From: a virus
Virus record (IMG/VR): IMGVR_UViG_3300045988_174353
Coordinates: 12,580-76,579 of that record
Reading direction: 5' to 3' (one strand)
DNA length: 64,000 nucleotides
Made by a program: the position numbers and the translations under genes. The notes beneath the pieces were generated by a model. The model made no database searches. It was not told the origin of the DNA and worked only from the letters and a program-made list of their open reading frames with translations. How positions within the stretch are numbered: position 1 is the first letter of the stretch; each line of letters opens with the position of its first letter. Below, one piece after another: positions 1 to 64,000 of this stretch.

Positions 1-2
1 AC

Positions 3-179
3 GAAAACGGCAACGACCCCGATAATTGGAAGGATAATTGGAAGTATGTCGACAGCGTCGAAGGTCAATTCAACGTCTACGATTGCGACACTAAGGACGC
101 AGAAGTTTTAACAACTCTCAGCGGTCGTTATGGCATTTACTGTAAACATGGCAATATGCTTTTGGTAAAATGGAATTAA
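3..179 (+). CDS. hypothetical protein, 5' partial (enters from window edge)
   Basis: Frame 3 is open from the window edge (..DCDTKDAEVLTTLSGRYGIYCKHGNMLLVKWN*). Stop TAA at 177-179 is followed directly by the AAGGAGG RBS of the next gene. Confidence 0.5.
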   Translation, partial: ENGNDPDNWKDNWKYVDSVEGQFNVYDCDTKDAEVLTTLSGRYGIYCKHGNMLLVKWN

Positions 180-191
180 GGAGGTATTAAT

Positions 192-641
192 ATGATAGCA
201 ATCAATAAAGAAGCGAGAGAGTATCTCGTAAAACTCTATCAGGAAACGAAAGAAAAGGCAGACAAGACGACTACCGAAAAAGACAAAGATTATTTCCGAG
301 GCGTATTAAATACGCTTTCGGCAACCGCTATGGAGTTCGGGTTTAACATCGTCAGCGGCAATGTTTACGACGACGAAGCGAAAGATGTTGACGATAGGCT
401 CGACCTTCTCGAAGCGATTATCGATAACCGTTGCGAAAACGAAGGCGCAGACGATACGGCGGACTTTTTGAGAGAGTTCGGAATATCCGACGAACAACTC
501 AGAAGGTGGGAGTTTGACGTTCCCGACGACGAGGACGACGAAGAAGACGACGAAGACAGTTACGACCCATACGAAGAAGATATGAAAGAGTATAGGTCAA
601 TGTGTAACGACGAAGCCCATTATATAAATCGCAGGAGGTAA
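192..641 (+). CDS. hypothetical protein with extremely acidic C-terminal half
   Basis: 149-aa ORF with AAGGAGG just upstream of the ATG. C-terminus reads VPDDEDDEEDDEDSYDPYEEDMKEY. Confidence 0.7.
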   Translation: MIAINKEAREYLVKLYQETKEKADKTTTEKDKDYFRGVLNTLSATAMEFGFNIVSGNVYDDEAKDVDDRLDLLEAIIDNRCENEGADDTADFLREFGISDEQLRRWEFDVPDDEDDEEDDEDSYDPYEEDMKEYRSMCNDEAHYINRRR

Positions 642-645
642 AACG

Positions 646-870
646 ATGGTTTACACTTACAGAGAAAACGAAGCAGGCAAGCAAGCCTTTACAAACGATA
701 TACTTACTATATTGGCAAGACAAGCAGGATATGAAGGTTGTATCTATTCCGTCGACAAAAACGGCGACGAATGGCTCACATGCCCGTCAGAGAAGGGCGG
801 AGAGTTGAAGGTTTGCGTATCAGCGGACAGTTGCCTATCTATGGCAAGAGATTTATTATCAAAACTATAA
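646..870 (+). CDS. hypothetical protein
   Basis: 74-aa ORF, 4 nt after the previous stop, with RBS GCAGGAGG upstream. Overlapping track ORF 738..986 judged spurious. Confidence 0.6.
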   Translation: MVYTYRENEAGKQAFTNDILTILARQAGYEGCIYSVDKNGDEWLTCPSEKGGELKVCVSADSCLSMARDLLSKL

Positions 871-881
871 AAGAGAGCGGA

Positions 882-908
882 GCGGAAACGTTCCGCCCTT
901 TCTTTATA
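882..908 (+). terminator. putative rho-independent terminator
   Basis: GCGGAA-acg-TTCCGC hairpin (882-896) followed by CCTTTCTTTATAT, just after the stop at 870. Confidence 0.4.
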
Positions 909-1004
909 TGTACCGTGCTATATGTGATACCCGAACGGCGGCGGAAACGAATCCGAACAAATCAAAGTAAATTAAAAATATTTTAATAAATGCCAAGAAA
1001 ACGC

Positions 1005-1033
1005 TTGACATTATTGTTATAATAGTATATAAT
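1005..1033 (+). promoter_or_regulatory. sigma-70/sigma-A type promoter
   Basis: TTGACA (1005-1010), 17-nt spacer, TATAAT (1028-1033). Preceded by AAAACGC, as at other promoters in the window. Confidence 0.7.
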
Positions 1034-1067
1034 GGACTTACCAAATAAAAGAGAGGTATTTATAGCA

Positions 1068-1445
1068 ATGAGCGAATACATCAAGAAAGGCGACACCTGG
1101 GAAGGCATTCCCGACAGTAGCAACAATTTCAGAACGGACGTTTTCCATATCGTCGACCATATTCCCGCTAATTATCAAGTGTGGAATATCCCCATAGAAG
1201 CAGATTTTTTGCCTTTATGCATTGCAACAAAAGAGTATCATGTAGATTTTAACAGCCCGCTTTTATGCGTAGAAATGCCGCAAGAAAAGGCGAAAAAACT
1301 CAGTAGAGCGGCTTGTTGGGGAGGCAATACACAAGCCAAATTAAAGGCGTTTGCCGCGAAGAAAAGCAATCAAAAGCATTACCCCGAAATCGTTGCGGCA
1401 ATCAACGAAGCGTTGCCTATAATGGCAGAGTTGGGCTTGAAGTAA
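1068..1445 (+). CDS. hypothetical protein
   Basis: Track ORF starts at 1032, but that ATG lies inside the -10 box. ATG 1068 (MSEYIKKGD..) has a GAGAGG RBS about 10 nt upstream. Confidence 0.65.
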   Translation: MSEYIKKGDTWEGIPDSSNNFRTDVFHIVDHIPANYQVWNIPIEADFLPLCIATKEYHVDFNSPLLCVEMPQEKAKKLSRAACWGGNTQAKLKAFAAKKSNQKHYPEIVAAINEALPIMAELGLK

Positions 1446-1642
1446 TGAACGGCGGGCATCTCGTACAAAAATATAAAGTGACGTTCGACTGGCGGCGGGA
1501 CATTCAAAACGGTTTCCGCCGTTCCGTCTCGTTCTGGGACGAGAACCTTGCACGGCAGTATGCGGCGCAGTTCCTTACCGCCCGCGTCTATCGGGTGTGG
1601 TTTAACCAAAGCGGCGAGATGGTACGCTACGAAGAGTTATAA
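1445..1642 (+). CDS. hypothetical protein (65 aa)
   Basis: ATG overlaps the previous stop (TAATG). Protein starts MNGGHLVQKYKVTFDW... The track ORF 1313..1642 start lies inside the upstream gene. Confidence 0.55.
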   Translation: MNGGHLVQKYKVTFDWRRDIQNGFRRSVSFWDENLARQYAAQFLTARVYRVWFNQSGEMVRYEEL

Positions 1643-1681
1643 AGGAGGTAGGAGCGGCGCGGTCGCTCCAAATGAATAATT

Positions 1682-1966
1682 ATGCAAATTTTAAGGCAAG
1701 GCAAAACGCCCGAAAACTACGACGTTCAGGCGGAAGTCTGGGAGTATAAGGACGGTAGCAAAAATTACACCGTTGCAATGTACCCGATAGTAGAGGATAG
1801 CACGGCAAGAGTCTTTGATTACGTCCCGAACGAACGGACCGCTCTGGCTATACTGGATGAATTTATCGCAGGGACAAAGACTTTCGCAGAAGTAAAATCC
1901 GTACGAAAAGACGGCTGTCTCGGACATATCATAAGTGGCACGGTTAGGGGTAAAAGCAATGTGTAA
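1682..1966 (+). CDS. hypothetical protein
   Basis: 94-aa ORF co-directional with its neighbours. The RBS is weak, and a GGAGCG..CGCTCC hairpin lies upstream. Confidence 0.5.
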   Translation: MQILRQGKTPENYDVQAEVWEYKDGSKNYTVAMYPIVEDSTARVFDYVPNERTALAILDEFIAGTKTFAEVKSVRKDGCLGHIISGTVRGKSNV

Positions 1967-2198
1967 TCCGCTCTACGAGGTACTGCAGGACGGCGAACCT
2001 GTCTACGCAACGGCGAATCTGGAAACGGCAAAAGACGTGTATTTTAACCGCGTTAAGGAAACCGAATCAGCACGGGTAGAGTTGGTTGAAAACGTATCGA
2101 ATCGCCCTGATTTTAACCTCAAAAAATTAACGCATCCGTCCCGCTGTAAACGCTACGAAAGAATTATGTACTACGACCCGTTCGAAATAACGAAGTAG
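1959..2198 (+). CDS. hypothetical protein (79 aa)
   Basis: ATG 1959 (MCNPLYEVLQDGEPVY..) is preceded by AGGGG and overlaps the upstream stop by 8 nt. Confidence 0.55.
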   Translation: MCNPLYEVLQDGEPVYATANLETAKDVYFNRVKETESARVELVENVSNRPDFNLKKLTHPSRCKRYERIMYYDPFEITK

Positions 2199-2229
2199 GA
2201 GTAGCACGGTAAAAAATATATTAAATCGC

Positions 2230-2258
2230 TTGACTTCTTAATTTTAATATGTTATAAT
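2230..2258 (+). promoter_or_regulatory. sigma-70/sigma-A type promoter of the HNH island
   Basis: TTGACT (2230-2235), 17-nt spacer, TATAAT (2253-2258), preceded by AAATCGC. Confidence 0.65.
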
Positions 2259-2379
2259 TATATTGAAATTAAGATAGGTACCAGATATTTTAATTACCAT
2301 ATATTAGCCAATAAAGCATTTATTGAAAGGGTGCTGGTACCACCTTAGTAAATAGGTGCTTTTGTTGTTTTATACGACT

Positions 2380-3086
2380 ATGTCTGAAGTTGTAGATATT
2401 ACAGGTCAAAAATTTAATCGACTTCTTGTAATAAAGAGAGTTGAAAACAATGAACATGGAGAATCGAGATGGCTATGTCGGTGTACCTGCGGGAAAGAAA
2501 AAATAGTAGTAGGGAGGTACCTAAAAGCAATCACACGAAATCATGCGGATGTCTTCATAAGGAATTGGGGGCAAAACGCATATATAAGTTTTCTAAAAAA
2601 TATAATACATACGACCTGTCTGGCGAATATGGCATTGGATATACAACAAAAGGATATCCATTTTATTTCGATTTAGAAGATTATGATAAAATCAAAGATG
2701 TGTGCTGGCATTTGACAAAACTTAAGTATATAGGCGGTCATTTTCAAGGTAAACTTGTTTTATTACATGCGTTTATACTTGGTAAAAAGTCTAAAATGGT
2801 GATAGACCATATAAACCATAATACAGCAGATAATCGGAAAGAGAATTTACGAATATGCTCACATCGCCAAAATCGCATGAATCACAAGATTTATAAAAAT
2901 AACACAACAGGTTATAGTGGAGTTCGTTTTTGTAAAGCGTCAAACAAATGGACCGCCCACATAAGTGTAAATTATAAAACGATTAACCTTGGCACATTTG
3001 AGTCAATGGAGGATGCGGTCGATGTTAGAAAGAAAGCCGAAAAAGAATATTTTGGAGAATTTGCCTATAAGGGAGATTTTGAATAG
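2380..3086 (+). pseudogene. HNH homing endonuclease with AP2 DNA-binding domain, interrupted by a -1 frameshift at an A4 run (2523-2526)
   Basis: Frame 1 gives MSEVVDITGQKFNRLLVIKRVENNEHGESRWLCRCTCGKEKIVVGRYLK. Frame 0 continues SNHTKSCGCLHKE.., then the HNH motif VIDHINHNTADNRKENLRICSHRQN and the AP2-like TTGYSGVRF..KWTAHISVNYKTINLGTFES. One extra A would fuse the two frames. Confidence 0.75.
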
Positions 3087-3093
3087 CACGGGA

Positions 3094-3897
3094 TTAGGTA
3101 TTTAAGGCTCTTCTTACCTCTTTCATAATATCTTTTTTGAAAGACGAATAATCAAAATCCGAATAAATTGGTTTTCTTGTCTGATGATATCTTCGTACGA
3201 AAATATTAAGAGGGGTATTAAGCACGGTATCGGTGTCTATGGGCTGAAAAAAATGTTTGCAAAACGGGCGCGAGCAAAGCCAATAAGGCTTACCCATCGC
3301 CTCTTCGACGGTCATAATACTGCGTTGTTTAATGAATTGTAGCACGGCTTCATATTGCGTCGGCTTAACATATAATCTCCAATGACGAGTGATATATAAT
3401 TTGTTCTGCAAAGGTTTATGCATGTCAGAGCAATTATCATGTCCCGCACAGAAAAAAAATATATATCCATTTTCTACGGCTCGCAGAAAAGAGTCGTGTT
3501 TTATTCTTGAATTACTTGTCGCATATGCTCTTCTCATTGTAGAAAAAAGAGTGTCGTAATTTACTTTGCGATATAGCAATTCCTTCCATTTCCCGTCGGA
3601 TATATGCCAACGCATTTTCTTCCACACAGCATAAATCGAATCATATACTTTGCTCTTTTCAGATAGAGATAAAACCGAATAGCGGTTAATCAACTGGCGA
3701 AGTTTTTCTTCAAACTGTTTTGAATACAATCTTTCTTCAAGACTTTTATCTATCAAAACATAGGATTTAACAAGCAAAGACTTATAATCTAAAACTTTTG
3801 CGGATTGAGGTTTGCTTGCCTGTTTTTTGCCTTTTATTTCACTTAATTTATATTTTTTTGACGATAATTTTGCATAATTATTCATTTTTATCACCAT
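3094..3897 (-). CDS. hypothetical basic protein in AT-rich island
   Basis: 267-aa ORF convergent with the HNH gene. No motif recognised. Alternative start at ATG 3885. Confidence 0.6.
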   Translation of the reverse strand: MVIKMNNYAKLSSKKYKLSEIKGKKQASKPQSAKVLDYKSLLVKSYVLIDKSLEERLYSKQFEEKLRQLINRYSVLSLSEKSKVYDSIYAVWKKMRWHISDGKWKELLYRKVNYDTLFSTMRRAYATSNSRIKHDSFLRAVENGYIFFFCAGHDNCSDMHKPLQNKLYITRHWRLYVKPTQYEAVLQFIKQRSIMTVEEAMGKPYWLCSRPFCKHFFQPIDTDTVLNTPLNIFVRRYHQTRKPIYSDFDYSSFKKDIMKEVRRALNT

Positions 3898-3914
3898 AAT
3901 ATGTATAATTATTC

Positions 3915-3965
3915 ATAAATAAAGTGGCGGCGGTCATCTCTTTTCAAAGAAAACCGTACCGCCAC
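3915..3965 (-). terminator. putative terminator after portal gene
   Basis: GTGGCGG (3924-3930) pairs with CCGCCAC (3959-3965). On the minus strand the hairpin is followed by a TTTATTTAT tract. Confidence 0.45.
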
Positions 3966-3973
3966 TCTTTGTT

Positions 3974-5680
3974 TTAGCCTATTTCTGCTCCGATTTCTCC
4001 GTTCTGCTCGTTTTCGGCAGTCGGAGTCCCGAACATTCCTGGTAAATTCTCCCCGCCGCCCGCAATTCCGAGCATTCCTTCGTCGCGCGGCTTCGTATGA
4101 TGTTCGATTAACCACTGCTTTTCGCGTTCATACTCGTCGGGGGCTAACGTGTCGTCATACAACTTCGCCATATACATCTCTTCAGACATACACTGCGCGT
4201 CCAACGCCGCTCCGAGTTTCTCTAACTTGTTTTCGAACGAAGAATCCGCAAATTCCGAGAATTTTACCGATATGTCATAGTCGTGAACGGTTATTTTGCC
4301 TGTGTCCATCAACTCTTTCGCGCATAACAACTGCGAACAAAGTGTTTTCAGTATCAATGCTTCGCTGTCGATTATGCAATTTCGGGTGAATATCGTTACT
4401 TTTTCTTTTTCTCTCTGCGCTTCCGCGTTATCTTTCTTTGCTATATCGATTCCCAGCGTCGCAGGAGACATTATTCCGTTAATAATCTGTAACAATATCT
4501 GCGTTGCCTGGTCGCTGTACTGCGCAAAATCAAGTTTCGGTTGCGTTACCTGTACCGCTACGCCCGTCGACGCTCCGTCCGCATTCGGCTGTCCTTGTAT
4601 TACCGTATATTTTCTGTCATAAGCGTGCGGCGGTATCGGCATTCCTGTCTTTGCATCTCTTTCCAGATAATCTGAATTGAAATACTCTATCGGCGTCGAT
4701 TTTCTCACACTCTCCGAGGCTTGCGACAAACACTGGTCCAAATCATCGAATAAATCGATTTTGCCTGTGAATATCGAACGCCCGAACCCGCCTATCTTCG
4801 ACGTGTCGGAAAACAGTACGCAAGGTACCGCTAAAAGCATATTGCAGTTCGAAACTTCTAAATCTTTCAAGTCGGCGAACTTATCAATGCTTTTTAAGTC
4901 TATCTCTTTGGCGGCGGTCACATCCGAATCTCCCGCACCCAACAAAAACAAATTATATTCGATTGCGAGATAGCGTTCTCTTTCCCCGCTCCCCGTAACG
5001 TCCCCGTCAACAGGGCGGCTTTTTATGCTTCGGGTTTCTGCTAACATATAATTCTTTCCGTCAGCCGAAGTATAGTAATCTTTGAATACCACACTCACTA
5101 CCCGATTAGCCTTATATATAAAGTCGACGCAGTCCGCTCTGTAATACGTCGCATACGGATAATCCGAGATGTCTTTATCCCAGTTTATCTTGTAACAGCC
5201 CCAACCTTCGACTAACGTCAACGGCAACTGCTCCTGACGATACAAATCTTTCAACCGCCCTTCTTCGATTATCTTTCTCAAATTGCGGTCGACTACGTTA
5301 TTCCCGTCCCCAGTCACTTTCGACGAAATCGTCGGGAATCGGCATATCCCCACAAGAGTATCTACTATGTTCCGCGGCTGTCCGCTATGCGTTCTTTTAA
5401 TGTCGCCTTCAGTAGACGATATTGCCCAAAAATAACTTTTTTTGTTCCGCAGATAAAACGGCTCGTAGTTCGCGTCTATCATATTGTTGTGGGTATAGTA
5501 ATTTAACAGTTCGTCACCGTCCCCGCAGTACCATATATTATATTCGCGTATACGCGTACGCATGAGCGCGTCATTATCATTTATAAAAGTGAGTCTGTCG
5601 TCGTCGGGTTTACCCGTCGCGCTCTTCGCTATTCCGCTCTTTCCGAACAGTTTTGTTTTTAACCATTCTCTGATTGTCAT
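3974..5680 (-). CDS. portal protein (SPP1 gp6-like)
   Basis: 568 aa from ATG 5680 (MTIREWLK..), which overlaps the upstream stop as ATGA. Portal-like core GIMSPATLGIDIAKKDNAEAQREKEKVTIFTRN. Size is typical of portals. Confidence 0.8.
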   Translation of the reverse strand: MTIREWLKTKLFGKSGIAKSATGKPDDDRLTFINDNDALMRTRIREYNIWYCGDGDELLNYYTHNNMIDANYEPFYLRNKKSYFWAISSTEGDIKRTHSGQPRNIVDTLVGICRFPTISSKVTGDGNNVVDRNLRKIIEEGRLKDLYRQEQLPLTLVEGWGCYKINWDKDISDYPYATYYRADCVDFIYKANRVVSVVFKDYYTSADGKNYMLAETRSIKSRPVDGDVTGSGERERYLAIEYNLFLLGAGDSDVTAAKEIDLKSIDKFADLKDLEVSNCNMLLAVPCVLFSDTSKIGGFGRSIFTGKIDLFDDLDQCLSQASESVRKSTPIEYFNSDYLERDAKTGMPIPPHAYDRKYTVIQGQPNADGASTGVAVQVTQPKLDFAQYSDQATQILLQIINGIMSPATLGIDIAKKDNAEAQREKEKVTIFTRNCIIDSEALILKTLCSQLLCAKELMDTGKITVHDYDISVKFSEFADSSFENKLEKLGAALDAQCMSEEMYMAKLYDDTLAPDEYEREKQWLIEHHTKPRDEGMLGIAGGGENLPGMFGTPTAENEQNGEIGAEIG

Positions 5681-5961
5681 ATTTCTTTGAACCTCTCTTC
5701 CTCGGTCATTTCGCCTTTCTTTATGAGATAATCTTCCCAACGCCGTACTTCGGCAATTGCTTCGTCGTATTCTTTTAATACAGGATAATATTTCGGGCAG
5801 TTAGGAATCTGTTGCCGAATCTTGTCGCAGTAATCCACTATCTTAAAATTTATTGGAAAATCAATATAACTATTATATTGCGCTACTGCAAATAATGCAG
5901 GTGTAATATCACAGTTTTCAACCAACCATTTCACTTCGGGGCAGGTCTTAGCCAACGACAT
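5677..5961 (-). CDS. hypothetical protein
   Basis: 94-aa ORF translationally coupled (ATGA) to the portal gene. Confidence 0.65.
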   Translation of the reverse strand: MSLAKTCPEVKWLVENCDITPALFAVAQYNSYIDFPINFKIVDYCDKIRQQIPNCPKYYPVLKEYDEAIAEVRRWEDYLIKKGEMTEEERFKEI

Positions 5962-6065
5962 TAAACCGACGTAATTTTTTACCCTGACTCGCCCTTTCCA
6001 GAATATATCGGATTTTATTAAAAACGGAGTTGTTTTCAGTCCACTTGCGAGACTTGGCTGAAACC

Positions 6066-6221
6066 TTAAAGTATAAAAAAATCGGTGTACCTCACAGCCG
6101 AATTGGCGGCGGGAGAATCGCCATTTTTGATAGGTGTGTTATCAAGAACGACTACCGCGCGTGACCCCCGTTTCCTGTCTTTCTGAAAGCCGAGCAACTC
6201 CCTACCCAAACTATCAATCAT
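6066..6221 (-). CDS. small hypothetical protein (51 aa, below ORF-track cutoff)
   Basis: ATG 6221 is preceded by AAGGAG. Protein MIDSLGRELLGFQKDRKRGSRAVVVLDNTPIKNGDSPAANSAVRYTDFFIL*. Confidence 0.35.
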   Translation of the reverse strand: MIDSLGRELLGFQKDRKRGSRAVVVLDNTPIKNGDSPAANSAVRYTDFFIL

Positions 6222-6291
6222 ATTCGTAAAAACTCCTTATAAAATCTAAAAAAATGCGCCCCAAAGCGGAGCGGGAATGGACCGAAGCGAA

Positions 6292-6873
6292 TCAGTCCTT
6301 TTTATCATTATTGATACAGTTATTATCATTATTGATAGAAGAAAATTTACCGTTACCGAGGTCATTAACGATAGTAATATTCGGTTGAGGAGCGGCATTT
6401 TCTTCGAGTTTCATGAAGTGTTTAATAACGCAAGCGAGAGCGGTATTGTTACCGCGTTGAGCGAGGTTATTAATAGCGCGTCTTGCCCAAACGTCAGCGA
6501 CGTCGGAGAGGGTATCGTAAGCATCTGTGAACTTCATATTATAGGCTTTCATGCAGAAGACGTCGAGTTGAGAAGCGGAGCAATGAAGGAGGCGCGTAAA
6601 GTTCTTTTTAGGGGTCCAGACGGAGACGAGGTTTTCGAAGGTATCGAGGTCGAAATCGAAGCCGTCTATTTTGCGATTTTTGCGATTAGGGCGAAGCAAA
6701 TCGAGGTAAGATTCAGGTTCGACGTCGGAGCGATAGCCTTTATCGGAGACGACTGCGAAGGACTGAGAAGAGGGGTCAGGGACGGACTTTTCCTTATCGA
6801 TAGCGTCGTCGGGAGATATACCGATTTTCATATCTTCTTCGAGCGATTTTTTATCGAAATTATTGTGTGCCAT
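6292..6873 (-). CDS. putative terminase small subunit (gp3-type DNA-packaging protein-like)
   Basis: ATG 6873 after an AGAGGTGA RBS. The central segment FTRLLHCSASQLDVFCMKAYNMKFTDAYDTLSDVADVWARRAINNLAQRGNNTALACVIKHFMKLEE fits the HTH plus ..G-N-x-T/G-A...-K-N/H-F pattern of gp3-type TerS. Called from memory of the family only. Confidence 0.4.
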   Translation of the reverse strand: MAHNNFDKKSLEEDMKIGISPDDAIDKEKSVPDPSSQSFAVVSDKGYRSDVEPESYLDLLRPNRKNRKIDGFDFDLDTFENLVSVWTPKKNFTRLLHCSASQLDVFCMKAYNMKFTDAYDTLSDVADVWARRAINNLAQRGNNTALACVIKHFMKLEENAAPQPNITIVNDLGNGKFSSINNDNNCINNDKKD

Positions 6874-6914
6874 GCGATTCACCTCTGAAATGTAGTTTGT
6901 TTTATAAATACCCG

Positions 6915-7703
6915 TTAAACGGATTCTTTCCGCCCTTGAAGCGATAAAACCCTATCTTTGAAAAGTTCTTCGAGTTTTTCTCTTTCTCGTCTTTTAACCG
7001 CCTTTCTGCCCTTTGACGCGGTATATTCATTCCAGAACGGAGTGAACCAGTTAAAATCGTAATCTTTAGCGGCGAGTTGGACGTAATAGTCGGCGAAGTC
7101 GGGAAGTTGAAGTTTTTTACGTTGTTTAGGGTTCGGGACGTGAATAGTTACGGGTTGACCGTTTTCGTCGAAGGAAACCACAGGAACGAGCCGAACTTCT
7201 TTAGGAATACCGAGAGCCGCTTTAACGGTAGCGGGTTTAGGTTGTAGGGATATTCTGCGATGTCGTTTTTTGTTCTGGTGTCTTGCGGCATTGAGGACCG
7301 TTGAAGAAATAGAGAAGAAGCGTTTGATAACGGCGAGGCAGAAGTCGCGTTGTTCTATGAAGGGGGCGTTGTCGAGTTCGTCCTGATTGGAGAATTTCAG
7401 GAAGATTGGGTCGTCGTCCGAAATTTGGCGTTTAGGGCGTTCTTCGTCGTCGGGGTCTGAGTCTTCGGGATAGAGGAAGGTAGAGAACTCGTCAAAGAGG
7501 AACGATTGTTCGCCGTAGCGGTGAAGGGATTGGAAGTAGAGAACGAAGCAATCCCTTGGTTTGCTGTAAGAAACGGACGGAAAGAGATTAGGGTTAAGTT
7601 TGAGTTTTAATCCCGAACTGACTGTTGAGCGAACGCCGCAGTCTTTAAGATAAGAGCGGACGGTTTCGGGGCAATTCGGGGAAACGATTTCGGAAACTGG
7701 CAT
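6915..7703 (-). CDS. hypothetical protein (262 aa)
   Basis: The track ORF extends to 7853 but runs across a consensus promoter. ATG 7703 (MPVSEIVSPN..) lies about 35 nt downstream of the -10 box and has a GAGG RBS. Confidence 0.65.
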   Translation of the reverse strand: MPVSEIVSPNCPETVRSYLKDCGVRSTVSSGLKLKLNPNLFPSVSYSKPRDCFVLYFQSLHRYGEQSFLFDEFSTFLYPEDSDPDDEERPKRQISDDDPIFLKFSNQDELDNAPFIEQRDFCLAVIKRFFSISSTVLNAARHQNKKRHRRISLQPKPATVKAALGIPKEVRLVPVVSFDENGQPVTIHVPNPKQRKKLQLPDFADYYVQLAAKDYDFNWFTPFWNEYTASKGRKAVKRREREKLEELFKDRVLSLQGRKESV

Positions 7704-7739
7704 AGTGAAACGAACCTCGTAAGATTTAATTCTGGGCAA

Positions 7740-7768
7740 AGTATACCACAGAAAAAAAGTGTTGTCAA
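7740..7768 (-). promoter_or_regulatory. sigma-70/sigma-A type promoter
   Basis: Minus strand reads AAAACGC-TTGACA (7768-7763), 17-nt spacer, TATACT (7745-7740). Confidence 0.7.
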
Positions 7769-7833
7769 GCGTTTTGCAAAAATTTTCAAAGAAAGAAACC
7801 TGTATAGCGGCGCGGGTGAGTAACGGGCAAAAC

Positions 7834-7877
7834 GTCAAAATGTCAAGTGTCAAGCGATGTCAAATCCGTAACTTGAC
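7834..7877. repeat. cluster of five TTGAC/GTCAA half-sites
   Basis: GTCAA at 7834, 7842, 7849 and 7859 (start-to-start spacing 8, 7 and 10 nt), plus an inverted TTGAC at 7873. Confidence 0.6.
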
Positions 7878-8012
7878 GGCACTTTCGTGGCAAAGTAAAA
7901 CAATCACTTAACATTTTTATCATTTTGGGGTATAAATAGAAATTTTCGTTTCATTTCAAGCCGTTTTAACCCACTTTGTTCTATATTTTTTCCTGCCAAA
8001 TCGTCAGTTTTT

Positions 8013-8273
8013 GAAAAATTGTAGTGTAAGTGATAAAGATTTCAGGTCAAAAATTTAAGATAATATCTACGATTTTGAAAGATTTTATACACGTTGTTGA
8101 CTAAAAATTTAATTTTTTGCTATTAATACTATATTTTTTTATTTTTATTTTTCATGCGTTTAATAGTAAAAATAATAATTTTTAAGAGAAAAGAAAGAAA
8201 TAAGAAAGAAAATGTCCTGTAATTATCTGCGATTTTGAGCAAAAAATCATTTTCACTTACACTACAATTTTTC
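8013..8273. repeat. perfect 21-bp inverted repeat pair flanking an AT-rich core
   Basis: GAAAAATTGTAGTGTAAGTGA at 8013-8033 and its exact reverse complement at 8253-8273, checked base by base. Confidence 0.9.
8061..8238. repeat. imperfect direct repeat pair inside the inverted repeat
   Basis: TAATATCTACGATTTTGA (8061-8078) versus TAATTATCTGCGATTTTGA (8220-8238). Confidence 0.7.
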
Positions 8274-8308
8274 CTGTCAGAATGTGATGAGATTGTGAAA
8301 AGAGGTGG

Positions 8309-8339
8309 TCGTCAGTTTTTTGATTTATACAACTGACGA
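8309..8339. repeat. hairpin built from the CGTCAG motif
   Basis: TCGTCAGTT (8309-8317) pairs with AACTGACGA (8331-8339). CGTCAG also occurs at 8002-8007 and 8358-8363. Confidence 0.7.
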
Positions 8340-8487
8340 AGAAAAAGGGGGGGTATACGTCAGTGGCACTTTACATTATTGTCATATCCTAAAATTTCGT
8401 AGTAAAGTATTGTATTGACATTATTGTTAAATGAAGAAAATCGGGGAATTTGGGGCGGGTGAGACCCGAAGAAAAAACTACAGAAAA

Positions 8488-8536
8488 CCCCGAATTTAGT
8501 GTAATCTCAAAAAAAGAAAAACGACTCGATTCGGGG
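8488..8536 (-). terminator. putative terminator downstream of 8594..9052
   Basis: CCCCGAAT (8488-8495) pairs with ATTCGGGG (8529-8536). T-runs follow on both strands, and a second small GC hairpin (CGGG..CCCG) lies at about 8445-8470. Confidence 0.5.
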
Positions 8537-8593
8537 TTTTCTTAAAGGAATAAAGGGGGAATGGATGGGCTTATTATTGTGTGAAGATTTTTC

Positions 8594-9052
8594 TTAACCT
8601 TCGATTTTGTCCTTGAAATACGGACACTGCGGTCGCTTGCTCTCAACCTTTAGTATGTCGAAACAATGACATATAGACGGCTCGCCGTCGATATTAACTT
8701 CGGAATTGTCGCAACTCTGGCAGGAAGACGGCTCGCAATTGTAACCGTCATATCGACAATACTTGCAATCATCGCGGTAAACTATTTTTCGGGGAGCAAT
8801 TTTGTCGAAAATTTTTATTCTGACGGTTTGCCCCTCTGCGGGTTCCTGACTCTGCTTCGGATTGTACTCTCCCTGCGACTGATTATTGATTTCGGGTAAA
8901 ACATCCGTTCCCCCGTTCTTTCGCTCGTCTTCGAGCCGCTCCGCAGTCTTACGCTCTTTTCGGTCGGCGATTCCCATCCCGATTAAACCGAGCATTATCG
9001 CAATCGTCCCCGCCGCAAGCAGTCCGATACAGATATTTGAAAAAATACTCAT
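8594..9052 (-). CDS. membrane-anchored Cys-rich hypothetical protein
   Basis: ATG 9052 (MSIFSNICIGLLAAGTIAIMLGLIGMGI..) follows a GAGGT RBS. One N-terminal TM segment and a C-terminal Cys-rich region. The track start 9067 lacks an RBS. Confidence 0.65.
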   Translation of the reverse strand: MSIFSNICIGLLAAGTIAIMLGLIGMGIADRKERKTAERLEDERKNGGTDVLPEINNQSQGEYNPKQSQEPAEGQTVRIKIFDKIAPRKIVYRDDCKYCRYDGYNCEPSSCQSCDNSEVNIDGEPSICHCFDILKVESKRPQCPYFKDKIEG

Positions 9053-9056
9053 ATCG

Positions 9057-9455
9057 TTATACCTCATCGACGAACGGCAAAGGCTTTTCGATTGATTCGC
9101 CGTAAACTTTCTTTAAGTTCTGCAACTTGATTAGTCTGTTCTTCTTCTCGGTAATCTGCTGTTCTAACTTCTCGATTTGATACTTTAAGACGTTTTCGCG
9201 AGTGTTGCCGATTACCTGATTCCCGATAACGTAAAATCTGTCGTACCCGTTCTCTTCGTCGAAAGTCGTAATGTTGTCTATCGTCCCGTCTTCGAGTCGT
9301 ACGGTACACTTTACGTAAGTCCGTAAAACTTTCGGAACGTCTAAACATGGAACGTCGTCCAGCGCGTCGCCTACTGCGATTATATCGCCCGTAATGCCGT
9401 CTGCCGTTACGACTTTGTCCGCAACGTGAAATTCTATTTTATTTCGTTTCTTCAT
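9057..9455 (-). CDS. hypothetical protein (paralogue of 12206..12604)
   Basis: 132 aa. Shares F-x-V-x-DKV-x-TA-x-G..G-x-I, FY-x-IG..V-x-GN and a C-terminal coiled coil with the other 132-aa ORF. Confidence 0.7.
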   Translation of the reverse strand: MKKRNKIEFHVADKVVTADGITGDIIAVGDALDDVPCLDVPKVLRTYVKCTVRLEDGTIDNITTFDEENGYDRFYVIGNQVIGNTRENVLKYQIEKLEQQITEKKNRLIKLQNLKKVYGESIEKPLPFVDEV

Positions 9456-10020
9456 TTTTCTGCTCCTGTTTCGTATATTTGTCGTAGTAACATTCTCTTA
9501 AATATTTAGTCCTGGCAACGGCGAGTTCTCTTTCGATTTCCGCCGCCGTCTTGCCTGATGAACGGGCAATTCGAGCCATACTCATCCCGTTCAGCCACTG
9601 CGTTAATATTTCGTTGCTGGGCGTATGCGGGTTGGGTATATCCCCGAATCTCGCCCCGCCGACTCTCTTCCTGACGTACTCGGTTGTGAATGTGGTTATA
9701 TTGATTCTCTCACCCCAACGAAACGCATTTAACGCCGCTATAACGCCCGAAAGCGAATCCTCGGCAGATAACCCGAACTTATCCGAAAGATAGTCCACAA
9801 GCCGCAATCTGTCAACTAAGGGCATTTTATAAAACTGTTGTGCTTCCGCTCTGGCGCGAGCCGCTTCGACTGCGGTCGAAAAATAGCCGAGCGCAATCTT
9901 TTCGCCGCTGTAATGAACGTAGGCGCGATACTTGCCCGCGACGGATTCAAACGAAACGCCTGTATATCCCGACGTATTATTCTTCGAAATTTTTCTGCCG
10001 TTGTTAGTAATTTCTGGCAT
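9439..10020 (-). CDS. AP2-domain DNA-binding protein with C-terminal HTH
   Basis: AP2/ERF-type signature NTSGYTGVSFESVAGKYRAYVHYSGEKIALGYFSTAVEAARARAEA. HTH-like C-terminal segment LNGMSMARIARSSGKTAAEIERELAVARTKYL. Confidence 0.65.
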   Translation of the reverse strand: MPEITNNGRKISKNNTSGYTGVSFESVAGKYRAYVHYSGEKIALGYFSTAVEAARARAEAQQFYKMPLVDRLRLVDYLSDKFGLSAEDSLSGVIAALNAFRWGERINITTFTTEYVRKRVGGARFGDIPNPHTPSNEILTQWLNGMSMARIARSSGKTAAEIERELAVARTKYLRECYYDKYTKQEQKNEETK

Positions 10021-10034
10021 AGTCGATTTTCTCC

Positions 10035-10343
10035 TTATATGTAATAAACCCCGTATTCAGAGGATATTGCAATTTTTTCGCCCGCTTTGACTGCTTCGAT
10101 TTGCTTACGATATTTCGGAATAGAATACTTAAACGCCGCAAGCAACTTAAAACCTTTTCTCGTCGGTTGTCCGTCAAGAGCAGATTTCGCCCCGAAGATA
10201 TAACCTTTCTTTTGTAACTGTTTCGCAAACGCCGCTTTTGACAAAGCGTCCATATAAGCGTAGTTCTGCGAATATCTGACTGCTGGATTCGTCGTTAAAA
10301 GATAGAACATCATTCCTGCAAAATATGCTTTACTGTTTTTCAT
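10035..10343 (-). CDS. hypothetical protein
   Basis: 102-aa ORF packed in the operon, overlapping the upstream stop by 14 nt. Confidence 0.6.
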   Translation of the reverse strand: MKNSKAYFAGMMFYLLTTNPAVRYSQNYAYMDALSKAAFAKQLQKKGYIFGAKSALDGQPTRKGFKLLAAFKYSIPKYRKQIEAVKAGEKIAISSEYGVYYI

Positions 10344-11037
10344 TTTTATCGTCGACCTCCGCCGCAGAATTTTGTGCTTCCGATTTTTCGACGATAACGT
10401 ATTTAACCGTTTCGAGTAAGTTTTCGTAAGACATTTTGTACTTTTTGATAAACGAATCTATTCCGTTAAGAATTTCGGGCGAAGGACGAGCGATTCCGAG
10501 TTCGGACATCGCCTTAAAAATCGATTCGGAATTTCTCCAGTGAATGTGCGGCAGTGCGATAATGTCGTGAATATTGCTTTTTGCAACGTCGCCTATCGTC
10601 GCGTAACCAGCCCGACGCAGGTCGGATTTTGTTTTCGTCGAAAAGTTAAACGCGGAAATAGAAGTGTCGGCAAGGGTTAATTCCTGTTCGGTTTTAAGTT
10701 TATCTCCACACAGAACAACAGGCTGATTGTCAACGCTTCTGAAAAATTCTTCGAAGTATTCTTCCCTGTTGAGTTTGCTTAACGCGGTGTGTTGCGCGAT
10801 TTGAAGGGCTTGACGAGTAACGGTATTGTCGTAGCGTTTTGCGATTGCCTGATAGGACAGTCCGTCGCGGTAACGCCAGATAAGAGATTCAACGTCGCGG
10901 TCGGAAATCTGCGCGTACATAGCGACGCGTTTAAGATTAAGTTCAAACGCTGTCGTATTGATTCCCGCGGAATCTTTGCCTGCGCCGAAAATCGCAAGGA
11001 TTAAATTGTAAGGATAGTATTCTGTTTGTATTGTCAT
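10330..11037 (-). CDS. putative transcription factor: sigma-70 region-4-like HTH fused to RNAP alpha-CTD-like helix-hairpin-helix
   Basis: Sigma region-4 pattern: DRDVESLIWRYRDGLSYQAIAKRYDNTVTRQALQIAQHTALSKL. Alpha-CTD pattern L..R..N.L..AGI.TIGDL...G.KS..EI...L...GL: FNFSTKTKSDLRRAGYATIGDVAKSNIHDIIALPHIHWRNSESIFKAMSELGI. Confidence 0.55.
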   Translation of the reverse strand: MTIQTEYYPYNLILAIFGAGKDSAGINTTAFELNLKRVAMYAQISDRDVESLIWRYRDGLSYQAIAKRYDNTVTRQALQIAQHTALSKLNREEYFEEFFRSVDNQPVVLCGDKLKTEQELTLADTSISAFNFSTKTKSDLRRAGYATIGDVAKSNIHDIIALPHIHWRNSESIFKAMSELGIARPSPEILNGIDSFIKKYKMSYENLLETVKYVIVEKSEAQNSAAEVDDKNEKQ

Positions 11038-11055
11038 TGTTTTGCCTCTTTATTA

Positions 11056-11520
11056 TTACATAACGTATAGTATTTCTATTTGAAGTTCGGATTTCTGAAC
11101 TTTTTTATTGCCCTGAAAAAAATTATATAATTTTGTTTTGAAACTTTTGGGTTTTTGTTTTACGCAGACAAGTATATAGCAGTGAGAAAGATATCCGCCC
11201 GATAAATTACCCTCATTAACTATACAAAACGTACTAACGGCACTATAAACATAATCTGTACAGTTTTTGTCGTTATGAACCGTTGTAACGTTTATTTTTT
11301 GAGACTGAATATTCCCGTCGGGATAAACTCCTTCAAGTTTGTCGTAGCCTTTGGAAGTTACGAGTTTATCGTATGCTTTTTTAACGCAGACTTCTGCCGC
11401 CCATTCCTGTTCGGTCTTGAAATCTTTATCTTTCGGGGCGCAAGCCGCGAGAAGAATTGCTCCGATTAAAAGAATGCCTAAAATCGACATAATGATGAGA
11501 AAAACTCTTTTTGTTTTCAT
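11056..11520 (-). CDS. putative lipoprotein
   Basis: MKTKRVFLIIMSILGILLIGAILLAAC: a positive n-region, a hydrophobic core and an LAAC lipobox. Confidence 0.65.
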   Translation of the reverse strand: MKTKRVFLIIMSILGILLIGAILLAACAPKDKDFKTEQEWAAEVCVKKAYDKLVTSKGYDKLEGVYPDGNIQSQKINVTTVHNDKNCTDYVYSAVSTFCIVNEGNLSGGYLSHCYILVCVKQKPKSFKTKLYNFFQGNKKVQKSELQIEILYVM

Positions 11521-11533
11521 TTTACTATATCTC

Positions 11534-11938
11534 CTAAATTAAGTTTGCTTTACCGTTTTCGTCTTCCCAAAACAACTTTATTCCCGAATCGGTTTTCAGA
11601 TTGTAACTTACGTCGCCGTAAATGTTATAGTTTCGGTCAAGAACAGTTCCGATTATCGGTTCGCCCGACGGCAGAAGAGTTGTTTGGACGCAGTCGCCGA
11701 TATTGTACTTATAAAGATTTTGATTTTTCGCGTCTTCTTTTGTAAGGAAAATCGAAACGCCCCAAATTCCCTTGTGCATTTTCATTCCGCGATATGTCAT
11801 TTCGTAGCCTTCAACTCGGAACGAAGATTTGCTGAACGTAAACGAAGTAACCGATATCGGAACGACGCGAAAGTTTATCTCGTCCTTCCAGTACAATGTC
11901 TCGCCAAAATCACAAGGCAGATTAAAAGTTTTTATCAT
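11534..11938 (-). CDS. hypothetical protein
   Basis: 134-aa ORF in the operon. Confidence 0.6.
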   Translation of the reverse strand: MIKTFNLPCDFGETLYWKDEINFRVVPISVTSFTFSKSSFRVEGYEMTYRGMKMHKGIWGVSIFLTKEDAKNQNLYKYNIGDCVQTTLLPSGEPIIGTVLDRNYNIYGDVSYNLKTDSGIKLFWEDENGKANLI

Positions 11939-12231
11939 CCATTCTCCTTTTCTGCTTCGATAAGAACCTTGTTGAGTTCGATTCTAACGCGTTTGAAATC
12001 GCTTTTCTTGTAAATTTTGCCGTCGTTCAGAAATATTTTCTGCTGATAAGCCGACAACCTGTTAAACCAAGCCCAGTAGGCGTTTGTACCCGAATCGAGA
12101 TTATTCATCTGCGGTTTTAATTCTTTAACGAAGATGATATTCGCCGCTTCGTTTGCCATGGACATTTCCATTAAACGCTCCGAAAAACATTTCGCATAAA
12201 GTTGTTTATCCATTCTTTTTGTCTCCTTCAT
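11935..12231 (-). CDS. hypothetical protein
   Basis: 98-aa ORF whose stop overlaps the next start (ATGA). Alternative start at 12213 (MDKQLYAK). Confidence 0.55.
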   Translation of the reverse strand: MKETKRMDKQLYAKCFSERLMEMSMANEAANIIFVKELKPQMNNLDSGTNAYWAWFNRLSAYQQKIFLNDGKIYKKSDFKRVRIELNKVLIEAEKENG

Positions 12232-12604
12232 TTTTTAATTTATTCAAAAATTTGATTTTGTCTTGCAATTTGTTTAACGTTGATAAGGCTTCGTTTCGCG
12301 CTTCTTCGACGGAAGACAGGTCTATATTGCCTAAAACGGTTTTCCCGATTTGATAAAAATCTTTATACTTGTTTTCGCAATCATATAAGTTTATTGCCCG
12401 TACTTCGGTACCGTTTGCTCCGTAGCCTTCGTAATTATTTTCTCTGAAATGCGCATCAGTCCAGCGAACGTCAATATCGGGAAACCCTTGTCCGTCCCAA
12501 AACCGAACACTTGTAATTCGTCCTATGTCGCCTTGCGCTGTTATAACTTTATCTCCGACGCGGAAATCGATTAAAGAGTCTATTGTAAATTCACCTTTCG
12601 GCAT
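12206..12604 (-). CDS. hypothetical protein (paralogue of 9057..9455)
   Basis: 132 aa with a GGAGGT RBS upstream. Contains FRVGDKVITAQGDIGRI and FYQIGKTVLGN. Confidence 0.7.
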   Translation of the reverse strand: MPKGEFTIDSLIDFRVGDKVITAQGDIGRITSVRFWDGQGFPDIDVRWTDAHFRENNYEGYGANGTEVRAINLYDCENKYKDFYQIGKTVLGNIDLSSVEEARNEALSTLNKLQDKIKFLNKLKNEGDKKNG

Positions 12605-12746
12605 TGTCTTTTACCTCCAAATTATCCAACGCAAATTCAAGGCACTTTCTGATTACCTGATTGCGTTTTCTTCCCGTCGACTTCGCTACGGATTCTATTT
12701 GTCGAATAGTTCCTGTGGAAGTCGTATCGAGAAATTCTTGCCACAT
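12591..12746 (-). CDS. small ribbon-helix-helix-like protein (51 aa, below ORF-track cutoff)
   Basis: MWQEFLDTTSTGTIRQIESVAKSTGRKRNQVIRKCLEFALDNLEVKDNAER*. It has the RHH-like pattern (strand, then a ..R..VIR.ALE..L helix) and fills an otherwise empty 170-nt gap. Confidence 0.45.
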   Translation of the reverse strand: MWQEFLDTTSTGTIRQIESVAKSTGRKRNQVIRKCLEFALDNLEVKDNAER

Positions 12747-12773
12747 TTCGATTTGTATTTATTCTGTTTAATT

Positions 12774-13157
12774 TCAAACATTCGGTTCGCTCCCTTGCAG
12801 ACCTGCAATAAACCCTTCGTTATATCCGATTGCATAGCCGCGGTCAAATTCAGACTTTTCATTGCCTCGTCTGTGATTAAATTCGGCGGAAAACGCCGCT
12901 TTAATAAACTGCTCGTCAATCAGGTTGATATAGGTATAACCGTTTGATTTAGCCCATTCTAAAACAGAACGGACAAACACCTGATTTCGATTGTTGACGA
13001 TTTCTGTCATAACTTTATCCGTTACGGTCATACAATCGATATCTTCGGGCTTTTCGATTTTGAAGTTTAAGGGAAGAGTTACGGTCGCGATTCCGTTATG
13101 TTCAAGACATTCCGTTGCTCTGTTGACTTCAGTTAAGAATTGTCTGCTGTTTTTCAT
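12774..13157 (-). CDS. hypothetical protein
   Basis: ATG 13157 (MKNSRQFLTEV..) follows a GGAGG RBS. The track start 13184 has no RBS. Confidence 0.6.
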   Translation of the reverse strand: MKNSRQFLTEVNRATECLEHNGIATVTLPLNFKIEKPEDIDCMTVTDKVMTEIVNNRNQVFVRSVLEWAKSNGYTYINLIDEQFIKAAFSAEFNHRRGNEKSEFDRGYAIGYNEGFIAGLQGSEPNV

Positions 13158-13464
13158 TTTCTTCGCCTCCGTTGTTACTTTCAAATTCTTTACCGAACGG
13201 GGCTTCTGCGTCCTGTTCGGCGATTTCTTGTTTTACCTGATACGTAACCATATCCAAAACATCGTTGAGCGGCATTTTACTACGCTTTGAAAACGCAAGG
13301 ATTAAAGTCGTAATGCTCGTAATTAACGATAACTTACTTCCGCACATTTCGCAATTGACGTTACCGTCTATCGCAGTCATAGCAATCGCCGCATTAAGGA
13401 GCGGCAGACTTTCGACTTTCTTTACCGTTGATTTTTTTATTAGTGATTTCTTTTTCATTTTCAA
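13129..13464 (-). CDS. hypothetical protein
   Basis: 111-aa ORF in the operon. Confidence 0.55.
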   Translation of the reverse strand: MKMKKKSLIKKSTVKKVESLPLLNAAIAMTAIDGNVNCEMCGSKLSLITSITTLILAFSKRSKMPLNDVLDMVTYQVKQEIAEQDAEAPFGKEFESNNGGEENEKQQTILN

Positions 13465-13509
13465 TATCCTGATATTCTTGTTCTATTTTATTTTTATCAA
13501 TGGAATAAT

Positions 13510-13713
13510 TCAACCCCTTAATATGTTTAACGAAATTGAATTTGTAAGGTCTGGTTCTTGAGATAAGGCACAAACATCCACACAAAATTCCTTCATTTCG
13601 TCCAAATAGCGAACAGTAACAAATCCAAACAATGTACATACCCTTATTACCACTATTTCTTTATGTAATAAAAAGAGTCTATCTCCAATCTTTGGATAAT
13701 TTTTGATATTCAT
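13510..13713 (-). CDS. hypothetical protein
   Basis: 67-aa ORF with an AAGGGAG RBS. Preferred over the overlapping ORF 13394..13639. Confidence 0.5.
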   Translation of the reverse strand: MNIKNYPKIGDRLFLLHKEIVVIRVCTLFGFVTVRYLDEMKEFCVDVCALSQEPDLTNSISLNILRG

Positions 13714-13746
13714 GTCAAATACTCCCTTTCATTGTCTAAATAGATT

Positions 13747-14313
13747 TCACCCGTAAATTTTATGTTTAGTAATGTAACATTGTTTTAATGTCCAACCCTC
13801 AATCCCATAACCTGTATTGATATACTCTACAAAGTTTTTAATGTCTGATTTATTTTGTTTCATAATTGCATCTTCAAAAAAATCTTTATTAAGTCTGTTA
13901 TTCAGTTGAAATAACTTAATAATTACATAAAAGAAACCTTCGTCGACAACATTAAATCTTTTTAATAAATCAATGAGAAGCGAATCGCTTGATTTAAGAA
14001 CTGCGTATAACGCATAGTCCATGTCAAAAGCAAGCCGTCCTGCAAGATATTTATAATCTTCACTATGAAGAAAAGCCATAAATGTCTTTGCGATGTCTTC
14101 CTTAGAAATATTCTCCATACCACAAGATGCAAGTTTAGAGTAAATACTATCGACCCTCTCTTTCCATGCATGATTTACGTATGACGAATCAACTCTTTCT
14201 ATTTTAGGCGTTTTATATTTATGTGTGCGGGGGGTATCTTTCATTGAACGAATGCACCAAATAACACTTAAGATTGCACTGATTACTAACGGTGTCATGA
14301 TAACGTAAAACAT
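13747..14313 (-). CDS. hypothetical protein with N-terminal TM helix
   Basis: 188 aa starting MFYVIMTPLVISAILSVIWCI. First gene downstream of the promoter at 14344-14372. Confidence 0.65.
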   Translation of the reverse strand: MFYVIMTPLVISAILSVIWCIRSMKDTPRTHKYKTPKIERVDSSYVNHAWKERVDSIYSKLASCGMENISKEDIAKTFMAFLHSEDYKYLAGRLAFDMDYALYAVLKSSDSLLIDLLKRFNVVDEGFFYVIIKLFQLNNRLNKDFFEDAIMKQNKSDIKNFVEYINTGYGIEGWTLKQCYITKHKIYG

Positions 14314-14343
14314 AAATTCAAACCTCTTTCATTTAATGTCTAT

Positions 14344-14372
14344 ATTTTACTACACTTTGTTTTACTTGTCAA
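14344..14372 (-). promoter_or_regulatory. sigma-70/sigma-A type promoter
   Basis: Minus strand reads AAAATCGC-TTGACA (14372-14367), 17-nt spacer, TAAAAT (14349-14344). Confidence 0.7.
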
Positions 14373-14419
14373 GCGATTTTACATAGTTTATTAAAATTTA
14401 TTTTGCGGTTTTGACGGGG

Positions 14420-14512
14420 TTAGCCTAACACTTTTTCAATTTCTTTCGCTATGGCAATAGAAAGAAGCGAGGGGACTGCGTTGCCGATTTTGGGTATACT
14501 ATTTTCATATTT
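14420..14512 (-). pseudogene. relic of the C-terminus (motif X) of a C5-cytosine DNA methyltransferase
   Basis: An intergenic frame reads ..SIPKIGNAVPSLLSIAIAKEIEKVLG*, the classic (Q/K)IGNAVP motif X and terminal helix of Dcm-type MTases. It has no in-frame start. An ATG with a GGTG RBS at 14508 is in another frame, one A short at the A4 run 14488-14491. Confidence 0.55.
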
Positions 14513-14581
14513 TCACCTCGTTGTGCCATAATTCGCTCTACTCGCCCAGCGTTGCGTCTAATAATTGTTTTGCTTTTTCGT

Positions 14582-15046
14582 TCATTTTTGTTTTCCGAAA
14601 CGTTTTTCAAATTCTTCGTTCAACTTCTCGCAACGTTCGTCTGCCGCCTCTTTTGTATCGAATTTTCCGTAATAAACGGCTAAGTCGTTAGGAACGACGT
14701 GAGTAACCGAATAATGTTTGATTTCTTTGTAACTGCCGTCCTTGTAAAATATACGCTTTACGTTATCGCAAATGACTACATATTTCGACTGCGGAATTTT
14801 AGGTTTTGTAATTAACAATGAACCACACTTAAAACATTGCCCATGGACTTCTGTTACAAGCCAATCTCTCTTCGATAAGAGGAACTCTTTAACCATTCTC
14901 ATCGCATCATATGGACTGTCACAAACAATCGTAGTTTTAATCTCGTCTTTAGTGCCGTTTTGAAAAGTTACTTCGCTCGTAACTTCATAACAACTTTCCT
15001 GTGTGAAATCAGGGAAATCAAGATAAACGTGCCTATATGCTTTCAT
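14582..15046 (-). CDS. hypothetical protein
   Basis: 154-aa ORF. Confidence 0.6.
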   Translation of the reverse strand: MKAYRHVYLDFPDFTQESCYEVTSEVTFQNGTKDEIKTTIVCDSPYDAMRMVKEFLLSKRDWLVTEVHGQCFKCGSLLITKPKIPQSKYVVICDNVKRIFYKDGSYKEIKHYSVTHVVPNDLAVYYGKFDTKEAADERCEKLNEEFEKRFGKQK

Positions 15047-15207
15047 TATTTTATCTCCTTTATTGTTTCGCCGATTAGCGAAAGATTTATATATCCGAAT
15101 TTCTTCTGTCTATCCGACGAAACCCAGTCGCCGTTTTTATATTTACTTCTGTAACAGTCGCCGTCTATAACGCCTTTTCTCTTTGCTCTAAATAAAATCT
15201 CTCTCAT
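15046..15207 (-). CDS. short YopX-N-terminal-like protein (53 aa)
   Basis: ATG 15207 follows a GAGG RBS. MREILFRAKRKG.. matches the N-terminus of the YopX paralogues at 23883 and 24372. Confidence 0.45.
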   Translation of the reverse strand: MREILFRAKRKGVIDGDCYRSKYKNGDWVSSDRQKKFGYINLSLIGETIKEIK

Positions 15208-15208
15208 T

Positions 15209-15763
15209 TTATACCTCATTCCCCCAACAATCCCAACTTTCTCTGTAATTTCTTGCATACATCTCAAGTTTGTTTGTGTTGGGATATAGTCTTTCGATGA
15301 TTTCGTATGCTACTTGAGGTTTTTGACTGTGCCGCTGTACTTTTTCGGTAAATACGCTATGTATCTTGCCACGTTCCTCTGTTGCAACAGGACGAAGTTT
15401 CCCTTTGTACATATAGAGTAAATATTCGTGTCCATATCGTATAGTAAACGCCGCAGGAATCCCCGTAACTTTATTCCAAATCATACGAGCGTGGAGTTTA
15501 TATCCCAACTCTTCTGCGATTTTTTGTGCCTCGAATAAATATTTATCTATTGTCCATAAAAACAATATACAGTCATTACCACATAAACTTGTCGCTTGAC
15601 GGATGTGTTCTTTTATCTCTTCGAGAGTTATGGTTTTATAATCCAACGGCTTACCACTACTGTTTGCTCTGACGGATTTCTTACCGCCTTTACTTTGTTG
15701 CCAAGGCGGGTCAGCGTAAATTATATCATACTTCTTTTCGGTGTTGTAAATGTCTACTTTCAT
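15209..15763 (-). CDS. MT-A70 family N6-adenine DNA methyltransferase
   Basis: 184 aa with the catalytic DPPW motif (YDIIYADPPWQQSKGG). Size is typical of phage MT-A70 methylases. Confidence 0.8.
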   Translation of the reverse strand: MKVDIYNTEKKYDIIYADPPWQQSKGGKKSVRANSSGKPLDYKTITLEEIKEHIRQATSLCGNDCILFLWTIDKYLFEAQKIAEELGYKLHARMIWNKVTGIPAAFTIRYGHEYLLYMYKGKLRPVATEERGKIHSVFTEKVQRHSQKPQVAYEIIERLYPNTNKLEMYARNYRESWDCWGNEV

Positions 15764-15778
15764 TTTGTTTTCTCCTTT

Positions 15779-16243
15779 TTATTTTACGATAGGTAGAGCG
15801 TTTAAGCCTTTGTCTTTGCAATACTGAATAAATTCATCTGCCGATAATGATTTCATAAGTTGTGCAAACATTATTTTTTCAGGGTTCGGTTCGGGAATGT
15901 ATTCGTAAGTCTTCGTTATTTTTTTGAAATCTTCCCATTTCATTCTTTTGCCAAATTCTTTGCCCGCGGGGATATATCTCAATTCCCAATCGGTCAATTT
16001 ATCCATTTTTCTCTTTCCTTTGAAATACGGTTCGGTCGCCCAGATTCCAGTGAAATAATCGACAGAGTTCAACAACGAGATTAAGTGCATACCGTCTTCC
16101 GAAGAATATGTTATAGTTTTGTTTTGTGGTAATTCTCCGTACCGAAGTTGCGGCTCATTGTTTATCCAGCCAATTGTATCGCGGCATGGAATATCGTTTA
16201 ATTTGTTTGATTCATAACATCTATATAAAATTCTTTTACTCAT
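15779..16243 (-). CDS. hypothetical protein
   Basis: 154-aa ORF. Confidence 0.6.
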   Translation of the reverse strand: MSKRILYRCYESNKLNDIPCRDTIGWINNEPQLRYGELPQNKTITYSSEDGMHLISLLNSVDYFTGIWATEPYFKGKRKMDKLTDWELRYIPAGKEFGKRMKWEDFKKITKTYEYIPEPNPEKIMFAQLMKSLSADEFIQYCKDKGLNALPIVK

Positions 16244-16448
16244 TTTGTTTTACCTTTTCTTTCTTTTCTTTGTATGCCTGTTTTAATCTTTCGCAAGGCT
16301 CTCCGTTGCAGTTCGGTTCGGTACAGTTGCAACACAACTCAACTTCACACTCGTACTTTAAGTTCGGGTTTGGCTTACTGTGTAATTTCGACGGGAATGG
16401 TCGAACACCCTTTATCGGCTCAATTCTGATTAGCCTTTGTTTTATCAT
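16236..16448 (-). CDS. hypothetical Cys-rich protein
   Basis: 70-aa ORF coupled at both ends. Contains CEVELCCNCTEPNCNGEPC. Confidence 0.55.
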   Translation of the reverse strand: MIKQRLIRIEPIKGVRPFPSKLHSKPNPNLKYECEVELCCNCTEPNCNGEPCERLKQAYKEKKEKVKQNE

Positions 16449-16906
16449 AATTCTTCTTCCTCGTTGATAAACATATTATACGGACAGCCTTTGCCGTCTT
16501 TGTATTGATTTATTTCGCAATCACACGCAATGCACATATTGTATACCGCGCAGTCTTTGAAATCATCTTTTGTACAGCCGATACATTTCCATGACCGCAA
16601 TTCTTCCAGAGCAGGTTCGATATCATCGCTTGCGACGTTTGATATTGTTGTTCCGCCCATTCCGTAACGACTAATCAGGTCGATTTTATTGTCGCGGTTC
16701 ATTGCCAAAATCTTTTTGCGATATGCGGCTCCCAAACGCTCTAAAATCGAGTCGTTCGCCTTGCCTATACAATTAGCCGCAAGCGTTAAATTACGGCTTT
16801 CTTCGGGCGTTAAAGCGTCGGAATGAGCCAAATCTTCTATAATCGGTTTAAGCCCGACGATAAAGATATGCCGCACGCGGTCTTTTGTTGTAAAATAGTC
16901 TTTCAT
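16445..16906 (-). CDS. hypothetical protein with C-terminal Cys cluster
   Basis: 153-aa ORF containing WKCIGCTKDDFKDCAVYNMCIACDC. Confidence 0.6.
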   Translation of the reverse strand: MKDYFTTKDRVRHIFIVGLKPIIEDLAHSDALTPEESRNLTLAANCIGKANDSILERLGAAYRKKILAMNRDNKIDLISRYGMGGTTISNVASDDIEPALEELRSWKCIGCTKDDFKDCAVYNMCIACDCEINQYKDGKGCPYNMFINEEEEL

Positions 16907-16914
16907 TTTACCTC

Positions 16915-17184
16915 CTAATCACAAGAAGAAACACGGCTGGAATCGTTCATAATATAATCGTGAATAATATCTATTGAATCCCACGATATGTAATATATAG
17001 CAGTCGGTTTGTAATTAACATCTGTAAACCCTAATGTATACGAAGTTAAACCGTCAAAATTAGCATAAAATCGATAATATCGATTAGCATTAGTTTTAAC
17101 TTTATTGTATAAATCTAAATCAAATTCTTGTATTGCGTTTAGCAATCTGCTTAATTGCTCTTTACTCAATGTTATAGGTTTCAT
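16915..17184 (-). CDS. hypothetical protein
   Basis: 89-aa ORF. Confidence 0.55.
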   Translation of the reverse strand: MKPITLSKEQLSRLLNAIQEFDLDLYNKVKTNANRYYRFYANFDGLTSYTLGFTDVNYKPTAIYYISWDSIDIIHDYIMNDSSRVSSCD

Positions 17185-17189
17185 AATTA

Positions 17190-17465
17190 TTAGTTCCTTT
17201 TAGATAACTTCTCCCAAAATACTAGTAAAAAATGACAAGCGAGACACAGTGTCGCTACTGAATGAGTGAGTATTTCGCATTTTGGAAGCCATATAACCAA
17301 TCCAAGTGAGCCGACGATGCAAAACTCAGATATCGCTGTTCCAAGAGGGTCTATATCGGGTTCCCAATTATCTGCGTCAATTACAAACCATCCAGATACC
17401 CAAATTATGACGTATACACCCAACCAAATCAACGCAAATATCATATTTGTATTTATTACTTTCAT
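17190..17465 (-). CDS. small membrane protein (about 3 TM)
   Basis: ATG 17465 (MKVINTNMIFALIWLGVYVIIWV..) lies 1 nt after the upstream TAA. The track start is 17504. Confidence 0.55.
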   Translation of the reverse strand: MKVINTNMIFALIWLGVYVIIWVSGWFVIDADNWEPDIDPLGTAISEFCIVGSLGLVIWLPKCEILTHSVATLCLACHFLLVFWEKLSKRN

Positions 17466-17466
17466 T

Positions 17467-17802
17467 TTACTTTTCATCCTCGTATTTTTTAATCGTATAG
17501 ACATGTTCTAACGGGACAAAATGGAACAATCTTTTCCCAATATCTACCCCGTCCCAGCCCTTATCGGAATAGTACAATCCTCTACAGATATCGTTATGTC
17601 CGTTATAGAATATTTCTTCACCGATTCCATAAGGCACCATAACTAACTTGCCGTTCTGAATCATATCTTCCAGTTCAGCCAATCGTTCCACAGCATTTTG
17701 TTCTGTCGCTTCAAAATCGACGTCATCGTATATGAGTTCGGCGATTTTGTTTTCGTCGCGCCGAGTCAGTCTTTTGTAAGTTGAATTAAAATCATCTTTC
17801 AT
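17467..17802 (-). CDS. hypothetical protein (paralogue of 21104..21490)
   Basis: The track start 17862 is the TTG of the -35 box. ATG 17802 (MKDDFNSTYKRLTRR..) has an AAAGGAAGG RBS. Shares YKRLT..RLAELED..NGKLV with 21104..21490. Confidence 0.7.
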   Translation of the reverse strand: MKDDFNSTYKRLTRRDENKIAELIYDDVDFEATEQNAVERLAELEDMIQNGKLVMVPYGIGEEIFYNGHNDICRGLYYSDKGWDGVDIGKRLFHFVPLEHVYTIKKYEDEK

Positions 17803-17833
17803 TTCGTTTACCTTCCTTTCATTTTGTAAGTAC

Positions 17834-17862
17834 ATTGTAACACATTCAAACAACATTGTCAA
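17834..17862 (-). promoter_or_regulatory. sigma-70/sigma-A type promoter
   Basis: Minus strand reads AAAATCGC-TTGACA (17862-17857), 17-nt spacer, TACAAT (17839-17834). Confidence 0.75.
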
Positions 17863-17887
17863 GCGATTTTACAACACTTTTGAAAAA

Positions 17888-17930
17888 TTTTTATAAAAAA
17901 TACCTGAACAGATTTGCTCTGCCCAGGTAT
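17888..17930 (-). terminator. rho-independent terminator
   Basis: Minus strand reads ATACCTG-GG-CAGA-gcaaa-TCTG-TT-CAGGTAT (17930-17900), followed by TTTTTATAAAAATTTTT. Confidence 0.75.
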
Positions 17931-17934
17931 ATTG

Positions 17935-18111
17935 TTACTTGCTCGGTCTGAACCTTTTACACTTTTTCTCGAATAGTCTCGGTCGCCCTAAACAGTAACA
18001 GCCTTTTAACGCTGTAAACTGGTCGCATTTATAGCAGTTTATCCCAGTGCATTTCAAGTACACGCATTTCGAACACTGCTTCGCTCGAAAACGCTTTATT
18101 CGGGATGTCAT
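17935..18111 (-). CDS. small Cys-rich protein (58 aa, below ORF-track cutoff)
   Basis: ATG overlaps the upstream TGA (ATGA). Protein MTSRIKRFRAKQCSKCVYLKCTGINCYKCDQFTALKGCYCLGRPRLFEKKCKRFRPSK*. The stop abuts the terminator. Confidence 0.55.
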   Translation of the reverse strand: MTSRIKRFRAKQCSKCVYLKCTGINCYKCDQFTALKGCYCLGRPRLFEKKCKRFRPSK

Positions 18112-18428
18112 TGCTGGGGTGTGGTTGTACCGTTGTCGCGGTAGATTATTGTTACCGTAGAATACGCATTTGTAGAATACATCGCGCCTATTTGAAATTC
18201 TATAGAAATAATCGTTTTATCCCGATTATCCATCAGCCATTCATTCGCTTGATTATTTATTTCTTCCAAATTAGTAGAAATAACTCCAATAATTTTTATT
18301 TTTATCTCTCCGCTGTAATCGGGTCTCGTTACTACGACCGTCGGCGTAGTTTCAGTCGTCGAACCGATTTTCTTCGCGCCGCAGGACGTACAGCCGATAA
18401 CGGTGCAGATTGCTACAATGAGTACCAA
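18108..18428 (-). CDS. putative lipoprotein (N-terminus probably disrupted by a frameshift)
   Basis: As given the ORF starts at TTG 18428 (..VLIVAICTVIGCTSCG). ATG 18448 has a GGAG RBS and encodes MKIKK.. in the +1 frame. One extra base in the A5/T4 runs at 18431-18439 would give MKIKK-VLLVLIVAICTVIGC, a canonical lipoprotein signal. Confidence 0.6.
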   Translation of the reverse strand: MVLIVAICTVIGCTSCGAKKIGSTTETTPTVVVTRPDYSGEIKIKIIGVISTNLEEINNQANEWLMDNRDKTIISIEFQIGAMYSTNAYSTVTIIYRDNGTTTPQQ

Positions 18429-18444
18429 TAAAACTTTTTGATTT

Positions 18445-18891
18445 TCATAATTTATTCTCCTTTAATAAATTTATAACTGTTTGAACAATTTTGTCGTGAT
18501 ATTCGTCGGCATATTCATCCGAATCATTAAAACTGGGGTCAATCCGACTTACTTTGTTTTGGTATTCCATAAGAGAATCATCATAAATGTTAGCGTTAGG
18601 CGAATATTCCCAATAACCACGAATGAACCTTGCATATCCTATTTCAGTTTCGTAATACCGATTGCCTTCAACCTCTCCTCCGCCGATAGATTCAAAGCCG
18701 TTTATCAGATGAATACAGCAGTCGGGGGCGGTCAAAGGAGATTGATATTTACCGATTGTAGATACCACAATTTTCTTGTTGTTAAACGAAATTAAAGTAT
18801 TTCTGTGATAGTTACAGCGCGACCCGCAAATCCAATGTCCTGCCCAGCCACGTTCCTTAACGGTTATATTTTCGTCGATATTATTATACAT
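18445..18891 (-). CDS. hypothetical protein
   Basis: ATG 18891 (MYNNIDENITVKERGW..) follows a GGGAGG RBS. The track start 19071 lies deep inside the upstream gene. Confidence 0.6.
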   Translation of the reverse strand: MYNNIDENITVKERGWAGHWICGSRCNYHRNTLISFNNKKIVVSTIGKYQSPLTAPDCCIHLINGFESIGGGEVEGNRYYETEIGYARFIRGYWEYSPNANIYDDSLMEYQNKVSRIDPSFNDSDEYADEYHDKIVQTVINLLKENKL

Positions 18892-19306
18892 TAGAACCTC
18901 CCGAAGTGCAAGTAATTTTATTAGGATTTTTCGCGCAAAATTGACAAGGCGAATCTCCGACATAAGGCGTTTTGAGATACTTCGGGTTATTCGGGCAACC
19001 TTCGCAACCGCTCCATTTATCCGCTTTCGTTGCCCAATCGGGAAGCGTGAAAGGGCGATAAACCAAGTCATTGAATTTATCTCCGCGAATTTTATATCCG
19101 TCTGGCAACGACGGATTCCCGTACCAAATCGGCGGTATGTAAGGGACCATTCCGTTCACGCCTTTATGCGGTAATTTCAGTTGACAGCAAGGACAAATCA
19201 CCACACCAACTCCCACGTCTTCATATTCGTAAGTAAACTCGCAACCACAATTCGGGCAAGTTATATTAAACTTTTTACAACCTTCTTTAACTATTTCTAT
19301 CGCCAT
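18884..19306 (-). CDS. hypothetical zinc-ribbon protein
   Basis: 140 aa containing CPNCGC..CPCC. Confidence 0.6.
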   Translation of the reverse strand: MAIEIVKEGCKKFNITCPNCGCEFTYEYEDVGVGVVICPCCQLKLPHKGVNGMVPYIPPIWYGNPSLPDGYKIRGDKFNDLVYRPFTLPDWATKADKWSGCEGCPNNPKYLKTPYVGDSPCQFCAKNPNKITCTSGGSNV

Positions 19307-19526
19307 TTTTCTGTTTTAACTCCTTAGTTTTTATTCCGAGTGTATTGTCAAACACAAACAGTTGCTTTATATCCGACTCAAACATTTTTCTCATACCTCT
19401 TCCCCAGTCGGCAATCATAAGCGGGCTGTGCGAATAGTATTTATATAATTCGCTTCCGTCGTTAAAAACGATAAGCAATGAATAACGCTTTTCGGCTTCG
19501 GGGCGGGGCTTTTGAAATGAAAACAT
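19287..19526 (-). CDS. hypothetical protein
   Basis: 79-aa ORF with a GAGGTG RBS upstream of ATG 19526. Confidence 0.6.
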   Translation of the reverse strand: MFSFQKPRPEAEKRYSLLIVFNDGSELYKYYSHSPLMIADWGRGMRKMFESDIKQLFVFDNTLGIKTKELKQKNGDRNS

Positions 19527-19693
19527 TTAATACACCTCGTATTCGCCTTTTTATTCCAGCAATCTTTCGGGCAGGTAAAGTGGTATCTCCGCTCGCATTT
19601 ACTGCAAGGTAATTTATTCCAATCTACCTCGATTATCTTTATTACATTGCCGTTTTTATCGACTTTCTTGATTTTGCGGATGTCAGGATTCAT
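19415..19693 (-). CDS. small Cys-rich protein; the 3' end as given is probably a frameshift artefact (true stop likely 19527)
   Basis: As given the ORF overlaps the next gene by 112 nt. One extra A in the A5 run (plus-strand T5, 19548-19552) gives ..CPKDCWNKKGEYEVY* with TAA directly abutting ATG 19526. Confidence 0.55.
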   Translation of the reverse strand: MNPDIRKIKKVDKNGNVIKIIEVDWNKLPCSKCERRYHFTCPKDCWNKKANTRCIKCFHFKSPAPKPKSVIHCLSFLTTEANYINTIRTARL

Positions 19694-19917
19694 GTTTCAT
19701 ATCTCCAACTATTCTGTCCTTTCATTACAGTCTTTTTAATGTAGTAAGGTCTTTGATAAAAATATTTAGTTTTATGTCTAAATGTTTTACCGTTAAAGCG
19801 TTTTCTTTCGCAACGATGATAATGTCTTTCTCTTTGATAAAACACATGCGTTCTTGCTCGTGCGTACCATTCATATTCACTTTCAACAAAGTTATACATT
19901 TGATTAAATTCCATCAT
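19690..19917 (-). CDS. hypothetical basic protein
   Basis: ATG 19917 (MMEFNQMYNF..) lies 1 nt after the upstream TAA, with a GGGGGAAAGAG RBS. The track start 20001 is inside the upstream gene. Confidence 0.55.
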   Translation of the reverse strand: MMEFNQMYNFVESEYEWYARARTHVFYQRERHYHRCERKRFNGKTFRHKTKYFYQRPYYIKKTVMKGQNSWRYET

Positions 19918-19918
19918 C

Positions 19919-20200
19919 TTAACTCTTTCCCCCCTTTTCTTTAAGTTCGTTCTGGATATCTTCGTCGACTTTTTCTTTGTAGCACAATTTGAGCATGTCA
20001 ATCATTCTATACATTGTAAATGTCCCGACCGCCCCCACTCCTGTTATAGTAACCAGCATGCAGATTTCTGTATCGGTCAAAAGCGATACAGTTCCAAGGA
20101 TAAGCAATCCAGCAAAAAGCATTCCTGTAAAGATAAGCATTGCAATCATACAAATCGTTAAGCCAATGAGTGCCGTTTCTTTTTTGTTATTGTCTTTCAT
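19919..20200 (-). CDS. small membrane protein (2 TM)
   Basis: 93 aa, first gene after the promoter at 20231-20259, with a GAGGTG RBS. Confidence 0.65.
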   Translation of the reverse strand: MKDNNKKETALIGLTICMIAMLIFTGMLFAGLLILGTVSLLTDTEICMLVTITGVGAVGTFTMYRMIDMLKLCYKEKVDEDIQNELKEKGGKS

Positions 20201-20230
20201 TTATTTGCACCTCGTTTATTTTGTACCCCT

Positions 20231-20259
20231 ATTTTATCATAAAGAAATAATCTTGTCAA
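20231..20259 (-). promoter_or_regulatory. sigma-70/sigma-A type promoter
   Basis: Minus strand reads TTGACA (20259-20254), 17-nt spacer, TAAAAT (20236-20231). Confidence 0.65.
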
Positions 20260-20301
20260 TCATTTTCTTTACATTTACTAATTTTTTTTGAACTGACAAA
20301 T

Positions 20302-20760
20302 TTACAGATTTTCTTCCACCACAAGGCTTATCGCCGTTATATCGTTGCAGTCGACCGCGGACCGTACTCCAATAACTTTGTAATCATTATACGGACAAGG
20401 GACAATACCACGAGACTGCATAGAAGCAATATCTTCTTTATTACCCGATGCTTGCCAATCCATACCTTTCCAGAGCAACGTGTCGACACGTTTGCGAAGT
20501 TTACAATTGTCCCGAACCTGCTCGAACTCAAACGTTTCTTTATAGATATACAAGGCTGAATTATGCGCGACATAGCGTTCCACAAACTCCGAAACGGTTA
20601 ATTGCGTTCCGTTTTTTAGTTTTTGAATTTCGGTTGCCGCGCGTTTGGCAAACTCTTCGTGTTCCTGTAACTCTTTCTTAAATTCGGCAAGCATTTCTTC
20701 GTAAAGTTTTGCTCCTGCCTTAAACCCTTTTTCATAGGCTAATTCTGCTGTGTTTATCAT
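20302..20760 (-). CDS. hypothetical protein
   Basis: 152-aa ORF. Confidence 0.6.
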   Translation of the reverse strand: MINTAELAYEKGFKAGAKLYEEMLAEFKKELQEHEEFAKRAATEIQKLKNGTQLTVSEFVERYVAHNSALYIYKETFEFEQVRDNCKLRKRVDTLLWKGMDWQASGNKEDIASMQSRGIVPCPYNDYKVIGVRSAVDCNDITAISLVVEENL

Positions 20761-20789
20761 AATGAACCTCTTAATTTTCCTGTACTTAA

Positions 20790-21104
20790 TTATAAATTTA
20801 CTTCTAACCCTTTTGCTTTTACTTGTCGTTTTAAGTTTTCAAATTTATTTTGTGCATCAACTATTCTTTTCATTTCGATAGACAATGTGTCGTCTATGTA
20901 CTTTTGAACAATTTTCTTAAAATCTGTTTCGTTAGTCGTCCAAGTCTCGCCCTCTTCAGCCTTTCGAAGTTGCGAGACGTACCGAACCGTACGAAGTGAG
21001 GACTGCCTATCAAGATAATATAATTTATCCGTTTCTTTGATAACGGGAATTGTCTCGACATATAATTTCCCATATATGACTTTAATTGCATAAATTTTTT
21101 TCAT
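20790..21104 (-). CDS. hypothetical protein
   Basis: 104-aa ORF. Confidence 0.6.
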   Translation of the reverse strand: MKKIYAIKVIYGKLYVETIPVIKETDKLYYLDRQSSLRTVRYVSQLRKAEEGETWTTNETDFKKIVQKYIDDTLSIEMKRIVDAQNKFENLKRQVKAKGLEVNL

Positions 21105-21490
21105 TATATCGTTTGCCCTGCCTCTTTTATCTTTTTTAATGCTTCGGCTTCCGTTAAAAATAACGTTTTCCCTAAACTTGAAATTGCCGTTTCATATACC
21201 GAATTTCGAGCCAATTTCAGTTTTAATCCTTTTTCTGTAATTATGATTTTCTCGACCTTTGTTTGCTGAATAAACGGCGGTTTATGGTTTTTGAAAACTT
21301 CGTAAATAGTGTCTCCTACTTTACAAGGCAACTCAACAAGCGTTCCGTTTTCGTTTTTGTCTTCCAATTCAGCAAGGCGTTCTAAAATTTCTTCATCAGG
21401 TGCATTTTTCAAAGTTAATCGAGTTCCTTTTTTGAAAAAATCGCCTTCTTCTTCAACATAGCGTTCTGTCAATCTTTTATAGTCTTTCAT
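21104..21490 (-). CDS. hypothetical protein (paralogue of 17467..17802)
   Basis: MKDYKRLTERY...ILERLAELEDKNENGTLVELPCKVGDTIYEV. Confidence 0.65.
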   Translation of the reverse strand: MKDYKRLTERYVEEEGDFFKKGTRLTLKNAPDEEILERLAELEDKNENGTLVELPCKVGDTIYEVFKNHKPPFIQQTKVEKIIITEKGLKLKLARNSVYETAISSLGKTLFLTEAEALKKIKEAGQTI

Positions 21491-21678
21491 CTTACTATCT
21501 CTATTTTTTTAACGTGTGTTTTACGAAAAGAATAATTTGCAACTTCGTAACGGTCGGGCTTCCACTCCGCGCGGGTTAATACGCCCGTTATTGTTGTATC
21601 GTCAAAAAGTGTAACTTTTACTTTCTTGCCCAAAATGGCATTTAACTCTTCGCTTTCGTGTGTGTAGTGCTTTTTCAT
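21487..21678 (-). CDS. hypothetical protein
   Basis: 63-aa ORF, ATGA-coupled to the next gene. Confidence 0.5.
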   Translation of the reverse strand: MKKHYTHESEELNAILGKKVKVTLFDDTTITGVLTRAEWKPDRYEVANYSFRKTHVKKIEIVR

Positions 21679-21682
21679 TTTT

Positions 21683-22114
21683 TTACTCCTTAATTAGTGA
21701 TTTTAGTTTTTCTGTTTTCGGGTCAAGTGTATTATCGCAAATAATATTATTCGCAAGGATTCCGCTTGCAAGCAATATCGTCAATTCGTTTGCGTTTGGG
21801 AACTGCTTTATAAATTGTTCTAACAATCGCGCTCGCGTTTCGTGGCAATTATCCGCTTGAATATCTACTCCGACAATACTTGATAAAGCCTTTAAGCCGT
21901 CTTTTTCATTTTCACAACGTGAGTATTTGCGAGCGAGTATTTCGACCAAAAAGTTACCGTTCCCGCAAGCGGGTTCAAAAAAAGTGCTTTCGATATTATC
22001 CCATATTTCGACAGGAATAAGGTCGCACATATCTTTAACAATAAATTCGGGTGTATATACTTCCGCAAAATCTTTAACTCTTTGCTTGCTCTTTATGATT
22101 TTCGACTTGCCCAT
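21683..22114 (-). CDS. truncated N6-adenine MTase-like protein (SAM-binding motif I only)
   Basis: EVYTPEFIVKDM....FFEPACGNGNFLVEI matches the TP...V and EP-x-CG-x-G-x-F motifs at the N-terminus of gamma-class DNA MTases. The ORF is only 143 aa and no (N/D)PPY motif is present. Confidence 0.45.
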   Translation of the reverse strand: MGKSKIIKSKQRVKDFAEVYTPEFIVKDMCDLIPVEIWDNIESTFFEPACGNGNFLVEILARKYSRCENEKDGLKALSSIVGVDIQADNCHETRARLLEQFIKQFPNANELTILLASGILANNIICDNTLDPKTEKLKSLIKE

Positions 22115-22226
22115 TTATTAAATTTAACAAATCCTCCACTATCATTTTACTTTTGCTTTTATACGCTTTGAGTGCCTTTATCAAAACTTTCAAATCCTTT
22201 TCGGTTAAATCGAATTTAATTATCAT
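22074..22226 (-). CDS. possible small protein (50 aa)
   Basis: MIIKFDLTEKDLKVLIKALKAYKSKSKMIVEDLLNLINGQVENHKEQAKS*. It overlaps both neighbouring genes, so the call is uncertain. Confidence 0.25.
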   Translation of the reverse strand: MIIKFDLTEKDLKVLIKALKAYKSKSKMIVEDLLNLINGQVENHKEQAKS

Positions 22227-22812
22227 TGTTGTTTTGTTCCTCCACCTCTTCAACAAACATATATGACTGCGGCGGGCGATATAAATACTTCCTTTCGCCC
22301 GTGCAAGTTCTGCAAGGCATTTCGAAGAGCGGTGTTTCGTGCCAAACACAACCGCAACAACAATCGCTCTCGTCGGCAATCGTAAAAAACTCGTTCAACT
22401 CTTTCGGCTTGTCGTAAATCTTTAAGTCGGATATATGCCAGCCGTAAAGGGTTTTGCCTTTGCCGTACCGTATCAGTTCGGGCTGATTAAGGCACATTGC
22501 TTTTTGTTCGACGTGTGTTACTCGATATTCTGCTTCGTAATGGCTAAAAGTATATTCATCAACCTTATCGCATATAAACTCGCCGATTACTCTGCCAAAC
22601 CCATAATAAGCGTCTGTGTTTTCCCAAAAATTTACCTTTTGCAATACTTTACCGTGTTCTATCGGTAACAGGTTTTTACGGTCTTTCGTGCAATAGATAT
22701 AAGCCTTAAACGGTAATTCTTTCGGCGCAGATTTGCGAACTTCGATTGTCTTTTCGCCATTCACTATTTTTTCAACCCATTCAGGGCGAATACTGATTAA
22801 AACGCTTTTCAT
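22216..22812 (-). CDS. ASCH (PUA-like) domain protein with C-terminal Cys cluster
   Basis: The N-terminus MKSVLISIRPEWVEKIVNGEKTIEVRKSAPK is the typical ASCH opening. C-terminus contains CCCGCVWHETPLFEMPCRTC. Confidence 0.6.
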   Translation of the reverse strand: MKSVLISIRPEWVEKIVNGEKTIEVRKSAPKELPFKAYIYCTKDRKNLLPIEHGKVLQKVNFWENTDAYYGFGRVIGEFICDKVDEYTFSHYEAEYRVTHVEQKAMCLNQPELIRYGKGKTLYGWHISDLKIYDKPKELNEFFTIADESDCCCGCVWHETPLFEMPCRTCTGERKYLYRPPQSYMFVEEVEEQNNNDN

Positions 22813-23369
22813 TACTCATACTCCTTTAATAGTTCGTCGATGTCTTTAACAAGTATGACGTGCTTGCTCGTACAATAACAGTCAATGCTTGGATAATAGT
22901 TATGTACTTTCTTTTTCAAGTTTTTCGCAAACTCTTTGACAATCGATTTTTTACATTCTTTCAACTGAAAACATAAATGATTGTTTACTTCCATAAGCCT
23001 GTCGATTTTTTTCATATTATTGTTAAGTTCGTCGCATATCTCGTGAATATCCTTAAACTCGTGTCTACACCCGTCGAGAATATTCGTTACATACAGAATT
23101 TTGCCGTCTTTCACGACGAACCCGCGCACTATACCGTCAATGTCTGGATATTCTTTTTTCGATGTATCTACGGGCTTTTCGACTGTTTCTTCAATGCCTT
23201 TTTCGTAGCCCTCTTTATATGCCTTTTGCGTGTCGCTTGCAAAGTCGCTTGTAAAGGTCTTGCGATAACCTGCATTGTAAAGGGCTTCGGCAAGTTTATA
23301 AGTGCCACCATCAAAAAGATTATCAATTATATCATTTTGAAATTCTACAATCTGCTGTTCTTTGTTCAT
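22812..23369 (-). CDS. hypothetical protein
   Basis: 185-aa ORF. Confidence 0.6.
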   Translation of the reverse strand: MNKEQQIVEFQNDIIDNLFDGGTYKLAEALYNAGYRKTFTSDFASDTQKAYKEGYEKGIEETVEKPVDTSKKEYPDIDGIVRGFVVKDGKILYVTNILDGCRHEFKDIHEICDELNNNMKKIDRLMEVNNHLCFQLKECKKSIVKEFAKNLKKKVHNYYPSIDCYCTSKHVILVKDIDELLKEYE

Positions 23370-23380
23370 TCATATACTCC

Positions 23381-23677
23381 TTAAAAAATTTTATCTCCGC
23401 GACCCTCATAACGCCTTTCGATTTTCTTAAAAATCATTTTTAATCGATACTTAAATCCCGATAATGCCGTTTCACATTCCTTTTTTGTCGGTCGAATCAC
23501 ATTGTATTCACACAATATTGTGCCGTCATACCCCGTACCAATATTAAACCCAACACCGTTGTTATTCCCAAAAGTTACCAACTCATCAAATACTGCCTTG
23601 TTGATTTTAACGAATTTATCCAAATTATTTATTTTATCCTTAATTTCGTATAATCCTCTGATAAATTTTTTAGCCAT
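23381..23677 (-). CDS. hypothetical protein
   Basis: ATG 23677 (MAKKFIRGLYEIKD..) lies 1 nt after the upstream stop. The track start is 23698. Confidence 0.55.
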   Translation of the reverse strand: MAKKFIRGLYEIKDKINNLDKFVKINKAVFDELVTFGNNNGVGFNIGTGYDGTILCEYNVIRPTKKECETALSGFKYRLKMIFKKIERRYEGRGDKIF

Positions 23678-23678
23678 T

Positions 23679-23876
23679 TTACTCTTTCCTTGTGTCAAAA
23701 TAAGTTATATCTTTTATTCGATAACGACAAGTGCAATCGCGAGAAGTATTTTTACAAAGTTGAGCGTAATACTTGTACTTAATCGTTTTGCCGTTCTCGA
23801 ACTTTATTTGTGTTACCTTTTGCAATTTACCTTTATTTATGCAGTCGCACTCGGCTATGCAATAAAAATATTTCAT
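23679..23876 (-). CDS. hypothetical Cys-rich protein
   Basis: 65-aa ORF. Confidence 0.5.
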   Translation of the reverse strand: MKYFYCIAECDCINKGKLQKVTQIKFENGKTIKYKYYAQLCKNTSRDCTCRYRIKDITYFDTRKE

Positions 23877-23882
23877 TTCTCT

Positions 23883-24362
23883 TTATAAGTCGTGTAATAA
23901 TTCGGGAAATTCAAACCTGTTCCCGATAACCTCTATATTGTCCATTATATCGTCGTCAAGCCTACGTAAGTTGTGCCTTTGTCCGAAAACGCCGACCATT
24001 CTTCTATTTACCTTATTGTGAGTCCACTCTATGCCGAAAACACCGCACTTAAATTGAACGTCGCCGACACCTAGTATTTTGTCGTTTACGAAATCGGCGA
24101 CAACATCACCCTCAAATATCGGATAACCCCGCTTATCTTTCAGCCCTGTGAACTGCCCGACGCTTTCTTTTTTGACTTCGTGCATAACGACCGACCTTGA
24201 CAGCACACCGTCTACTTGAAAAGCGTTTGCTCGCGGGTGAATATAATATTTGTCTTTGCTTACGATTAGGTCGCCGATCACCCAACCGCCATTAAATGCC
24301 CAAACGCCGTCATAAATTTTACCGTCTACCCGCTTTCCGCGATATAAATTCTTATCGTTCAT
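23883..24362 (-). CDS. YopX family protein
   Basis: LYRGKRVDG...YYIHP......VKKESVGQFTGLKDKRGYPIFEGDVV....IEVIGNRFEFPELL. This is the canonical YopX pattern. Confidence 0.75.
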   Translation of the reverse strand: MNDKNLYRGKRVDGKIYDGVWAFNGGWVIGDLIVSKDKYYIHPRANAFQVDGVLSRSVVMHEVKKESVGQFTGLKDKRGYPIFEGDVVADFVNDKILGVGDVQFKCGVFGIEWTHNKVNRRMVGVFGQRHNLRRLDDDIMDNIEVIGNRFEFPELLHDL

Positions 24363-24371
24363 AAGTACCTC

Positions 24372-24773
24372 TTATTTTTCTAAAAGTTCGGGATTGTCGT
24401 AAATATTGCCGATTACTTCGACATCAATATACTCTCCAAACTCGTAATCAGTTCCACAACTGCTTAACCCGAATTTCGCTTTACCTTCTGTATAATAAAC
24501 TTCTTTATTTACATACCCATATTCTAATGAAAGACATTTTACAATGTCGCCCTCAAATATCTTTTTACCGTTTTTATCTGTCAAACCCGTATACTGCCCG
24601 ACTGTTTCAGATTTTACCTCGTGTAAAACGATTAACCTTGATAATACACCGTCAACTTGAAACGAATTTCCTTGCGGGTGAATATAATATTTATTTTTGC
24701 TTACAATTAAATCCCCAAAAGTCCATTCGTCGTTATCTACTCGCTTGCCTCTAAATAAAATTTCTTTATTCAT
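24372..24773 (-). CDS. YopX family protein (tandem paralogue)
   Basis: ATG 24773 (MNKEILFRGKRVDNDEW..), with VKSETVGQYTGLTDKNGKKIFEGDIV...VEVIGNIYDNPELL. Confidence 0.75.
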   Translation of the reverse strand: MNKEILFRGKRVDNDEWTFGDLIVSKNKYYIHPQGNSFQVDGVLSRLIVLHEVKSETVGQYTGLTDKNGKKIFEGDIVKCLSLEYGYVNKEVYYTEGKAKFGLSSCGTDYEFGEYIDVEVIGNIYDNPELLEK

Positions 24774-25197
24774 TTTTACTCCCTTGCCCATTCGACCCAT
24801 CTTTGAACTCTATTCCGTATTTGCCTCTTAAATAGTCAATAGTAGGCATAAAGAAGAATTTCGGTAAATTCATTTTCGGAATATTTTCTCTTGCCCAATC
24901 AAGAAGAATTTCGGGCAAATCCATTGACAGCATACAATATGTAACGATTTTATTTAACTTTTGGGCTGTATCGGAATCTATGCCGTCCTCGTTTCTCACA
25001 TCGATTTTTACGGGAATCCACGACCTTGCATAGTCCAATTGTTTCTGAATTTTTCCCGCTTTAATTGCCGCGAGTTCGGGTATCATTCGCAGTCCAAGGT
25101 CTTCAAAATTGTTTTCGACGAACCATTTTTTGATAATTTCGATATCTTCGTAATGAAATAGTTTATTTTCTTCGATTAGTTGTTTTAATGATGTCAT
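24766..25197 (-). CDS. hypothetical protein
   Basis: 143-aa ORF. Confidence 0.6.
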   Translation of the reverse strand: MTSLKQLIEENKLFHYEDIEIIKKWFVENNFEDLGLRMIPELAAIKAGKIQKQLDYARSWIPVKIDVRNEDGIDSDTAQKLNKIVTYCMLSMDLPEILLDWARENIPKMNLPKFFFMPTIDYLRGKYGIEFKDGSNGQGSKNE

Positions 25198-25472
25198 TTT
25201 ACATTTCTCCTAATATTACAGAGCATTTGGCGGAATATTTCGTTATTTATTTCGCAGTATAACTTAATCAATATCCACGCCATAAATTCTCCGAGCAAAG
25301 TCAAATACCATAAATCTTGCCAGTTAAATATATGGAATCCGCCGAAAAATTCGCCATATCTTTCGAGTTGCAATCTGATTTGATATATAAAAGCCCAAAT
25401 CGGACCAGCCAGACTCGCAATAGCAAAGACGATTCCCGAAACGAGAAGAACTATGTGCCAGCGTTTATTCAT
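25194..25472 (-). CDS. small membrane protein
   Basis: ATG 25472 (MNKRWHIVLLVSGIVFAIASLAGPIWAFIY..). The track start 25559 has no support. Confidence 0.55.
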   Translation of the reverse strand: MNKRWHIVLLVSGIVFAIASLAGPIWAFIYQIRLQLERYGEFFGGFHIFNWQDLWYLTLLGEFMAWILIKLYCEINNEIFRQMLCNIRRNVK

Positions 25473-25574
25473 ATTGAGGAATCTCCGTCCATGCAATAAC
25501 CTTGCCTTCCATGTGAGTGAAGTCCAAACTCCAAAACTGCGACGGGTGATAAGTCCCAAGAGTATAAAACTGGC

Positions 25575-25922
25575 TCATTCTTGCACCCTGACAGAAACAT
25601 AATACTTCTTGTCCGATTTTGGGGAACTCACCGTCTTCTGTTTTGCGCCATATAAAATCGAACTTGCCCGTTTCGACTCGTTGCAGTTTATTGTATACGT
25701 CGCGATAACATTCGACAGCAAGGGAAAATATTTCGCCTTTTCGGTCTTCAACTGTTGCTCAAAGTCTGCTACGAGATTGTCTTGTGGATATAGTCCCGAA
25801 ACCAATTTCGCCGCCAAAATCTCTGCTTCTTTTTTGTTTAATCGAACCGTACCGAATCCGTTAGAATTAGGCAGGTCCGTATCGCATATAATTTTTGCTA
25901 TGTGATTAGTCATTAAGTCCAT
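25575..25922 (-). CDS. hypothetical protein
   Basis: 115-aa ORF. Confidence 0.55.
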   Translation of the reverse strand: MDLMTNHIAKIICDTDLPNSNGFGTVRLNKKEAEILAAKLVSGLYPQDNLVADFEQQLKTEKAKYFPLLSNVIATYTINCNESKRASSILYGAKQKTVSSPKSDKKYYVSVRVQE

Positions 25923-26298
25923 TTTCGATTTCCTTCAAAAAATCTTTTATTGTTACAAGTATATTCTTTTTAGTAAATTTATCTTCATCGTTGTAATAGG
26001 CAAAAGCCTCTTCAATCTTAAATGCAAGTTTTTCGGCTCCTTGAACTTGTAACGACTTTAAGTCTTCCTTGCGGCAATGTTCAAATTCATCTGCCATAAA
26101 TTGTCCGAAAATACAGTCCAAATCAACCTCATAAACCGCATCCTCGTCGATTCTATCATAGTTTTCGTGTGCTTTCTTGATTAAAATGTCGTGCAATTTC
26201 CAGAACTTTTGAGCGTATACCGATTCATCTTTTATGATTCGCCTTATCTCGTTCTCTGACATTTCTGTATTCCTCCAACATTCTGTTCCAGTTTTCAT
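25906..26298 (-). CDS. hypothetical protein
   Basis: 130-aa ORF with an AAGGAG RBS. Confidence 0.6.
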   Translation of the reverse strand: MKTGTECWRNTEMSENEIRRIIKDESVYAQKFWKLHDILIKKAHENYDRIDEDAVYEVDLDCIFGQFMADEFEHCRKEDLKSLQVQGAEKLAFKIEEAFAYYNDEDKFTKKNILVTIKDFLKEIENGLND

Positions 26299-26317
26299 TT
26301 ATCATATCTTCTCCTTG

Positions 26318-26449
26318 TCAATAATCGTCTGAAATCGGGCAATGATATGATATGGCATTGTATTGCAACCTTATACCTTTGTATTCGGTTGTAGTGAGAA
26401 CTTCGACAGTGTTGACCTCGTGCGTTCCCATACAACTCAAACACAACAT
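26318..26449 (-). CDS. possible small protein (43 aa, below ORF-track cutoff)
   Basis: MLCLSCMGTHEVNTVEVLTTTEYKGIRLQYNAISYHCPISDDY*. It fills a 170-nt gap, but the RBS is weak. Confidence 0.35.
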   Translation of the reverse strand: MLCLSCMGTHEVNTVEVLTTTEYKGIRLQYNAISYHCPISDDY

Positions 26450-26468
26450 TTTATTCTTTTTAACAATC

Positions 26469-26711
26469 TCACTTTTCATTTTCAAGTTCCCTTGCTATCT
26501 CATCTATTTTTTCTGCCATAACTGACGGTATGATTTCGTCAAATTCTTGATAGAAAGCCAGTTTGACGCGGTCTGCAAATTTTTTAATTATTATAGACTG
26601 TTTCGTTCCGACCTTTTTACAACTTTCTTTCCCTGTCGGGATGCAGAACTCTCTGTCAGTGCCAGCGTGTTCGCATCCCCTTATACAGTTCTTGCAGTTA
26701 TCGTGTCTCAT
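26469..26711 (-). CDS. hypothetical Cys-rich protein
   Basis: 80-aa ORF. Confidence 0.55.
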   Translation of the reverse strand: MRHDNCKNCIRGCEHAGTDREFCIPTGKESCKKVGTKQSIIIKKFADRVKLAFYQEFDEIIPSVMAEKIDEIARELENEK

Positions 26712-27145
26712 TTTTCTATTTCAACACCGTAATATTCTGCCAAAGACAAAATATCGTCGGGGTCAATGCTGCCTTTACATTCTTCGCAATCGTTGTCGTA
26801 CGGGTCAACCAGTTCGAAGCATTTATCGTACATATCCTGTAAAACTTCCTGCGCGACGACTTTCTTTGCCTTTTCATATTCTTCTTTTCTCATTTGGTCT
26901 TTCAAATCCGCTTCGAGTTGAAGATACGACGGAGCCTGACCGAGAAAAATTATCGATTGAGCCAATTCGGTTCCCGACGTCACCCAAAGTGCGCCTTGCG
27001 GAATTTGACAGTAATTTTCGGCTACGAGTTTTTCCGCAATAAGTCGTCTTTGATTATCTGTCAAAAACTTTTTCTTTCCGTTGAAAGTCGCGGGAATAAA
27101 TCTTGTCATGTTTTTGATTTCTTGCTGTTTAATTTCGTTATTCAT
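26708..27145 (-). CDS. hypothetical protein
   Basis: ATG 27145 (MNNEIKQQEIK..) follows an AGAGAGG RBS, about 30 nt downstream of the -10 box. The track start 27190 lies upstream of the predicted transcription start. Confidence 0.65.
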   Translation of the reverse strand: MNNEIKQQEIKNMTRFIPATFNGKKKFLTDNQRRLIAEKLVAENYCQIPQGALWVTSGTELAQSIIFLGQAPSYLQLEADLKDQMRKEEYEKAKKVVAQEVLQDMYDKCFELVDPYDNDCEECKGSIDPDDILSLAEYYGVEIEK

Positions 27146-27175
27146 AAGTTTACCTCTCTTTGATTTGGTGCCTTG

Positions 27176-27204
27176 ATTGTAACATAACAAAAAAATATTG
27201 TCAA
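27176..27204 (-). promoter_or_regulatory. sigma-70/sigma-A type promoter
   Basis: Minus strand reads AAAACGC-TTGACA (27204-27199), 17-nt spacer, TACAAT (27181-27176). Confidence 0.75.
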
Positions 27205-27244
27205 GCGTTTTGTTGACAATATTTTAATTTTTTTTAAGATTTTT
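27191..27244. repeat. 54-bp conserved intergenic cassette, copy 1 (palindrome = terminator/operator overlapping the -35 box)
   Basis: 51 of 54 nt identical to 37938-37991. Contains the perfect inverted repeat ATATTGTCAA (27195-27204) / TTGACAATAT (27213-22), flanked by A- and T-runs. Confidence 0.85.
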
Positions 27245-27587
27245 CTATTTCGTTTTGATTTTCTTCGGATTTGCCTTGCTTTTTGCTTTTTATTTTATTG
27301 AAAATCGCTTTAATTCCTGCCGTACAGCCAAGGCAAATCAATAAAAATGGCGTTCCTGGCAGTTGCCAAAAGACAAAACAAGCCGTTCCGAAACTCGTTA
27401 ATGTAATTCCTGTCGGAGTTTTCATCCCGACGCAAAACGCTATGATATACGGCACCCACACTTCACTACTCAACACGACGAAGACTATTGCGAATATAAG
27501 AAAAGTGTGCCAATCTTTGCAGTTCTGAACAATCCACTTGAACGGTTTGAGCATTAACTCCCAAACCTTTTTGAAAAATTTCTTCAT
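27234..27587 (-). CDS. membrane protein (about 3 TM) downstream of terL
   Basis: ATG 27587 (MKKFFKKVWELMLKPF..) with three hydrophobic segments. Confidence 0.6.
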   Translation of the reverse strand: MKKFFKKVWELMLKPFKWIVQNCKDWHTFLIFAIVFVVLSSEVWVPYIIAFCVGMKTPTGITLTSFGTACFVFWQLPGTPFLLICLGCTAGIKAIFNKIKSKKQGKSEENQNEIEKS

Positions 27588-27629
27588 AACACGCAAAGTA
27601 TAGCACACTTTTTTGTATAACGCAAACGA

Positions 27630-29186
27630 TTAATGCAATTTGAACGACCGCCAACGCTTTAATTGACCGATAATCGGCTGAAAACCATATTCGGTAGCAG
27701 TCAATATATGGTCGTCGACATCGGCTCTTGCTTCGCCTTTCTTGCCTCTACGCGCGTTTTTAATTTCGCGGATAAGGTTTTTGCACTGGTCGCAAACAAG
27801 GAACGACGAATAAGCCATCATTAAACGCCAAAAGTCAATACGGGACTGAATGCTGATTTTCGTTGACGGCATAAACCGTAAATTGAAAAATCCCCATTCG
27901 CGGGCTTTCATTTCGAGTACTGCTCTGGCACCGACATCGGCAGAATCGACATAGACGTTAATCTGTCCGTTCATTAGCAAAGTCCCGCCGCCGCTGTATT
28001 TTTTCATCCATTCGGAGATATATTGCATAAGTCGGTCGGCTTGTGCGGGCAATCCGAGATTTTCGCGGTCGTCCGTATTGCAAGAGTTGTCTGCCGCATT
28101 GTTGCTGTGATAATATTCGTCGATGACAACCATTTTTTCAAGGTCGGACGTTACGGCGCAAAGCGACATAGTCGTAGCCGCGCGGATTTTTCTGTTTGGG
28201 TCTTCGCCTTTATTGACTTTTACTTTTTTACCTTCGCCGTCGGATAAGCCTATATCTATACCGATTGCAAAATCGTAGAAATTCATAACGGGCTTGCCGT
28301 AATTATCCTTGCCGACAAACGACGATAAGGGCAAAACCAAAGAATCGTTAAACTCGTCGTAAACGCTCGAACCTGTATTGCCGAACATTCCCAAAAATTC
28401 AACCTGATAGATTTTCGGCGATTTCCGCTTCATTTCCTGTGCGGATAAATCGTAATCTGCCGCCCTGAACTCATTGATTTTATAGGTTGATTTGTGAAGA
28501 TATAGTCCCCTGCCGTACGGTCCGATAAATTGCGGGTCGTAATAATCGACGTAATGCGTTTCGGGTCGGTCTAATAATTCGTAATCGTCGTCTAATCTGC
28601 CTTTGAAAAATTCTTCGTTAAGCCAAGATTCTCCGTCCCAAGCATTGAAACACATTGTTATCTGAAAGAATAAATCACCAGGCAGTTTACCACGGATTGA
28701 ACCGTCAAGTTTACGAAAGTCTTCGAATGTCGGAATCTCGAACGCTTCGTCGATGTAAGCGTCGGTAAAATAGCCGTGTGCGAACGTGATACCGTTTAAG
28801 GAAGTCGGGTTGTTAAGCCCACGAAAGATTATCTGTTGCCCCGTCGGTATATATTCGATTGTCAACGGATTCTTTGATATCTTAAAACTGTTTTCCAGAC
28901 CGAGGTCGATAATTCGTCCCGTAATGTTTTCAAACGTCGATTGACGGTTATCGCTATCGTTTTGACGAGCGATTAGAATATTTCGTCGCGAATCTGACAG
29001 AATTTTCATAATCGGCTCGCAACCGATTATATTATATGATTTTTTCGTAGAACGTGCGCCGCAGAACAGTCTGTAACGGACTCGACAATTTGTAAACCAA
29101 GCGTCGGTATAACCTTCGCCGATAAGCCGAGACAGCAGTAAATGTCTGTAACCGCGGTCGTCTACGCTGAATATTTCATCCCTCAT
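27630..29186 (-). CDS. terL: terminase large subunit (PBSX/Terminase_3-like)
   Basis: 518 aa. Walker A-like CGARSTKKS, Walker B AYIDEAFE, and a C-terminal RNaseH-like nuclease with acidic residues (IGIDIGLSDG, VYVDSADVG). Confidence 0.85.
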   Translation of the reverse strand: MRDEIFSVDDRGYRHLLLSRLIGEGYTDAWFTNCRVRYRLFCGARSTKKSYNIIGCEPIMKILSDSRRNILIARQNDSDNRQSTFENITGRIIDLGLENSFKISKNPLTIEYIPTGQQIIFRGLNNPTSLNGITFAHGYFTDAYIDEAFEIPTFEDFRKLDGSIRGKLPGDLFFQITMCFNAWDGESWLNEEFFKGRLDDDYELLDRPETHYVDYYDPQFIGPYGRGLYLHKSTYKINEFRAADYDLSAQEMKRKSPKIYQVEFLGMFGNTGSSVYDEFNDSLVLPLSSFVGKDNYGKPVMNFYDFAIGIDIGLSDGEGKKVKVNKGEDPNRKIRAATTMSLCAVTSDLEKMVVIDEYYHSNNAADNSCNTDDRENLGLPAQADRLMQYISEWMKKYSGGGTLLMNGQINVYVDSADVGARAVLEMKAREWGFFNLRFMPSTKISIQSRIDFWRLMMAYSSFLVCDQCKNLIREIKNARRGKKGEARADVDDHILTATEYGFQPIIGQLKRWRSFKLH

Positions 29187-29643
29187 TATTTTCGACCTCG
29201 ACTTCTTCGATTAAATTGCGTTCTTTCAACAATGCAATCTCTTCGGGGAAGTATTTGTCGAGTAAATCTTTATTGTAGTAAATCGAAGTGTCGCTCATAT
29301 CTAACGACGAAAATCCGACCCACCTATCGCCTTTGAGTTCGATTAGAATTTGCCAATTCGAAATCATTTCGGTAAATTTCGGTGTGAGTTTCAAATTACC
29401 GCCTTTATCGTATCTCAAATCAAATCTTTCTCTGAACACTTTTCTGTTTGGTTTGTAAATCTTATCACGCCATTCGGGGTTGCCATAGAACTGTTTTATT
29501 TTATATTGCGGGAGTTCGTGTTCTAAACCGAGTTCGTAAACTTTTACGACGGTATAATCTGCGGTCGGTATTATATCATAACCGATTTCGCCGAACGTAT
29601 TGTTGTCTGCTTCGTCTTTTACTTTATAAATTTTATCTGCCAT
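29176..29643 (-). CDS. hypothetical protein immediately upstream of terL
   Basis: 155-aa ORF overlapping the terL start by 11 nt. No TerS motif recognised. Confidence 0.6.
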   Translation of the reverse strand: MADKIYKVKDEADNNTFGEIGYDIIPTADYTVVKVYELGLEHELPQYKIKQFYGNPEWRDKIYKPNRKVFRERFDLRYDKGGNLKLTPKFTEMISNWQILIELKGDRWVGFSSLDMSDTSIYYNKDLLDKYFPEEIALLKERNLIEEVEVENNEG

Positions 29644-29653
29644 AAGTAACTCC

Positions 29654-32077
29654 TTAAAATCTTGTTTTTAACGCTCTGCGTCTTGCGTCGTACGCCTTAA
29701 TGCAGTATGGAATATCCATATCTACATAATCGTAGACTATCGGTTGTTTTTTGTTTTCCATATATCGTTCGATTCGCCCGACCGACTGAACAATCATTGC
29801 CTTTTCTTTTATCGGTGTTGCCAAATGCAAAGTATCGAGTTCTTTAATAGAAACGCCTTCTTTAAGTAACGAATAAGTAGCCACAAGACATTGCCAGTCA
29901 ACTTTGCCCGTCAATATTTCGTTTCTGCGTTTCGCCGTTACCGCACCCGTACATAAAACGGCTTTTACACCGCGTTCGAGCAACTTCTCGACAATAACCT
30001 TGCAATGCTCGACGCGAAGTGCCAGCACGACCTGTTTTCTGCCATCTAAATCGCATTTTACGACATTATCGATAATCTTATCGGTTCGGTCGTTGTCGTC
30101 CGATAAAGCGGTGATTAAATCGTTATAAATAATCATTCCCGAACTGTCGTAAATGTCGAGCATATTTTCCACATTGTCGTAACCGTTTTGCAATTCAACT
30201 TTCTCGTGAACTGCCTGAATTGTTTTAACCAATGAGCGGTCAACTTTATACGTCGGTGCAAATTCGCCTTTATTATCTGCTCCGATATAAGCATACATTG
30301 CCCGTATCATTCCTGCGTCGGAACGCGACGGAGTAGCCGTCAATCCGATTTTAATTCGAGCGGGAATATTTGATAAAACCTTACCGAACATTTGTAATTT
30401 AGACGGGAACGAGCATACATGAGCGCATTCGTCACAAATAATAACGTCAAATTCGTTTTTATACAGTGCTGGGTCTATTCGAGAAAGTGTCTGAACGGTC
30501 GAAATTGTAACGTCCTCGCCGATTTCGAGTTTGCCTTCGGTCGTTAAACCGATTTTAATCGACGGATAGAGTTCTTCCATATCTCGCTTTGCCTGACGCA
30601 ACAAATCGCCCGTCATACACAACCAAAGGGCTTTACGACCTATTCTGTGTATTGTTTCTATTCCCATTCGAGTATTGTGAGTAATAATAAAATGGTCGGT
30701 TACATACAATTCATCTTTTGCGTCAACTGTTATGCATCTACTTATAATAGGAGCAACTTCATTAACTGATATAATTTTTCTATATGCGGTCTTGTATTTC
30801 TTTCTTTTAATATATTTACTTAAATGTTTTTCACTTGTAAATGGAACAAATAAATATAACTTAAATTCTATTCTATAATTTAATTTGCTATATCTAATTT
30901 CTCCTTTATACAAATGAGATGTTATCCTTGGGTTTATTTTCCCAGTGCCGCCTAAACTCTCTACAATTTCCAAAAAATCATTCGCTAATTGTAAAGATGA
31001 GGTACTATAAGAATAAGTCCCATTATAAATTGTTCCGTCAGTGTCAAATAAGCCTTGTAAAACAGCAAGTCGAACTTCAATAGAATTATACTTATAATCA
31101 TTAGGAATATATTTCTTTTCAAAAGTACATCCGTTTAAGCCCATTTTTCTTATATGATTAAGAATTTCACCGCCAACAAATGAAAAAGAATATTTATCTC
31201 GTTGATTTAGTTTATCTGTTGTTAATGATTTAACTTTCAAAATGATGTCTTTTTCAGTTGCAGACAATGTTACTTCTTTTTTCTTAAGACTCCCATCCCC
31301 TAATAACACTCCCAATAACCACGGATTTATAGTGACAGGTTTAGGATTAAATTGTACGGGTTGAACTATAGGTATATACAATTCTTTACTCTTTTTGTCT
31401 ATGGAATTATAATATTCATATAGTTCCGTTGCGGTTTTTATTTGAAAACCTCTTTCGTAAGACCTTGCTTCCTGACTTTGAACCGCCCATAAATGGTCTT
31501 TATCACAGATAATTTCGGTTTTGTCAGTAAACGTTAATTTGTATGCAGGGACTTCGCCTTTATCGAAAATTCCTGTAACGGTTGTTTCTTTACCGTCCGA
31601 GCCGATAACTTTATCTCCGATTACTAAATCGCCATTTCTTTTCCAGCCGTCAGGCGTATAGATTTTGGCATCCAAGGGCAGTCCTTTCCCTGCCCCGCAA
31701 GGAGCAACCAAAACGCCGCCTTTTGCCGCGATAATCGCCTTAACAGCCGTTTCCTGATAATCGTATAACGGCGATGTCGGTTTACAATCTTTTATGCTGA
31801 TTTCGCCCGCATTATTAAATCCCGTATCAAACGGAGAGTCCTTGATGAATCTCCACACAGACTTTAACAACCCGAACGGAAGAATCAATCTGTTCCCTTT
31901 TTGAGCGTATAAATACAGTTTTTCGGGGATATGTTGCCATTTTATAAGCCGTTCCTTCCCCATAAGCATTAACTGTTTGTATTCAGGATTGTCTAAAATC
32001 AGTCGAGATTTCGCCCAATCGAGAATTTCCCGCGACGGGTCGGTTATTTCTATTTGACTTCCGATAAAGGTTTGCAT
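29654..32077 (-). CDS. SF2 DEAH-box helicase interrupted by an intein
   Basis: The extein reads ..VLVAPCGAGK | TRMGIETIHR.., which restores Walker A GAGKT. It also has DECAH (motif II), LTATPSRSD (motif III) and a C-terminal QSVGRIER (motif VI). Confidence 0.85.
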   Translation of the reverse strand: MQTFIGSQIEITDPSREILDWAKSRLILDNPEYKQLMLMGKERLIKWQHIPEKLYLYAQKGNRLILPFGLLKSVWRFIKDSPFDTGFNNAGEISIKDCKPTSPLYDYQETAVKAIIAAKGGVLVAPCGAGKGLPLDAKIYTPDGWKRNGDLVIGDKVIGSDGKETTVTGIFDKGEVPAYKLTFTDKTEIICDKDHLWAVQSQEARSYERGFQIKTATELYEYYNSIDKKSKELYIPIVQPVQFNPKPVTINPWLLGVLLGDGSLKKKEVTLSATEKDIILKVKSLTTDKLNQRDKYSFSFVGGEILNHIRKMGLNGCTFEKKYIPNDYKYNSIEVRLAVLQGLFDTDGTIYNGTYSYSTSSLQLANDFLEIVESLGGTGKINPRITSHLYKGEIRYSKLNYRIEFKLYLFVPFTSEKHLSKYIKRKKYKTAYRKIISVNEVAPIISRCITVDAKDELYVTDHFIITHNTRMGIETIHRIGRKALWLCMTGDLLRQAKRDMEELYPSIKIGLTTEGKLEIGEDVTISTVQTLSRIDPALYKNEFDVIICDECAHVCSFPSKLQMFGKVLSNIPARIKIGLTATPSRSDAGMIRAMYAYIGADNKGEFAPTYKVDRSLVKTIQAVHEKVELQNGYDNVENMLDIYDSSGMIIYNDLITALSDDNDRTDKIIDNVVKCDLDGRKQVVLALRVEHCKVIVEKLLERGVKAVLCTGAVTAKRRNEILTGKVDWQCLVATYSLLKEGVSIKELDTLHLATPIKEKAMIVQSVGRIERYMENKKQPIVYDYVDMDIPYCIKAYDARRRALKTRF
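30674..31684 (-). mobile_element. intein (337 aa, residues 132-468) with LAGLIDADG homing endonuclease; class-3-like signature
   Basis: Starts GLPLDAKIYTPDGW (no Cys/Ser/Thr at position 1) and ends ..DHFIITHN|T. Block B is DKDHLW, block F is SRCITVD. Two LAGLIDADG motifs (LLGVLLGDGSL and LAVLQGLFDTDGTIY). The insert is visibly more AT-rich than the flanking extein. Confidence 0.8.
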
Positions 32078-32460
32078 ATCAATTCTCTCATATTAACCGA
32101 CTTATTGCCCGCCTTTTCAAGCCCTTTATACATTCGGTACGGCATATAATAAAGTCGGTCGGGATTTCTATCCCAATAAATGAAGAATCCGACGTTTGCC
32201 ATATTTGCTCTTTCCGTCGCAATCTTCATCGCTGTTTTTTGGTTCGGCTCAATCCGTTCGAACGAAAACGACGCTTTATTTTGCTCTAAATGTTTTGCGT
32301 CGACAAACCAAGTTTCCTTATCTTTGCTTGCTATAATGTCGAACGGTTGTCCGCCTATTTTTTTAGGTAAAATATATACCCAAAATCCTAACGATTGAAA
32401 ATAATCCGCGATAATCTGTTCGGTTTCGTTTCCAACCTTTAATTGCTTTGATTTTATCAT
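32050..32460 (-). CDS. PD-(D/E)XK nuclease, Hjc-type Holliday junction resolvase-like
   Basis: 136 aa with GNETEQ..., FDIIAS and VDAKH, giving the E...D...(D/E)xK arrangement. Sits in the replication module. Confidence 0.55.
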   Translation of the reverse strand: MIKSKQLKVGNETEQIIADYFQSLGFWVYILPKKIGGQPFDIIASKDKETWFVDAKHLEQNKASFSFERIEPNQKTAMKIATERANMANVGFFIYWDRNPDRLYYMPYRMYKGLEKAGNKSVNMRELICKPLSEVK

Positions 32461-35006
32461 ATCTTATCCCCGCCGATATATACGCCGTTAAGTCGAATGC
32501 CGCAATACATCCGCGCTCCTGTCGACGCCATCTCGGTTTTTATGTTTGCCAAACGCTGTAATCTTTCTCGAAATACAGTTTCTTTGAGTTGTAATTCGTT
32601 ATTATCTTTCGCCCAAGTCTTAAACGCCGCAAACATTTCTTTTGCTTCTGTTTTGCTATGCTGAGTAAGTTTACATTCGTCTTTAACAAATTGAGCAACA
32701 ACATCCATTTTTTGTCTGTATTTCGCTTTGTCTTCTGTGAATATCTTACTTTCGGCAAAATTGCAGTTCTCGCCTTTTGCATTTCTTGTGTTCCAATACT
32801 TTACAAATCCCTGAATACACCAGCCGAGAATCTGCGGGTATTCTCTTTGCAATTTTTCGGGCAAGAACTTATCTTTTTTATCGCCCGTAAATGAATTGAT
32901 AAACGGCAAAGTTTTCGGTCTTCTCCAAATGCCTTCGTCCGTACCCGTTATTATAGGACGGTTATTCGTCGACATCCAAATCTTAAACTGCGGATAAAAT
33001 TCAAAAGGCTGTCCGAATTTGAACTGCGCTTGTATCTTATCTCCGCCCGTCAAAAGTTTAATCTGTGATTCTGCGAGTTTCCCGCCGTTATCCGTTTCGC
33101 CTGTTTCGACAAATCGAACTCCGCGGAGTCTTGCCAATGCAAATTCTACCGCTGACGAAGTATTATTTTTTTGTGCCATTAAAATCGCACTCGGAATTGC
33201 AGACGAATAATCGCCCATAATCTTCGCTACTGTTTCGGTCAAAGTTGATTTACCGTTCGAGCCTATGCCGTAAAGCAGAAACATTACCTGCTCTTTCGTC
33301 GAACCTGACAATGAATAACCCAAATAGGTTTGTACCGCATTTACACATTCTTCCGCGTCGTATATGTTATTATCCGACGGCATAAAGACGCTACGAAGAA
33401 ATTTTAACCATTCTGTCGGTTCTTCAAACGAAACTTTAATATTCGTATTTTTAGACATATAATAGTCTTTGGCAGTTTCTTGCGGAAGTATTTCACCCGT
33501 TCTCAAATCAACAACGCCAGATTCGGTGTTAAGCAGATACGGGTCCTGGTCGAATAGAGTATTTTCAACCGCCATTTTACCCGTATGCTTTAATTCGGCG
33601 AGCATAGCGTCTTTCCCCGCCTTATTCGACACCTTTTTGGTGTTTTTAATAAGTTCGGCAAGAAACGCTACAAGTTCCTGCGATTTCGCGTCATTGCCCT
33701 CTTTTTGGGCTTCTAATGCCTGTGCATGAATTTCGTCTTCTTCGGCTTTTAATATTGCGATAAATTTATCCGCATATTTACGGATAATGTCTTTCGTATC
33801 TTTTACCCAAGTCTTACCCGTCCAAAACATAAAGCATTCGTCGGTCGTATTATATCTGAAGATTTCTCCAAAATAATCGTAAAACCGCTCTGCATTGCCT
33901 GTATCGGTCAAGGGGTATCGCTTGAATATCTTTTTTATGCGGAATATCGGCTCGCCTTCGTCGTCAATATTCATAGTTAAACCGTCAGGATTTAATTCGG
34001 TCGACGACAATTCGGTATTCCCTGATTCAGAACGAATAGTAAATTTTTTATCCGCAACAGTCATTCCGCGAGTATCGCCGTTTGTGAATAGTCTTTCACC
34101 CGAATATCCGCCATCGCACGTTTGAATTGCTTTTAACAATGTCTTCTCGCCATAAGTGTATTCGCCGCGATATTCGTCCCATTTGTCACGCATTAAAGCC
34201 GAACTACGGAATATTCTATCCATTTGCGCTTTATCGCCGTTGCACCACCACGCAAGCATATTACAGAAAGACATATCCGCCGAACTCGCATCTCCACCGT
34301 CCATAGATATATCGCCATCGTGATAATACGCATAGAATTTCGCGTCCTGTTTACTCGCCAATGCGGTGTTAAGAATTTCATCATCGGACAGCACCAATGC
34401 GGAACGGTTCGGCTCTCTTTTAACTACGTTTTGAGCGTATTCGGATTTAACGTACTTCTCCCATAACGGTTTGACTTCTTCGGAACGTTCGTTAATCGTC
34501 GTATTACGAATTGTATTGCCCGTAAACGCAAAAAAACGACCCGAATCATACATTTCCACACAGCCCTTACGACGACTACCTTCGGGAAGTTGTCCTGCGC
34601 AAATAATGTGTATACCTTTCCCGCTTTGCGAATATTCGGTGTAAGAATCCAACGCGTCGATAAATTGAGTCGAAAAGGTTTTGAACTCTTCGTCGCTCAT
34701 CGGGACATTGCCGTCTTTATCTGCATGGTTGTCAAGGTCAATACCGAATATTCCAAACCCAAGAACAAATCCAATACCGTCGTGATGATACTTTACACAG
34801 CCGTTTAACGCGTTGTTAAAAGTCGTCCATGTAATTTCGTCGTTGACTTTCGCCTTTTTGCCAGTCAAAGCATTATAAGGGCGTTTTGTCGTTTTCCCGT
34901 CTTCCGTCCCTTCGACGTTAAAGCACACCCATCTCTTCAGTGCCTTGAGTTCGCTCGGAACGCTTTTATATTTTTCTTGTAATGCATGTAAGTCCATATA
35001 GTACAC
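32457..35006 (-). CDS. bifunctional primase-polymerase / D5-P4-type SF3 helicase
   Basis: N-terminal Prim-Pol motif GIGFVLGFGIFGIDLDNH. C-terminal P-loop LLYGIGSNGKSTL with ARLRGVRFVETGE. 849 aa. The start is GTG 35006 or ATG 34997. Confidence 0.85.
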   Translation of the reverse strand: MYYMDLHALQEKYKSVPSELKALKRWVCFNVEGTEDGKTTKRPYNALTGKKAKVNDEITWTTFNNALNGCVKYHHDGIGFVLGFGIFGIDLDNHADKDGNVPMSDEEFKTFSTQFIDALDSYTEYSQSGKGIHIICAGQLPEGSRRKGCVEMYDSGRFFAFTGNTIRNTTINERSEEVKPLWEKYVKSEYAQNVVKREPNRSALVLSDDEILNTALASKQDAKFYAYYHDGDISMDGGDASSADMSFCNMLAWWCNGDKAQMDRIFRSSALMRDKWDEYRGEYTYGEKTLLKAIQTCDGGYSGERLFTNGDTRGMTVADKKFTIRSESGNTELSSTELNPDGLTMNIDDEGEPIFRIKKIFKRYPLTDTGNAERFYDYFGEIFRYNTTDECFMFWTGKTWVKDTKDIIRKYADKFIAILKAEEDEIHAQALEAQKEGNDAKSQELVAFLAELIKNTKKVSNKAGKDAMLAELKHTGKMAVENTLFDQDPYLLNTESGVVDLRTGEILPQETAKDYYMSKNTNIKVSFEEPTEWLKFLRSVFMPSDNNIYDAEECVNAVQTYLGYSLSGSTKEQVMFLLYGIGSNGKSTLTETVAKIMGDYSSAIPSAILMAQKNNTSSAVEFALARLRGVRFVETGETDNGGKLAESQIKLLTGGDKIQAQFKFGQPFEFYPQFKIWMSTNNRPIITGTDEGIWRRPKTLPFINSFTGDKKDKFLPEKLQREYPQILGWCIQGFVKYWNTRNAKGENCNFAESKIFTEDKAKYRQKMDVVAQFVKDECKLTQHSKTEAKEMFAAFKTWAKDNNELQLKETVFRERLQRLANIKTEMASTGARMYCGIRLNGVYIGGDKI

Positions 35007-35025
35007 CGATTTTTCTTTTAATGAA

Positions 35026-35101
35026 AGGCGGCTACGGATTTGAACCGCAACGAGCCGAAAGGTAATATGCTGTGCTTGTGGAGACCTTTTCTCTGCCGCC
35101 T
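35026..35101 (-). other. tRNA-like element (acceptor, D-like and T arms, but no anticodon arm); not called as a tRNA
   Basis: Minus strand reads AGGCGGC..GAGA-aaagg-TCTC..(31 nt)..TGCGG-TTCAAAT-CCGTA-GCCGCCT. It has a 7-bp acceptor and a consensus T-loop, but no 5-bp/7-nt/5-bp anticodon arm can be drawn. Confidence 0.4.
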
Positions 35102-35138
35102 ATAAAAGTCCGCAATACTCTTTCTTATCACGGACTTT
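35101..35138 (-). terminator. putative terminator after SSB gene
   Basis: AAAGTCCG (35138-35131) pairs with CGGACTTT (35112-35105) on the minus strand, followed by TATA. Confidence 0.35.
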
Positions 35139-35158
35139 GCTGTGTTGATATTTAGAAA

Positions 35159-35623
35159 TTAGAAAGGCAAATCTTCACTTACTTCCGTAAGCGTCGGCTT
35201 TTCGGTTTTCGGAAGGTGTTCCGTCGTTCTGTACGAACAATAGCCGACAATACTTTTTGCGGGATAATCGCCTTGCGCTTCTTGCGTTTCAATCGATATA
35301 ATCATGTTCTGACCGTTGATATACTGAATAAGTTCATCGTAATCGTTGAAATCCATCTTTGCGCAGGGAATCGCCATAAGAATGGCGTTAATCTTCGAAG
35401 CGTTGTATTCGCCCGTCGTTTTACTCTTGTAAATCCCGTCGAATACCATTCTGCCGCCGAACTTCTGTTCTACGTCTTTACGAATTGTAAACTTACAGTT
35501 TATGTAAGGCTCATTCGTCGATTTTGTTTTTGCCCATTCCGCTTCGAGCGTAACTTCGTAATCGCCTTCCGCGATGGGTTCAAATTCTTTGTTTTCCTGT
35601 ACTTTTCCGTCAAAATGCAACAT
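35159..35623 (-). CDS. DUF669-type single-stranded DNA-binding protein
   Basis: 154 aa. The opening FEPIAEGDYEVTLEAEW...YINCKFTI is typical of DUF669, and the C-terminal acidic tail SEDLPF resembles the SSB D-(D/I)-(L/I)-P-F tip. Confidence 0.6.
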   Translation of the reverse strand: MLHFDGKVQENKEFEPIAEGDYEVTLEAEWAKTKSTNEPYINCKFTIRKDVEQKFGGRMVFDGIYKSKTTGEYNASKINAILMAIPCAKMDFNDYDELIQYINGQNMIISIETQEAQGDYPAKSIVGYCSYRTTEHLPKTEKPTLTEVSEDLPF

Positions 35624-35640
35624 ATTGTTTAATCTCCTTT

Positions 35641-36138
35641 TTAATTATTGTTTTCGGTGTTGCCGTTTTTGCTTAAATATTCTGCCTTACATTCCGCCGA
35701 GCAAATGCCCGCGCCGTATGCCTTTTTCGTCGCAAGATAGGTTTTTTTATCTATAACCTTTCCGCAAACTTCACAAGCATAAACTTCTTCTGCGGGGACT
35801 TCCGCTCTGATACGAAGACAAGGAACTATATCTCGTGCGAATTTCGTAGTCGTAGCAAAGATTTTAATTCTCTTGCCTATCCAGTTTTCGATTTCGCCCG
35901 TCTTGTAGATTTTCTCTATGGTTTTGCAATTCGTTTTATTGAGAACCATAGGTTTAACTTCTACGCCGTCTACGTTCGTTTCTTCAAAGTGCGCGACAAT
36001 ACAGTCTTCGCTCTTTCCGCCCTCGGAAGTTACGCGTTCACGTTTTATTTCTTTAATCGTAAGTACAACGTCTTCCGTTCTGCCTTCAAGCGAATACGCT
36101 CCAAGGTAGTCATAATTTGCCAAATTTTTCCAGTGCAT
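35641..36138 (-). CDS. hypothetical protein with C-terminal zinc-finger-like motif
   Basis: 165 aa containing CEVCGKV...CSAEC. Confidence 0.6.
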   Translation of the reverse strand: MHWKNLANYDYLGAYSLEGRTEDVVLTIKEIKRERVTSEGGKSEDCIVAHFEETNVDGVEVKPMVLNKTNCKTIEKIYKTGEIENWIGKRIKIFATTTKFARDIVPCLRIRAEVPAEEVYACEVCGKVIDKKTYLATKKAYGAGICSAECKAEYLSKNGNTENNN

Positions 36139-36155
36139 AATGATACTCCTTCATT

Positions 36156-36998
36156 TTATTTTACCGAATTTTCTTCGGGTTTTACCTTTTCATCGTTACT
36201 TTCTATGCCTTCTTCGCGAAGTTCATCTCCGCTCATTCCCGCATACTCGTAACTTATCAATCTTGCCTTTTTCGACGACCTGCAATACGGACATTTCTCA
36301 CAACGATGCGGAGCGACTTTCCCCTGCCTTATTTGCATATATCGCGGTAAATTGTTTCTGACCGTCTGTAACGCCTTATCCAATGCGTCCTGCGGGATTT
36401 CAAACAGCCCTATATCAGGCGGATTCTCTTTCGTCGCACAGACTAAATAGCAGGGCAGTACTTTGCCTGTATTCTGTCGTACAATTTCTTGAAAAATGGC
36501 AAGTTCGATATCGTAGTCGAAAGCCTCCACAAAATTGACATACGCTCTATATGCGTCCGACCAAACTTTGTTAAAGTCTTTCATAATCTTCAAGTCGACT
36601 ATCGCTTCGTCTTTCAGATACGAGTCCATTTTAATTTTGAATGGAACGCCGTCTATCTCTCCCGACATTATCGCTTGCTTTTCGCCGCTCATATAATGAA
36701 CAAGCAACGGGTCTTGCTCTATGCGTGTGATTATCTCGTCTGCCTTTACAAAATCTTTTTTCAGTTCGCCCGTCCTGCTGTTATACATTTCGGGATGAAG
36801 TGCCTGAAATTCGGGCATTTCGCCACTGAAATGAGCATCCACATAAGAACCTACTAAAAATGCAGTAGTCGGTTCCGTTTTGTAGTCGGCAAACGCCGCC
36901 GCTTCGCAGTCCAAAAATTTAGAAAACCGCGAGTAAGACAAATAATAATGATTGTCTTTGTAATTTTCTTTTGTTAAAATCTTTTCTTCGTCTATCAC
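36156..36998 (-). CDS. PD-(D/E)XK exonuclease, Cas4/RecB-like with C-terminal Cys cluster
   Basis: VDLKIMKD (D-x-K), N-terminal Cys FLDCEAA and C-terminal CEKCPYC. The likely start is GTG 36998, overlapping the upstream TGA (GTGA). The track start 37040 overlaps the HTH gene by 46 nt. Confidence 0.65.
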   Translation of the reverse strand: MIDEEKILTKENYKDNHYYLSYSRFSKFLDCEAAAFADYKTEPTTAFLVGSYVDAHFSGEMPEFQALHPEMYNSRTGELKKDFVKADEIITRIEQDPLLVHYMSGEKQAIMSGEIDGVPFKIKMDSYLKDEAIVDLKIMKDFNKVWSDAYRAYVNFVEAFDYDIELAIFQEIVRQNTGKVLPCYLVCATKENPPDIGLFEIPQDALDKALQTVRNNLPRYMQIRQGKVAPHRCEKCPYCRSSKKARLISYEYAGMSGDELREEGIESNDEKVKPEENSVK

Positions 36999-37216
36999 TT
37001 CTGTATTGTAGAAGCCTTGAAAAGCGCGTCGTAAGAACAATGCAACGCCTCGGACAATTTATATATTGTCTGCGAAGTCGGTTCGCAAATGCCTTCGCGT
37101 AAATTGCGTAACTGTCCGACCGAAATTCCCGACATAGTCGATAGTTTCGTCATTGACAATCCGCGTTCTTCAAGAACTCTTCTAAACTCCTCGCTGAATT
37201 TACTTTTCGCTGTCAT
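36995..37216 (-). CDS. XRE-family HTH transcriptional regulator
   Basis: ATG 37216 follows an AAGGAG RBS. Contains FRRVLEERGLSMTKLSTMSGISVGQLRNLREG. Confidence 0.75.
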   Translation of the reverse strand: MTAKSKFSEEFRRVLEERGLSMTKLSTMSGISVGQLRNLREGICEPTSQTIYKLSEALHCSYDALFKASTIQK

Positions 37217-37277
37217 AAACACTCCTTTTATAAATAAAATATTTTTGACAGCATATATTTAATCTCCACTGATTATT

Positions 37278-37622
37278 TTAGCCCTTTGTATGTTTCAATG
37301 CTTCATCTATTTTTGTCTGAATTTTCTTCATATCGCCTAACGATATCAAATCCAACAGATTGATAGACTTAAACATATCGCTCGCGACGACCTCACCGCT
37401 ATCGGTTATATAAATCAACGCGGGCGGAATAGCATATTCCACTTTAACTCCGTATACAGCGTTCGTCGCGTCGAAAAACACCGCCGCTTTGTCTACGCTC
37501 AACCTAATATTTTGCAATCTTTCTTTCTGTTGGTCGTAGAGTTTAGCCTTATGCATCGCGCCGTCATTCATGTCGGCAAGCATTGCTTTAATCTCTTTTA
37601 TATCCGATTTTACCGTAGCCAT
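37278..37622 (-). CDS. hypothetical protein
   Basis: 114-aa ORF lying between the two HTH genes. Confidence 0.6.
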   Translation of the reverse strand: MATVKSDIKEIKAMLADMNDGAMHKAKLYDQQKERLQNIRLSVDKAAVFFDATNAVYGVKVEYAIPPALIYITDSGEVVASDMFKSINLLDLISLGDMKKIQTKIDEALKHTKG

Positions 37623-37625
37623 AAT

Positions 37626-37898
37626 TTATTCCTCGTCGGTCATTTCTTCGTTAATATAAGCAATCATCCGCCGTCTTTCTTCGTTGTTCTTCGGTTTAAT
37701 CTTAAAATTATCCGCGCCGTATAAATCTATCGGATTACAATTGAATATTTCGCACATTACCGCTTGTATTCTCGGCGTAAGACTACCGCATTCGGGGCTT
37801 TCCCACCAAATGACCGACGCACGAGATACTCCGATTCTGTCGGCAAAATCTTGCTGTGATATTCCTAATGTGCCTCTCAACTTTTTAATGTTTAACAT
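37626..37898 (-). CDS. XRE-family HTH transcriptional regulator
   Basis: ATG 37898 follows a GAGGTGAG RBS. Contains LNIKKLRGTLGISQQDFADRIGVSRASVIWWE. Confidence 0.75.
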   Translation of the reverse strand: MLNIKKLRGTLGISQQDFADRIGVSRASVIWWESPECGSLTPRIQAVMCEIFNCNPIDLYGADNFKIKPKNNEERRRMIAYINEEMTDEE

Positions 37899-37922
37899 TA
37901 CTCTCACCTCACTTGCAAGGGC

Positions 37923-37951
37923 ATTTTAACACATAAAAAAAATATTGTCAA
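37923..37951 (-). promoter_or_regulatory. sigma-70/sigma-A type promoter of the early/replication operon
   Basis: Minus strand reads AAAATGC-TTGACA (37951-37946), 17-nt spacer, TAAAAT (37928-37923). Confidence 0.7.
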
Positions 37952-37991
37952 GCATTTTCTCGACAATATTTTAATTTTTTTTAAGATTTTT
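37938..37991. repeat. 54-bp conserved intergenic cassette, copy 2
   Basis: 51 of 54 nt identical to 27191-27244. Palindrome ATATTGTC..GACAATAT with flanking A/T runs. Confidence 0.85.
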
Positions 37992-37998
37992 ATTTTGC

Positions 37999-38430
37999 TT
38001 AAATAGAACGCGGATAACGATAATAATTTTTTATTACGCGATTCAAAAGTCCACACGATTGAAGCGCGTCCGTAGCAGGTACGCATAACCCAATTTCCTC
38101 GATTTCGGCACGAGTTATAACTTTGCCTTTCTCAATATCGTAGCCAGAATCGGTCATAAGGTCGCCGTTGCGCAATACATATTCCGCCTGCTTGATTATA
38201 GCACGTTTCAAACAGTTTAATTGATAATCGGTCAGATTATCCCAGCGATAAACTCTGAAAGATAAATGGTCGACGCGGAACATTAAGTCCTCTTCGACAT
38301 TTTTCAGAAATAAATTGCTTTTATTCGATTCGTTCTCGTTAGGTTGTAAAATCGCGTCAAGACTTCTTCCCGTATAATTGAAAAAGTCGTCGGGTGTTAC
38401 AAACTTTGGAGCGGTAGTAAATTCGGTCAT
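37999..38430 (-). CDS. hypothetical protein (monocistronic unit)
   Basis: ATG 38430 (MTEFTTAPKFVTPDDFFNYTG..) follows a GCGAGGTG RBS. The gene is bracketed by promoter 38455-38483 and the palindromic cassette at 37938-37991. Confidence 0.65.
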   Translation of the reverse strand: MTEFTTAPKFVTPDDFFNYTGRSLDAILQPNENESNKSNLFLKNVEEDLMFRVDHLSFRVYRWDNLTDYQLNCLKRAIIKQAEYVLRNGDLMTDSGYDIEKGKVITRAEIEEIGLCVPATDALQSCGLLNRVIKNYYRYPRSI

Positions 38431-38454
38431 ACTTCGGACACCTCGCTTAACTAT

Positions 38455-38483
38455 AATATACACCCTTTATTTTAATTTGTCAA
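38455..38483 (-). promoter_or_regulatory. sigma-70/sigma-A type promoter
   Basis: Minus strand reads TTGACA (38483-38478), 17-nt spacer, TATATT (38460-38455). Confidence 0.65.
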
Positions 38484-38510
38484 GAAAAACCCCGAAAAAA
38501 CTTTTCGGGG
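38484..38510 (-). terminator. rho-independent terminator
   Basis: Minus strand reads CCCCGAAAA-gtt-TTTTCGGGG (9-bp stem) followed by TTTTTTC, 8 nt after the stop at 38519. Confidence 0.85.
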
Positions 38511-38518
38511 CTGTAATT

Positions 38519-39085
38519 TTAACACATTTCGACTTTGTAACCGTCTTTCAACCGATTTTCGAACTTTTCATGCAGTTCTTTTTGGTCGTACATAACGTAG
38601 TTTGCATCGTAACCTACCGCTTTGTAATCAAGCATAAGTCTTGTAGCGCATTTCAGATTTTTATCGACGCATTTAATTAATTCGTTGATTTTATCGGCTT
38701 CCGCAATTTTTGCGTTATCTGTAAGAATCTTGAAACGAGTCTCATAATATTTTTTCGTTTCGGATTCCCACATAACCCATTTCTCAACTGCTTCGGAAAG
38801 ATATTTTTTGCGTGTTCCCGTATCGACGTCGGCTCGAACATGACTATACCATGACGAATCGATATAATCTTCGCGGGCTATATCGTTTTCTTTTATAAGC
38901 CTGTTCAAGCGATTCAAAGCGTAGCGGTGCAGTCCGCGTCGTTCGCAAATCGTTTCGATATGTAACGTTTCCATAATGCGTTTTAATCCATGTAACGACA
39001 AGAAGTCAAACATATCCGCCATTTCGCTGTAAAACATTATACTACGGGTCATTCTTGTGCTTATCTCGTTGAAAATTTCAATCAT
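38519..39085 (-). CDS. hypothetical helical protein
   Basis: 188-aa ORF, last gene before the strong terminator. Confidence 0.6.
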   Translation of the reverse strand: MIEIFNEISTRMTRSIMFYSEMADMFDFLSLHGLKRIMETLHIETICERRGLHRYALNRLNRLIKENDIAREDYIDSSWYSHVRADVDTGTRKKYLSEAVEKWVMWESETKKYYETRFKILTDNAKIAEADKINELIKCVDKNLKCATRLMLDYKAVGYDANYVMYDQKELHEKFENRLKDGYKVEMC

Positions 39086-39284
39086 TTCGGTCTATCTCCT
39101 TTAACATTTTAATAATCTGTTCGTTTTGCTCGATGATTTTGGAGAGCATTTTGTTTTGGTTGTTTTGCATTTCTCGCATTATATCATTGACCTGAATTTT
39201 GTTTAGATTCAAGTTCTCAAGCCCAATAATAAATGAAAGCATTGAAACAAAATCAATTATCGAAAATTCCTCTCCAAAATTCAT
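39078..39284 (-). CDS. small protein, BhlA/UviB holin-like architecture (tentative)
   Basis: 68 aa. An N-terminal hydrophobic stretch (FSIIDFVSMLSFIIGL) is followed by a K/N/Q/E-rich coiled coil. The call rests on architecture only. Confidence 0.3.
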   Translation of the reverse strand: MNFGEEFSIIDFVSMLSFIIGLENLNLNKIQVNDIMREMQNNQNKMLSKIIEQNEQIIKMLKEIDRND

Positions 39285-39298
39285 CTCGCACCCCTTTA

Positions 39299-39718
39299 TT
39301 ACAGACTTTCTACGTCAAATTCAACGTTACTCGTTGTGATTGCAAGCGGTCCAGTAATAAGCGTTATGACGTCGTTTGTACAACCGCTCGTCGATTTGAT
39401 AATCGTGCTGAACGAAAGATTTCTTACTTCGGTCGTCGCGGTTGTTATAGTTGTAGACGCTGTTGCTCCTGTTATCGTCGCACCGTTCTGTTGCATTAAA
39501 AGTTGTATCGTCCCAGCAACAGGCGCGGTAAACGTTACGTTTGCGGTTATTTTATATCCGTTCGAACAACGGTCATAAATAACCACGCTATTGCCGACGC
39601 GTTCAATGTTGCAACGGTTATAGCCCGTTGTCAAGGTAGAGCCAATAGGCACTATACTGTTTGCAAGTACCGAAGTCGCGTTTGCGTTTACAGTTTTTAC
39701 ATAAGATTTTCTACTCAT
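39299..39718 (-). CDS. BclA C-terminal/C1q-TNF-like beta-sandwich protein (tentative)
   Basis: 139 aa. The pattern GYKITANVTFTAPVAGTIQLLMQQNGATITGATAS...ITLITGPLAITTSNVEFDVESL resembles the BclA exosporium C-terminal domain. No collagen repeats are present. Confidence 0.4.
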   Translation of the reverse strand: MSRKSYVKTVNANATSVLANSIVPIGSTLTTGYNRCNIERVGNSVVIYDRCSNGYKITANVTFTAPVAGTIQLLMQQNGATITGATASTTITTATTEVRNLSFSTIIKSTSGCTNDVITLITGPLAITTSNVEFDVESL

Positions 39719-39747
39719 AATATTTTAATTCTCCTTAATTTAATTTG

Positions 39748-39785
39748 AAAGGGCGAACGGTTCAAATCCGAGCCGTCCACCCTTT
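39748..39785 (-). promoter_or_regulatory. intergenic stem-loop (attenuator or processing site?)
   Basis: AAAGGG..ACGG-[loop containing TTCAAATCC]-CCGT..CCCTTT, between the stop at 39829 and the start at 39718. No U-tract follows. Confidence 0.3.
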
Positions 39786-39828
39786 GCTTAACAGTTATGG
39801 CTCGTACAGCCGAATGTCTTATTTAATT

Positions 39829-40473
39829 TTAGTAACTTGCGTTGTTGCAACCGCACGCTCCCCCACAGAACGGGGACTGACCTGCGCTATATGCGTAAGT
39901 CATAGGATATCTTACGACACCCGCAACCGCCTGCTGAAGTTCAAGTTGGTTAATCTTGCTCTGCATTTGAGCCATTCTGTCCTGCGAAATCGCGTCGAGG
40001 ACTTTCTGAATGCCCGCAGTTGTGTTGGCGTTGATAAGTGCCGTACTGTTAGCCAACTGAAAGTTGGTTTGGTCGGACGCGCGAAGTAACTGACAGCAAC
40101 ATTGCTGTGCTTGTGCATTACCTTCCGCGACAGCCGCTTCCAAATCTCTTATTTCGCTAAGAGTATTGTAATTAGCGTCTTTAATCGCGGTCTGCAAGTC
40201 GTAACCAGCCTGACGGGTCGCCGCAATACCCTCGTTGTTCTGTCTTTCCAATGCCGCAAAGTTAGACGCTTGCGTTACATCGTTTGCCGTAGCGGGTCTG
40301 TCAGTCATAAAACCGTCATAAACCCCTCTGTTTGCGCCGAAACCACCGAAGCCGCCCATGCCGAACAAAATGAGCAAGGCAAAAAGCCAAATCGATGAGT
40401 CACAGCCGCCGCCGAAGCCCGAATAATTGCCACCTAAAGGCATTACGGGCGTGATTCCCGAAGAACCATCCAT
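39829..40473 (-). CDS. Gly/Cys-rich membrane-anchored coiled-coil protein
   Basis: 214 aa with GGGCDSSIWLFALLILFGMGGFGGFG (TM), a central coiled coil containing QQCCCQ, and the C-terminus SPFCGGACGCNNASY. Confidence 0.6.
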   Translation of the reverse strand: MDGSSGITPVMPLGGNYSGFGGGCDSSIWLFALLILFGMGGFGGFGANRGVYDGFMTDRPATANDVTQASNFAALERQNNEGIAATRQAGYDLQTAIKDANYNTLSEIRDLEAAVAEGNAQAQQCCCQLLRASDQTNFQLANSTALINANTTAGIQKVLDAISQDRMAQMQSKINQLELQQAVAGVVRYPMTYAYSAGQSPFCGGACGCNNASY

Positions 40474-40547
40474 TTTCTTTATCTCCTTTATATTTTTTTA
40501 TATACACATTTGCATTAGTCGACATCTGCAAAAGGCATACCAAACAT

Positions 40548-40576
40548 TTGCAATCTTTATCTTTTTATGTTATACT
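40548..40576 (+). promoter_or_regulatory. putative promoter of the second HNH island
   Basis: TTGCAA (40548-40553), 17-nt spacer, TATACT (40571-40576). An AAGAGG RBS precedes ATG 40594. Confidence 0.5.
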
Positions 40577-40593
40577 TATAGTAAGAGGTAGTT

Positions 40594-41238
40594 ATGAAAA
40601 ATCGCTATGATTATTTAATGGGTTCAAAACAAAATGCTCTTACTGCTATTGATGTTGTTATTCGTCCGCATCCTGCAAAACCATGGCAAAAACAATCACT
40701 TATAAAATGTAAATGTGAATGCGGGAATATAACCTTTTTACTCCCTTCCCAATTTAAGACGGGAAATGTAAAAAGTTGCGGATGTTATCGTCATCGTAGT
40801 CCTTACAATACCACACATAAACAAAGTAAAACTCTATTATATCATATTTGGGAGACAATGCGCTTGCGTTGCTCTTCTCCAAACAATAAAAAATATTATA
40901 TGTATGGCGCAAGAGGAATTAAAGTCTGCGATGAATGGTTTGACAATTTTATTGCGTTTCGAGACTGGTCTTTATCTCATGGTTGGGAACAAGGTTTGAC
41001 TCTTGACCGAATAGATAATAACGCAGGGTATTCACCTGACAATTGTCGTTGGACAACCCATGCCGTTCAACAACGAAATACTCGTAGAAATGTCTATATT
41101 ACATATCAAGGGAAAACTCAAATTCTTGCAGACTGGTGTACGGAACTGGGATTAAACTACAAAACCATTCAAAACCGTATTCTAAATGGTTGGGATAAAA
41201 TTCGTGCATTAACCGAGCCTATTCATAAACCACATTAA
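40594..41238 (+). CDS. free-standing HNH-family homing endonuclease
   Basis: The N-terminus C-x-C-x-CGN...SCGC is like the 2380..3086 gene. LTLDRIDNNAGYSPDNCRWTTHAVQQRN is HNH-like. C-terminal HTH ILADWCTELGLNYKTIQNRILNGW. Opposite strand to all neighbours. Confidence 0.7.
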   Translation: MKNRYDYLMGSKQNALTAIDVVIRPHPAKPWQKQSLIKCKCECGNITFLLPSQFKTGNVKSCGCYRHRSPYNTTHKQSKTLLYHIWETMRLRCSSPNNKKYYMYGARGIKVCDEWFDNFIAFRDWSLSHGWEQGLTLDRIDNNAGYSPDNCRWTTHAVQQRNTRRNVYITYQGKTQILADWCTELGLNYKTIQNRILNGWDKIRALTEPIHKPH

Positions 41239-41501
41239 CCCCGCAACGCTCTCATCAAAGCATCGCAGTCTATTCCCTTTTGTTTGCACATTTGCCGTAC
41301 AACCGTTTCGGGATTCTGACCTTGTACCATTTGCATAGCCTGTGCCATTTGCGGATTTTGAGCGATTATGCGTTGTATTGCGCCGTTCATATCCCCGTTA
41401 CACATAGCCTGCATTTGTTTTATTTGTTGTATACTCTGTGTGAGTTTAGGCGGTAAATTCGCCGCACCCTGTCGCATAAAGCCTTGATTCAATATATTCA
41501 T
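41235..41501 (-). CDS. Met/Gln-rich hypothetical protein
   Basis: 88-aa ORF whose start abuts the upstream stop (TAAATG). Confidence 0.55.
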   Translation of the reverse strand: MNILNQGFMRQGAANLPPKLTQSIQQIKQMQAMCNGDMNGAIQRIIAQNPQMAQAMQMVQGQNPETVVRQMCKQKGIDCDALMRALRG

Positions 41502-41681
41502 TTAATTGCTTCCCCCTCTTTTCAGAAAGTCCGTAAACAACTGTAACGAACATTTTAATTTTTTATTTTCGCGTTCCAGTTCGTCATTTGCCTCGGTAAG
41601 ATTAACTATCCGCAATTTCAAATCTCTGATTCGTTCCGTTTCGGTTTTGGGCTTGCCGTTATAGTTGGGCTGTTGGTTCAT
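41502..41681 (-). CDS. small coiled-coil protein (59 aa, below ORF-track cutoff)
   Basis: ATG 41681 follows an AAAGGAG RBS. Protein MNQQPNYNGKPKTETERIRDLKLRIVNLTEANDELERENKKLKCSLQLFTDFLKRGGSN*. Confidence 0.5.
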   Translation of the reverse strand: MNQQPNYNGKPKTETERIRDLKLRIVNLTEANDELERENKKLKCSLQLFTDFLKRGGSN

Positions 41682-42096
41682 TTAACGGTTCGCTCCTTTC
41701 GTTTAATCTTGCCGATAAAGCGTCAAATTTAGCCTGTAACGCTTCAAAATCTTTTTTACTAACAAACTCTTGCGGATTGAGTGTTTGAACCGTTTCGGGC
41801 TGTTTTGCGACTTCCTTATGCTCGGTTACGTCGTAAGCCTTTACATCAAAATGTCCTGTACCGTCAACGACTTTACGATATATCATTGATTTTTCGTTAT
41901 CAAAGAATATAAAGTCGCTGTTCGGCTCAAGCATACGCATTTTAACGTCTTCTATGCCGCTGACAAATATCTTGTTTGTATTTATCTTCGGCTGTTGCTG
42001 TGACTGCTGATAATTCGGATAAAAGTTGTTTACCGCGTATGGGTTATAGTTTGGAACCTGCGGAACTTGTTGTCCGAAATTGTTTCCGTAATACAT
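41659..42096 (-). CDS. hypothetical protein with Q/N/Y-rich N-terminus
   Basis: 145 aa starting MYYGNNFGQQVPQVPNYNPYAVNNFYPNYQQSQQQ. AAGGAG RBS upstream. Confidence 0.6.
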   Translation of the reverse strand: MYYGNNFGQQVPQVPNYNPYAVNNFYPNYQQSQQQPKINTNKIFVSGIEDVKMRMLEPNSDFIFFDNEKSMIYRKVVDGTGHFDVKAYDVTEHKEVAKQPETVQTLNPQEFVSKKDFEALQAKFDALSARLNERSEPLNEPTAQL

Positions 42097-42131
42097 ATCT
42101 GATTCGCTCCTTATCGTTTATTTGCAACTCG

Positions 42132-42159
42132 ATTTTACCATAAAAAATAGGTTTGTAAA
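42132..42159 (-). promoter_or_regulatory. putative promoter with its -35 inside the terminator arm
   Basis: Minus strand reads TTTACA (42159-42154), 16-nt spacer, TAAAAT (42137-42132). Confidence 0.5.
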
Positions 42160-42180
42160 CCCACAAAATGGATACAAACC
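42141..42180 (-). terminator. rho-independent terminator
   Basis: Minus strand has GGTTTGTA (42180-42173) pairing with TACAAACC (42157-42150), followed by TATTTTTTAT. Confidence 0.65.
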
Positions 42181-42743
42181 TAAATAATTGCCGTATTTAA
42201 CTTTTCTTTTAGTCGTTTCTTTCGAATTTGAACCGACTTTTCGTTAATGCACAACTCGTCGGCAATAACGCTTTGCTTTGTTTTAAGAATAAAGAACTGA
42301 ACCGCGAGTTTCGTATTGTCTTCGCTTAAATGAATTTCTTCGCAACGCTTTAATAATTCTGATTGCGTACAGGTCAGACAATCAAAAGGTTTCGGCGCGG
42401 TTAGTCTGTCTATCTTTGTTTCGGCTTTATCGAGTTTCTTCTTTATATAACCGATATATCCTATAAAGTAACAGAGATAAACAGTTGAGAACAAACTGAA
42501 TTTTATCGGAGCAATCAGCACCATACCCACAACAAATACAATTGCAGTAACGATTCTGCATTTAGCGTGAGTGCTACAATGATATTGATATTGAAATTGT
42601 TCGCGAATAAGCCAATGACAGAAGAAAAAGAAAATCGCTTCGACCCACTTATCAAACAGATAAGCGGGTATAATAATAGCGGCACCCGAAACGAGTACCG
42701 CCATTATCGCGTTTTTAAGTTTAATCTTCGTGCTGAATTGCAT
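42180..42743 (-). CDS. membrane-anchored protein with C-terminal sigma-region-4/LuxR-type HTH
   Basis: 187 aa. About 4 N-terminal hydrophobic helices, then LSEDNTKLAVQFFILKTKQSVIADELCINEKSVQIRKKRLKEKL. Confidence 0.6.
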   Translation of the reverse strand: MQFSTKIKLKNAIMAVLVSGAAIIIPAYLFDKWVEAIFFFFCHWLIREQFQYQYHCSTHAKCRIVTAIVFVVGMVLIAPIKFSLFSTVYLCYFIGYIGYIKKKLDKAETKIDRLTAPKPFDCLTCTQSELLKRCEEIHLSEDNTKLAVQFFILKTKQSVIADELCINEKSVQIRKKRLKEKLNTAII

Positions 42744-42882
42744 ACGAGATTATTTCGGTATTCGCTTTCGCAAGTTCAAGCAAAGTTTCTTTATCGTACT
42801 TGCCTGTTTTGATTTTAGCGATAAGTTTCTCGCTAACTTCAATTGCGGTGCCTAAATCTGTGCCGTATAACGGCAGACTCAT
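42721..42882 (-). CDS. small hypothetical protein
   Basis: ATG 42882 (MSLPLYGTDLGTAIEVSEKLIAKIK..). The start is uncertain; the alternative is 42915. Confidence 0.4.
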   Translation of the reverse strand: MSLPLYGTDLGTAIEVSEKLIAKIKTGKYDKETLLELAKANTEIISYAIQHED

Positions 42883-42892
42883 AATTCCAATG

Positions 42893-43213
42893 TTATTTTT
42901 CCTCTCCTTTACCATTATTTGTTTTATATGTAAAAGCAAAGTATAACAATGCTTCGAACATATACACATCTATAAGCAATATCAACAATGTCGCAAAATT
43001 ATAATCGGCAATCTTCGTTTTGATATTACGAATTTCAAGAGTAAAAATCTGGACTAAATTTACAGACGAGAATACAATAGCCGTAGGTTTAAGTTTTGCC
43101 TTCATAATACACGGCAATGCAATTAACGAAATATAATTTATTGCAGAGTAATATGCTGGCAAGAATCTCTTAACAAGATATCCAATTCCTATCGTTGCGA
43201 CGATAAGCAACAT
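42893..43213 (-). CDS. membrane protein (3-4 TM)
   Basis: 106-aa hydrophobic ORF. Confidence 0.55.
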   Translation of the reverse strand: MLLIVATIGIGYLVKRFLPAYYSAINYISLIALPCIMKAKLKPTAIVFSSVNLVQIFTLEIRNIKTKIADYNFATLLILLIDVYMFEALLYFAFTYKTNNGKGEEK

Positions 43214-43306
43214 TTCTATAATTGTTAATTTTGACCGTCTGCAACAAGCACAACATATTAAATAATACGAAAGAAAAGATAATACCGAACTCGCTAAATA
43301 CCAAGC

Positions 43307-43474
43307 CTATTTATGCGTATCGATATATTTACCGATTTCGCAAATCTTTTCGCTTTGAGCAGTTTCAACAACAAAAGACGGAAAGAAAATCTTTAAGACA
43401 TATAAGGAAATGAGTATCATTCCGCAAAGAATTAACCCCATTACCCATATATTATCGAATTTTTTAATCTTCAA
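43307..43474 (-). CDS. small single-pass membrane protein
   Basis: The track ORF starts at GTG 43546 but spans a promoter. TTG 43474 (MKIKKFDNIWVMGLILCGMILISLYVL..) follows a GGAAGTGAGAGAG RBS. ATG 43441 is an alternative. Confidence 0.4.
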   Translation of the reverse strand: MKIKKFDNIWVMGLILCGMILISLYVLKIFFPSFVVETAQSEKICEIGKYIDTHK

Positions 43475-43496
43475 CTCTCTCACTTCCTTATCACCT

Positions 43497-43524
43497 ATTA
43501 TATCACAAATTTTTAACTTGTCAA
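43497..43524 (-). promoter_or_regulatory. sigma-70/sigma-A type promoter
   Basis: Minus strand reads TTGACA (43524-43519), 16-nt spacer, TATAAT (43502-43497). Confidence 0.6.
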
Positions 43525-43554
43525 TAGGTAATCGGAAAATTTTCACAAAAGATT

Positions 43555-44172
43555 TTATAACTCTACGACATTATCCGTCAATTCGGAAATCTCTGTCCCC
43601 ATACGTTCTAAATATTTAACGGTAGTGCCGTCTTCCGTATACAACCCGTGAGCAATTATTTTTAGAACATTATCCGTATCGCGATAAACTTGTCCGTTTA
43701 CGCTTGATAAATGAGTTGATGCTGAATATGTAAAATGAGCCGCCGCATTGTCAGGCATTACGGGTAATGTCTCTTTTGTATAAGAAATTCCCTTACTCGA
43801 CGAAAAATCATAGAAGAAAAACTCGTTTGTAACTAATTTTAATTGTATGTAGTGACGATAAGTTTTTTGAACTTCGGAAGTTTGTTCATCCCCGTAGTCC
43901 TCATCGGTTTTTATAAAGATTTTATAACTGCTATCGTCGGCGGGCGGTTCCGTCCCGATATAAATTTCTGAAGCACTGACAAACGGCAATTCAGTAGCCG
44001 AACTGGTCCCATCGCCGACTTTTATTCTCGGCTCGGTGAAATTAAAATCCGCGTCGAAAACTATAATCTCTCCGCTATTAGGAATATACGGAGTTTCTAA
44101 CGCCGTCCATTGCGCTTCTGTACCGTGTTTACTGGTTATTTTTAATGCTCTTAATTGCTTTGCGTCTGCCAT
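43555..44172 (-). CDS. tail fibre protein with Mtd_N-like N-terminal domain
   Basis: LKITSKHGTEAQWTALETPYIPNSGEIIVFDADFNFTEPRIKVGDGTSSATELPF. The same N-terminal module occurs in 47353, 48356 and 51447. Confidence 0.65.
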   Translation of the reverse strand: MADAKQLRALKITSKHGTEAQWTALETPYIPNSGEIIVFDADFNFTEPRIKVGDGTSSATELPFVSASEIYIGTEPPADDSSYKIFIKTDEDYGDEQTSEVQKTYRHYIQLKLVTNEFFFYDFSSSKGISYTKETLPVMPDNAAAHFTYSASTHLSSVNGQVYRDTDNVLKIIAHGLYTEDGTTVKYLERMGTEISELTDNVVEL

Positions 44173-44183
44173 AAAATTTACCC

Positions 44184-44531
44184 TTAAAGAACAATAGCAT
44201 TATATTCCGCTTCAAGTTCGTTGTATTTAACTCGCCACTCTTCGCGCTGTTGACCTATTGATTCATATTCCTCGGCGGGCATTTTACCTTCAAGAAATTT
44301 AATTGCCTGATAATCGGTTTTATCCAATTGTAATTTAAGCGCATTCATTTCTGCAAGTAAACGACCTTTTTGTCTACGTTTTTCATTTTTTTGTTTTAAC
44401 GCTTCAAGTTTTTCGTTTTCGGCTTGTTTTTGCGCTTCAAGCGTTAATTTATCTTCTTCCGTAGGTATTCTTGCCCCGTCAGGAATATCGAGTTCAACAA
44501 GTTTGCCGTTTTTTTCTATTACATAAATCAT
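44184..44531 (-). CDS. coiled-coil protein, tail-fibre chaperone-like
   Basis: 115 aa. LDKTDYQAIKFLEGKMPAEEYESIGQQREEWRVKYNELE resembles the TDW..E..W..R..R..I motif of fibre assembly proteins. Confidence 0.45.
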   Translation of the reverse strand: MIYVIEKNGKLVELDIPDGARIPTEEDKLTLEAQKQAENEKLEALKQKNEKRRQKGRLLAEMNALKLQLDKTDYQAIKFLEGKMPAEEYESIGQQREEWRVKYNELEAEYNAIVL

Positions 44532-44540
44532 ATTTTACCT

Positions 44541-45605
44541 CTACGAATATAATATACTATTCCAAAAGCCATTGCTGATTATTTCAGATAGGCACTCTAA
44601 ACAATCTTTTGCAAATCCCTTTTCATTGTCGTACACAACGGCAAATTTTATCAGCGAGCCAAAAGTTTCAGATACGGTCTTAATAGTACTCTGAACTGGC
44701 AACATCGAACCGCTCGAATTTATAACATCGGAAGAAACAATGCTATCTTCAATTACTGTGATATCACTCAATGAACCATCGCTAAAAATATTCCAAATCG
44801 CTCCCTCATCAAATGTAGTCGGCATACATAATTCAAACTGCAAAAGGCTTCCACATAACACAGGAACTCTATATGCGTTAGTAATGATTTTGGTAGATAA
44901 ACTTGTCAAAACCGAACCAATTAAATCAGCCGCATTTGTAGTCGTTGGAACAATGTTTTGTGCCGCGGCTCGTCCTCGTTCAGGGGCTTCAGAATAACTA
45001 TCTGCAATTGCCTGGTCGTTTGTATAAGCGTGAATTGTTGTGATTCCACCACACAATATTTCTGACCCTAAACTACTCGCAACAATATTAAGGATTCGAA
45101 CCGCAATTTCTGTACTGCAAGAACCCATAGAAATCATATCCTGGTTGTTTGCAGACTCAATATTTACTCCGCGCACTATCACATTTGAATTTGACGGATA
45201 AAATTTTACCACATAATTTGCGCCAAGATTTAGAAATTCTCCATTTTGAACTGAGAACAAACCAGAACAATCCAAAACCGCAACACCGTTTGTACTAATA
45301 GTTGAGTCTGACAATATCGTATATATTTTACTATCCGAAGTAAGGACATCCGTATCAGTAGCAAATGGATAACTCGTACCGTCAATAGAAAGAGTAGCAT
45401 TAGTATCGGAATCGGTTCCTTCAACTATAACATCTTTCCATTGCCCGTAAACAGTGTCGTATTTTAACAAATATGCACATTTGCTCGGCGTTAAAATGGG
45501 GTCGCCAAATCCAACAATGTTAAAAGTTGAACTGTACCCGTCATGCAAAAACCTTGTAACGGCTCGCCCGATTCGCCCCATGCCGTAAATAAATACATTT
45601 ACCAT
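44541..45605 (-). CDS. glyceraldehyde-3-phosphate dehydrogenase (GAPDH) family protein, divergent
   Basis: Full-length collinear match to GAPDH motifs: IYGMGRIGR (INGFGRIGR), LLKYDTVYG, LDCSGLF, ISMGSCSTE (SNASCTTN), TTIHAYTNDQ, RGRAAAQNIVPTTTNAA, YRVPV and VVYDNEKGF. Confidence 0.85.
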   Translation of the reverse strand: MVNVFIYGMGRIGRAVTRFLHDGYSSTFNIVGFGDPILTPSKCAYLLKYDTVYGQWKDVIVEGTDSDTNATLSIDGTSYPFATDTDVLTSDSKIYTILSDSTISTNGVAVLDCSGLFSVQNGEFLNLGANYVVKFYPSNSNVIVRGVNIESANNQDMISMGSCSTEIAVRILNIVASSLGSEILCGGITTIHAYTNDQAIADSYSEAPERGRAAAQNIVPTTTNAADLIGSVLTSLSTKIITNAYRVPVLCGSLLQFELCMPTTFDEGAIWNIFSDGSLSDITVIEDSIVSSDVINSSGSMLPVQSTIKTVSETFGSLIKFAVVYDNEKGFAKDCLECLSEIISNGFWNSILYS

Positions 45606-45615
45606 ATTTTACCTC

Positions 45616-45831
45616 TTAATAATAATCGTTGCCGAGTTTTTGAAGTTGAAGTTTGACTTTGGTTGTTGAAGTCAAGTTTATCGTAGTATCAAGCGAGCCG
45701 TTATAAGTCCCGACTGTTACTCCGTCTTGTTTAATAGTTAAAGTCTTTATATCTGCAACAGTTCCACTACCCGAACCTAACCCCTGAATTTTCTTCCATT
45801 CGCGGTTCTTTTTATAATAAATAGTCGCCAT
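45616..45831 (-). CDS. short fibre N-terminal module protein (71 aa)
   Basis: MATIYYKKNREWKKIQGLGSGSG.. parallels MATFYYNKNNVWTKVDISGGGDSGG.. of 46288..46884. Confidence 0.55.
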   Translation of the reverse strand: MATIYYKKNREWKKIQGLGSGSGTVADIKTLTIKQDGVTVGTYNGSLDTTINLTSTTKVKLQLQKLGNDYY

Positions 45832-45832
45832 A

Positions 45833-46276
45833 TTATCCCTCTGTATTTATTTTAACCCAATCTAAATCGTCGGGTTCCACCATTGTATCTGTTGCGTCCA
45901 GCCAAGCCCTGTACCACACAGCCAATTCGTTATGTTGCACTTCAGTCAGCGTGTCGTACCACAACTGCCCGCGGTTAATTATCGGAAAACACTTTTCTTC
46001 ACGATTTGCCCGAATATTTGCTTTTATTTGCTCTTCGGTCTGGACGTGCGGGACAAGTTTTAATGTGCCTGTTCTGTGTCCGAGTTCATTTATTGATGTA
46101 ATTTTATCCACAACAGGATATACACTTTCGAGCAAACTAAACGCGGGAATTTCATTGACAAGAATAAAAGAATATTCGGGATTTTTTATGATATAATCTT
46201 CATAATTTTCTCCGTCCTTGACAAAATAATAACTAAAAATTTCGGGTTCTTTTGGTTTATAATTAAATACTAACAT
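45833..46276 (-). CDS. tail fibre assembly protein-like (cassette copy B)
   Basis: 147 aa, about 60% identical by eye to 46891..47346. Shared stretches: VDKITSINELGHRTGTLKLV, CFPIINRG-LWY and DTMVEPDDL-WV. Confidence 0.65.
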   Translation of the reverse strand: MLVFNYKPKEPEIFSYYFVKDGENYEDYIIKNPEYSFILVNEIPAFSLLESVYPVVDKITSINELGHRTGTLKLVPHVQTEEQIKANIRANREEKCFPIINRGQLWYDTLTEVQHNELAVWYRAWLDATDTMVEPDDLDWVKINTEG

Positions 46277-46287
46277 ATATCTCTCCC

Positions 46288-46884
46288 TTAATATTGAGGA
46301 TAAATTATAAAACTTTTGAATACATTTCCGCTTGTCCCGTAATTCCCTACACCAGTTTTTATCTTAGTAGAAGAAGTATTAGAAACATCGATAGTAAAAT
46401 ACATTCTTAACGCATCATTTGTTATTGCAATGCTGTGACCTGTATCGCTGAACCCCTTGATTGCCGAGTTGTTCAAAGTTGTCGCCGAACAGCCGCCATC
46501 TGGCTTAACTGCAACAAATGTAACGCTACTCATTTTATAAAGGTCAATAGTTTCGAAACTTTGATTTTGAGACAAAGACGAAGTTAATATTATTCCTGAT
46601 AGTGCTAATTCATAAGCCTTAAAAAAATTCGGATTATTAGAAGCATCGAATGCAATATATTTTATCCCCGTGCCAGTAGGTTTTGAAGTCGGAGCATATA
46701 TTGTTGCCCCCGCTTTTGACCTGAAAGTTGAACCATTTATCATAACAGGTTCAATCCATTTGCTGTCTCCAAATAATACTTTTGACGTTGTACCTCCGCT
46801 CGGCAATGAGCCGCCGCTATCTCCACCGCCTGAAATGTCCACTTTTGTCCATACATTATTTTTATTGTAATAAAACGTAGCCAT
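46288..46884 (-). CDS. tail fibre tip / receptor-binding protein candidate
   Basis: 198 aa. The N-terminus GGSLPSGGTTSKVLFGDSKWIEPVMINGSTFRSKAGATIYAPTSK is shared with the middle of 47353..48231. The C-termini diverge. Confidence 0.6.
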   Translation of the reverse strand: MATFYYNKNNVWTKVDISGGGDSGGSLPSGGTTSKVLFGDSKWIEPVMINGSTFRSKAGATIYAPTSKPTGTGIKYIAFDASNNPNFFKAYELALSGIILTSSLSQNQSFETIDLYKMSSVTFVAVKPDGGCSATTLNNSAIKGFSDTGHSIAITNDALRMYFTIDVSNTSSTKIKTGVGNYGTSGNVFKSFIIYPQY

Positions 46885-46890
46885 ATCTCG

Positions 46891-47346
46891 TTAATCCCCC
46901 ATATTTACATTTACCCAAGACAAATCGTCGGGTTCTACCATTGTATCGGGAGCGACTAACCATGCTTCGTACCAGGAGTCCAATTCTTGCAATTGTGCGT
47001 TAGACAGTTTATTGTACCATAACTTTCCGCGATTGATTATCGGAAAACATTTTTGTTCACGATTATATCTAATTTCGTTTTTTCTTTGTTCTGCGGTCTG
47101 AACACGCGAAACTAATTTTAATGTCCCAGTCCTATGACCGAGTTCGTTTATCGAAGTTATTTTATCCACAATAGGATAAATCCCGTCAAAGACATCGTAT
47201 TCGGGTATTTCGTCAACAAGAATAAAAGTATATTCATCGTTACGAACTATATCCTTTGTATAATCTCCGTCTTTTTCCACTTTATAATAAGTAAAAGTAG
47301 CGGAGTCGTCTATTTTATAGTTAAATACGTACATATTATCAAGCAC
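46891..47346 (-). CDS. tail fibre assembly protein-like (cassette copy A)
   Basis: 151 aa, paralogue of 45833..46276. Confidence 0.65.
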   Translation of the reverse strand: MLDNMYVFNYKIDDSATFTYYKVEKDGDYTKDIVRNDEYTFILVDEIPEYDVFDGIYPIVDKITSINELGHRTGTLKLVSRVQTAEQRKNEIRYNREQKCFPIINRGKLWYNKLSNAQLQELDSWYEAWLVAPDTMVEPDDLSWVNVNMGD

Positions 47347-47352
47347 CTCTCC

Positions 47353-48231
47353 TTAATAAATCAAATAGGCTCTTAAACCTGCGGTCAGGTTGTTGTAAGA
47401 AGAACTTTTAACAGTTACCATCGTAGACCCGCCGCTTGAAATCGACGTCATATTTGAAGTTGATAATTGAAAGCCATTAGAAGAGTCATCAATGGAAAAA
47501 TAATTACCTGATAACAACATTTGTCTATTAAACGCCGTAGAAATCCAATAACCGTTTTTATGCCCCACCGCAAAAATTACAAGCCGACACCACCTTAAAT
47601 CACGAGCAATTGTATAACTTTTAGCCGTTGCGTTTGTCGGCATACTTGTCGTTACTGTTACGGTCTCAATATAATCGTCAGTGCTGAACGTATCTGTCCA
47701 AATCGGAGTTGTTCCGCCTTTTTGAAAAACGCAGTAAGACTTAGCCTTTGCGGGCGCGTAATAATAGGGAAAAGTATCTGATGAGGTAGCCCCTTTGAAC
47801 CCCGACTTAGTAATAGGTGCGTAAATCGTTTTGCCCGCTTGCGACCTGAACGTATTACCATTTATCGAAACTGGGGTAGCCCAGACTGAATTACCCCATA
47901 AAACGTCAGTACTCGTGCCACCAGTCGGCAATGAACTACCGCCCGACGATGACCCGCCTGTATAATTTTCGTCTGTTTTTATAAAAAATTTGCGAGTTTC
48001 ATCTGCTATCGGAAGAGATGTTCCAATGAGAACTTCATCTGTCCCCACGAACGGCAACGCATTGACTAACTTTGTCCCGTCGCCAACCTTAAAACGCGGT
48101 GCAGAATGAGTGCTATCCGCGTCATAAACAATCAGTTCGCCTGCTTCGGGTCTGAAATTTGTCGCTTTCTTCCAATTTGCTTCTGTATCGTGCTTTTGCT
48201 TGATACGTAATTTTGCTGTTTTTTCAGCCAT
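47353..48231 (-). CDS. tail fibre protein with Mtd_N-like N-terminal domain
   Basis: LRIKQKHDTEANWKKATNFRPEAGELIVYDADSTHSAPRFKVGDGTKLVNALPF, then GGSSLPTGGTSTDVLWGNSVWATPVSINGNTFRSQAGKTIYAP. Confidence 0.65.
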   Translation of the reverse strand: MAEKTAKLRIKQKHDTEANWKKATNFRPEAGELIVYDADSTHSAPRFKVGDGTKLVNALPFVGTDEVLIGTSLPIADETRKFFIKTDENYTGGSSSGGSSLPTGGTSTDVLWGNSVWATPVSINGNTFRSQAGKTIYAPITKSGFKGATSSDTFPYYYAPAKAKSYCVFQKGGTTPIWTDTFSTDDYIETVTVTTSMPTNATAKSYTIARDLRWCRLVIFAVGHKNGYWISTAFNRQMLLSGNYFSIDDSSNGFQLSTSNMTSISSGGSTMVTVKSSSYNNLTAGLRAYLIY

Positions 48232-48322
48232 ATATAATCTCCTTTGAATTTATCGCTTTCAAAATCTGGAAACAAGTCGCGTCATCTTTTCAGGCGCGGC
48301 TGAATATACAAATTTAGCCTCG

Positions 48323-48341
48323 GCGGGGAATTGCTCCCCGC
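48323..48341 (-). terminator. GC-rich hairpin after the fibre gene (weak terminator)
   Basis: GCGGGGA-aattg-TCCCCGC, 15 nt after the stop at 48356. No clear U-tract follows. Confidence 0.3.
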
Positions 48342-48355
48342 TTTGGCGTTGAATG

Positions 48356-50017
48356 TTATAATACTGTACTGGACGTTCCGCAATCGATTATCATAATCTG
48401 CGAATCGTCGGACTGGTTTGCGTTAAATATTTCAGTTCCTGCCCTGTCGGTTAATTTACCGCTGTTCGGAGCGATTGCGTCGGGAAGTTTCTTTCTCTCT
48501 ACGGCAATTACACCGTCGGTTTGAGACACTTTCGAAACATAATAATTAGCCTGTTCGGTATCGGTATAATCAAGTTTTCCGATTTCTCTTTGAATTGAAC
48601 CAATCGTCGCCAAATCCATTATTCCTGTTGGCGTGTCAGATTCGCTATTAACCTGACGCAGAAGTCGTGCGCCTACTTTTACCTTATCATTTGCTGAATC
48701 GAAAACTGTAAGTATTTCAACTTCGGAACCTACATCAGGAGTAAAATGTATTGTTTTTGGAGAATATGTTTGTTCTTCAGAAGTTAAATCTTCTTTCCCG
48801 ACAACATAAACAATACCTTGTGCATCTTCTCTCCATGCAGGATTACCGCTTGCGTCGGTCTTCCAAACCTTATTCGCCTGCCCAGAACCTTTCGTTACAT
48901 AACCGTCGGCAGTCTTCGAGTTCGCAACCCATGTATATTTATCGATTTCGCCGTGAATTACGCTCCAGGTCGCCGCTGTAGCACCCGATTTTATCGTTTC
49001 GCAAAGAAGCAAATCGCCAGGGTGAAGAGTTTCGCTGTTATAAGTAAATCCAACCGAAACACGGCAGAAATCGCCTTTGCTATCAGGCTTCAATGCGTTT
49101 AATTCTGCAAGGCTCTTGACGGTACCCAAATACTGAACTGCTCCGACGACCATTTCATCGACTTCGCCTTTTGTATAAACAGGTAAAGTAATCGTACTTG
49201 CCGACGACTGATTCGCTGTAAACGAACCCGTTCCCGAAACATTACCCTCTTTACCGACTTTAATCGTTAAAGCCCCATTACCAACCGTCGGGATAGTCGG
49301 GGGGACAGGAATAGTTATATCAATAGAACTATCAGCAACAGTTGTAACATGTCCATATTCATTTACAGACATTGAAGGAATTTTTATCGTATGTACTTTC
49401 CCGTCCGCTGTTACTTCCGTCGGATTACTTCCCGATGTCCAGGCTCCACTTGCGTGTTCCTTTTTATGCTTAATAGTCTTTTCCGCTGAATCGACTATAA
49501 CCGTTCCATCGCCAGTATAAACCGTATCGGTATCAGTCCACGGAACGGCAACCATTAAATGCCCGTTTTTATCGAGTTCGACAGCATAAATTTTTGAGCC
49601 TGTACCTTTCGAAGCCACCGCGGCATTTTTCGTGTAGTTCACCAAGTCTGCACTAACGGTATAAGCATTAGTCCCTTCGTTTTTTGCAGTTGTTACGCCG
49701 TTTCTGCCCGTAATGCTTGCAACGGGCGGTAAAGTTGCTTTTGCCCATTCGTAAACGTCTGCGGCAAGTCCTGAAGCCCACGGAAGAGAATTAAACGCAG
49801 TTCCCGTGATTTCGCCCGTCGACGAAACCTGTCCGTCGCCGACCTTGAAAAGAATTTGAGGAGCCGAAATAGAATTAACTTCTTTGGTCGGTTTAGCCGC
49901 CACATATACGGCGGCGAGTTCGCCCGCAAGAAGTATCGGATTGTTTTCAGTCCAATTCTCGTAACTGTCGTATTTTAATTTAATACGAGTCTGTAATGTT
50001 TTTTGATTTGTAGCCAT
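48356..50017 (-). CDS. tail fibre protein (553 aa) with Mtd_N-like N-terminal domain
   Basis: TRIKLKYDSYENWTENNPILLAGELAAVYV...ILFKVGDGQ..., followed by a long Thr/Gly/Val-rich beta-type region. Confidence 0.65.
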   Translation of the reverse strand: MATNQKTLQTRIKLKYDSYENWTENNPILLAGELAAVYVAAKPTKEVNSISAPQILFKVGDGQVSSTGEITGTAFNSLPWASGLAADVYEWAKATLPPVASITGRNGVTTAKNEGTNAYTVSADLVNYTKNAAVASKGTGSKIYAVELDKNGHLMVAVPWTDTDTVYTGDGTVIVDSAEKTIKHKKEHASGAWTSGSNPTEVTADGKVHTIKIPSMSVNEYGHVTTVADSSIDITIPVPPTIPTVGNGALTIKVGKEGNVSGTGSFTANQSSASTITLPVYTKGEVDEMVVGAVQYLGTVKSLAELNALKPDSKGDFCRVSVGFTYNSETLHPGDLLLCETIKSGATAATWSVIHGEIDKYTWVANSKTADGYVTKGSGQANKVWKTDASGNPAWREDAQGIVYVVGKEDLTSEEQTYSPKTIHFTPDVGSEVEILTVFDSANDKVKVGARLLRQVNSESDTPTGIMDLATIGSIQREIGKLDYTDTEQANYYVSKVSQTDGVIAVERKKLPDAIAPNSGKLTDRAGTEIFNANQSDDSQIMIIDCGTSSTVL

Positions 50018-50035
50018 ATCTTTCTCCTATATATT

Positions 50036-51433
50036 TTACTTTGTAGCGGCACCGCCATCCAAAACAAGTTCCAAATCTCCGTTATAGAGCAAATCCGTAT
50101 TGACCTTATCAAGCGAAAGTTTTCCGTTTTCGACTTTCAAATTCGTTTCGCCGTCTTTAAGCCCACTTATAAACGCAGGCGGTAATTCTCCTATTGAAGT
50201 TTCAAGCGCGGCAACACGTTCAAACAAAGGACCTTTCGTATCGGCTGTACCGACCTCTTCGCGAAGTTTCGCAATTTTACCGAATAAAGTATCGGCGTCC
50301 GAAGAATCAGAAGAACCCCCAACGTCATCGCGAAGATTGCTAATCAATGTGCCTTGATTTTCTACGGTTGTTTTAAGAGTTGTTAAAATGCCGTTTGTTG
50401 TAGCGTCGGCGTCCGCTCTTGCCTTCGCTTCGTCCGCAATTAACTTGAACAAGCCAGTCGCTTCGGTCGAGCCTTCTTTTGCTGAACCGACCTTTTCTAC
50501 AAGTGTATTGACCTTGCCCGAAATCTCCGAAACGGTCGAACTGTCAGCCTTACCGTTTATCGCCGTTTGCAAATCCTGTTCGGCTTGCATTGCTCGATTT
50601 TGTTCGGTTTGTACCGCACTACTGACTTTGCCGATTTCGGCTGTTAAATCTTCTTTTGCTTTAGCGACTTTCTCGTCGACATATTCGTGTGTTGCGTGCT
50701 TCCCTTCGTCACCTAATTCACGCCATGTTTTTAATTTACCGTTATAGATAAATTCTTTATCCCCGAAGAAGCAGATATCACCGTTGTTAAACGAAGTATA
50801 TCCTTCAACCGTCGGTCCGCCTGCACCTGTCGGGTCTGTTGTAGATTCGCCAACATAACGCATACCGCTTTTAACGGTATTTTTTAACGTAGTCACATCG
50901 CCTGAAAGTGTGTCTACAACGTTTTTCTTTGCATAGGTACCTTCAAGCGCAATATTAACCGTTTTGTTTACAGGTGTTACATCTGTCCCGTCAACTTGAA
51001 TTTTGTCGATTTTAGTCGCAGTCAACGTGTCGAGTTTCGCCTTATCTTCTTTCGATAATAAGCCGTCTCTATCGTTCGTGGCAAGAATTAACTTCCCTTC
51101 GATGACTGTGACTCTACCCTTTAGTTTTTCAAATTCCGCGGTTAATTCTTCCGCCGAAGCCGCCTGTCCGAACTTTGTTAAAGTGCCAACTCCATCAACG
51201 TTTTTTGTTATCTGATAAAATCCAATTCCTTGTACTTTATCAACAACTATAATAACTTCACCGAAGAAAAATGCAGAATCCGAACTTCCGACAGGAACAG
51301 CAGTCGCCGCCGCTCGTACTGCTTCATCGTAATCTTCAAAATAACTATTAACTTCTAACGGAAACGCTTTAGTTCTATTGAAGCCCAATAAGAAGTCTAA
51401 TTTACCAAAATTTATGTCTTTTTGTAATGCCAT
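50036..51433 (-). CDS. coiled-coil tail fibre/shaft protein
   Basis: 465 aa with long heptad-like segments (LTAEFEKLKGRVTVIEGKL.., EQNRAMQAEQDLQTAINGK..). Confidence 0.55.
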   Translation of the reverse strand: MALQKDINFGKLDFLLGFNRTKAFPLEVNSYFEDYDEAVRAAATAVPVGSSDSAFFFGEVIIVVDKVQGIGFYQITKNVDGVGTLTKFGQAASAEELTAEFEKLKGRVTVIEGKLILATNDRDGLLSKEDKAKLDTLTATKIDKIQVDGTDVTPVNKTVNIALEGTYAKKNVVDTLSGDVTTLKNTVKSGMRYVGESTTDPTGAGGPTVEGYTSFNNGDICFFGDKEFIYNGKLKTWRELGDEGKHATHEYVDEKVAKAKEDLTAEIGKVSSAVQTEQNRAMQAEQDLQTAINGKADSSTVSEISGKVNTLVEKVGSAKEGSTEATGLFKLIADEAKARADADATTNGILTTLKTTVENQGTLISNLRDDVGGSSDSSDADTLFGKIAKLREEVGTADTKGPLFERVAALETSIGELPPAFISGLKDGETNLKVENGKLSLDKVNTDLLYNGDLELVLDGGAATK

Positions 51434-51446
51434 CTTATCTTTCTCC

Positions 51447-52499
51447 TTAACCTAACGTTACGTTCCAGTTATTTTTCGTACTGTTCGCATTCGCATTATC
51501 TTTATAATAAACGTTATAAGCAATAGCAGTATAACCATTCGCACCCTCTACGTTTACTGTGATTTTTGTAAAACCCGATATTGCTTCGGCGTTCAATCCG
51601 TTTACGTCTTTTATCGAAGTGCAACTCAACGTCGCGGGAACAGCGATTATAACTCGCATTGCACCGACATCTTCGGGACAGTTAAAGTTTTTTCCTCTAT
51701 TCCAAGCCGCATTAGACTTCCTTAACGCTCTTATAACGGCACTTGTCGGCGTACCCGCCTTACTCGTTACGCTTCCGTAAAATACGTTTCTATAACCCGT
51801 TATCGCGTTCGACGTTGCATTCTTCGTCCCTGCCACAATTTTAAGATTTGGCACTTCGACCTCTAAATTGTTTTTAGGCGCGTTCGTCGCGGCTCCATGT
51901 GTAATCTTCGCCGTGAGTTTATAGTTTGTACCATCTGCAACCGTTATCTCTGTAAAACTGCCCGTCGCAGTAGTTTTTGTCGTTGTACCGTCGCTTATCT
52001 CGTAGCCCGTAGCCGTAACACCAGTTGCAGGTCCGTATTGATATGAACCCGCATTGAGCGACGCTGTATAAGTCGGAGTAACTTTCGTACCAACCTCTTT
52101 AGCACCTTGTTCATTAAGTCTTATGCTCGCCGACGGTTGGATTACGTGCGGATTTTCTGCTTTGCCTGTCAAATTTTGCAACCAATTCTGAACACTTAGT
52201 GGGTTGCCGTTTGAATCTTGATACGGGATTCTTACACTGCCCGTACTCCCAGGCGTCCACACCCCGATAGCCTTAGTTGCTACAACGTCGGCAGTCATAA
52301 AAACATGGTCTGCGTCAAGCGTAATATCTACCGCGTAATCAAGTTGCGTCCATGTTTTTACGCCATCGCCGAACTTGAATTTGTTGGTATCGACTTCAAT
52401 ACCCATTTCGCCTTTATGCAAAACGGGATTTTTAGTCGTCCAATTTGCCGCGGTAGCGTTACGAATTATTATCGTAACGTTCATATTTTTTGCCGCCAT
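51447..52499 (-). CDS. tail fibre/baseplate protein with Mtd_N-like N-terminal domain
   Basis: IIIRNATAANWTTKNPVLHKGEMGIEVDTNKFKFGDGVKTWTQLDY. Confidence 0.6.
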   Translation of the reverse strand: MAAKNMNVTIIIRNATAANWTTKNPVLHKGEMGIEVDTNKFKFGDGVKTWTQLDYAVDITLDADHVFMTADVVATKAIGVWTPGSTGSVRIPYQDSNGNPLSVQNWLQNLTGKAENPHVIQPSASIRLNEQGAKEVGTKVTPTYTASLNAGSYQYGPATGVTATGYEISDGTTTKTTATGSFTEITVADGTNYKLTAKITHGAATNAPKNNLEVEVPNLKIVAGTKNATSNAITGYRNVFYGSVTSKAGTPTSAVIRALRKSNAAWNRGKNFNCPEDVGAMRVIIAVPATLSCTSIKDVNGLNAEAISGFTKITVNVEGANGYTAIAYNVYYKDNANANSTKNNWNVTLG

Positions 52500-52520
52500 A
52501 CTGTTTTCTCCTGCTATGAA

Positions 52521-53699
52521 TTACGCTTCGCCGCCGTTTATGATAATTTCGTCGTCCGCGAATATAATATCCGATTTCTTTATGGTTTTTACCAGTTCGG
52601 TACCGTCCATAATTTGCGTGCCGATAGGACGGGCTTCGAGTTTGGTAAGTTTCTTATTGACTTCTTCAAAATTCTTATCAACTTCGCCCTGGTCTGCAAT
52701 TGTCGGCTTGTTTCGAATGTACGCAGGACTTGTTGCGTCTTCTTCTTTCCAGTCGGGTTTCGTACTCGCAACGGCGATTTTCGCAAACGCCTTTTTGAGT
52801 TCGCCCATAATGTCGTTATAACGAACAGAAACTTGCTGGTCTATTATCGACCTGTTATATCCGACTGTCTTTTCAACCAATACTTCAACAGGCGAAAACG
52901 GATATCTTTCAACGCTACCGTCTTTGTCTATGACAGTATCGGACGGGCTGTACAAAACCAACATTTCCCAAATGCCTAACGTCGGATTCCACTGCCAAAC
53001 GTCGTAGAAGTCTATCGTTTGTTTTGTTGCGTTGTATTTTGCTCTTACATATAATTCATCCGTATTCGTTTCGGGAGCGGCAACGGGTTCGTCTTCGCCA
53101 ACGTTGACAGTCGATTCGCTATTCGCCAATAAGTTCCACAGATTTATCGTCGAAGTGCCTGTACGTACTTTCGCTTCTATTTTCTGTGTTTGCGTATTGT
53201 ACGAATACGCAATACCGCGTTCTCCGTTGGCTAATTTATAATTGCCTTTATTCCAAATGGTAGTTTCGGCAATTTTCACATAATCTTGTGTCGTAAGGTC
53301 GTTTGCCGCGGTGAAATGCAGTTCAACTTTACCCCAAAAATCCCGCGACGTACTCGCAGGAACATGGAATTTATACATAAGATAAACATTGCCAGGTATC
53401 AGATTGTATACAACCTCGGAACCGTACAATCTCTCAAATGTAGACAGTTCGCCGTCAAGCGGTCCGTCAGGCGTAAAATCAATAGTCGAAACAGTCGCGT
53501 CTACCCCATCCAAACCTTGCGGAGTGACAATTTTCAAACTCATTAACGCCGAGTTCCTTTCGCCTATATGCCACCCTTTTGCTAACCAAAAATCGTAGTC
53601 AAGGCAGACGGTGATATGCAAATCACCGCCTTGCCTTAATTTCTCGCCATGGTCTATTTTGGTCTTTAATACGCCCTCTTTGTCAAAATAAAGATACAT
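52521..53699 (-). CDS. tail/baseplate structural protein
   Basis: 392-aa ORF, first gene after the promoter at 53720-53748. Antisense ORFs 52218..52979 and 52375..52821 rejected. Confidence 0.55.
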   Translation of the reverse strand: MYLYFDKEGVLKTKIDHGEKLRQGGDLHITVCLDYDFWLAKGWHIGERNSALMSLKIVTPQGLDGVDATVSTIDFTPDGPLDGELSTFERLYGSEVVYNLIPGNVYLMYKFHVPASTSRDFWGKVELHFTAANDLTTQDYVKIAETTIWNKGNYKLANGERGIAYSYNTQTQKIEAKVRTGTSTINLWNLLANSESTVNVGEDEPVAAPETNTDELYVRAKYNATKQTIDFYDVWQWNPTLGIWEMLVLYSPSDTVIDKDGSVERYPFSPVEVLVEKTVGYNRSIIDQQVSVRYNDIMGELKKAFAKIAVASTKPDWKEEDATSPAYIRNKPTIADQGEVDKNFEEVNKKLTKLEARPIGTQIMDGTELVKTIKKSDIIFADDEIIINGGEA

Positions 53700-53719
53700 T
53701 TTACTACTACCTCGTTCCT

Positions 53720-53748
53720 ATTGTAGCACGATTTTTTTATTTTCGCAA
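53720..53748 (-). promoter_or_regulatory. putative promoter inside the tail module
   Basis: Minus strand reads TTGCGA (53748-53743), 17-nt spacer, TACAAT (53725-53720). A GAGG RBS precedes ATG 53699. Confidence 0.5.
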
Positions 53749-53770
53749 CATTTTTTGAAAAGTTTTTGAA

Positions 53771-56700
53771 TTAAATTGCAAAGAACGGAGAAATTGCGCC
53801 TGTATCACCGCCACTTACCAATGAACCAAATGCCCTATACAACAACGGCGTTCCACCGCCAACCGATTCGCTATCCCTTAAAAACCACACACCTGCTGTC
53901 TCTGTTCCGACAATATTTTTTGTGTATTTCTTGATTGTTTTATAATACTGTAATTGCGAAATATTAACATTTCCCGAACCAGTAATTTCAGTATAGGACG
54001 GAAGGAATAATTTCCCTTGTGTTTCTCTCCCCGCAGGGCGAACATTGCCAGGAAGTTCAAAATCATAAACAGTGTATTTAACCTCTTTTATTACAGCCTG
54101 CAAATCATCGGGTAGTAAGTCAAAGAATGACGGTAAAATAGTTGTCTGAATGTCAGAACCTACATATAAAGTTTTGGGGTTAAGAACAGGGGTAAAATCT
54201 GTTTGTCCTTCCAAATTTATACATTCTACAAATTCAAAAATAATATGCGGGACTTCTCCTCCGTCGATGGGATATACATGCCCAGGTCTTGTTTCAACAA
54301 GCCGCACAATATATTGTCTACCGTCTTTAGTCGTGACTGTTTTAGTATCTCCAATATTCCAAACTGGAAGTGCCATATCACTTTCCGCAATACGTTTTAT
54401 ATCAGCCCAAGACGTATCGTTTAGGCTCTTTGTAACAAGCGGAACTTCAACGCTTTCAAAAAGTTGCATCCCCCATTTTTTTGCCTGCGGATGTTGAAGA
54501 TAATTTAACGATTTGCCAACGACTTGATGATATTTATTAAAGATTCGCATATCTTTTCTTTTTACCGCAGATATATACGCTTTATATGGTTCTTCTTTAT
54601 TATTATCAGAGAAATTTACTCCAAAAACAAAGTGGTAAAGACAATTATTTGGTTCGTAAGAATAATTTACAATCGCTCCTGTTGGTCCAAAATCTTTTTT
54701 ATAAGCCTCGGCATCATCCAAATAATACAATGAAAGACTTTTACAATTATTTACTGGAGTAACAGATACATAACTATTTCCATTTTCGTCCGTATTTAAT
54801 GTCATGTAATCTTTTACATTAAGATTATTTTTATTTGTCAACTCATTATATGTATAGGTTTTTGAAACAATTTCTTTATTGATTGCGTTATCAGAAGGCA
54901 ACAAAACCATATTTTTATGATATAAAATTTTATCTTTTTGAGAAGTCGCAATTTGTAAAGAAATTTCTTGCTTTTGCAAATCCAAAATATTATGCCCATT
55001 CCATTCAAGCCCCCTGTTAGGGATGTAATAGTCAAGACTCCCCGCTCTATACATCCAACGCGTTGGACCGCCTAAATAACAGCCTATTTGGACTCCTAAA
55101 AACTGATTATCATTCATCGGATAGGAACTAATAGGATAAGATATAACTTTATTATTGCTTAAATCTTTATAGCGGAATTTTTTAAGCATTGTTTCCGCAT
55201 TAGTAAAAGGGTCTATTTGTCCGTCATCGGCAAGAATCGACATATCAACACCCCCACAAATAGATACAGGGCTAATCAATGACGGGAACCATTCGCTCTT
55301 CAAAAGTCGAGTCTTTCCAAACACACTATTGAATTGACTCTTATCTATAGCACTGCCAGCCTTGTCATCTGCCAATGTGGCAAAATATACCCAACCATCG
55401 CCCGAATTTAATCCACATTGAGTATATTCCTGTATTCCGTTAGGCATTAAAGTTCCGCTAAATGAAGGAATTTGTCCCATGACTGGTAAATAAAATGCAA
55501 AATCTGATATTATGTGTTCGGTGTAAGATATCTCGCCATAATTTGTCGCAGAAAGAGGTTTAGATATCACAAAAAAAGACAATTCACCGCGCAAAAAAGC
55601 CATTACAGGAGTTGAATCTGTATCATTTGTAAATTTTAATTGAATTTTTTTGCCCGTAAACTTATTTAAGAAAATACCACTTGTAAAGTTGTTGTGAAAT
55701 AATTGACTTTTTAGTGAATATTCATCTTTCAGATTGTTAAATTTTATTTCAAAATTTTCTATATTAGGGATTTCTTTTAATCCGTCAATATTCGAAACAG
55801 AGACTAAGTTTTCTTTTCTTATGTTATTTTGTCCAATTTGTAAAATTACGGCAGGAGTCAAATGGACTTCTTGTGTTGACGAGTTAAAAGATGTGCCAAC
55901 AGTAAATATATTGCTATATCCCTCAAACTGGACTGCATACACTTTTATTCCCGACTTAAATCCAACATCTTGTTCTTTTTCGATATCTTCTGCAAATCTA
56001 TGTTTTCCTCCTAAGAGGTCGGACAACTTAAAAATCCAAGGCGATAAAACTATATTATCGCTTAAACATAAATTTTCAAATTGTAAAGTCATATCAATAT
56101 GTTCTTTATTATCTTTACTATACGATTTCTCTACGCCTATTTTATCATTAAGTTCTGTCAACATTTGCGGAGCCGTAAAAATATTAGAAGCATATATTTG
56201 AGCAATTTTATCAGTCGCCTTTTCTGAATTTAGTTTTTTGAAGTTTTCAAAATAGAATAAATCATTATTGTCCTGGTGTCCTACAAAAAAACCTAATCGA
56301 GTCGCATATCCATAATTATCTGTAAAAACGGTAAGTTTTTGTTTACTTCCTGCATAGTCCTTACTATTAGAGCCAAAGAAAAGTTCTTTCCATGTTTTAG
56401 AACTATAATCAAAGACGTCTCCATTGTCATCAATAGCGTTCACAAATGGTTCAAAAGCAGAAATAAATGGACCTTGCGTATAATTATCATTCATTTTTAC
56501 ATTAAAACATAAGTTATTCCCCGCCGCAAAAGCCTGAACATCGGAATAAAATTTTTTGCCATCAGTCAAAATATATCCTGCGTTAATATCATAATCATTG
56601 CGAAATTCGTAGACGCCGATAATATCATCAGCCGTATAAGGAGATAAAAAACTAAATATACGATTAAAAGAATTTACCGAAGATGAAGCGTCAACAATAT

Positions 56701-58651
56701 TTTCATCTTCATAAAATGAACAATCGTCTGCCCAATAAAAATATTCCTTTTCATTTTCGGCACGTCTAACACTTTCATTATAGGACATAATTCTCCATGT
56801 CCTATACTTTGCAAAAACCGAGGTAAACCAATTTTTTAAGACATAATTCTTTATTCCATAATAAACACATGAAATATAATTGTTAAATATCGAATACTCT
56901 CTATGGTAGATAACTACATCATTTTCATAGTTTGAGTTGTACACACTGCCTAACTGTTGCAAAGTCTCTGTGCCATCATGACCCCAAAATGCTTTATATC
57001 TTGCATTGATTTGAAGGGCTTTGTTGCCAAATCTATTAACTTTTTCCTTTTGAAAAACTGAATCTTGTTCGATAAGTGTTAAACTATCCGAAGTGTTATC
57101 ATTTATAACAATATCATCTTTTTCATTATCCTTAGAATGGACAATTGCCCCATTATAAAATCCTTGATAATCAACAATAAAAAATATTGCCTTTAAGCCC
57201 AAAGAGGCATTTTTATACGGATTGAATACCGAAGAAAATACGTTATATACAACTCCATTTTTTTCTTCGCTGTTTATTCCTTGAGCAGATTCCCACAACT
57301 TAAATACAGAACTACTGTCATAGACCTGGCTAATTTCAACGTCTTCATCATCATCTTCTTTGAATTGTTCTCTTACTTCTGCATTACTAAGGATTCCGTA
57401 AGGGCAAAAATACTCCATTCTTGTCAGCAAATTTTGAACATAAGTATATTTATTGTCATTATAAAATCCAGGATAAGTATAGAGTTTTCCCCAACCCTCG
57501 ATATACCGACTACCGATATCATAGCCCACGGTACAAAAAAGATATTCCGCCATCTCATCAATGCTTGTGGGGATATTATCTTTATGTAAATCACTCCAAT
57601 CTTGCGACAACGCATTCCTTTCAGTATTTAATTTTACAAGTTTTGAAATATCTTGTTGGCATAAAATATATTTTTGCTGTGCAGAAGATTTAGTCCCGTC
57701 TTTTTTAATATGTATCACATTTATTTTCTTGTAGTAACACATATACATTTTATTTATGCGATAAATCGGATAGCCTAATTCTATACGCATATTTTCAATC
57801 GTCATCAATGCGTTATCATTATTCCTAAAATTTACACACTCAACAGACCTACAAATCCCATCTTTTGATAAAGCGTCGGAATAATTTCTACGCAAATTAT
57901 CGCAATAATTATCACTTGTCATTGAACCTGTAATAATATTCACATTTTGCGGATTTTTATCAAATTCCCCATTACGTTTTGATATGTCTAAAGCATATAT
58001 AACATCATCTTTTACATAAGGAATCATGTCTTTTACAATAAATAAAGATGACAAAAAACTCCGCAGTGTGGGGGCGTTAAAAGTTTTTTCGGGAGCCAGA
58101 ACATCACCGAAAATATCAGACAATGTCTCACTTAACGAATATTTCTTTACAAATTCCCACTTAAATGTTTTTTGCCCGTAATAACTATAAACTTGTTTTT
58201 TATATATCGGAGAATATAATTCTACAATAGTTGTTGCTTTATCCCAAACGTTTATTTTTCGACCTTCAAGAGGTTGAGTTATTGAAATATTAGGTAACTG
58301 TATCGTTTCGAGTTTTTTCGTTTCACTCATTAACTCGATTTTATATTTATACCGTCCTTCTTCTTCCGAATCGCCTAAACGCAATACTTCTTCCGTAAAC
58401 TGGTCTACAAGTAAATGTTTATAAAATTTCGGTTGCGGATTCGTTTCGTCAAAAGGATATCCAATAAATTTATAATCTTTATCTGTAAAAGAATAAATAA
58501 AAACGTCATCATAAGGCATTAATCCTTTTATTTTGCTAACGTTATTTATTATAATGGAGCCGCTATCCAAAGTTTCGTTATACTCCTCTGCAAAAGTGGC
58601 TCCTTGTAATATATCATATTGTATTCCGTTAATTGTCGCTCTTAAATCCAT
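53771..58651 (-). CDS. giant tail protein (1626 aa; Tal/minor-structural-protein-like N-terminus)
   Basis: The N-terminus MDLRATINGIQYDILQGATFAEEYNETLDSGSIIINN resembles the N-terminal region of phage minor structural/tail-associated proteins. Very AT-rich compared with its flanks. Confidence 0.65.
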   Translation of the reverse strand: MDLRATINGIQYDILQGATFAEEYNETLDSGSIIINNVSKIKGLMPYDDVFIYSFTDKDYKFIGYPFDETNPQPKFYKHLLVDQFTEEVLRLGDSEEEGRYKYKIELMSETKKLETIQLPNISITQPLEGRKINVWDKATTIVELYSPIYKKQVYSYYGQKTFKWEFVKKYSLSETLSDIFGDVLAPEKTFNAPTLRSFLSSLFIVKDMIPYVKDDVIYALDISKRNGEFDKNPQNVNIITGSMTSDNYCDNLRRNYSDALSKDGICRSVECVNFRNNDNALMTIENMRIELGYPIYRINKMYMCYYKKINVIHIKKDGTKSSAQQKYILCQQDISKLVKLNTERNALSQDWSDLHKDNIPTSIDEMAEYLFCTVGYDIGSRYIEGWGKLYTYPGFYNDNKYTYVQNLLTRMEYFCPYGILSNAEVREQFKEDDDEDVEISQVYDSSSVFKLWESAQGINSEEKNGVVYNVFSSVFNPYKNASLGLKAIFFIVDYQGFYNGAIVHSKDNEKDDIVINDNTSDSLTLIEQDSVFQKEKVNRFGNKALQINARYKAFWGHDGTETLQQLGSVYNSNYENDVVIYHREYSIFNNYISCVYYGIKNYVLKNWFTSVFAKYRTWRIMSYNESVRRAENEKEYFYWADDCSFYEDENIVDASSSVNSFNRIFSFLSPYTADDIIGVYEFRNDYDINAGYILTDGKKFYSDVQAFAAGNNLCFNVKMNDNYTQGPFISAFEPFVNAIDDNGDVFDYSSKTWKELFFGSNSKDYAGSKQKLTVFTDNYGYATRLGFFVGHQDNNDLFYFENFKKLNSEKATDKIAQIYASNIFTAPQMLTELNDKIGVEKSYSKDNKEHIDMTLQFENLCLSDNIVLSPWIFKLSDLLGGKHRFAEDIEKEQDVGFKSGIKVYAVQFEGYSNIFTVGTSFNSSTQEVHLTPAVILQIGQNNIRKENLVSVSNIDGLKEIPNIENFEIKFNNLKDEYSLKSQLFHNNFTSGIFLNKFTGKKIQLKFTNDTDSTPVMAFLRGELSFFVISKPLSATNYGEISYTEHIISDFAFYLPVMGQIPSFSGTLMPNGIQEYTQCGLNSGDGWVYFATLADDKAGSAIDKSQFNSVFGKTRLLKSEWFPSLISPVSICGGVDMSILADDGQIDPFTNAETMLKKFRYKDLSNNKVISYPISSYPMNDNQFLGVQIGCYLGGPTRWMYRAGSLDYYIPNRGLEWNGHNILDLQKQEISLQIATSQKDKILYHKNMVLLPSDNAINKEIVSKTYTYNELTNKNNLNVKDYMTLNTDENGNSYVSVTPVNNCKSLSLYYLDDAEAYKKDFGPTGAIVNYSYEPNNCLYHFVFGVNFSDNNKEEPYKAYISAVKRKDMRIFNKYHQVVGKSLNYLQHPQAKKWGMQLFESVEVPLVTKSLNDTSWADIKRIAESDMALPVWNIGDTKTVTTKDGRQYIVRLVETRPGHVYPIDGGEVPHIIFEFVECINLEGQTDFTPVLNPKTLYVGSDIQTTILPSFFDLLPDDLQAVIKEVKYTVYDFELPGNVRPAGRETQGKLFLPSYTEITGSGNVNISQLQYYKTIKKYTKNIVGTETAGVWFLRDSESVGGGTPLLYRAFGSLVSGGDTGAISPFFAI

Positions 58652-58665
58652 AAATTGTTCTCCAT

Positions 58666-59256
58666 TTAATTAAGAGTATTTTGACCTTCATTAGAAAGCC
58701 CAAGTCGTTGTGCCTGAAATTGAGTTTGAGCATTTGTAGCATTCAATTGCTGATAATATCCACTCATTTTTTGCTGATACTGAATTTCTCGATTAACGCC
58801 ATAAGTAATTCCGCCCCCAGCCGCTCCAATCACTGCCCCAATTGCCCCACCTATAGGACCGAAAGCGGACCCCAAAGCAAAGCCTGTTTTCCCGCCTGAA
58901 TACATACTTTTACCTAAAGATACAGCATAAGAAATTTGCCCAGATATCTGATTATAAGCATTTTCAGAAAGATAGTCTTCCTTTATAGAAAAATATCTTC
59001 CTTTTGCATAATTTAAGGAAGAACTTAAAATTGAAGTTGCTTGCGCACTCGCAATTTTAAGCATAGAAACAACCGCGACGGCTTTGGACCCTGCGGCGGC
59101 ACCTTCACTATCTGACGCATTATCTAAAATCTTTTTAGCGTCAAGAGCCTTTTTGCCCCCATCGTCAGAACCGTTTCCAGAAATACTGCCATTTGATTGT
59201 CCTTTTCCCCCGCCACCTACTATTCGTATTGTCACGGTACGAGTTGAACCAGCCAT
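58666..59256 (-). CDS. Gly-rich protein with glycine-zipper segment
   Basis: 196 aa containing GFALGSAFGPIGGAIGAVIGAAGGGITYG. Confidence 0.55.
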   Translation of the reverse strand: MAGSTRTVTIRIVGGGGKGQSNGSISGNGSDDGGKKALDAKKILDNASDSEGAAAGSKAVAVVSMLKIASAQATSILSSSLNYAKGRYFSIKEDYLSENAYNQISGQISYAVSLGKSMYSGGKTGFALGSAFGPIGGAIGAVIGAAGGGITYGVNREIQYQQKMSGYYQQLNATNAQTQFQAQRLGLSNEGQNTLN

Positions 59257-59267
59257 GTTACCTCCTT

Positions 59268-60131
59268 TTATTTGGCAAAAGCGAACGATAATATCGGAAT
59301 TTCACCAATATTTGATTGTCCATCAAACGAAACCAATTTTGTCTTTGTTCTTATAGCAGGAAGTAAATAATTCCCATCTTTGTCTTTCGCCTTAAACCGA
59401 ATTTCAATATCAAAAGAATTATCTATACCTATCGGTACATTTTGCAAATCTCCATTTACAAGACTTGTCAAAGTCACACAGTCTTTTATAAGTTTGCTAT
59501 CCGTGAATAAATAAATCGCACACCCACAATTAAATGAACCTAATCGAGCAACCGAATCGGCAATATCATGAGTGCCATAAAAGGCTTGACTATCCAAATT
59601 GTTGTTAAAGTGAAATTCAGAAGAAATCAAATCAATTTGCTCAACAACTTCTTCATTGTTTTCATCTGTATAATGATAAAACATGTCGAATTGACTAATT
59701 GATTTTGTAATTACAAAAGTCCCGTTAAGAGCCAAAACTCCGCGAAAGCCTTCGTAAACCTCATTGAAATTTAATAAAACAGTTGGAGTTTCATAGATTT
59801 GCTGTGTATAATCATTTTCAAACTCTAAATTATACTTTGCCGCATAATCAGTTAAAAGTTTTTGGCACACAAAACAATGATTTTGTTCAGATATCGCAGT
59901 TAAAGAAACTCCTAAAACCGTTTGTCCAAACAATATAGAAGCAGGAGCAAATTTAACTACAATGTAAATGGTTTTTGAATGTGCAAATGTCTTTTTTAAG
60001 AACTGAACTTCATTTGTGACTTCGATATTATAGCCGTCAAAATACGGGTCTTCCATTACAACCGCTAAATTGTTTCGGACAACCTGAATCAATTCTTCGT
60101 AATTTATTTTTTCGGGGTCGCGTTTTACCAT
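59268..60131 (-). CDS. virion structural protein (tail tube or distal tail candidate)
   Basis: 287-aa ORF. Assigned only by its position between the head-tail joining-like genes and the giant tail protein. Confidence 0.45.
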   Translation of the reverse strand: MVKRDPEKINYEELIQVVRNNLAVVMEDPYFDGYNIEVTNEVQFLKKTFAHSKTIYIVVKFAPASILFGQTVLGVSLTAISEQNHCFVCQKLLTDYAAKYNLEFENDYTQQIYETPTVLLNFNEVYEGFRGVLALNGTFVITKSISQFDMFYHYTDENNEEVVEQIDLISSEFHFNNNLDSQAFYGTHDIADSVARLGSFNCGCAIYLFTDSKLIKDCVTLTSLVNGDLQNVPIGIDNSFDIEIRFKAKDKDGNYLLPAIRTKTKLVSFDGQSNIGEIPILSFAFAK

Positions 60132-60141
60132 TCAAATCACC

Positions 60142-60504
60142 TTAATATTTTGCTTTTAATCCCATAAGAGTTAGCCATTGAGAAATCGATTTCCTTATAC
60201 AATTATCTACATAATTCGCATGCAATCCGCTATAGCCACCAGTTATATCAACTTCATTAGCATAACTTCCCTTGCCCGTATAAACAACTACACCCTTTTT
60301 TCGATACAGTGCGACGTCATAAATTTGAGCAGGAATTTCTATATCAAAACCGCTATCGCCATTGATATTTTGATATTGTTTTATCGTTATTGTATTTGCA
60401 AGATTGCCCGATAAATGAACTTTATCAAATTCGGCTTTGAGATTTTGAATGATTATTTTTGCTAATTTTAATTTGGCTCGTTGCCAATCTATCTCTTTAG
60501 CCAC
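60142..60504 (-). CDS. hypothetical virion protein
   Basis: 120-aa ORF. Confidence 0.5.
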   Translation of the reverse strand: MAKEIDWQRAKLKLAKIIIQNLKAEFDKVHLSGNLANTITIKQYQNINGDSGFDIEIPAQIYDVALYRKKGVVVYTGKGSYANEVDITGGYSGLHANYVDNCIRKSISQWLTLMGLKAKY

Positions 60505-60506
60505 AA

Positions 60507-60881
60507 TTAACCTTTTAACTGAATATACGTTCGATAACTTCCGACCCGCAAATATTGATTTTGTTTCTTTATCGGCTCGGACTGAATCCTGTCGACGCGG
60601 AACAATTCGTCGTGATAACGAACGATATCGTTCTGCTTTAATGCGACAGGCGTTTTTACGTTGTCGTGCGTTTCAAGCGTTACGGTTCTTTGCTCTGCCA
60701 TAAACGCACTTTCTACTATCTGATTTTCGGTTGTGTCTGCGTTGACTTCCTTTGCGTAAAACATCCCCGTCGGACGCGGATAATGAGCAATTAAGTCTGC
60801 AGGTAACATATCTCTGTCATCCACAGACCAAAACTCACATTTCATAAACGCGTCTCTTCTGCCCATCCAAAGGTCTATCAT
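60507..60881 (-). CDS. head-tail joining / head-closure-like protein (tentative)
   Basis: 124 aa. The C-terminus ..NDIVRYHDELFRVDRIQSEP....YLRVGSYRTYIQLKG resembles the D.V.Y.G..Y.V..V pattern of head-closure proteins. Confidence 0.4.
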   Translation of the reverse strand: MIDLWMGRRDAFMKCEFWSVDDRDMLPADLIAHYPRPTGMFYAKEVNADTTENQIVESAFMAEQRTVTLETHDNVKTPVALKQNDIVRYHDELFRVDRIQSEPIKKQNQYLRVGSYRTYIQLKG

Positions 60882-61441
60882 TTCTTTTCGTCCTTTCCGA
60901 GATGTCCTTTTATCGAAGAAATTATTTTGCTTGCATTGAACGAAACTTCTTCGATTTTATTTTCGTATGCCCAACGCGGTATAGGGTTGACTGCGGTGGC
61001 GGGTATTTGACAAATAAACACAACTACAAGGAACTGCAACAGTTCTTCCTGCACCGAACCCATAAAATAAATTATGATAATCGCTAACAGTAACGGGATA
61101 AATATTTTCGTCATTGCGTCAATCGCTTTCGTATACGCAGAAAAAATCATCCCTTTACGAATCGCTTTCAGCATTTTAATGAAGAATATCGCAATAAACA
61201 CTATTGCAATCAATCCCCACCCGCCAATCGTTACGGATTCTTTGCTCGGCTTCGAAACAAACAGATTAAACCGCCATGCAAGAAACGCAAACGGGATTAT
61301 TGCCCCAATAAAGACATATAGAGCCAATCTTGTAGCAAATTCCTTAGGCGTTAGTTTTCTTGGTATTTGCGGGCTTTTTACCGCTTCTGACGACGTCTGG
61401 GTGTTGCTGTTGTTCGTCGCTTTGATTTCCTGCTCCGACAT
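60878..61441 (-). CDS. polytopic membrane protein in structural operon
   Basis: 187 aa with about 4-5 TM segments. AAGGAG RBS. Overlaps the upstream ORF by 98 nt. Confidence 0.55.
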   Translation of the reverse strand: MSEQEIKATNNSNTQTSSEAVKSPQIPRKLTPKEFATRLALYVFIGAIIPFAFLAWRFNLFVSKPSKESVTIGGWGLIAIVFIAIFFIKMLKAIRKGMIFSAYTKAIDAMTKIFIPLLLAIIIIYFMGSVQEELLQFLVVVFICQIPATAVNPIPRWAYENKIEEVSFNASKIISSIKGHLGKDEKK

Positions 61442-62399
61442 CTTTCGATTTCTCCTTTTCTTTGATAAAGTCTAAAATAAATTTGTCGATTTCCTGTTCT
61501 TCGTCAAAATCTTCTACGACTTTCGGATTGTTTTCCATTGTAACGTAAAACTCGTTGATATATTCGGTCTTCTGAATGACGTGCGACTGTCTGTATTCGT
61601 ATTCCATGAAATATTTAGCGTTAGCGTATTTCATAGACCCAAATGAAATCCATAACAAAATCTGCAACGAGTTCCACATCATATTCGCAAGAACCTGGTC
61701 GGAAAATACAGGCTTCAACATGTACAAACCGCAAATAATACCCATTGCGACTTTGTAGAATACGTCGGACGTATTGACTATCGCGGAATATTCGCGTTCG
61801 GATTTACCAAACCTGCCAAATGTTTTCCCTAAAAGCGTTTTATCCTTATTAGAATCGCTCAAAAGGTCGCCCGCGTAAAGTTTATCAACCTTAGCCGATT
61901 TTGCCCGTTCTAACTGCCTTTTCTGGTCTTCGTTGAGTTTATCTGGGTGAGATTCGTAATATCCAACCTTAAAGCCTTTCCAGGATAAGCCAGCCGACAA
62001 TATTATGTCTTTCCTCTTTGATTCGAGTTCAATTGCGTTTTTATATTCGCACCACGATTGAAGTTTATCGAAGTATTTCGTCGCTTTTGTTTTTGCTTCG
62101 CCGTACGCTTTCATTGAGCCTTCAAACAGTTCGCCTTTGCGACCGTCTTTTAAGCCCATTGAGTTCATACTTGCCGAAATGATTATTCCGATAACCAACG
62201 ATAATCCGATATCGCCAAGAACTTCAAGTATGGTGACGTTCTTTTTTGTTAATGAAAATAAACCTTGCGAAACGTATACGACGGAAACAACCAAGATAAG
62301 CAATTTCTGTATGCTGTCTCTCAGTTTTTCTCCAAACTTCTTTTTCTTTGTTACGTATTGCGTATCAATTGATGCCAATTGCTTGTTTTCGTCAGTCAT
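61344..62399 (-). CDS. membrane protein in structural operon
   Basis: ATG 62399 follows an AGGTGAGG RBS. TM pairs lie near residues 35-75 and 225-270. Confidence 0.55.
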   Translation of the reverse strand: MTDENKQLASIDTQYVTKKKKFGEKLRDSIQKLLILVVSVVYVSQGLFSLTKKNVTILEVLGDIGLSLVIGIIISASMNSMGLKDGRKGELFEGSMKAYGEAKTKATKYFDKLQSWCEYKNAIELESKRKDIILSAGLSWKGFKVGYYESHPDKLNEDQKRQLERAKSAKVDKLYAGDLLSDSNKDKTLLGKTFGRFGKSEREYSAIVNTSDVFYKVAMGIICGLYMLKPVFSDQVLANMMWNSLQILLWISFGSMKYANAKYFMEYEYRQSHVIQKTEYINEFYVTMENNPKVVEDFDEEQEIDKFILDFIKEKEKSKDVGAGNQSDEQQQHPDVVRSGKKPANTKKTNA

Positions 62400-62417
62400 G
62401 TGCCTCACCTATTATTC

Positions 62418-63458
62418 TTAATATCTTCCCGCGACATCTTCCTGTTTAACTTCAGCAGGTTTTCCGTCGCCGAGCGAATTATTTTTTTCTTCCAACTCTT
62501 TAATCATGTCGAGTTTATCCTGTTCGGCTTGCTTGTTCGTCTCTATTTCCGCGTGAACGATTTTCTTTACTTCGTCGGCAAGCGTTTCCGCTTTCTTCGA
62601 ATTAGCCGAAAGTTCCTGAATTATAGCAAGTCTTGCTTCAGGCGTGTTCTCTTGCGACAACACCATACAACGCGCCATAGATTGACAAGTTGCCGTAATA
62701 TCCGTCAAACTCTTACTAAGTTCATCAAAAGACGGTCCGAACTTTTCGCCAAGGAATGAGTTGATTCCTTTTGAAACTTCGCTTTCCGTAGCAACTTGAA
62801 CCGCGGCGGAAATCTCCTGCGCGGTTTGCGCCTTTATCTTCTTCGATTTAAGCAAAGTTACGCAGAACCCACTTCCCATAAATAACGAGATTGCCCAACT
62901 TATCAACGTCATCAAATTCTTTAACGTAAACAAATCTTCAAACTTACCGTTCTTTACAGTATCGACAAGACCTAAAATATATTTAATTTCATTCTGATTT
63001 ACTTCAAATACAGCCGAAACAAGATTTTCACCTTCGACCATGGCAAACGTATAACTTCCGTCTTCGCTTGCCACCAAAGCCGTCCCGTTTACGGTCAACG
63101 ATTTCAAACCGAATAAAGAGTACGGTTTTGCGTATACCGTTACGATATCGCCAACATTGCCTTCGGTCTTATCGATTATAACGTCGCCGTACTGAATATT
63201 GTCAAGCACAACCTTACAAGGCATTTCAGTTGTTTCGCCAGCATCAGGATTTTTTTCTTCGCCGCCTTCAGCGGGTTGACTTCCCTTTCCTTCACCAGTC
63301 GCAGGAGTCTGTTCACCCTCGGTCGCGGGCGGTGTAACGACGGCGTCTTCCGCCGCATAAACTCTCGTAGCCGTCTTCGGCATCCACACAAGCCCCGCAA
63401 CACCTATCAAGGCAAAACAAAGCGTCATTGTAGCAAAAAATGCGGTTAATTTCTTCAT
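62418..63458 (-). CDS. secreted/membrane-anchored protein with Ig-like repeat and coiled coil
   Basis: Signal peptide MKKLTAFFATMTLCFALIGVAGLVWMP..VYAAE, a Pro/Glu/Gly linker, a beta-domain (CKVVLDNIQYGDVIIDKTEGNVGDIVTVYAKP..LTVNGTAL), a TM segment and then a coiled coil. Confidence 0.6.
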   Translation of the reverse strand: MKKLTAFFATMTLCFALIGVAGLVWMPKTATRVYAAEDAVVTPPATEGEQTPATGEGKGSQPAEGGEEKNPDAGETTEMPCKVVLDNIQYGDVIIDKTEGNVGDIVTVYAKPYSLFGLKSLTVNGTALVASEDGSYTFAMVEGENLVSAVFEVNQNEIKYILGLVDTVKNGKFEDLFTLKNLMTLISWAISLFMGSGFCVTLLKSKKIKAQTAQEISAAVQVATESEVSKGINSFLGEKFGPSFDELSKSLTDITATCQSMARCMVLSQENTPEARLAIIQELSANSKKAETLADEVKKIVHAEIETNKQAEQDKLDMIKELEEKNNSLGDGKPAEVKQEDVAGRY

Positions 63459-64000
63459 ACATTATCTCCTTCCGTATTCTCCGTTATGGTTCCCGTAGAA
63501 TCGGTTGTTTCGGTTTTTTCTTCTGCCGCTATGCAGGTTTTTTTGACGAGTTCAAGTATCTTTGCGTTCGTTTCTTTATAAGTCTTATAAAACTCCGCCT
63601 GTTCGGCTTCGATTTTCGCCTTAAACTCTGCTATTTCTGCGTGAGTTTCGCTCTGCGCTTTCGCGAACATTAAAGATAAATTATCGACGGTACTGTTAAA
63701 TCTGGAATTATTATTCGACATTGTTCCGTCAAACTCGTTTCTCGTCGAAGTCCTAAACGTGTCAAACGACGCATTCAATGCCGCGATTCTGCTGTCTATA
63801 TCGCCCGCCGAACTCGACTTAAACTCATTAAACGTTTTTACTAATTCCGTTACTGTTTCGTCGATAGCCGCTTTCGTCCTTGATATTTGTTTTTCTGCGG
63901 CTTCTACAATCTTTTCCAACTCGCCGATTTTTGCATTTTGCGGCGCAAGCAGATTATCGCGCGATGTAACGTAGTAATTTCTTTTCTGCGCGTTGTACAC
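63455..64000 (-). CDS. coiled-coil protein, 5' partial (continues beyond window end)
   Basis: The ORF is open to the window edge and its stop overlaps the next start (ATGA). Alpha-helical, coiled-coil composition. Confidence 0.55.
   Translation of the reverse strand: MYNAQKRNYYVTSRDNLLAPQNAKIGELEKIVEAAEKQISRTKAAIDETVTELVKTFNEFKSSSAGDIDSRIAALNASFDTFRTSTRNEFDGTMSNNNSRFNSTVDNLSLMFAKAQSETHAEIAEFKAKIEAEQAEFYKTYKETNAKILELVKKTCIAAEEKTETTDSTGTITENTEGDNV

Follow-up and report, generated by a model that had tools for sequence, protein, structure and literature searches.

A GAPDH-like protein encoded in a phage tail-fibre operon is a candidate distal head of a side fibre

The window analysed here, a 64,000-nt stretch of a viral IMG/VR record (IMGVR_UViG_3300045988_174353, positions 12,580 to 76,579), carries in its tail-fibre operon a gene for a 354-aa protein homologous to glyceraldehyde-3-phosphate dehydrogenase (GAPDH). 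Comparison with related loci suggests that this protein, derived from GAPDH, probably serves as a non-covalently docked head or adhesin at the distal end of a side fibre. A sequence-only reading of the window had offered two options, a virion-associated receptor-binding module or a late-expressed auxiliary enzyme. The former is favoured by the co-travel of the gene with a fibre C-terminus, by the loss of the catalytic Cys and His in relatives, and by the exchange of a fibre head for this gene between two related loci (L040 and L127).

The gene is co-oriented with fibre genes on both sides, and the spacers around it are 9-11 nt long with Shine-Dalgarno sequences on both sides. In the order of transcription, the features of the operon are:

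48356..50017, minus strand: 553-aa main fibre protein; in L022 its first ~245 aa are joined to the GNDYY module
47353..48231, minus strand: 292-aa fibre protein, matching a PHROG "tail assembly protein" (3e-05) and, weakly, Mtd_N
46891..47346, minus strand: 151-aa protein, after the 292-aa protein
46288..46884, minus strand: 198-aa tip protein, with the anchor module of the 71-aa protein but a covalent C-terminal domain
45833..46276, minus strand: 147-aa protein, a paralogue of the 151-aa protein, after the 198-aa tip protein
45616..45831, minus strand: 71-aa adaptor, with the N-terminal anchor MATIYYKKNREWKK, a Gly/Ser linker, and a C-terminal module
45619..45747, minus strand: C-terminal module of the 71-aa protein (aa 29-71), KTLTIKQDGVTVGTYNGS...QKLGNDYY-COOH
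45606..45615, minus strand: 10-nt spacer with the Shine-Dalgarno sequence GAGG, separating the GAPDH-like cistron from the 71-aa ORF, which is in another frame
44541..45605, minus strand: GAPDH-like protein, 354 aa, with Gp_dh_N and Gp_dh_C; putative head at the distal end of a side fibre
44184..44531, minus strand: 115-aa protein, a beta-hairpin plus a long helical hairpin; candidate assembly helper
43555..44172, minus strand: 205-aa protein, the last gene of the fibre operon; its Mtd_N match is weak and below the Pfam gathering score
43497..43524, minus strand: sigma-70 site, a perfect consensus TTGACA-16-TATAAT with TG, just past the last fibre gene

The GAPDH-like ORF starts with ATG, preceded by GAGG at 6 nt. 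The neighbourhood was as the sequence-only reading had described it: a gap of 10 nt separates the end of the 71-aa ORF from the GAPDH start, the N-terminal module MATIYYKKNREWKK of that ORF corresponds to MATFYYNKNNVWTK in the 198-aa protein, and the 115-aa helical protein and then the 205-aa protein follow downstream. A frameshift fusion of the 71-aa and GAPDH-like ORFs was ruled out, since they are in different frames, have their own Shine-Dalgarno sequences, and are separate ORFs in all relatives. Inside the fibre/GAPDH block, no sigma-70 site comparable to the one downstream, and no strong internal promoter, was found. The window also has two ordinary cassettes (292 + 151 aa and 198 + 147 aa), and by position alone the 147-aa protein is a putative assembly helper. 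The 205-aa and 292-aa proteins have their first ~90 residues in common (about 49% identity), and the Mtd_N matches, which had hinted at a diversity-generating retroelement, cover only a ~37-residue N-terminal domain of the fibre proteins. The 71-aa, 115-aa, and 147/151-aa proteins matched nothing in Pfam, PHROG, or NCBIfam.

Homology to GAPDH was borne out over the full length of the protein. All motifs quoted in the sequence-only reading are in the ORF (IYGMGRIGR, GFGD, LLKYDTVYG, MGSCSTE, TTIHAYTNDQ, RGRAAAQNIVPTTTNAA, YRVPV, and VVYDNEKGF), and the protein is collinear with type I GAPDH by Pfam, phmmer, and AF2/Foldseek. Both Pfam domains exceeded the gathering score (Gp_dh_C, 4.6e-23; Gp_dh_N, 4.3e-12), and phmmer matched 140 GAPDH sequences in the PDB, the best of which was 6fzi (1.1e-31, residues 1-343). 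The AF2 model (pLDDT 87) has a predicted GAPDH fold, with Foldseek TM values of 0.83-0.90 against GAPDH crystal structures. The closest cellular enzymes, of the Bacilli/Acholeplasma type, are ~35% identical, and the GC content of the gene equals that of its neighbours; on these two grounds a recent transfer from a host was ruled out.

The source is a gut phage of roughly 76 kb. Megablast of window positions 43000-51000 against GenBank phages gave zero matches, and tblastn of the GAPDH-like protein against the same phages gave only matches below 35% identity, none of them informative and most of them short unannotated fragments or clearly bacterial stretches. No viral GAPDH fold was found in BFVD. 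A profile of the GAPDH clade recovered relatives at only 26-32% from IMG/VR, among them L013, which lies on the same contig as L065 and is a genuine fibre-linked member of the family.

The catalytic Cys and His, which had seemed from the motifs to be retained, align with those of GAPDH in the phmmer alignment (scst/sctt; tihaytndq). The sites are:

45567..45584, minus strand: Rossmann GxGxxG (G8-M-G10-R-I-G13), in all phage GAPDH-like proteins, pseudoenzymes included
45117..45119, minus strand: Cys163 codon, aligned with catalytic Cys149 of GAPDH, motif SCST
45030..45032, minus strand: His192 codon, aligned with catalytic His176, motif HAYTNDQ

The phosphate-site residues Thr179, Arg195, and Arg231, together with Asn313, have counterparts in Thr195, Arg210/212, Arg246, and Asn327. 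With Cys163 and His192 these are invariant across the window clade, which keeps the catalytic set, GxGxxG, and Asp35 even between sequences only 39-45% identical. Such conservation would fit a late auxiliary enzyme, that is, a working GAPDH or close aldehyde-phosphate dehydrogenase raising host glycolysis or NADH in virion production, as would the low dN/dS given below, the full GAPDH fold predicted, and the name GAPDH given to the protein by public pipelines. Its place among the fibre genes would then reflect only that accessory genes often gather there. We consider both this function and this account of the location unlikely. The TIGR01534 equivalog cut-off was missed by a wide margin (192.8 vs 367.2 bits; relative P0006 scored 288.1 and the cellular control P0007 410.7). 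Positions invariant in cellular GAPDH are replaced (N6Y, N31G, A120Y, N152E, G209N, and W310V), and some of the replacements are at or adjoin known NAD-contact residues (N6Y, N31G, S119F/A120Y, and G209N). In the NAD pocket, GxGxxG and Asp35 are present, and the whole clade carries N6Y, N31G, S119F, A120Y, and Y317F. Gly209 is changed to Asn, Ser, or Thr. By its sequence, the window protein is a GAPDH homologue, yet no ordinary GAPDH.

The sequence-only reading pointed to no described phage tail locus with this arrangement. The arrangement is not unique to this phage, since it recurs in metagenomes. No account of a phage tail locus that encodes a GAPDH-like protein was found in the literature searched. 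A triad was found in at least six phage backbones: a protein ending in ...TLTIK...GNDYY-COOH is followed after 10 nt by the GAPDH-like gene and then by a helical hairpin protein of ~115 aa, and the triad lies at the end of the tail-fibre locus. A seventh context, a mobile element, has only the first two triad genes. The arrangements are:

Window/L001/L002 and L015-L021: 66-71-aa adaptor, GAPDH-like gene, 115-aa protein
L022: 287-aa hybrid (main fibre shaft plus module), GAPDH-like gene
L037-39 (61-kb contig with a tape-measure protein): 354-aa LRR_5 protein ending in IGNDYY, 336-aa GAPDH-like protein, 114-aa protein, end of operon
L040/41 (34-kb temperate phage): 790-aa collagen-like fibre ending in PYNDIY, GAPDH-like gene, 124-aa protein
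L043, L044: upstream proteins of 117/118 aa, ending in PFNNIY and PFNDIY
L065: 539-aa upstream fibre ending in FFNDIY
L046: 62-aa upstream protein ending in FGNDIY; downstream, a 128-aa membrane protein and no 115-family member

The upstream partner varies (71-aa adaptor, fibre shaft, LRR protein, or collagen-like fibre), and what is constant in it is the C-terminal N-(D/N)-(I/Y)-Y tail; the module of the ...GNDYY type is always directly upstream of a GAPDH-like gene. Along with the gene go the last ~40 residues of the fibre protein before it and, in all but one of the seven contexts, the small helical protein. This distribution indicates that the GAPDH-like gene is passed on as a cassette among phages with unrelated backbones. 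Such constant co-inheritance with the tail of an upstream fibre is not something that an enzyme free in the cytoplasm would need.

Over aa 1-754, the fibres of L040 and of L127/L128 have 86% identity. Past aa 754, L127 has a covalent head of ~150 aa, whereas L040 has a 36-aa module and a separate GAPDH-like gene; the downstream genes of the two loci are syntenic. As aligned, the module and the GAPDH-like gene replace the covalent fibre head domain, which also speaks against an auxiliary enzyme. The sequence-only reading had placed the gene in the slot of a receptor-binding tip; the part of that claim concerning head position is upheld by the L040/L127 pair and by the anchor common to the 198-aa and 71-aa proteins.

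The same pair bears on the possibility of a non-virion factor for fibre assembly or maturation, comparable to T4 gp38, which would bind GNDYY transiently and fold, oligomerise, or modify the fibre. Were the protein such a factor, the L040 fibre and the 71-aa protein would end as a headless ~40-aa stub. Moreover, the homologous L127 fibre has its covalent head and no GAPDH-like gene, yet a small 115-family protein is present at its locus. We therefore judge an assembly factor improbable, although it would agree with the tight linkage to the upstream fibre C-terminus, with a small helical protein whose family follows partly fibre-like genes, and with the other two cassettes of the window, each a tip protein plus a helper-like protein of 147/151 aa. 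The 115-aa family was found at 72 IMG/VR loci, mostly after genes for 300-1250-aa proteins at a gap of about 9-20 nt, and several of these preceding genes are visibly fibre-like, as judged by eye (collagen or LTIQKNG repeats). For ten relatives of the 115-aa protein, the only matches were to coiled coils in Pfam, below threshold, and weakly to a PHROG without a name; a Foldseek search of the PDB with a confident model of the protein gave no significant match.

In the window subgroup, the dN/dS of the GAPDH-like gene was 0.13-0.17, and the gene is therefore functional. In the L015/L016/L022 group the ratio was 0.39-1.4, and the adjacent 115-aa gene there had dN=0. Variable segments of the protein comprise residues 55-110, 149-153, and 262-270, with the variation concentrated in the first, for which AF2 confidence was lower:

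45276..45443, minus strand: residues ~55-110, the most variable segment in the phage clade, standing where cellular GAPDH has the conserved DPxxLPW

When the window is compared with L003, identity is 78% and 94% for the flanking genes and 65%, 45%, and 68% for the triad members, the GAPDH-like protein being the most divergent; on these values the triad co-varies as one cassette. Variable segments and raised dN/dS in one subgroup, beside invariant neighbours, would be expected of a part that faces the host more than of a chaperone, which also counts against an assembly factor.

Five lineages (L040, L043, L044, L046, and L065) lack both Cys and His, with GxGxxG, D32, R231, and gene order kept. 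Because these sister lineages have lost the two residues with the same neighbours, glycolytic catalysis does not seem to be selected for in the arrangement. For an auxiliary metabolic gene, selection for a host-type reaction would be expected, and this does not hold for a family with five such lineages. The catalytic and pseudoenzyme branches share GMG and one extra residue following Asp32 (pseudoenzymes, NDP; window clade, GDP, ADP, or GDQ). Their monophyly, that is, a single capture, was not settled by an NJ tree, and we favour it because of the shared neighbours and characters. In GTDB genomes, the pseudoenzyme profile found cellular GAPDHs only (Peregrinibacteria and similar), with no prophages and no host assignment. 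The presence of the Rossmann GxGxxG and Asp32 even in pseudoenzymes suggests that dinucleotide binding matters; with the L046 cassette, which adjoins a serine recombinase and an RHS protein and not a clear tail module, it would suit an unrelated accessory role (an NAD-binding decoy, an anti-defence factor, or a mobile-element surface or exclusion protein hitch-hiking by fibre genes), but six of the seven contexts end tail-fibre loci and L046 still has its upstream ...FGNDIY protein, so that such a role is highly improbable.

For the fibre head that we favour, the following arrangement is proposed. The side fibre with the GAPDH-like head would be one of several alternative side fibres of the phage. 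Its 71-aa protein would provide the N-terminal anchor, the flexible Gly/Ser linker, and the ~42-aa C-terminal module ending in ...GNDYY-COOH, on which the GAPDH-like protein, made from the next cistron 10 nt on, would dock non-covalently as a globular tip touching the host surface. The 115-aa helical-hairpin protein would aid assembly or attachment. Virion incorporation, receptor binding, and this helper role are inferred, and docking is deduced from co-inheritance with the GNDYY module. Nothing in the analysis supported the mucin or plasminogen-type ligands that the sequence-only reading had named for binding tests. As some relatives in the same arrangement are without catalytic residues, it seems that the enzyme fold has been put to new use as a component of the fibre. 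In the window lineage, the Cys/His/Arg/Thr set is under purifying selection, and therefore the former active site probably still has a use, either as a pocket that binds a phosphorylated ligand on the surface or in a residual reaction.

Some observations count against a fibre head. Purifying selection on every catalytic residue in the window lineage is also compatible with a real enzyme. The usual form of GAPDH, a tetramer with 222 symmetry, is an awkward match for a trimeric fibre. The L046 cassette lies beside the serine recombinase and RHS genes and has a membrane protein downstream. A broader reading, to which we give even chances, is that the GAPDH fold has been exapted as a widespread new class of receptor-binding head, made from separate genes and clipping onto a ...N-D/N-I/Y-Y-COOH tail. 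In that evenly weighted reading, the tail could be grafted onto any type of fibre (adaptor, shaft, LRR, or collagen) and the other branches would be pseudoenzymes, while the Cys/His/Arg pocket of one branch possibly grips, or reacts with, a phosphorylated cell-wall ligand.

The window protein shares with bacterial type I GAPDH (GapA; TIGR01534) a collinear two-domain fold at ~35% identity to the Bacilli/Acholeplasma-type enzymes, the Cys/His dyad, the phosphate-site Arg and Thr, GxGxxG, and Asp32. It differs in scoring half the equivalog cut-off, in its replaced cellular invariants, in the variable insert at residues 55-110, in being encoded in a phage fibre operon and not with glycolytic genes, and in having pseudoenzymes as sister lineages. 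"Moonlighting" GAPDH on the cell surface is known in Gram-positive bacteria and mycoplasmas. Free GAPDH is reported to attach again to peptidoglycan and to the surface of Gram-positive cells (PMC4415926, PMC3264557). This habit is a plausible pre-adaptation for a role as a fibre head.

In phages of the T2/T6/PP01 type, gp38 is docked on the tip of gp37, and small assembly chaperones such as gp57A are known. For PP01, gp38 is described as the receptor-binding protein of the tip (PMC12892980). The arrangement proposed here would resemble this system in having a fibre protein followed by a separate gene for a globular adhesin and by a small helical helper; the adhesin could be swapped as a cassette. 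It differs in that there is no kinship of sequence or fold, the proposed head here being a Rossmann-type enzyme fold of 330-370 aa, and in that docking would be by the tail ...N(D/N)(I/Y)Y conserved at the C-terminus. Modular receptor-binding proteins of Gram-positive phages, whose heads are typically beta-rich trimers, likewise have a conserved N-terminal anchor and shaft and a variable distal part that is swapped between phages, and the two ordinary cassettes of the window are of this kind; here, by contrast, the proposed head has a gene of its own and comes from an enzyme of central metabolism.

If true, the fibre head would clearly exemplify how an enzyme of core metabolism can be made into a virion part. 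It would bring along a natural series, running from proteins with intact catalytic sites to pseudoenzymes, and a docking tag that is simple and portable. It would add a new fold to phage receptor-binding proteins, one that current fibre and receptor-binding protein predictors would call a metabolic gene, and would give a handle on host recognition in abundant uncultured gut phages. Tag and head together would offer a plug-in system for host-range engineering. "GAPDH" calls in viromes should be checked for context before they are counted as auxiliary metabolic genes. The window protein matches PHROG 21942 ("unknown function") over its full length (9.5e-42), and phage GAPDH-like proteins have therefore already been clustered, in a family that has no annotation of function or context. 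In public records, the fibre-linked GAPDH-like genes are automatically annotated as GAPDH.

The window's GAPDH-like gene sits within a block of fibre genes, and all genes around the locus are carried on the minus strand:

53771..58651, minus strand: 1626-aa protein with a DUF6273 match at its C-terminus only, upstream of the fibre genes (1150-1769 aa among relatives)
45833..48231, minus strand: two paralogous cassettes, each a tip protein plus a protein of ~150 aa (292 + 151 aa; 198 + 147 aa)
44541..45605, minus strand: GAPDH-like ORF, 354 aa, ATG start, with GAGG 6 nt before the start

The fibre block comprises, in order, a 553-aa protein, the 292/151-aa cassette, the 198/147-aa cassette, a triad (71-aa adaptor, GAPDH-like protein, 115-aa protein) and a 205-aa protein. 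Spacers are 9-11 nt, every gene has its own SD sequence, and several of the successive fibre proteins bear Mtd_N-type N-termini. The 147- and 151-aa proteins resemble each other at about 62-66%. One tip cassette (L001, L015) or two (L002) occur in relatives, and segments have been shuffled among the 292-, 198- and 205-aa proteins.

The sequence-only reading had proposed a full-length GAPDH homologue with the catalytic Cys and His retained, and every GAPDH motif it quoted was found in the ORF. In a Pfam scan, the gathering score was exceeded by Gp_dh_C (4.6e-23) as well as by Gp_dh_N (4.3e-12). By phmmer, the protein matched 140 GAPDH sequences in PDB, the top one being 6fzi (1.1e-31, aligned over residues 1-343), in which SCST aligned with SCTT and TIHAYTNDQ with the catalytic His motif. 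The AlphaFold2 model, built from 60 sequences, had a mean pLDDT of 87 and a TM of 0.83-0.90 against GAPDH crystal structures. Together, the profile search, the alignment and the structural comparison confirm both the homology and the retention of Cys and His.

The protein is nevertheless no ordinary GAPDH. It scored 192.8 bits against the NCBI equivalog model TIGR01534, for which the cut-off is 367.2 and a cellular relative used as control scored 410.7, and its closest cellular counterparts (from Bacilli, Acholeplasmataceae and similar groups) share ~35% identity with it. Of the positions conserved at 90% or more across 53 cellular GAPDHs (conventional GAPDH numbering), N6Y, N31G, E94D, T96S, H108F, A120Y, N152E/Q, P156R/Q, G209N/S/T, D241Q, W310V/I and Y317F were replaced in all members of the phage clade, in which a variable insert also stands in place of the DPxxLPW region. 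Invariant within the clade are GxGxxG, Asp35 (D32), Cys163, His192, Thr195, Arg210/212, Arg246 and the DNE motif. The GC content of the gene equals that of its neighbours, which marks it as a long-standing phage resident rather than a recent acquisition.

An identical GAPDH-like protein (P0125) is recorded on contigs up to 76.6 kb. Relatives in the protein database comprise close ones (98%, 90% and 86% identity) and two more divergent groups (45% and about 40%), both of these represented by many variants on contigs of phage size. In all of these relatives, the gene 10 nt upstream of the GAPDH-like gene encodes a protein with a C-terminal module of ~42 aa (TLTIKxxGxTxGTYDGS...IGNDYY-COOH), and the gene downstream encodes a 114/115-aa protein. 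In seven contexts, the GAPDH-like gene is accompanied by an upstream protein that ends in an N-(D/N)-(I/Y)-Y tail. The proteins preceding it, and related loci, are as follows:

Window: 71-aa adaptor
L022: 287-aa hybrid of main fibre shaft and module, 86% identical to a 538-aa fibre over ~285 aa
L037-39 (61-kb contig): 354-aa LRR_5 protein, the last of three large proteins after the tape-measure protein
L040/41 (temperate 34-kb phage): 790-aa collagen-like fibre ending ...TLTIKSGGTTLGTYDG...PYNDIY
L043: 117-aa protein ending PFNNIY
L044: 118-aa protein ending PFNDIY
L045: contig holding only a fragment of the GAPDH-like gene
L065 (IMG/VR): 539-aa fibre starting MATYKIYKK, as in the 71-aa adaptor, and ending FFNDIY
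L046-49: 62-aa protein ending FGNDIY, with a serine recombinase and an RHS protein nearby
L046, 5620..7419 (also L047-L049): four genes, encoding 58 aa, 62 aa ending FGNDIY, a 340-aa pseudo-GAPDH and a 128-aa membrane protein

The L022 hybrid (8059..8922) is a natural deletion product that joins the first ~245 aa of the 538/553-aa main fibre to the last ~43 aa of a 66-aa adaptor at a shared LTIK motif. The deletion removed the fibre's own C-terminus and one whole tip cassette, and the GAPDH-like gene therefore directly follows the shaft. In L030, a distant IMG/VR relative, a fibre gene is followed by a 462-aa protein (16391..17779) with BspA/LRR_5-like repeats, recognized by eye, of the same kind as in the L037 module carrier. 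The L046 four-gene unit has a 1673-aa RHS/YD-shell protein on one side and a large serine recombinase on the other, and is not clearly a tail locus; its pseudo-GAPDH is indexed for 124 blocks of the collection, and a mouse gut metagenome was the source of one contig read.

When the window is compared with L003, identity is 78% and 94% for the flanking genes and only 65%, 45% and 68% for the triad members, which is how a co-evolving cassette behaves.

The clearest evidence that the module and GAPDH-like protein take the place of a fibre head domain comes from comparing L040 with two IMG/VR contigs (L127/L128). The L040 fibre is 86% identical to their 913-aa fibre over residues 1-754. Past this point, L127 carries a covalent C-terminal domain of ~150 aa, and directly after it come a 170-aa protein of the 115-aa family and homologues of L040's next two genes (65% and 70% identity), whereas L040 has a 36-aa module, a separate GAPDH-like gene and a 124-aa family member. 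The window shows the same logic internally, since its 198-aa tip protein and 71-aa adaptor share an N-terminal anchor and Gly-rich linker and differ beyond them: the tip protein continues into a covalent domain, the adaptor ends in the module, and the GAPDH-like gene comes next. In IMG/VR relatives further removed from the window phage, the fibre gene order is kept but no homologue of the GAPDH-like, 71-, 115- or 147-aa proteins was detectable.

Both catalytic residues are gone from the GAPDH-like proteins of L040, L043, L044, L046 and L065, in which the SCTT motif is replaced by NGDV, DIET, NAEI, PQME or PATQ and the His by C, T, R or G. These pseudoenzymes retain GxGxxG, Asp32, Arg231, the GRA(A/G)AWNI segment and the overall fold signature. 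A profile built from them recovered more than 40 clusters (90% identity) of ~360-aa proteins and a group of 331-344 aa, and the dyad was absent from every match inspected. Because five lineages and all inspected matches lack the dyad, GAPDH catalysis is not, for the family as a whole, what holds the gene beside fibre genes. The dyad kept in the window lineage speaks for, and its loss elsewhere against, the reading of the protein as a true late metabolic enzyme, which we consider unlikely. A neighbour-joining tree separated cellular GAPDHs, the window clade and the pseudoenzymes but did not discriminate between a single and a separate origin of the two phage groups; a single origin is favoured by their common neighbours, by GMG in place of GFG and by the insertion of one residue after Asp32.

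When the 115-aa protein was used for an exhaustive profile search, 1036 representatives were obtained (E-values up to 0.001). Gene context was read for seven of them, namely the cluster of the query family, the second-best match (taken to be the 114-aa protein of the L037 type) and five others. A GAPDH-like gene precedes the family member in six of them (L040/41, L043, L044, L045, the window family and the L037 family). At 72 IMG/VR loci with a member of the 115-aa family, the upstream neighbour was mostly 300-1250 aa long at a spacing of about 9-20 nt, and several were visibly fibre-like in sequence (collagen or LTIQKNG-type repeats; seen by inspection rather than by a family-library scan). 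The AlphaFold2 model of the 115-aa protein is a helical hairpin (pLDDT 95.6) with no match in a PDB structure search.

Several possible roles of the GAPDH-like protein were weighed. A role as an assembly factor outside the virion would fit a gene placed between fibre and helical-hairpin genes; the L040/L127 exchange points instead to a fibre part, and we give this role as little weight as that of enzyme. An unrelated accessory function, to be set against the linkage in seven contexts, is very improbable. We favour, with some reserve, a GAPDH-derived, separately encoded distal head of a side fibre. Its docking site would be the conserved module at the C-terminus of the protein encoded before it, and the 115-aa protein would be a putative assembly helper. 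Speculatively, the Cys/His/Arg pocket may be kept in the window lineage for binding a ligand, e.g., a phosphorylated wall polymer. Binding of free GAPDH to peptidoglycan and to Gram-positive surfaces has been reported (PMC4415926, PMC3264557), making surface binding a plausible, if speculative, pre-adaptation for a head role.

In proposed mode of action, the closest known system is the T2-type fibre, which has gp38 as a separate adhesin along with small chaperones. The proposed GAPDH-like head differs from it in fold and in docking tag, and the case for it comes from comparative genomics only. Public records (DAI49886.1, DAV01148.1) already carry the label 'GAPDH, type I [Caudoviricetes sp.]', and PHROG 21942 clusters phage GAPDH-likes as 'unknown function'. 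Our literature search found no description of the fibre linkage, docking tail or pseudoenzyme branches, and a BFVD structure search returned no viral protein with a GAPDH fold.

The GAPDH-like gene is under purifying selection, as dN/dS was 0.13-0.17 among the window, L001 and L002. Values were 0.39-1.4 in the L015/L016/L022 subgroup, where the neighbouring 115-aa gene had zero amino-acid changes and the 205-aa gene a ratio of 0.04-0.07. Variable residues within the clade cluster at 55-110, 149-153, 172-179 and 262-270; residues 181-260, among which lie the former active-site loops, are almost invariant.

The window also encodes a helicase, a D5-type primase and HTH regulators, together with the following:

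27630..29186: large terminase
43497..43524, minus strand: perfect sigma-70 consensus (TTGACA, 16 nt, TG-TATAAT), directly after the last fibre gene
42180..42743, minus strand: membrane protein of 187 aa, with a Pfam match to the AgrB (accessory gene regulator B) domain (3.5e-09, above cut-off)
40594..41238, plus strand: HNH endonuclease (PHROG 374, 3.7e-58), the sole sizeable plus-strand gene of the region

The promoter is followed by a set of small membrane-protein genes and probably opens a separate transcription unit. The HNH gene shares 4 nt with the end of an 88-aa gene. It has the look of an inserted homing endonuclease, because an ORF was called at its position in L022 (214 aa, opposite orientation, matched by position and length only) and none in L001 or L015. 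The AgrB-domain gene, just downstream of the fibre operon, is kept in all close relatives; it may point to a host of the Firmicutes type or to a way of interfering with peptide signalling.
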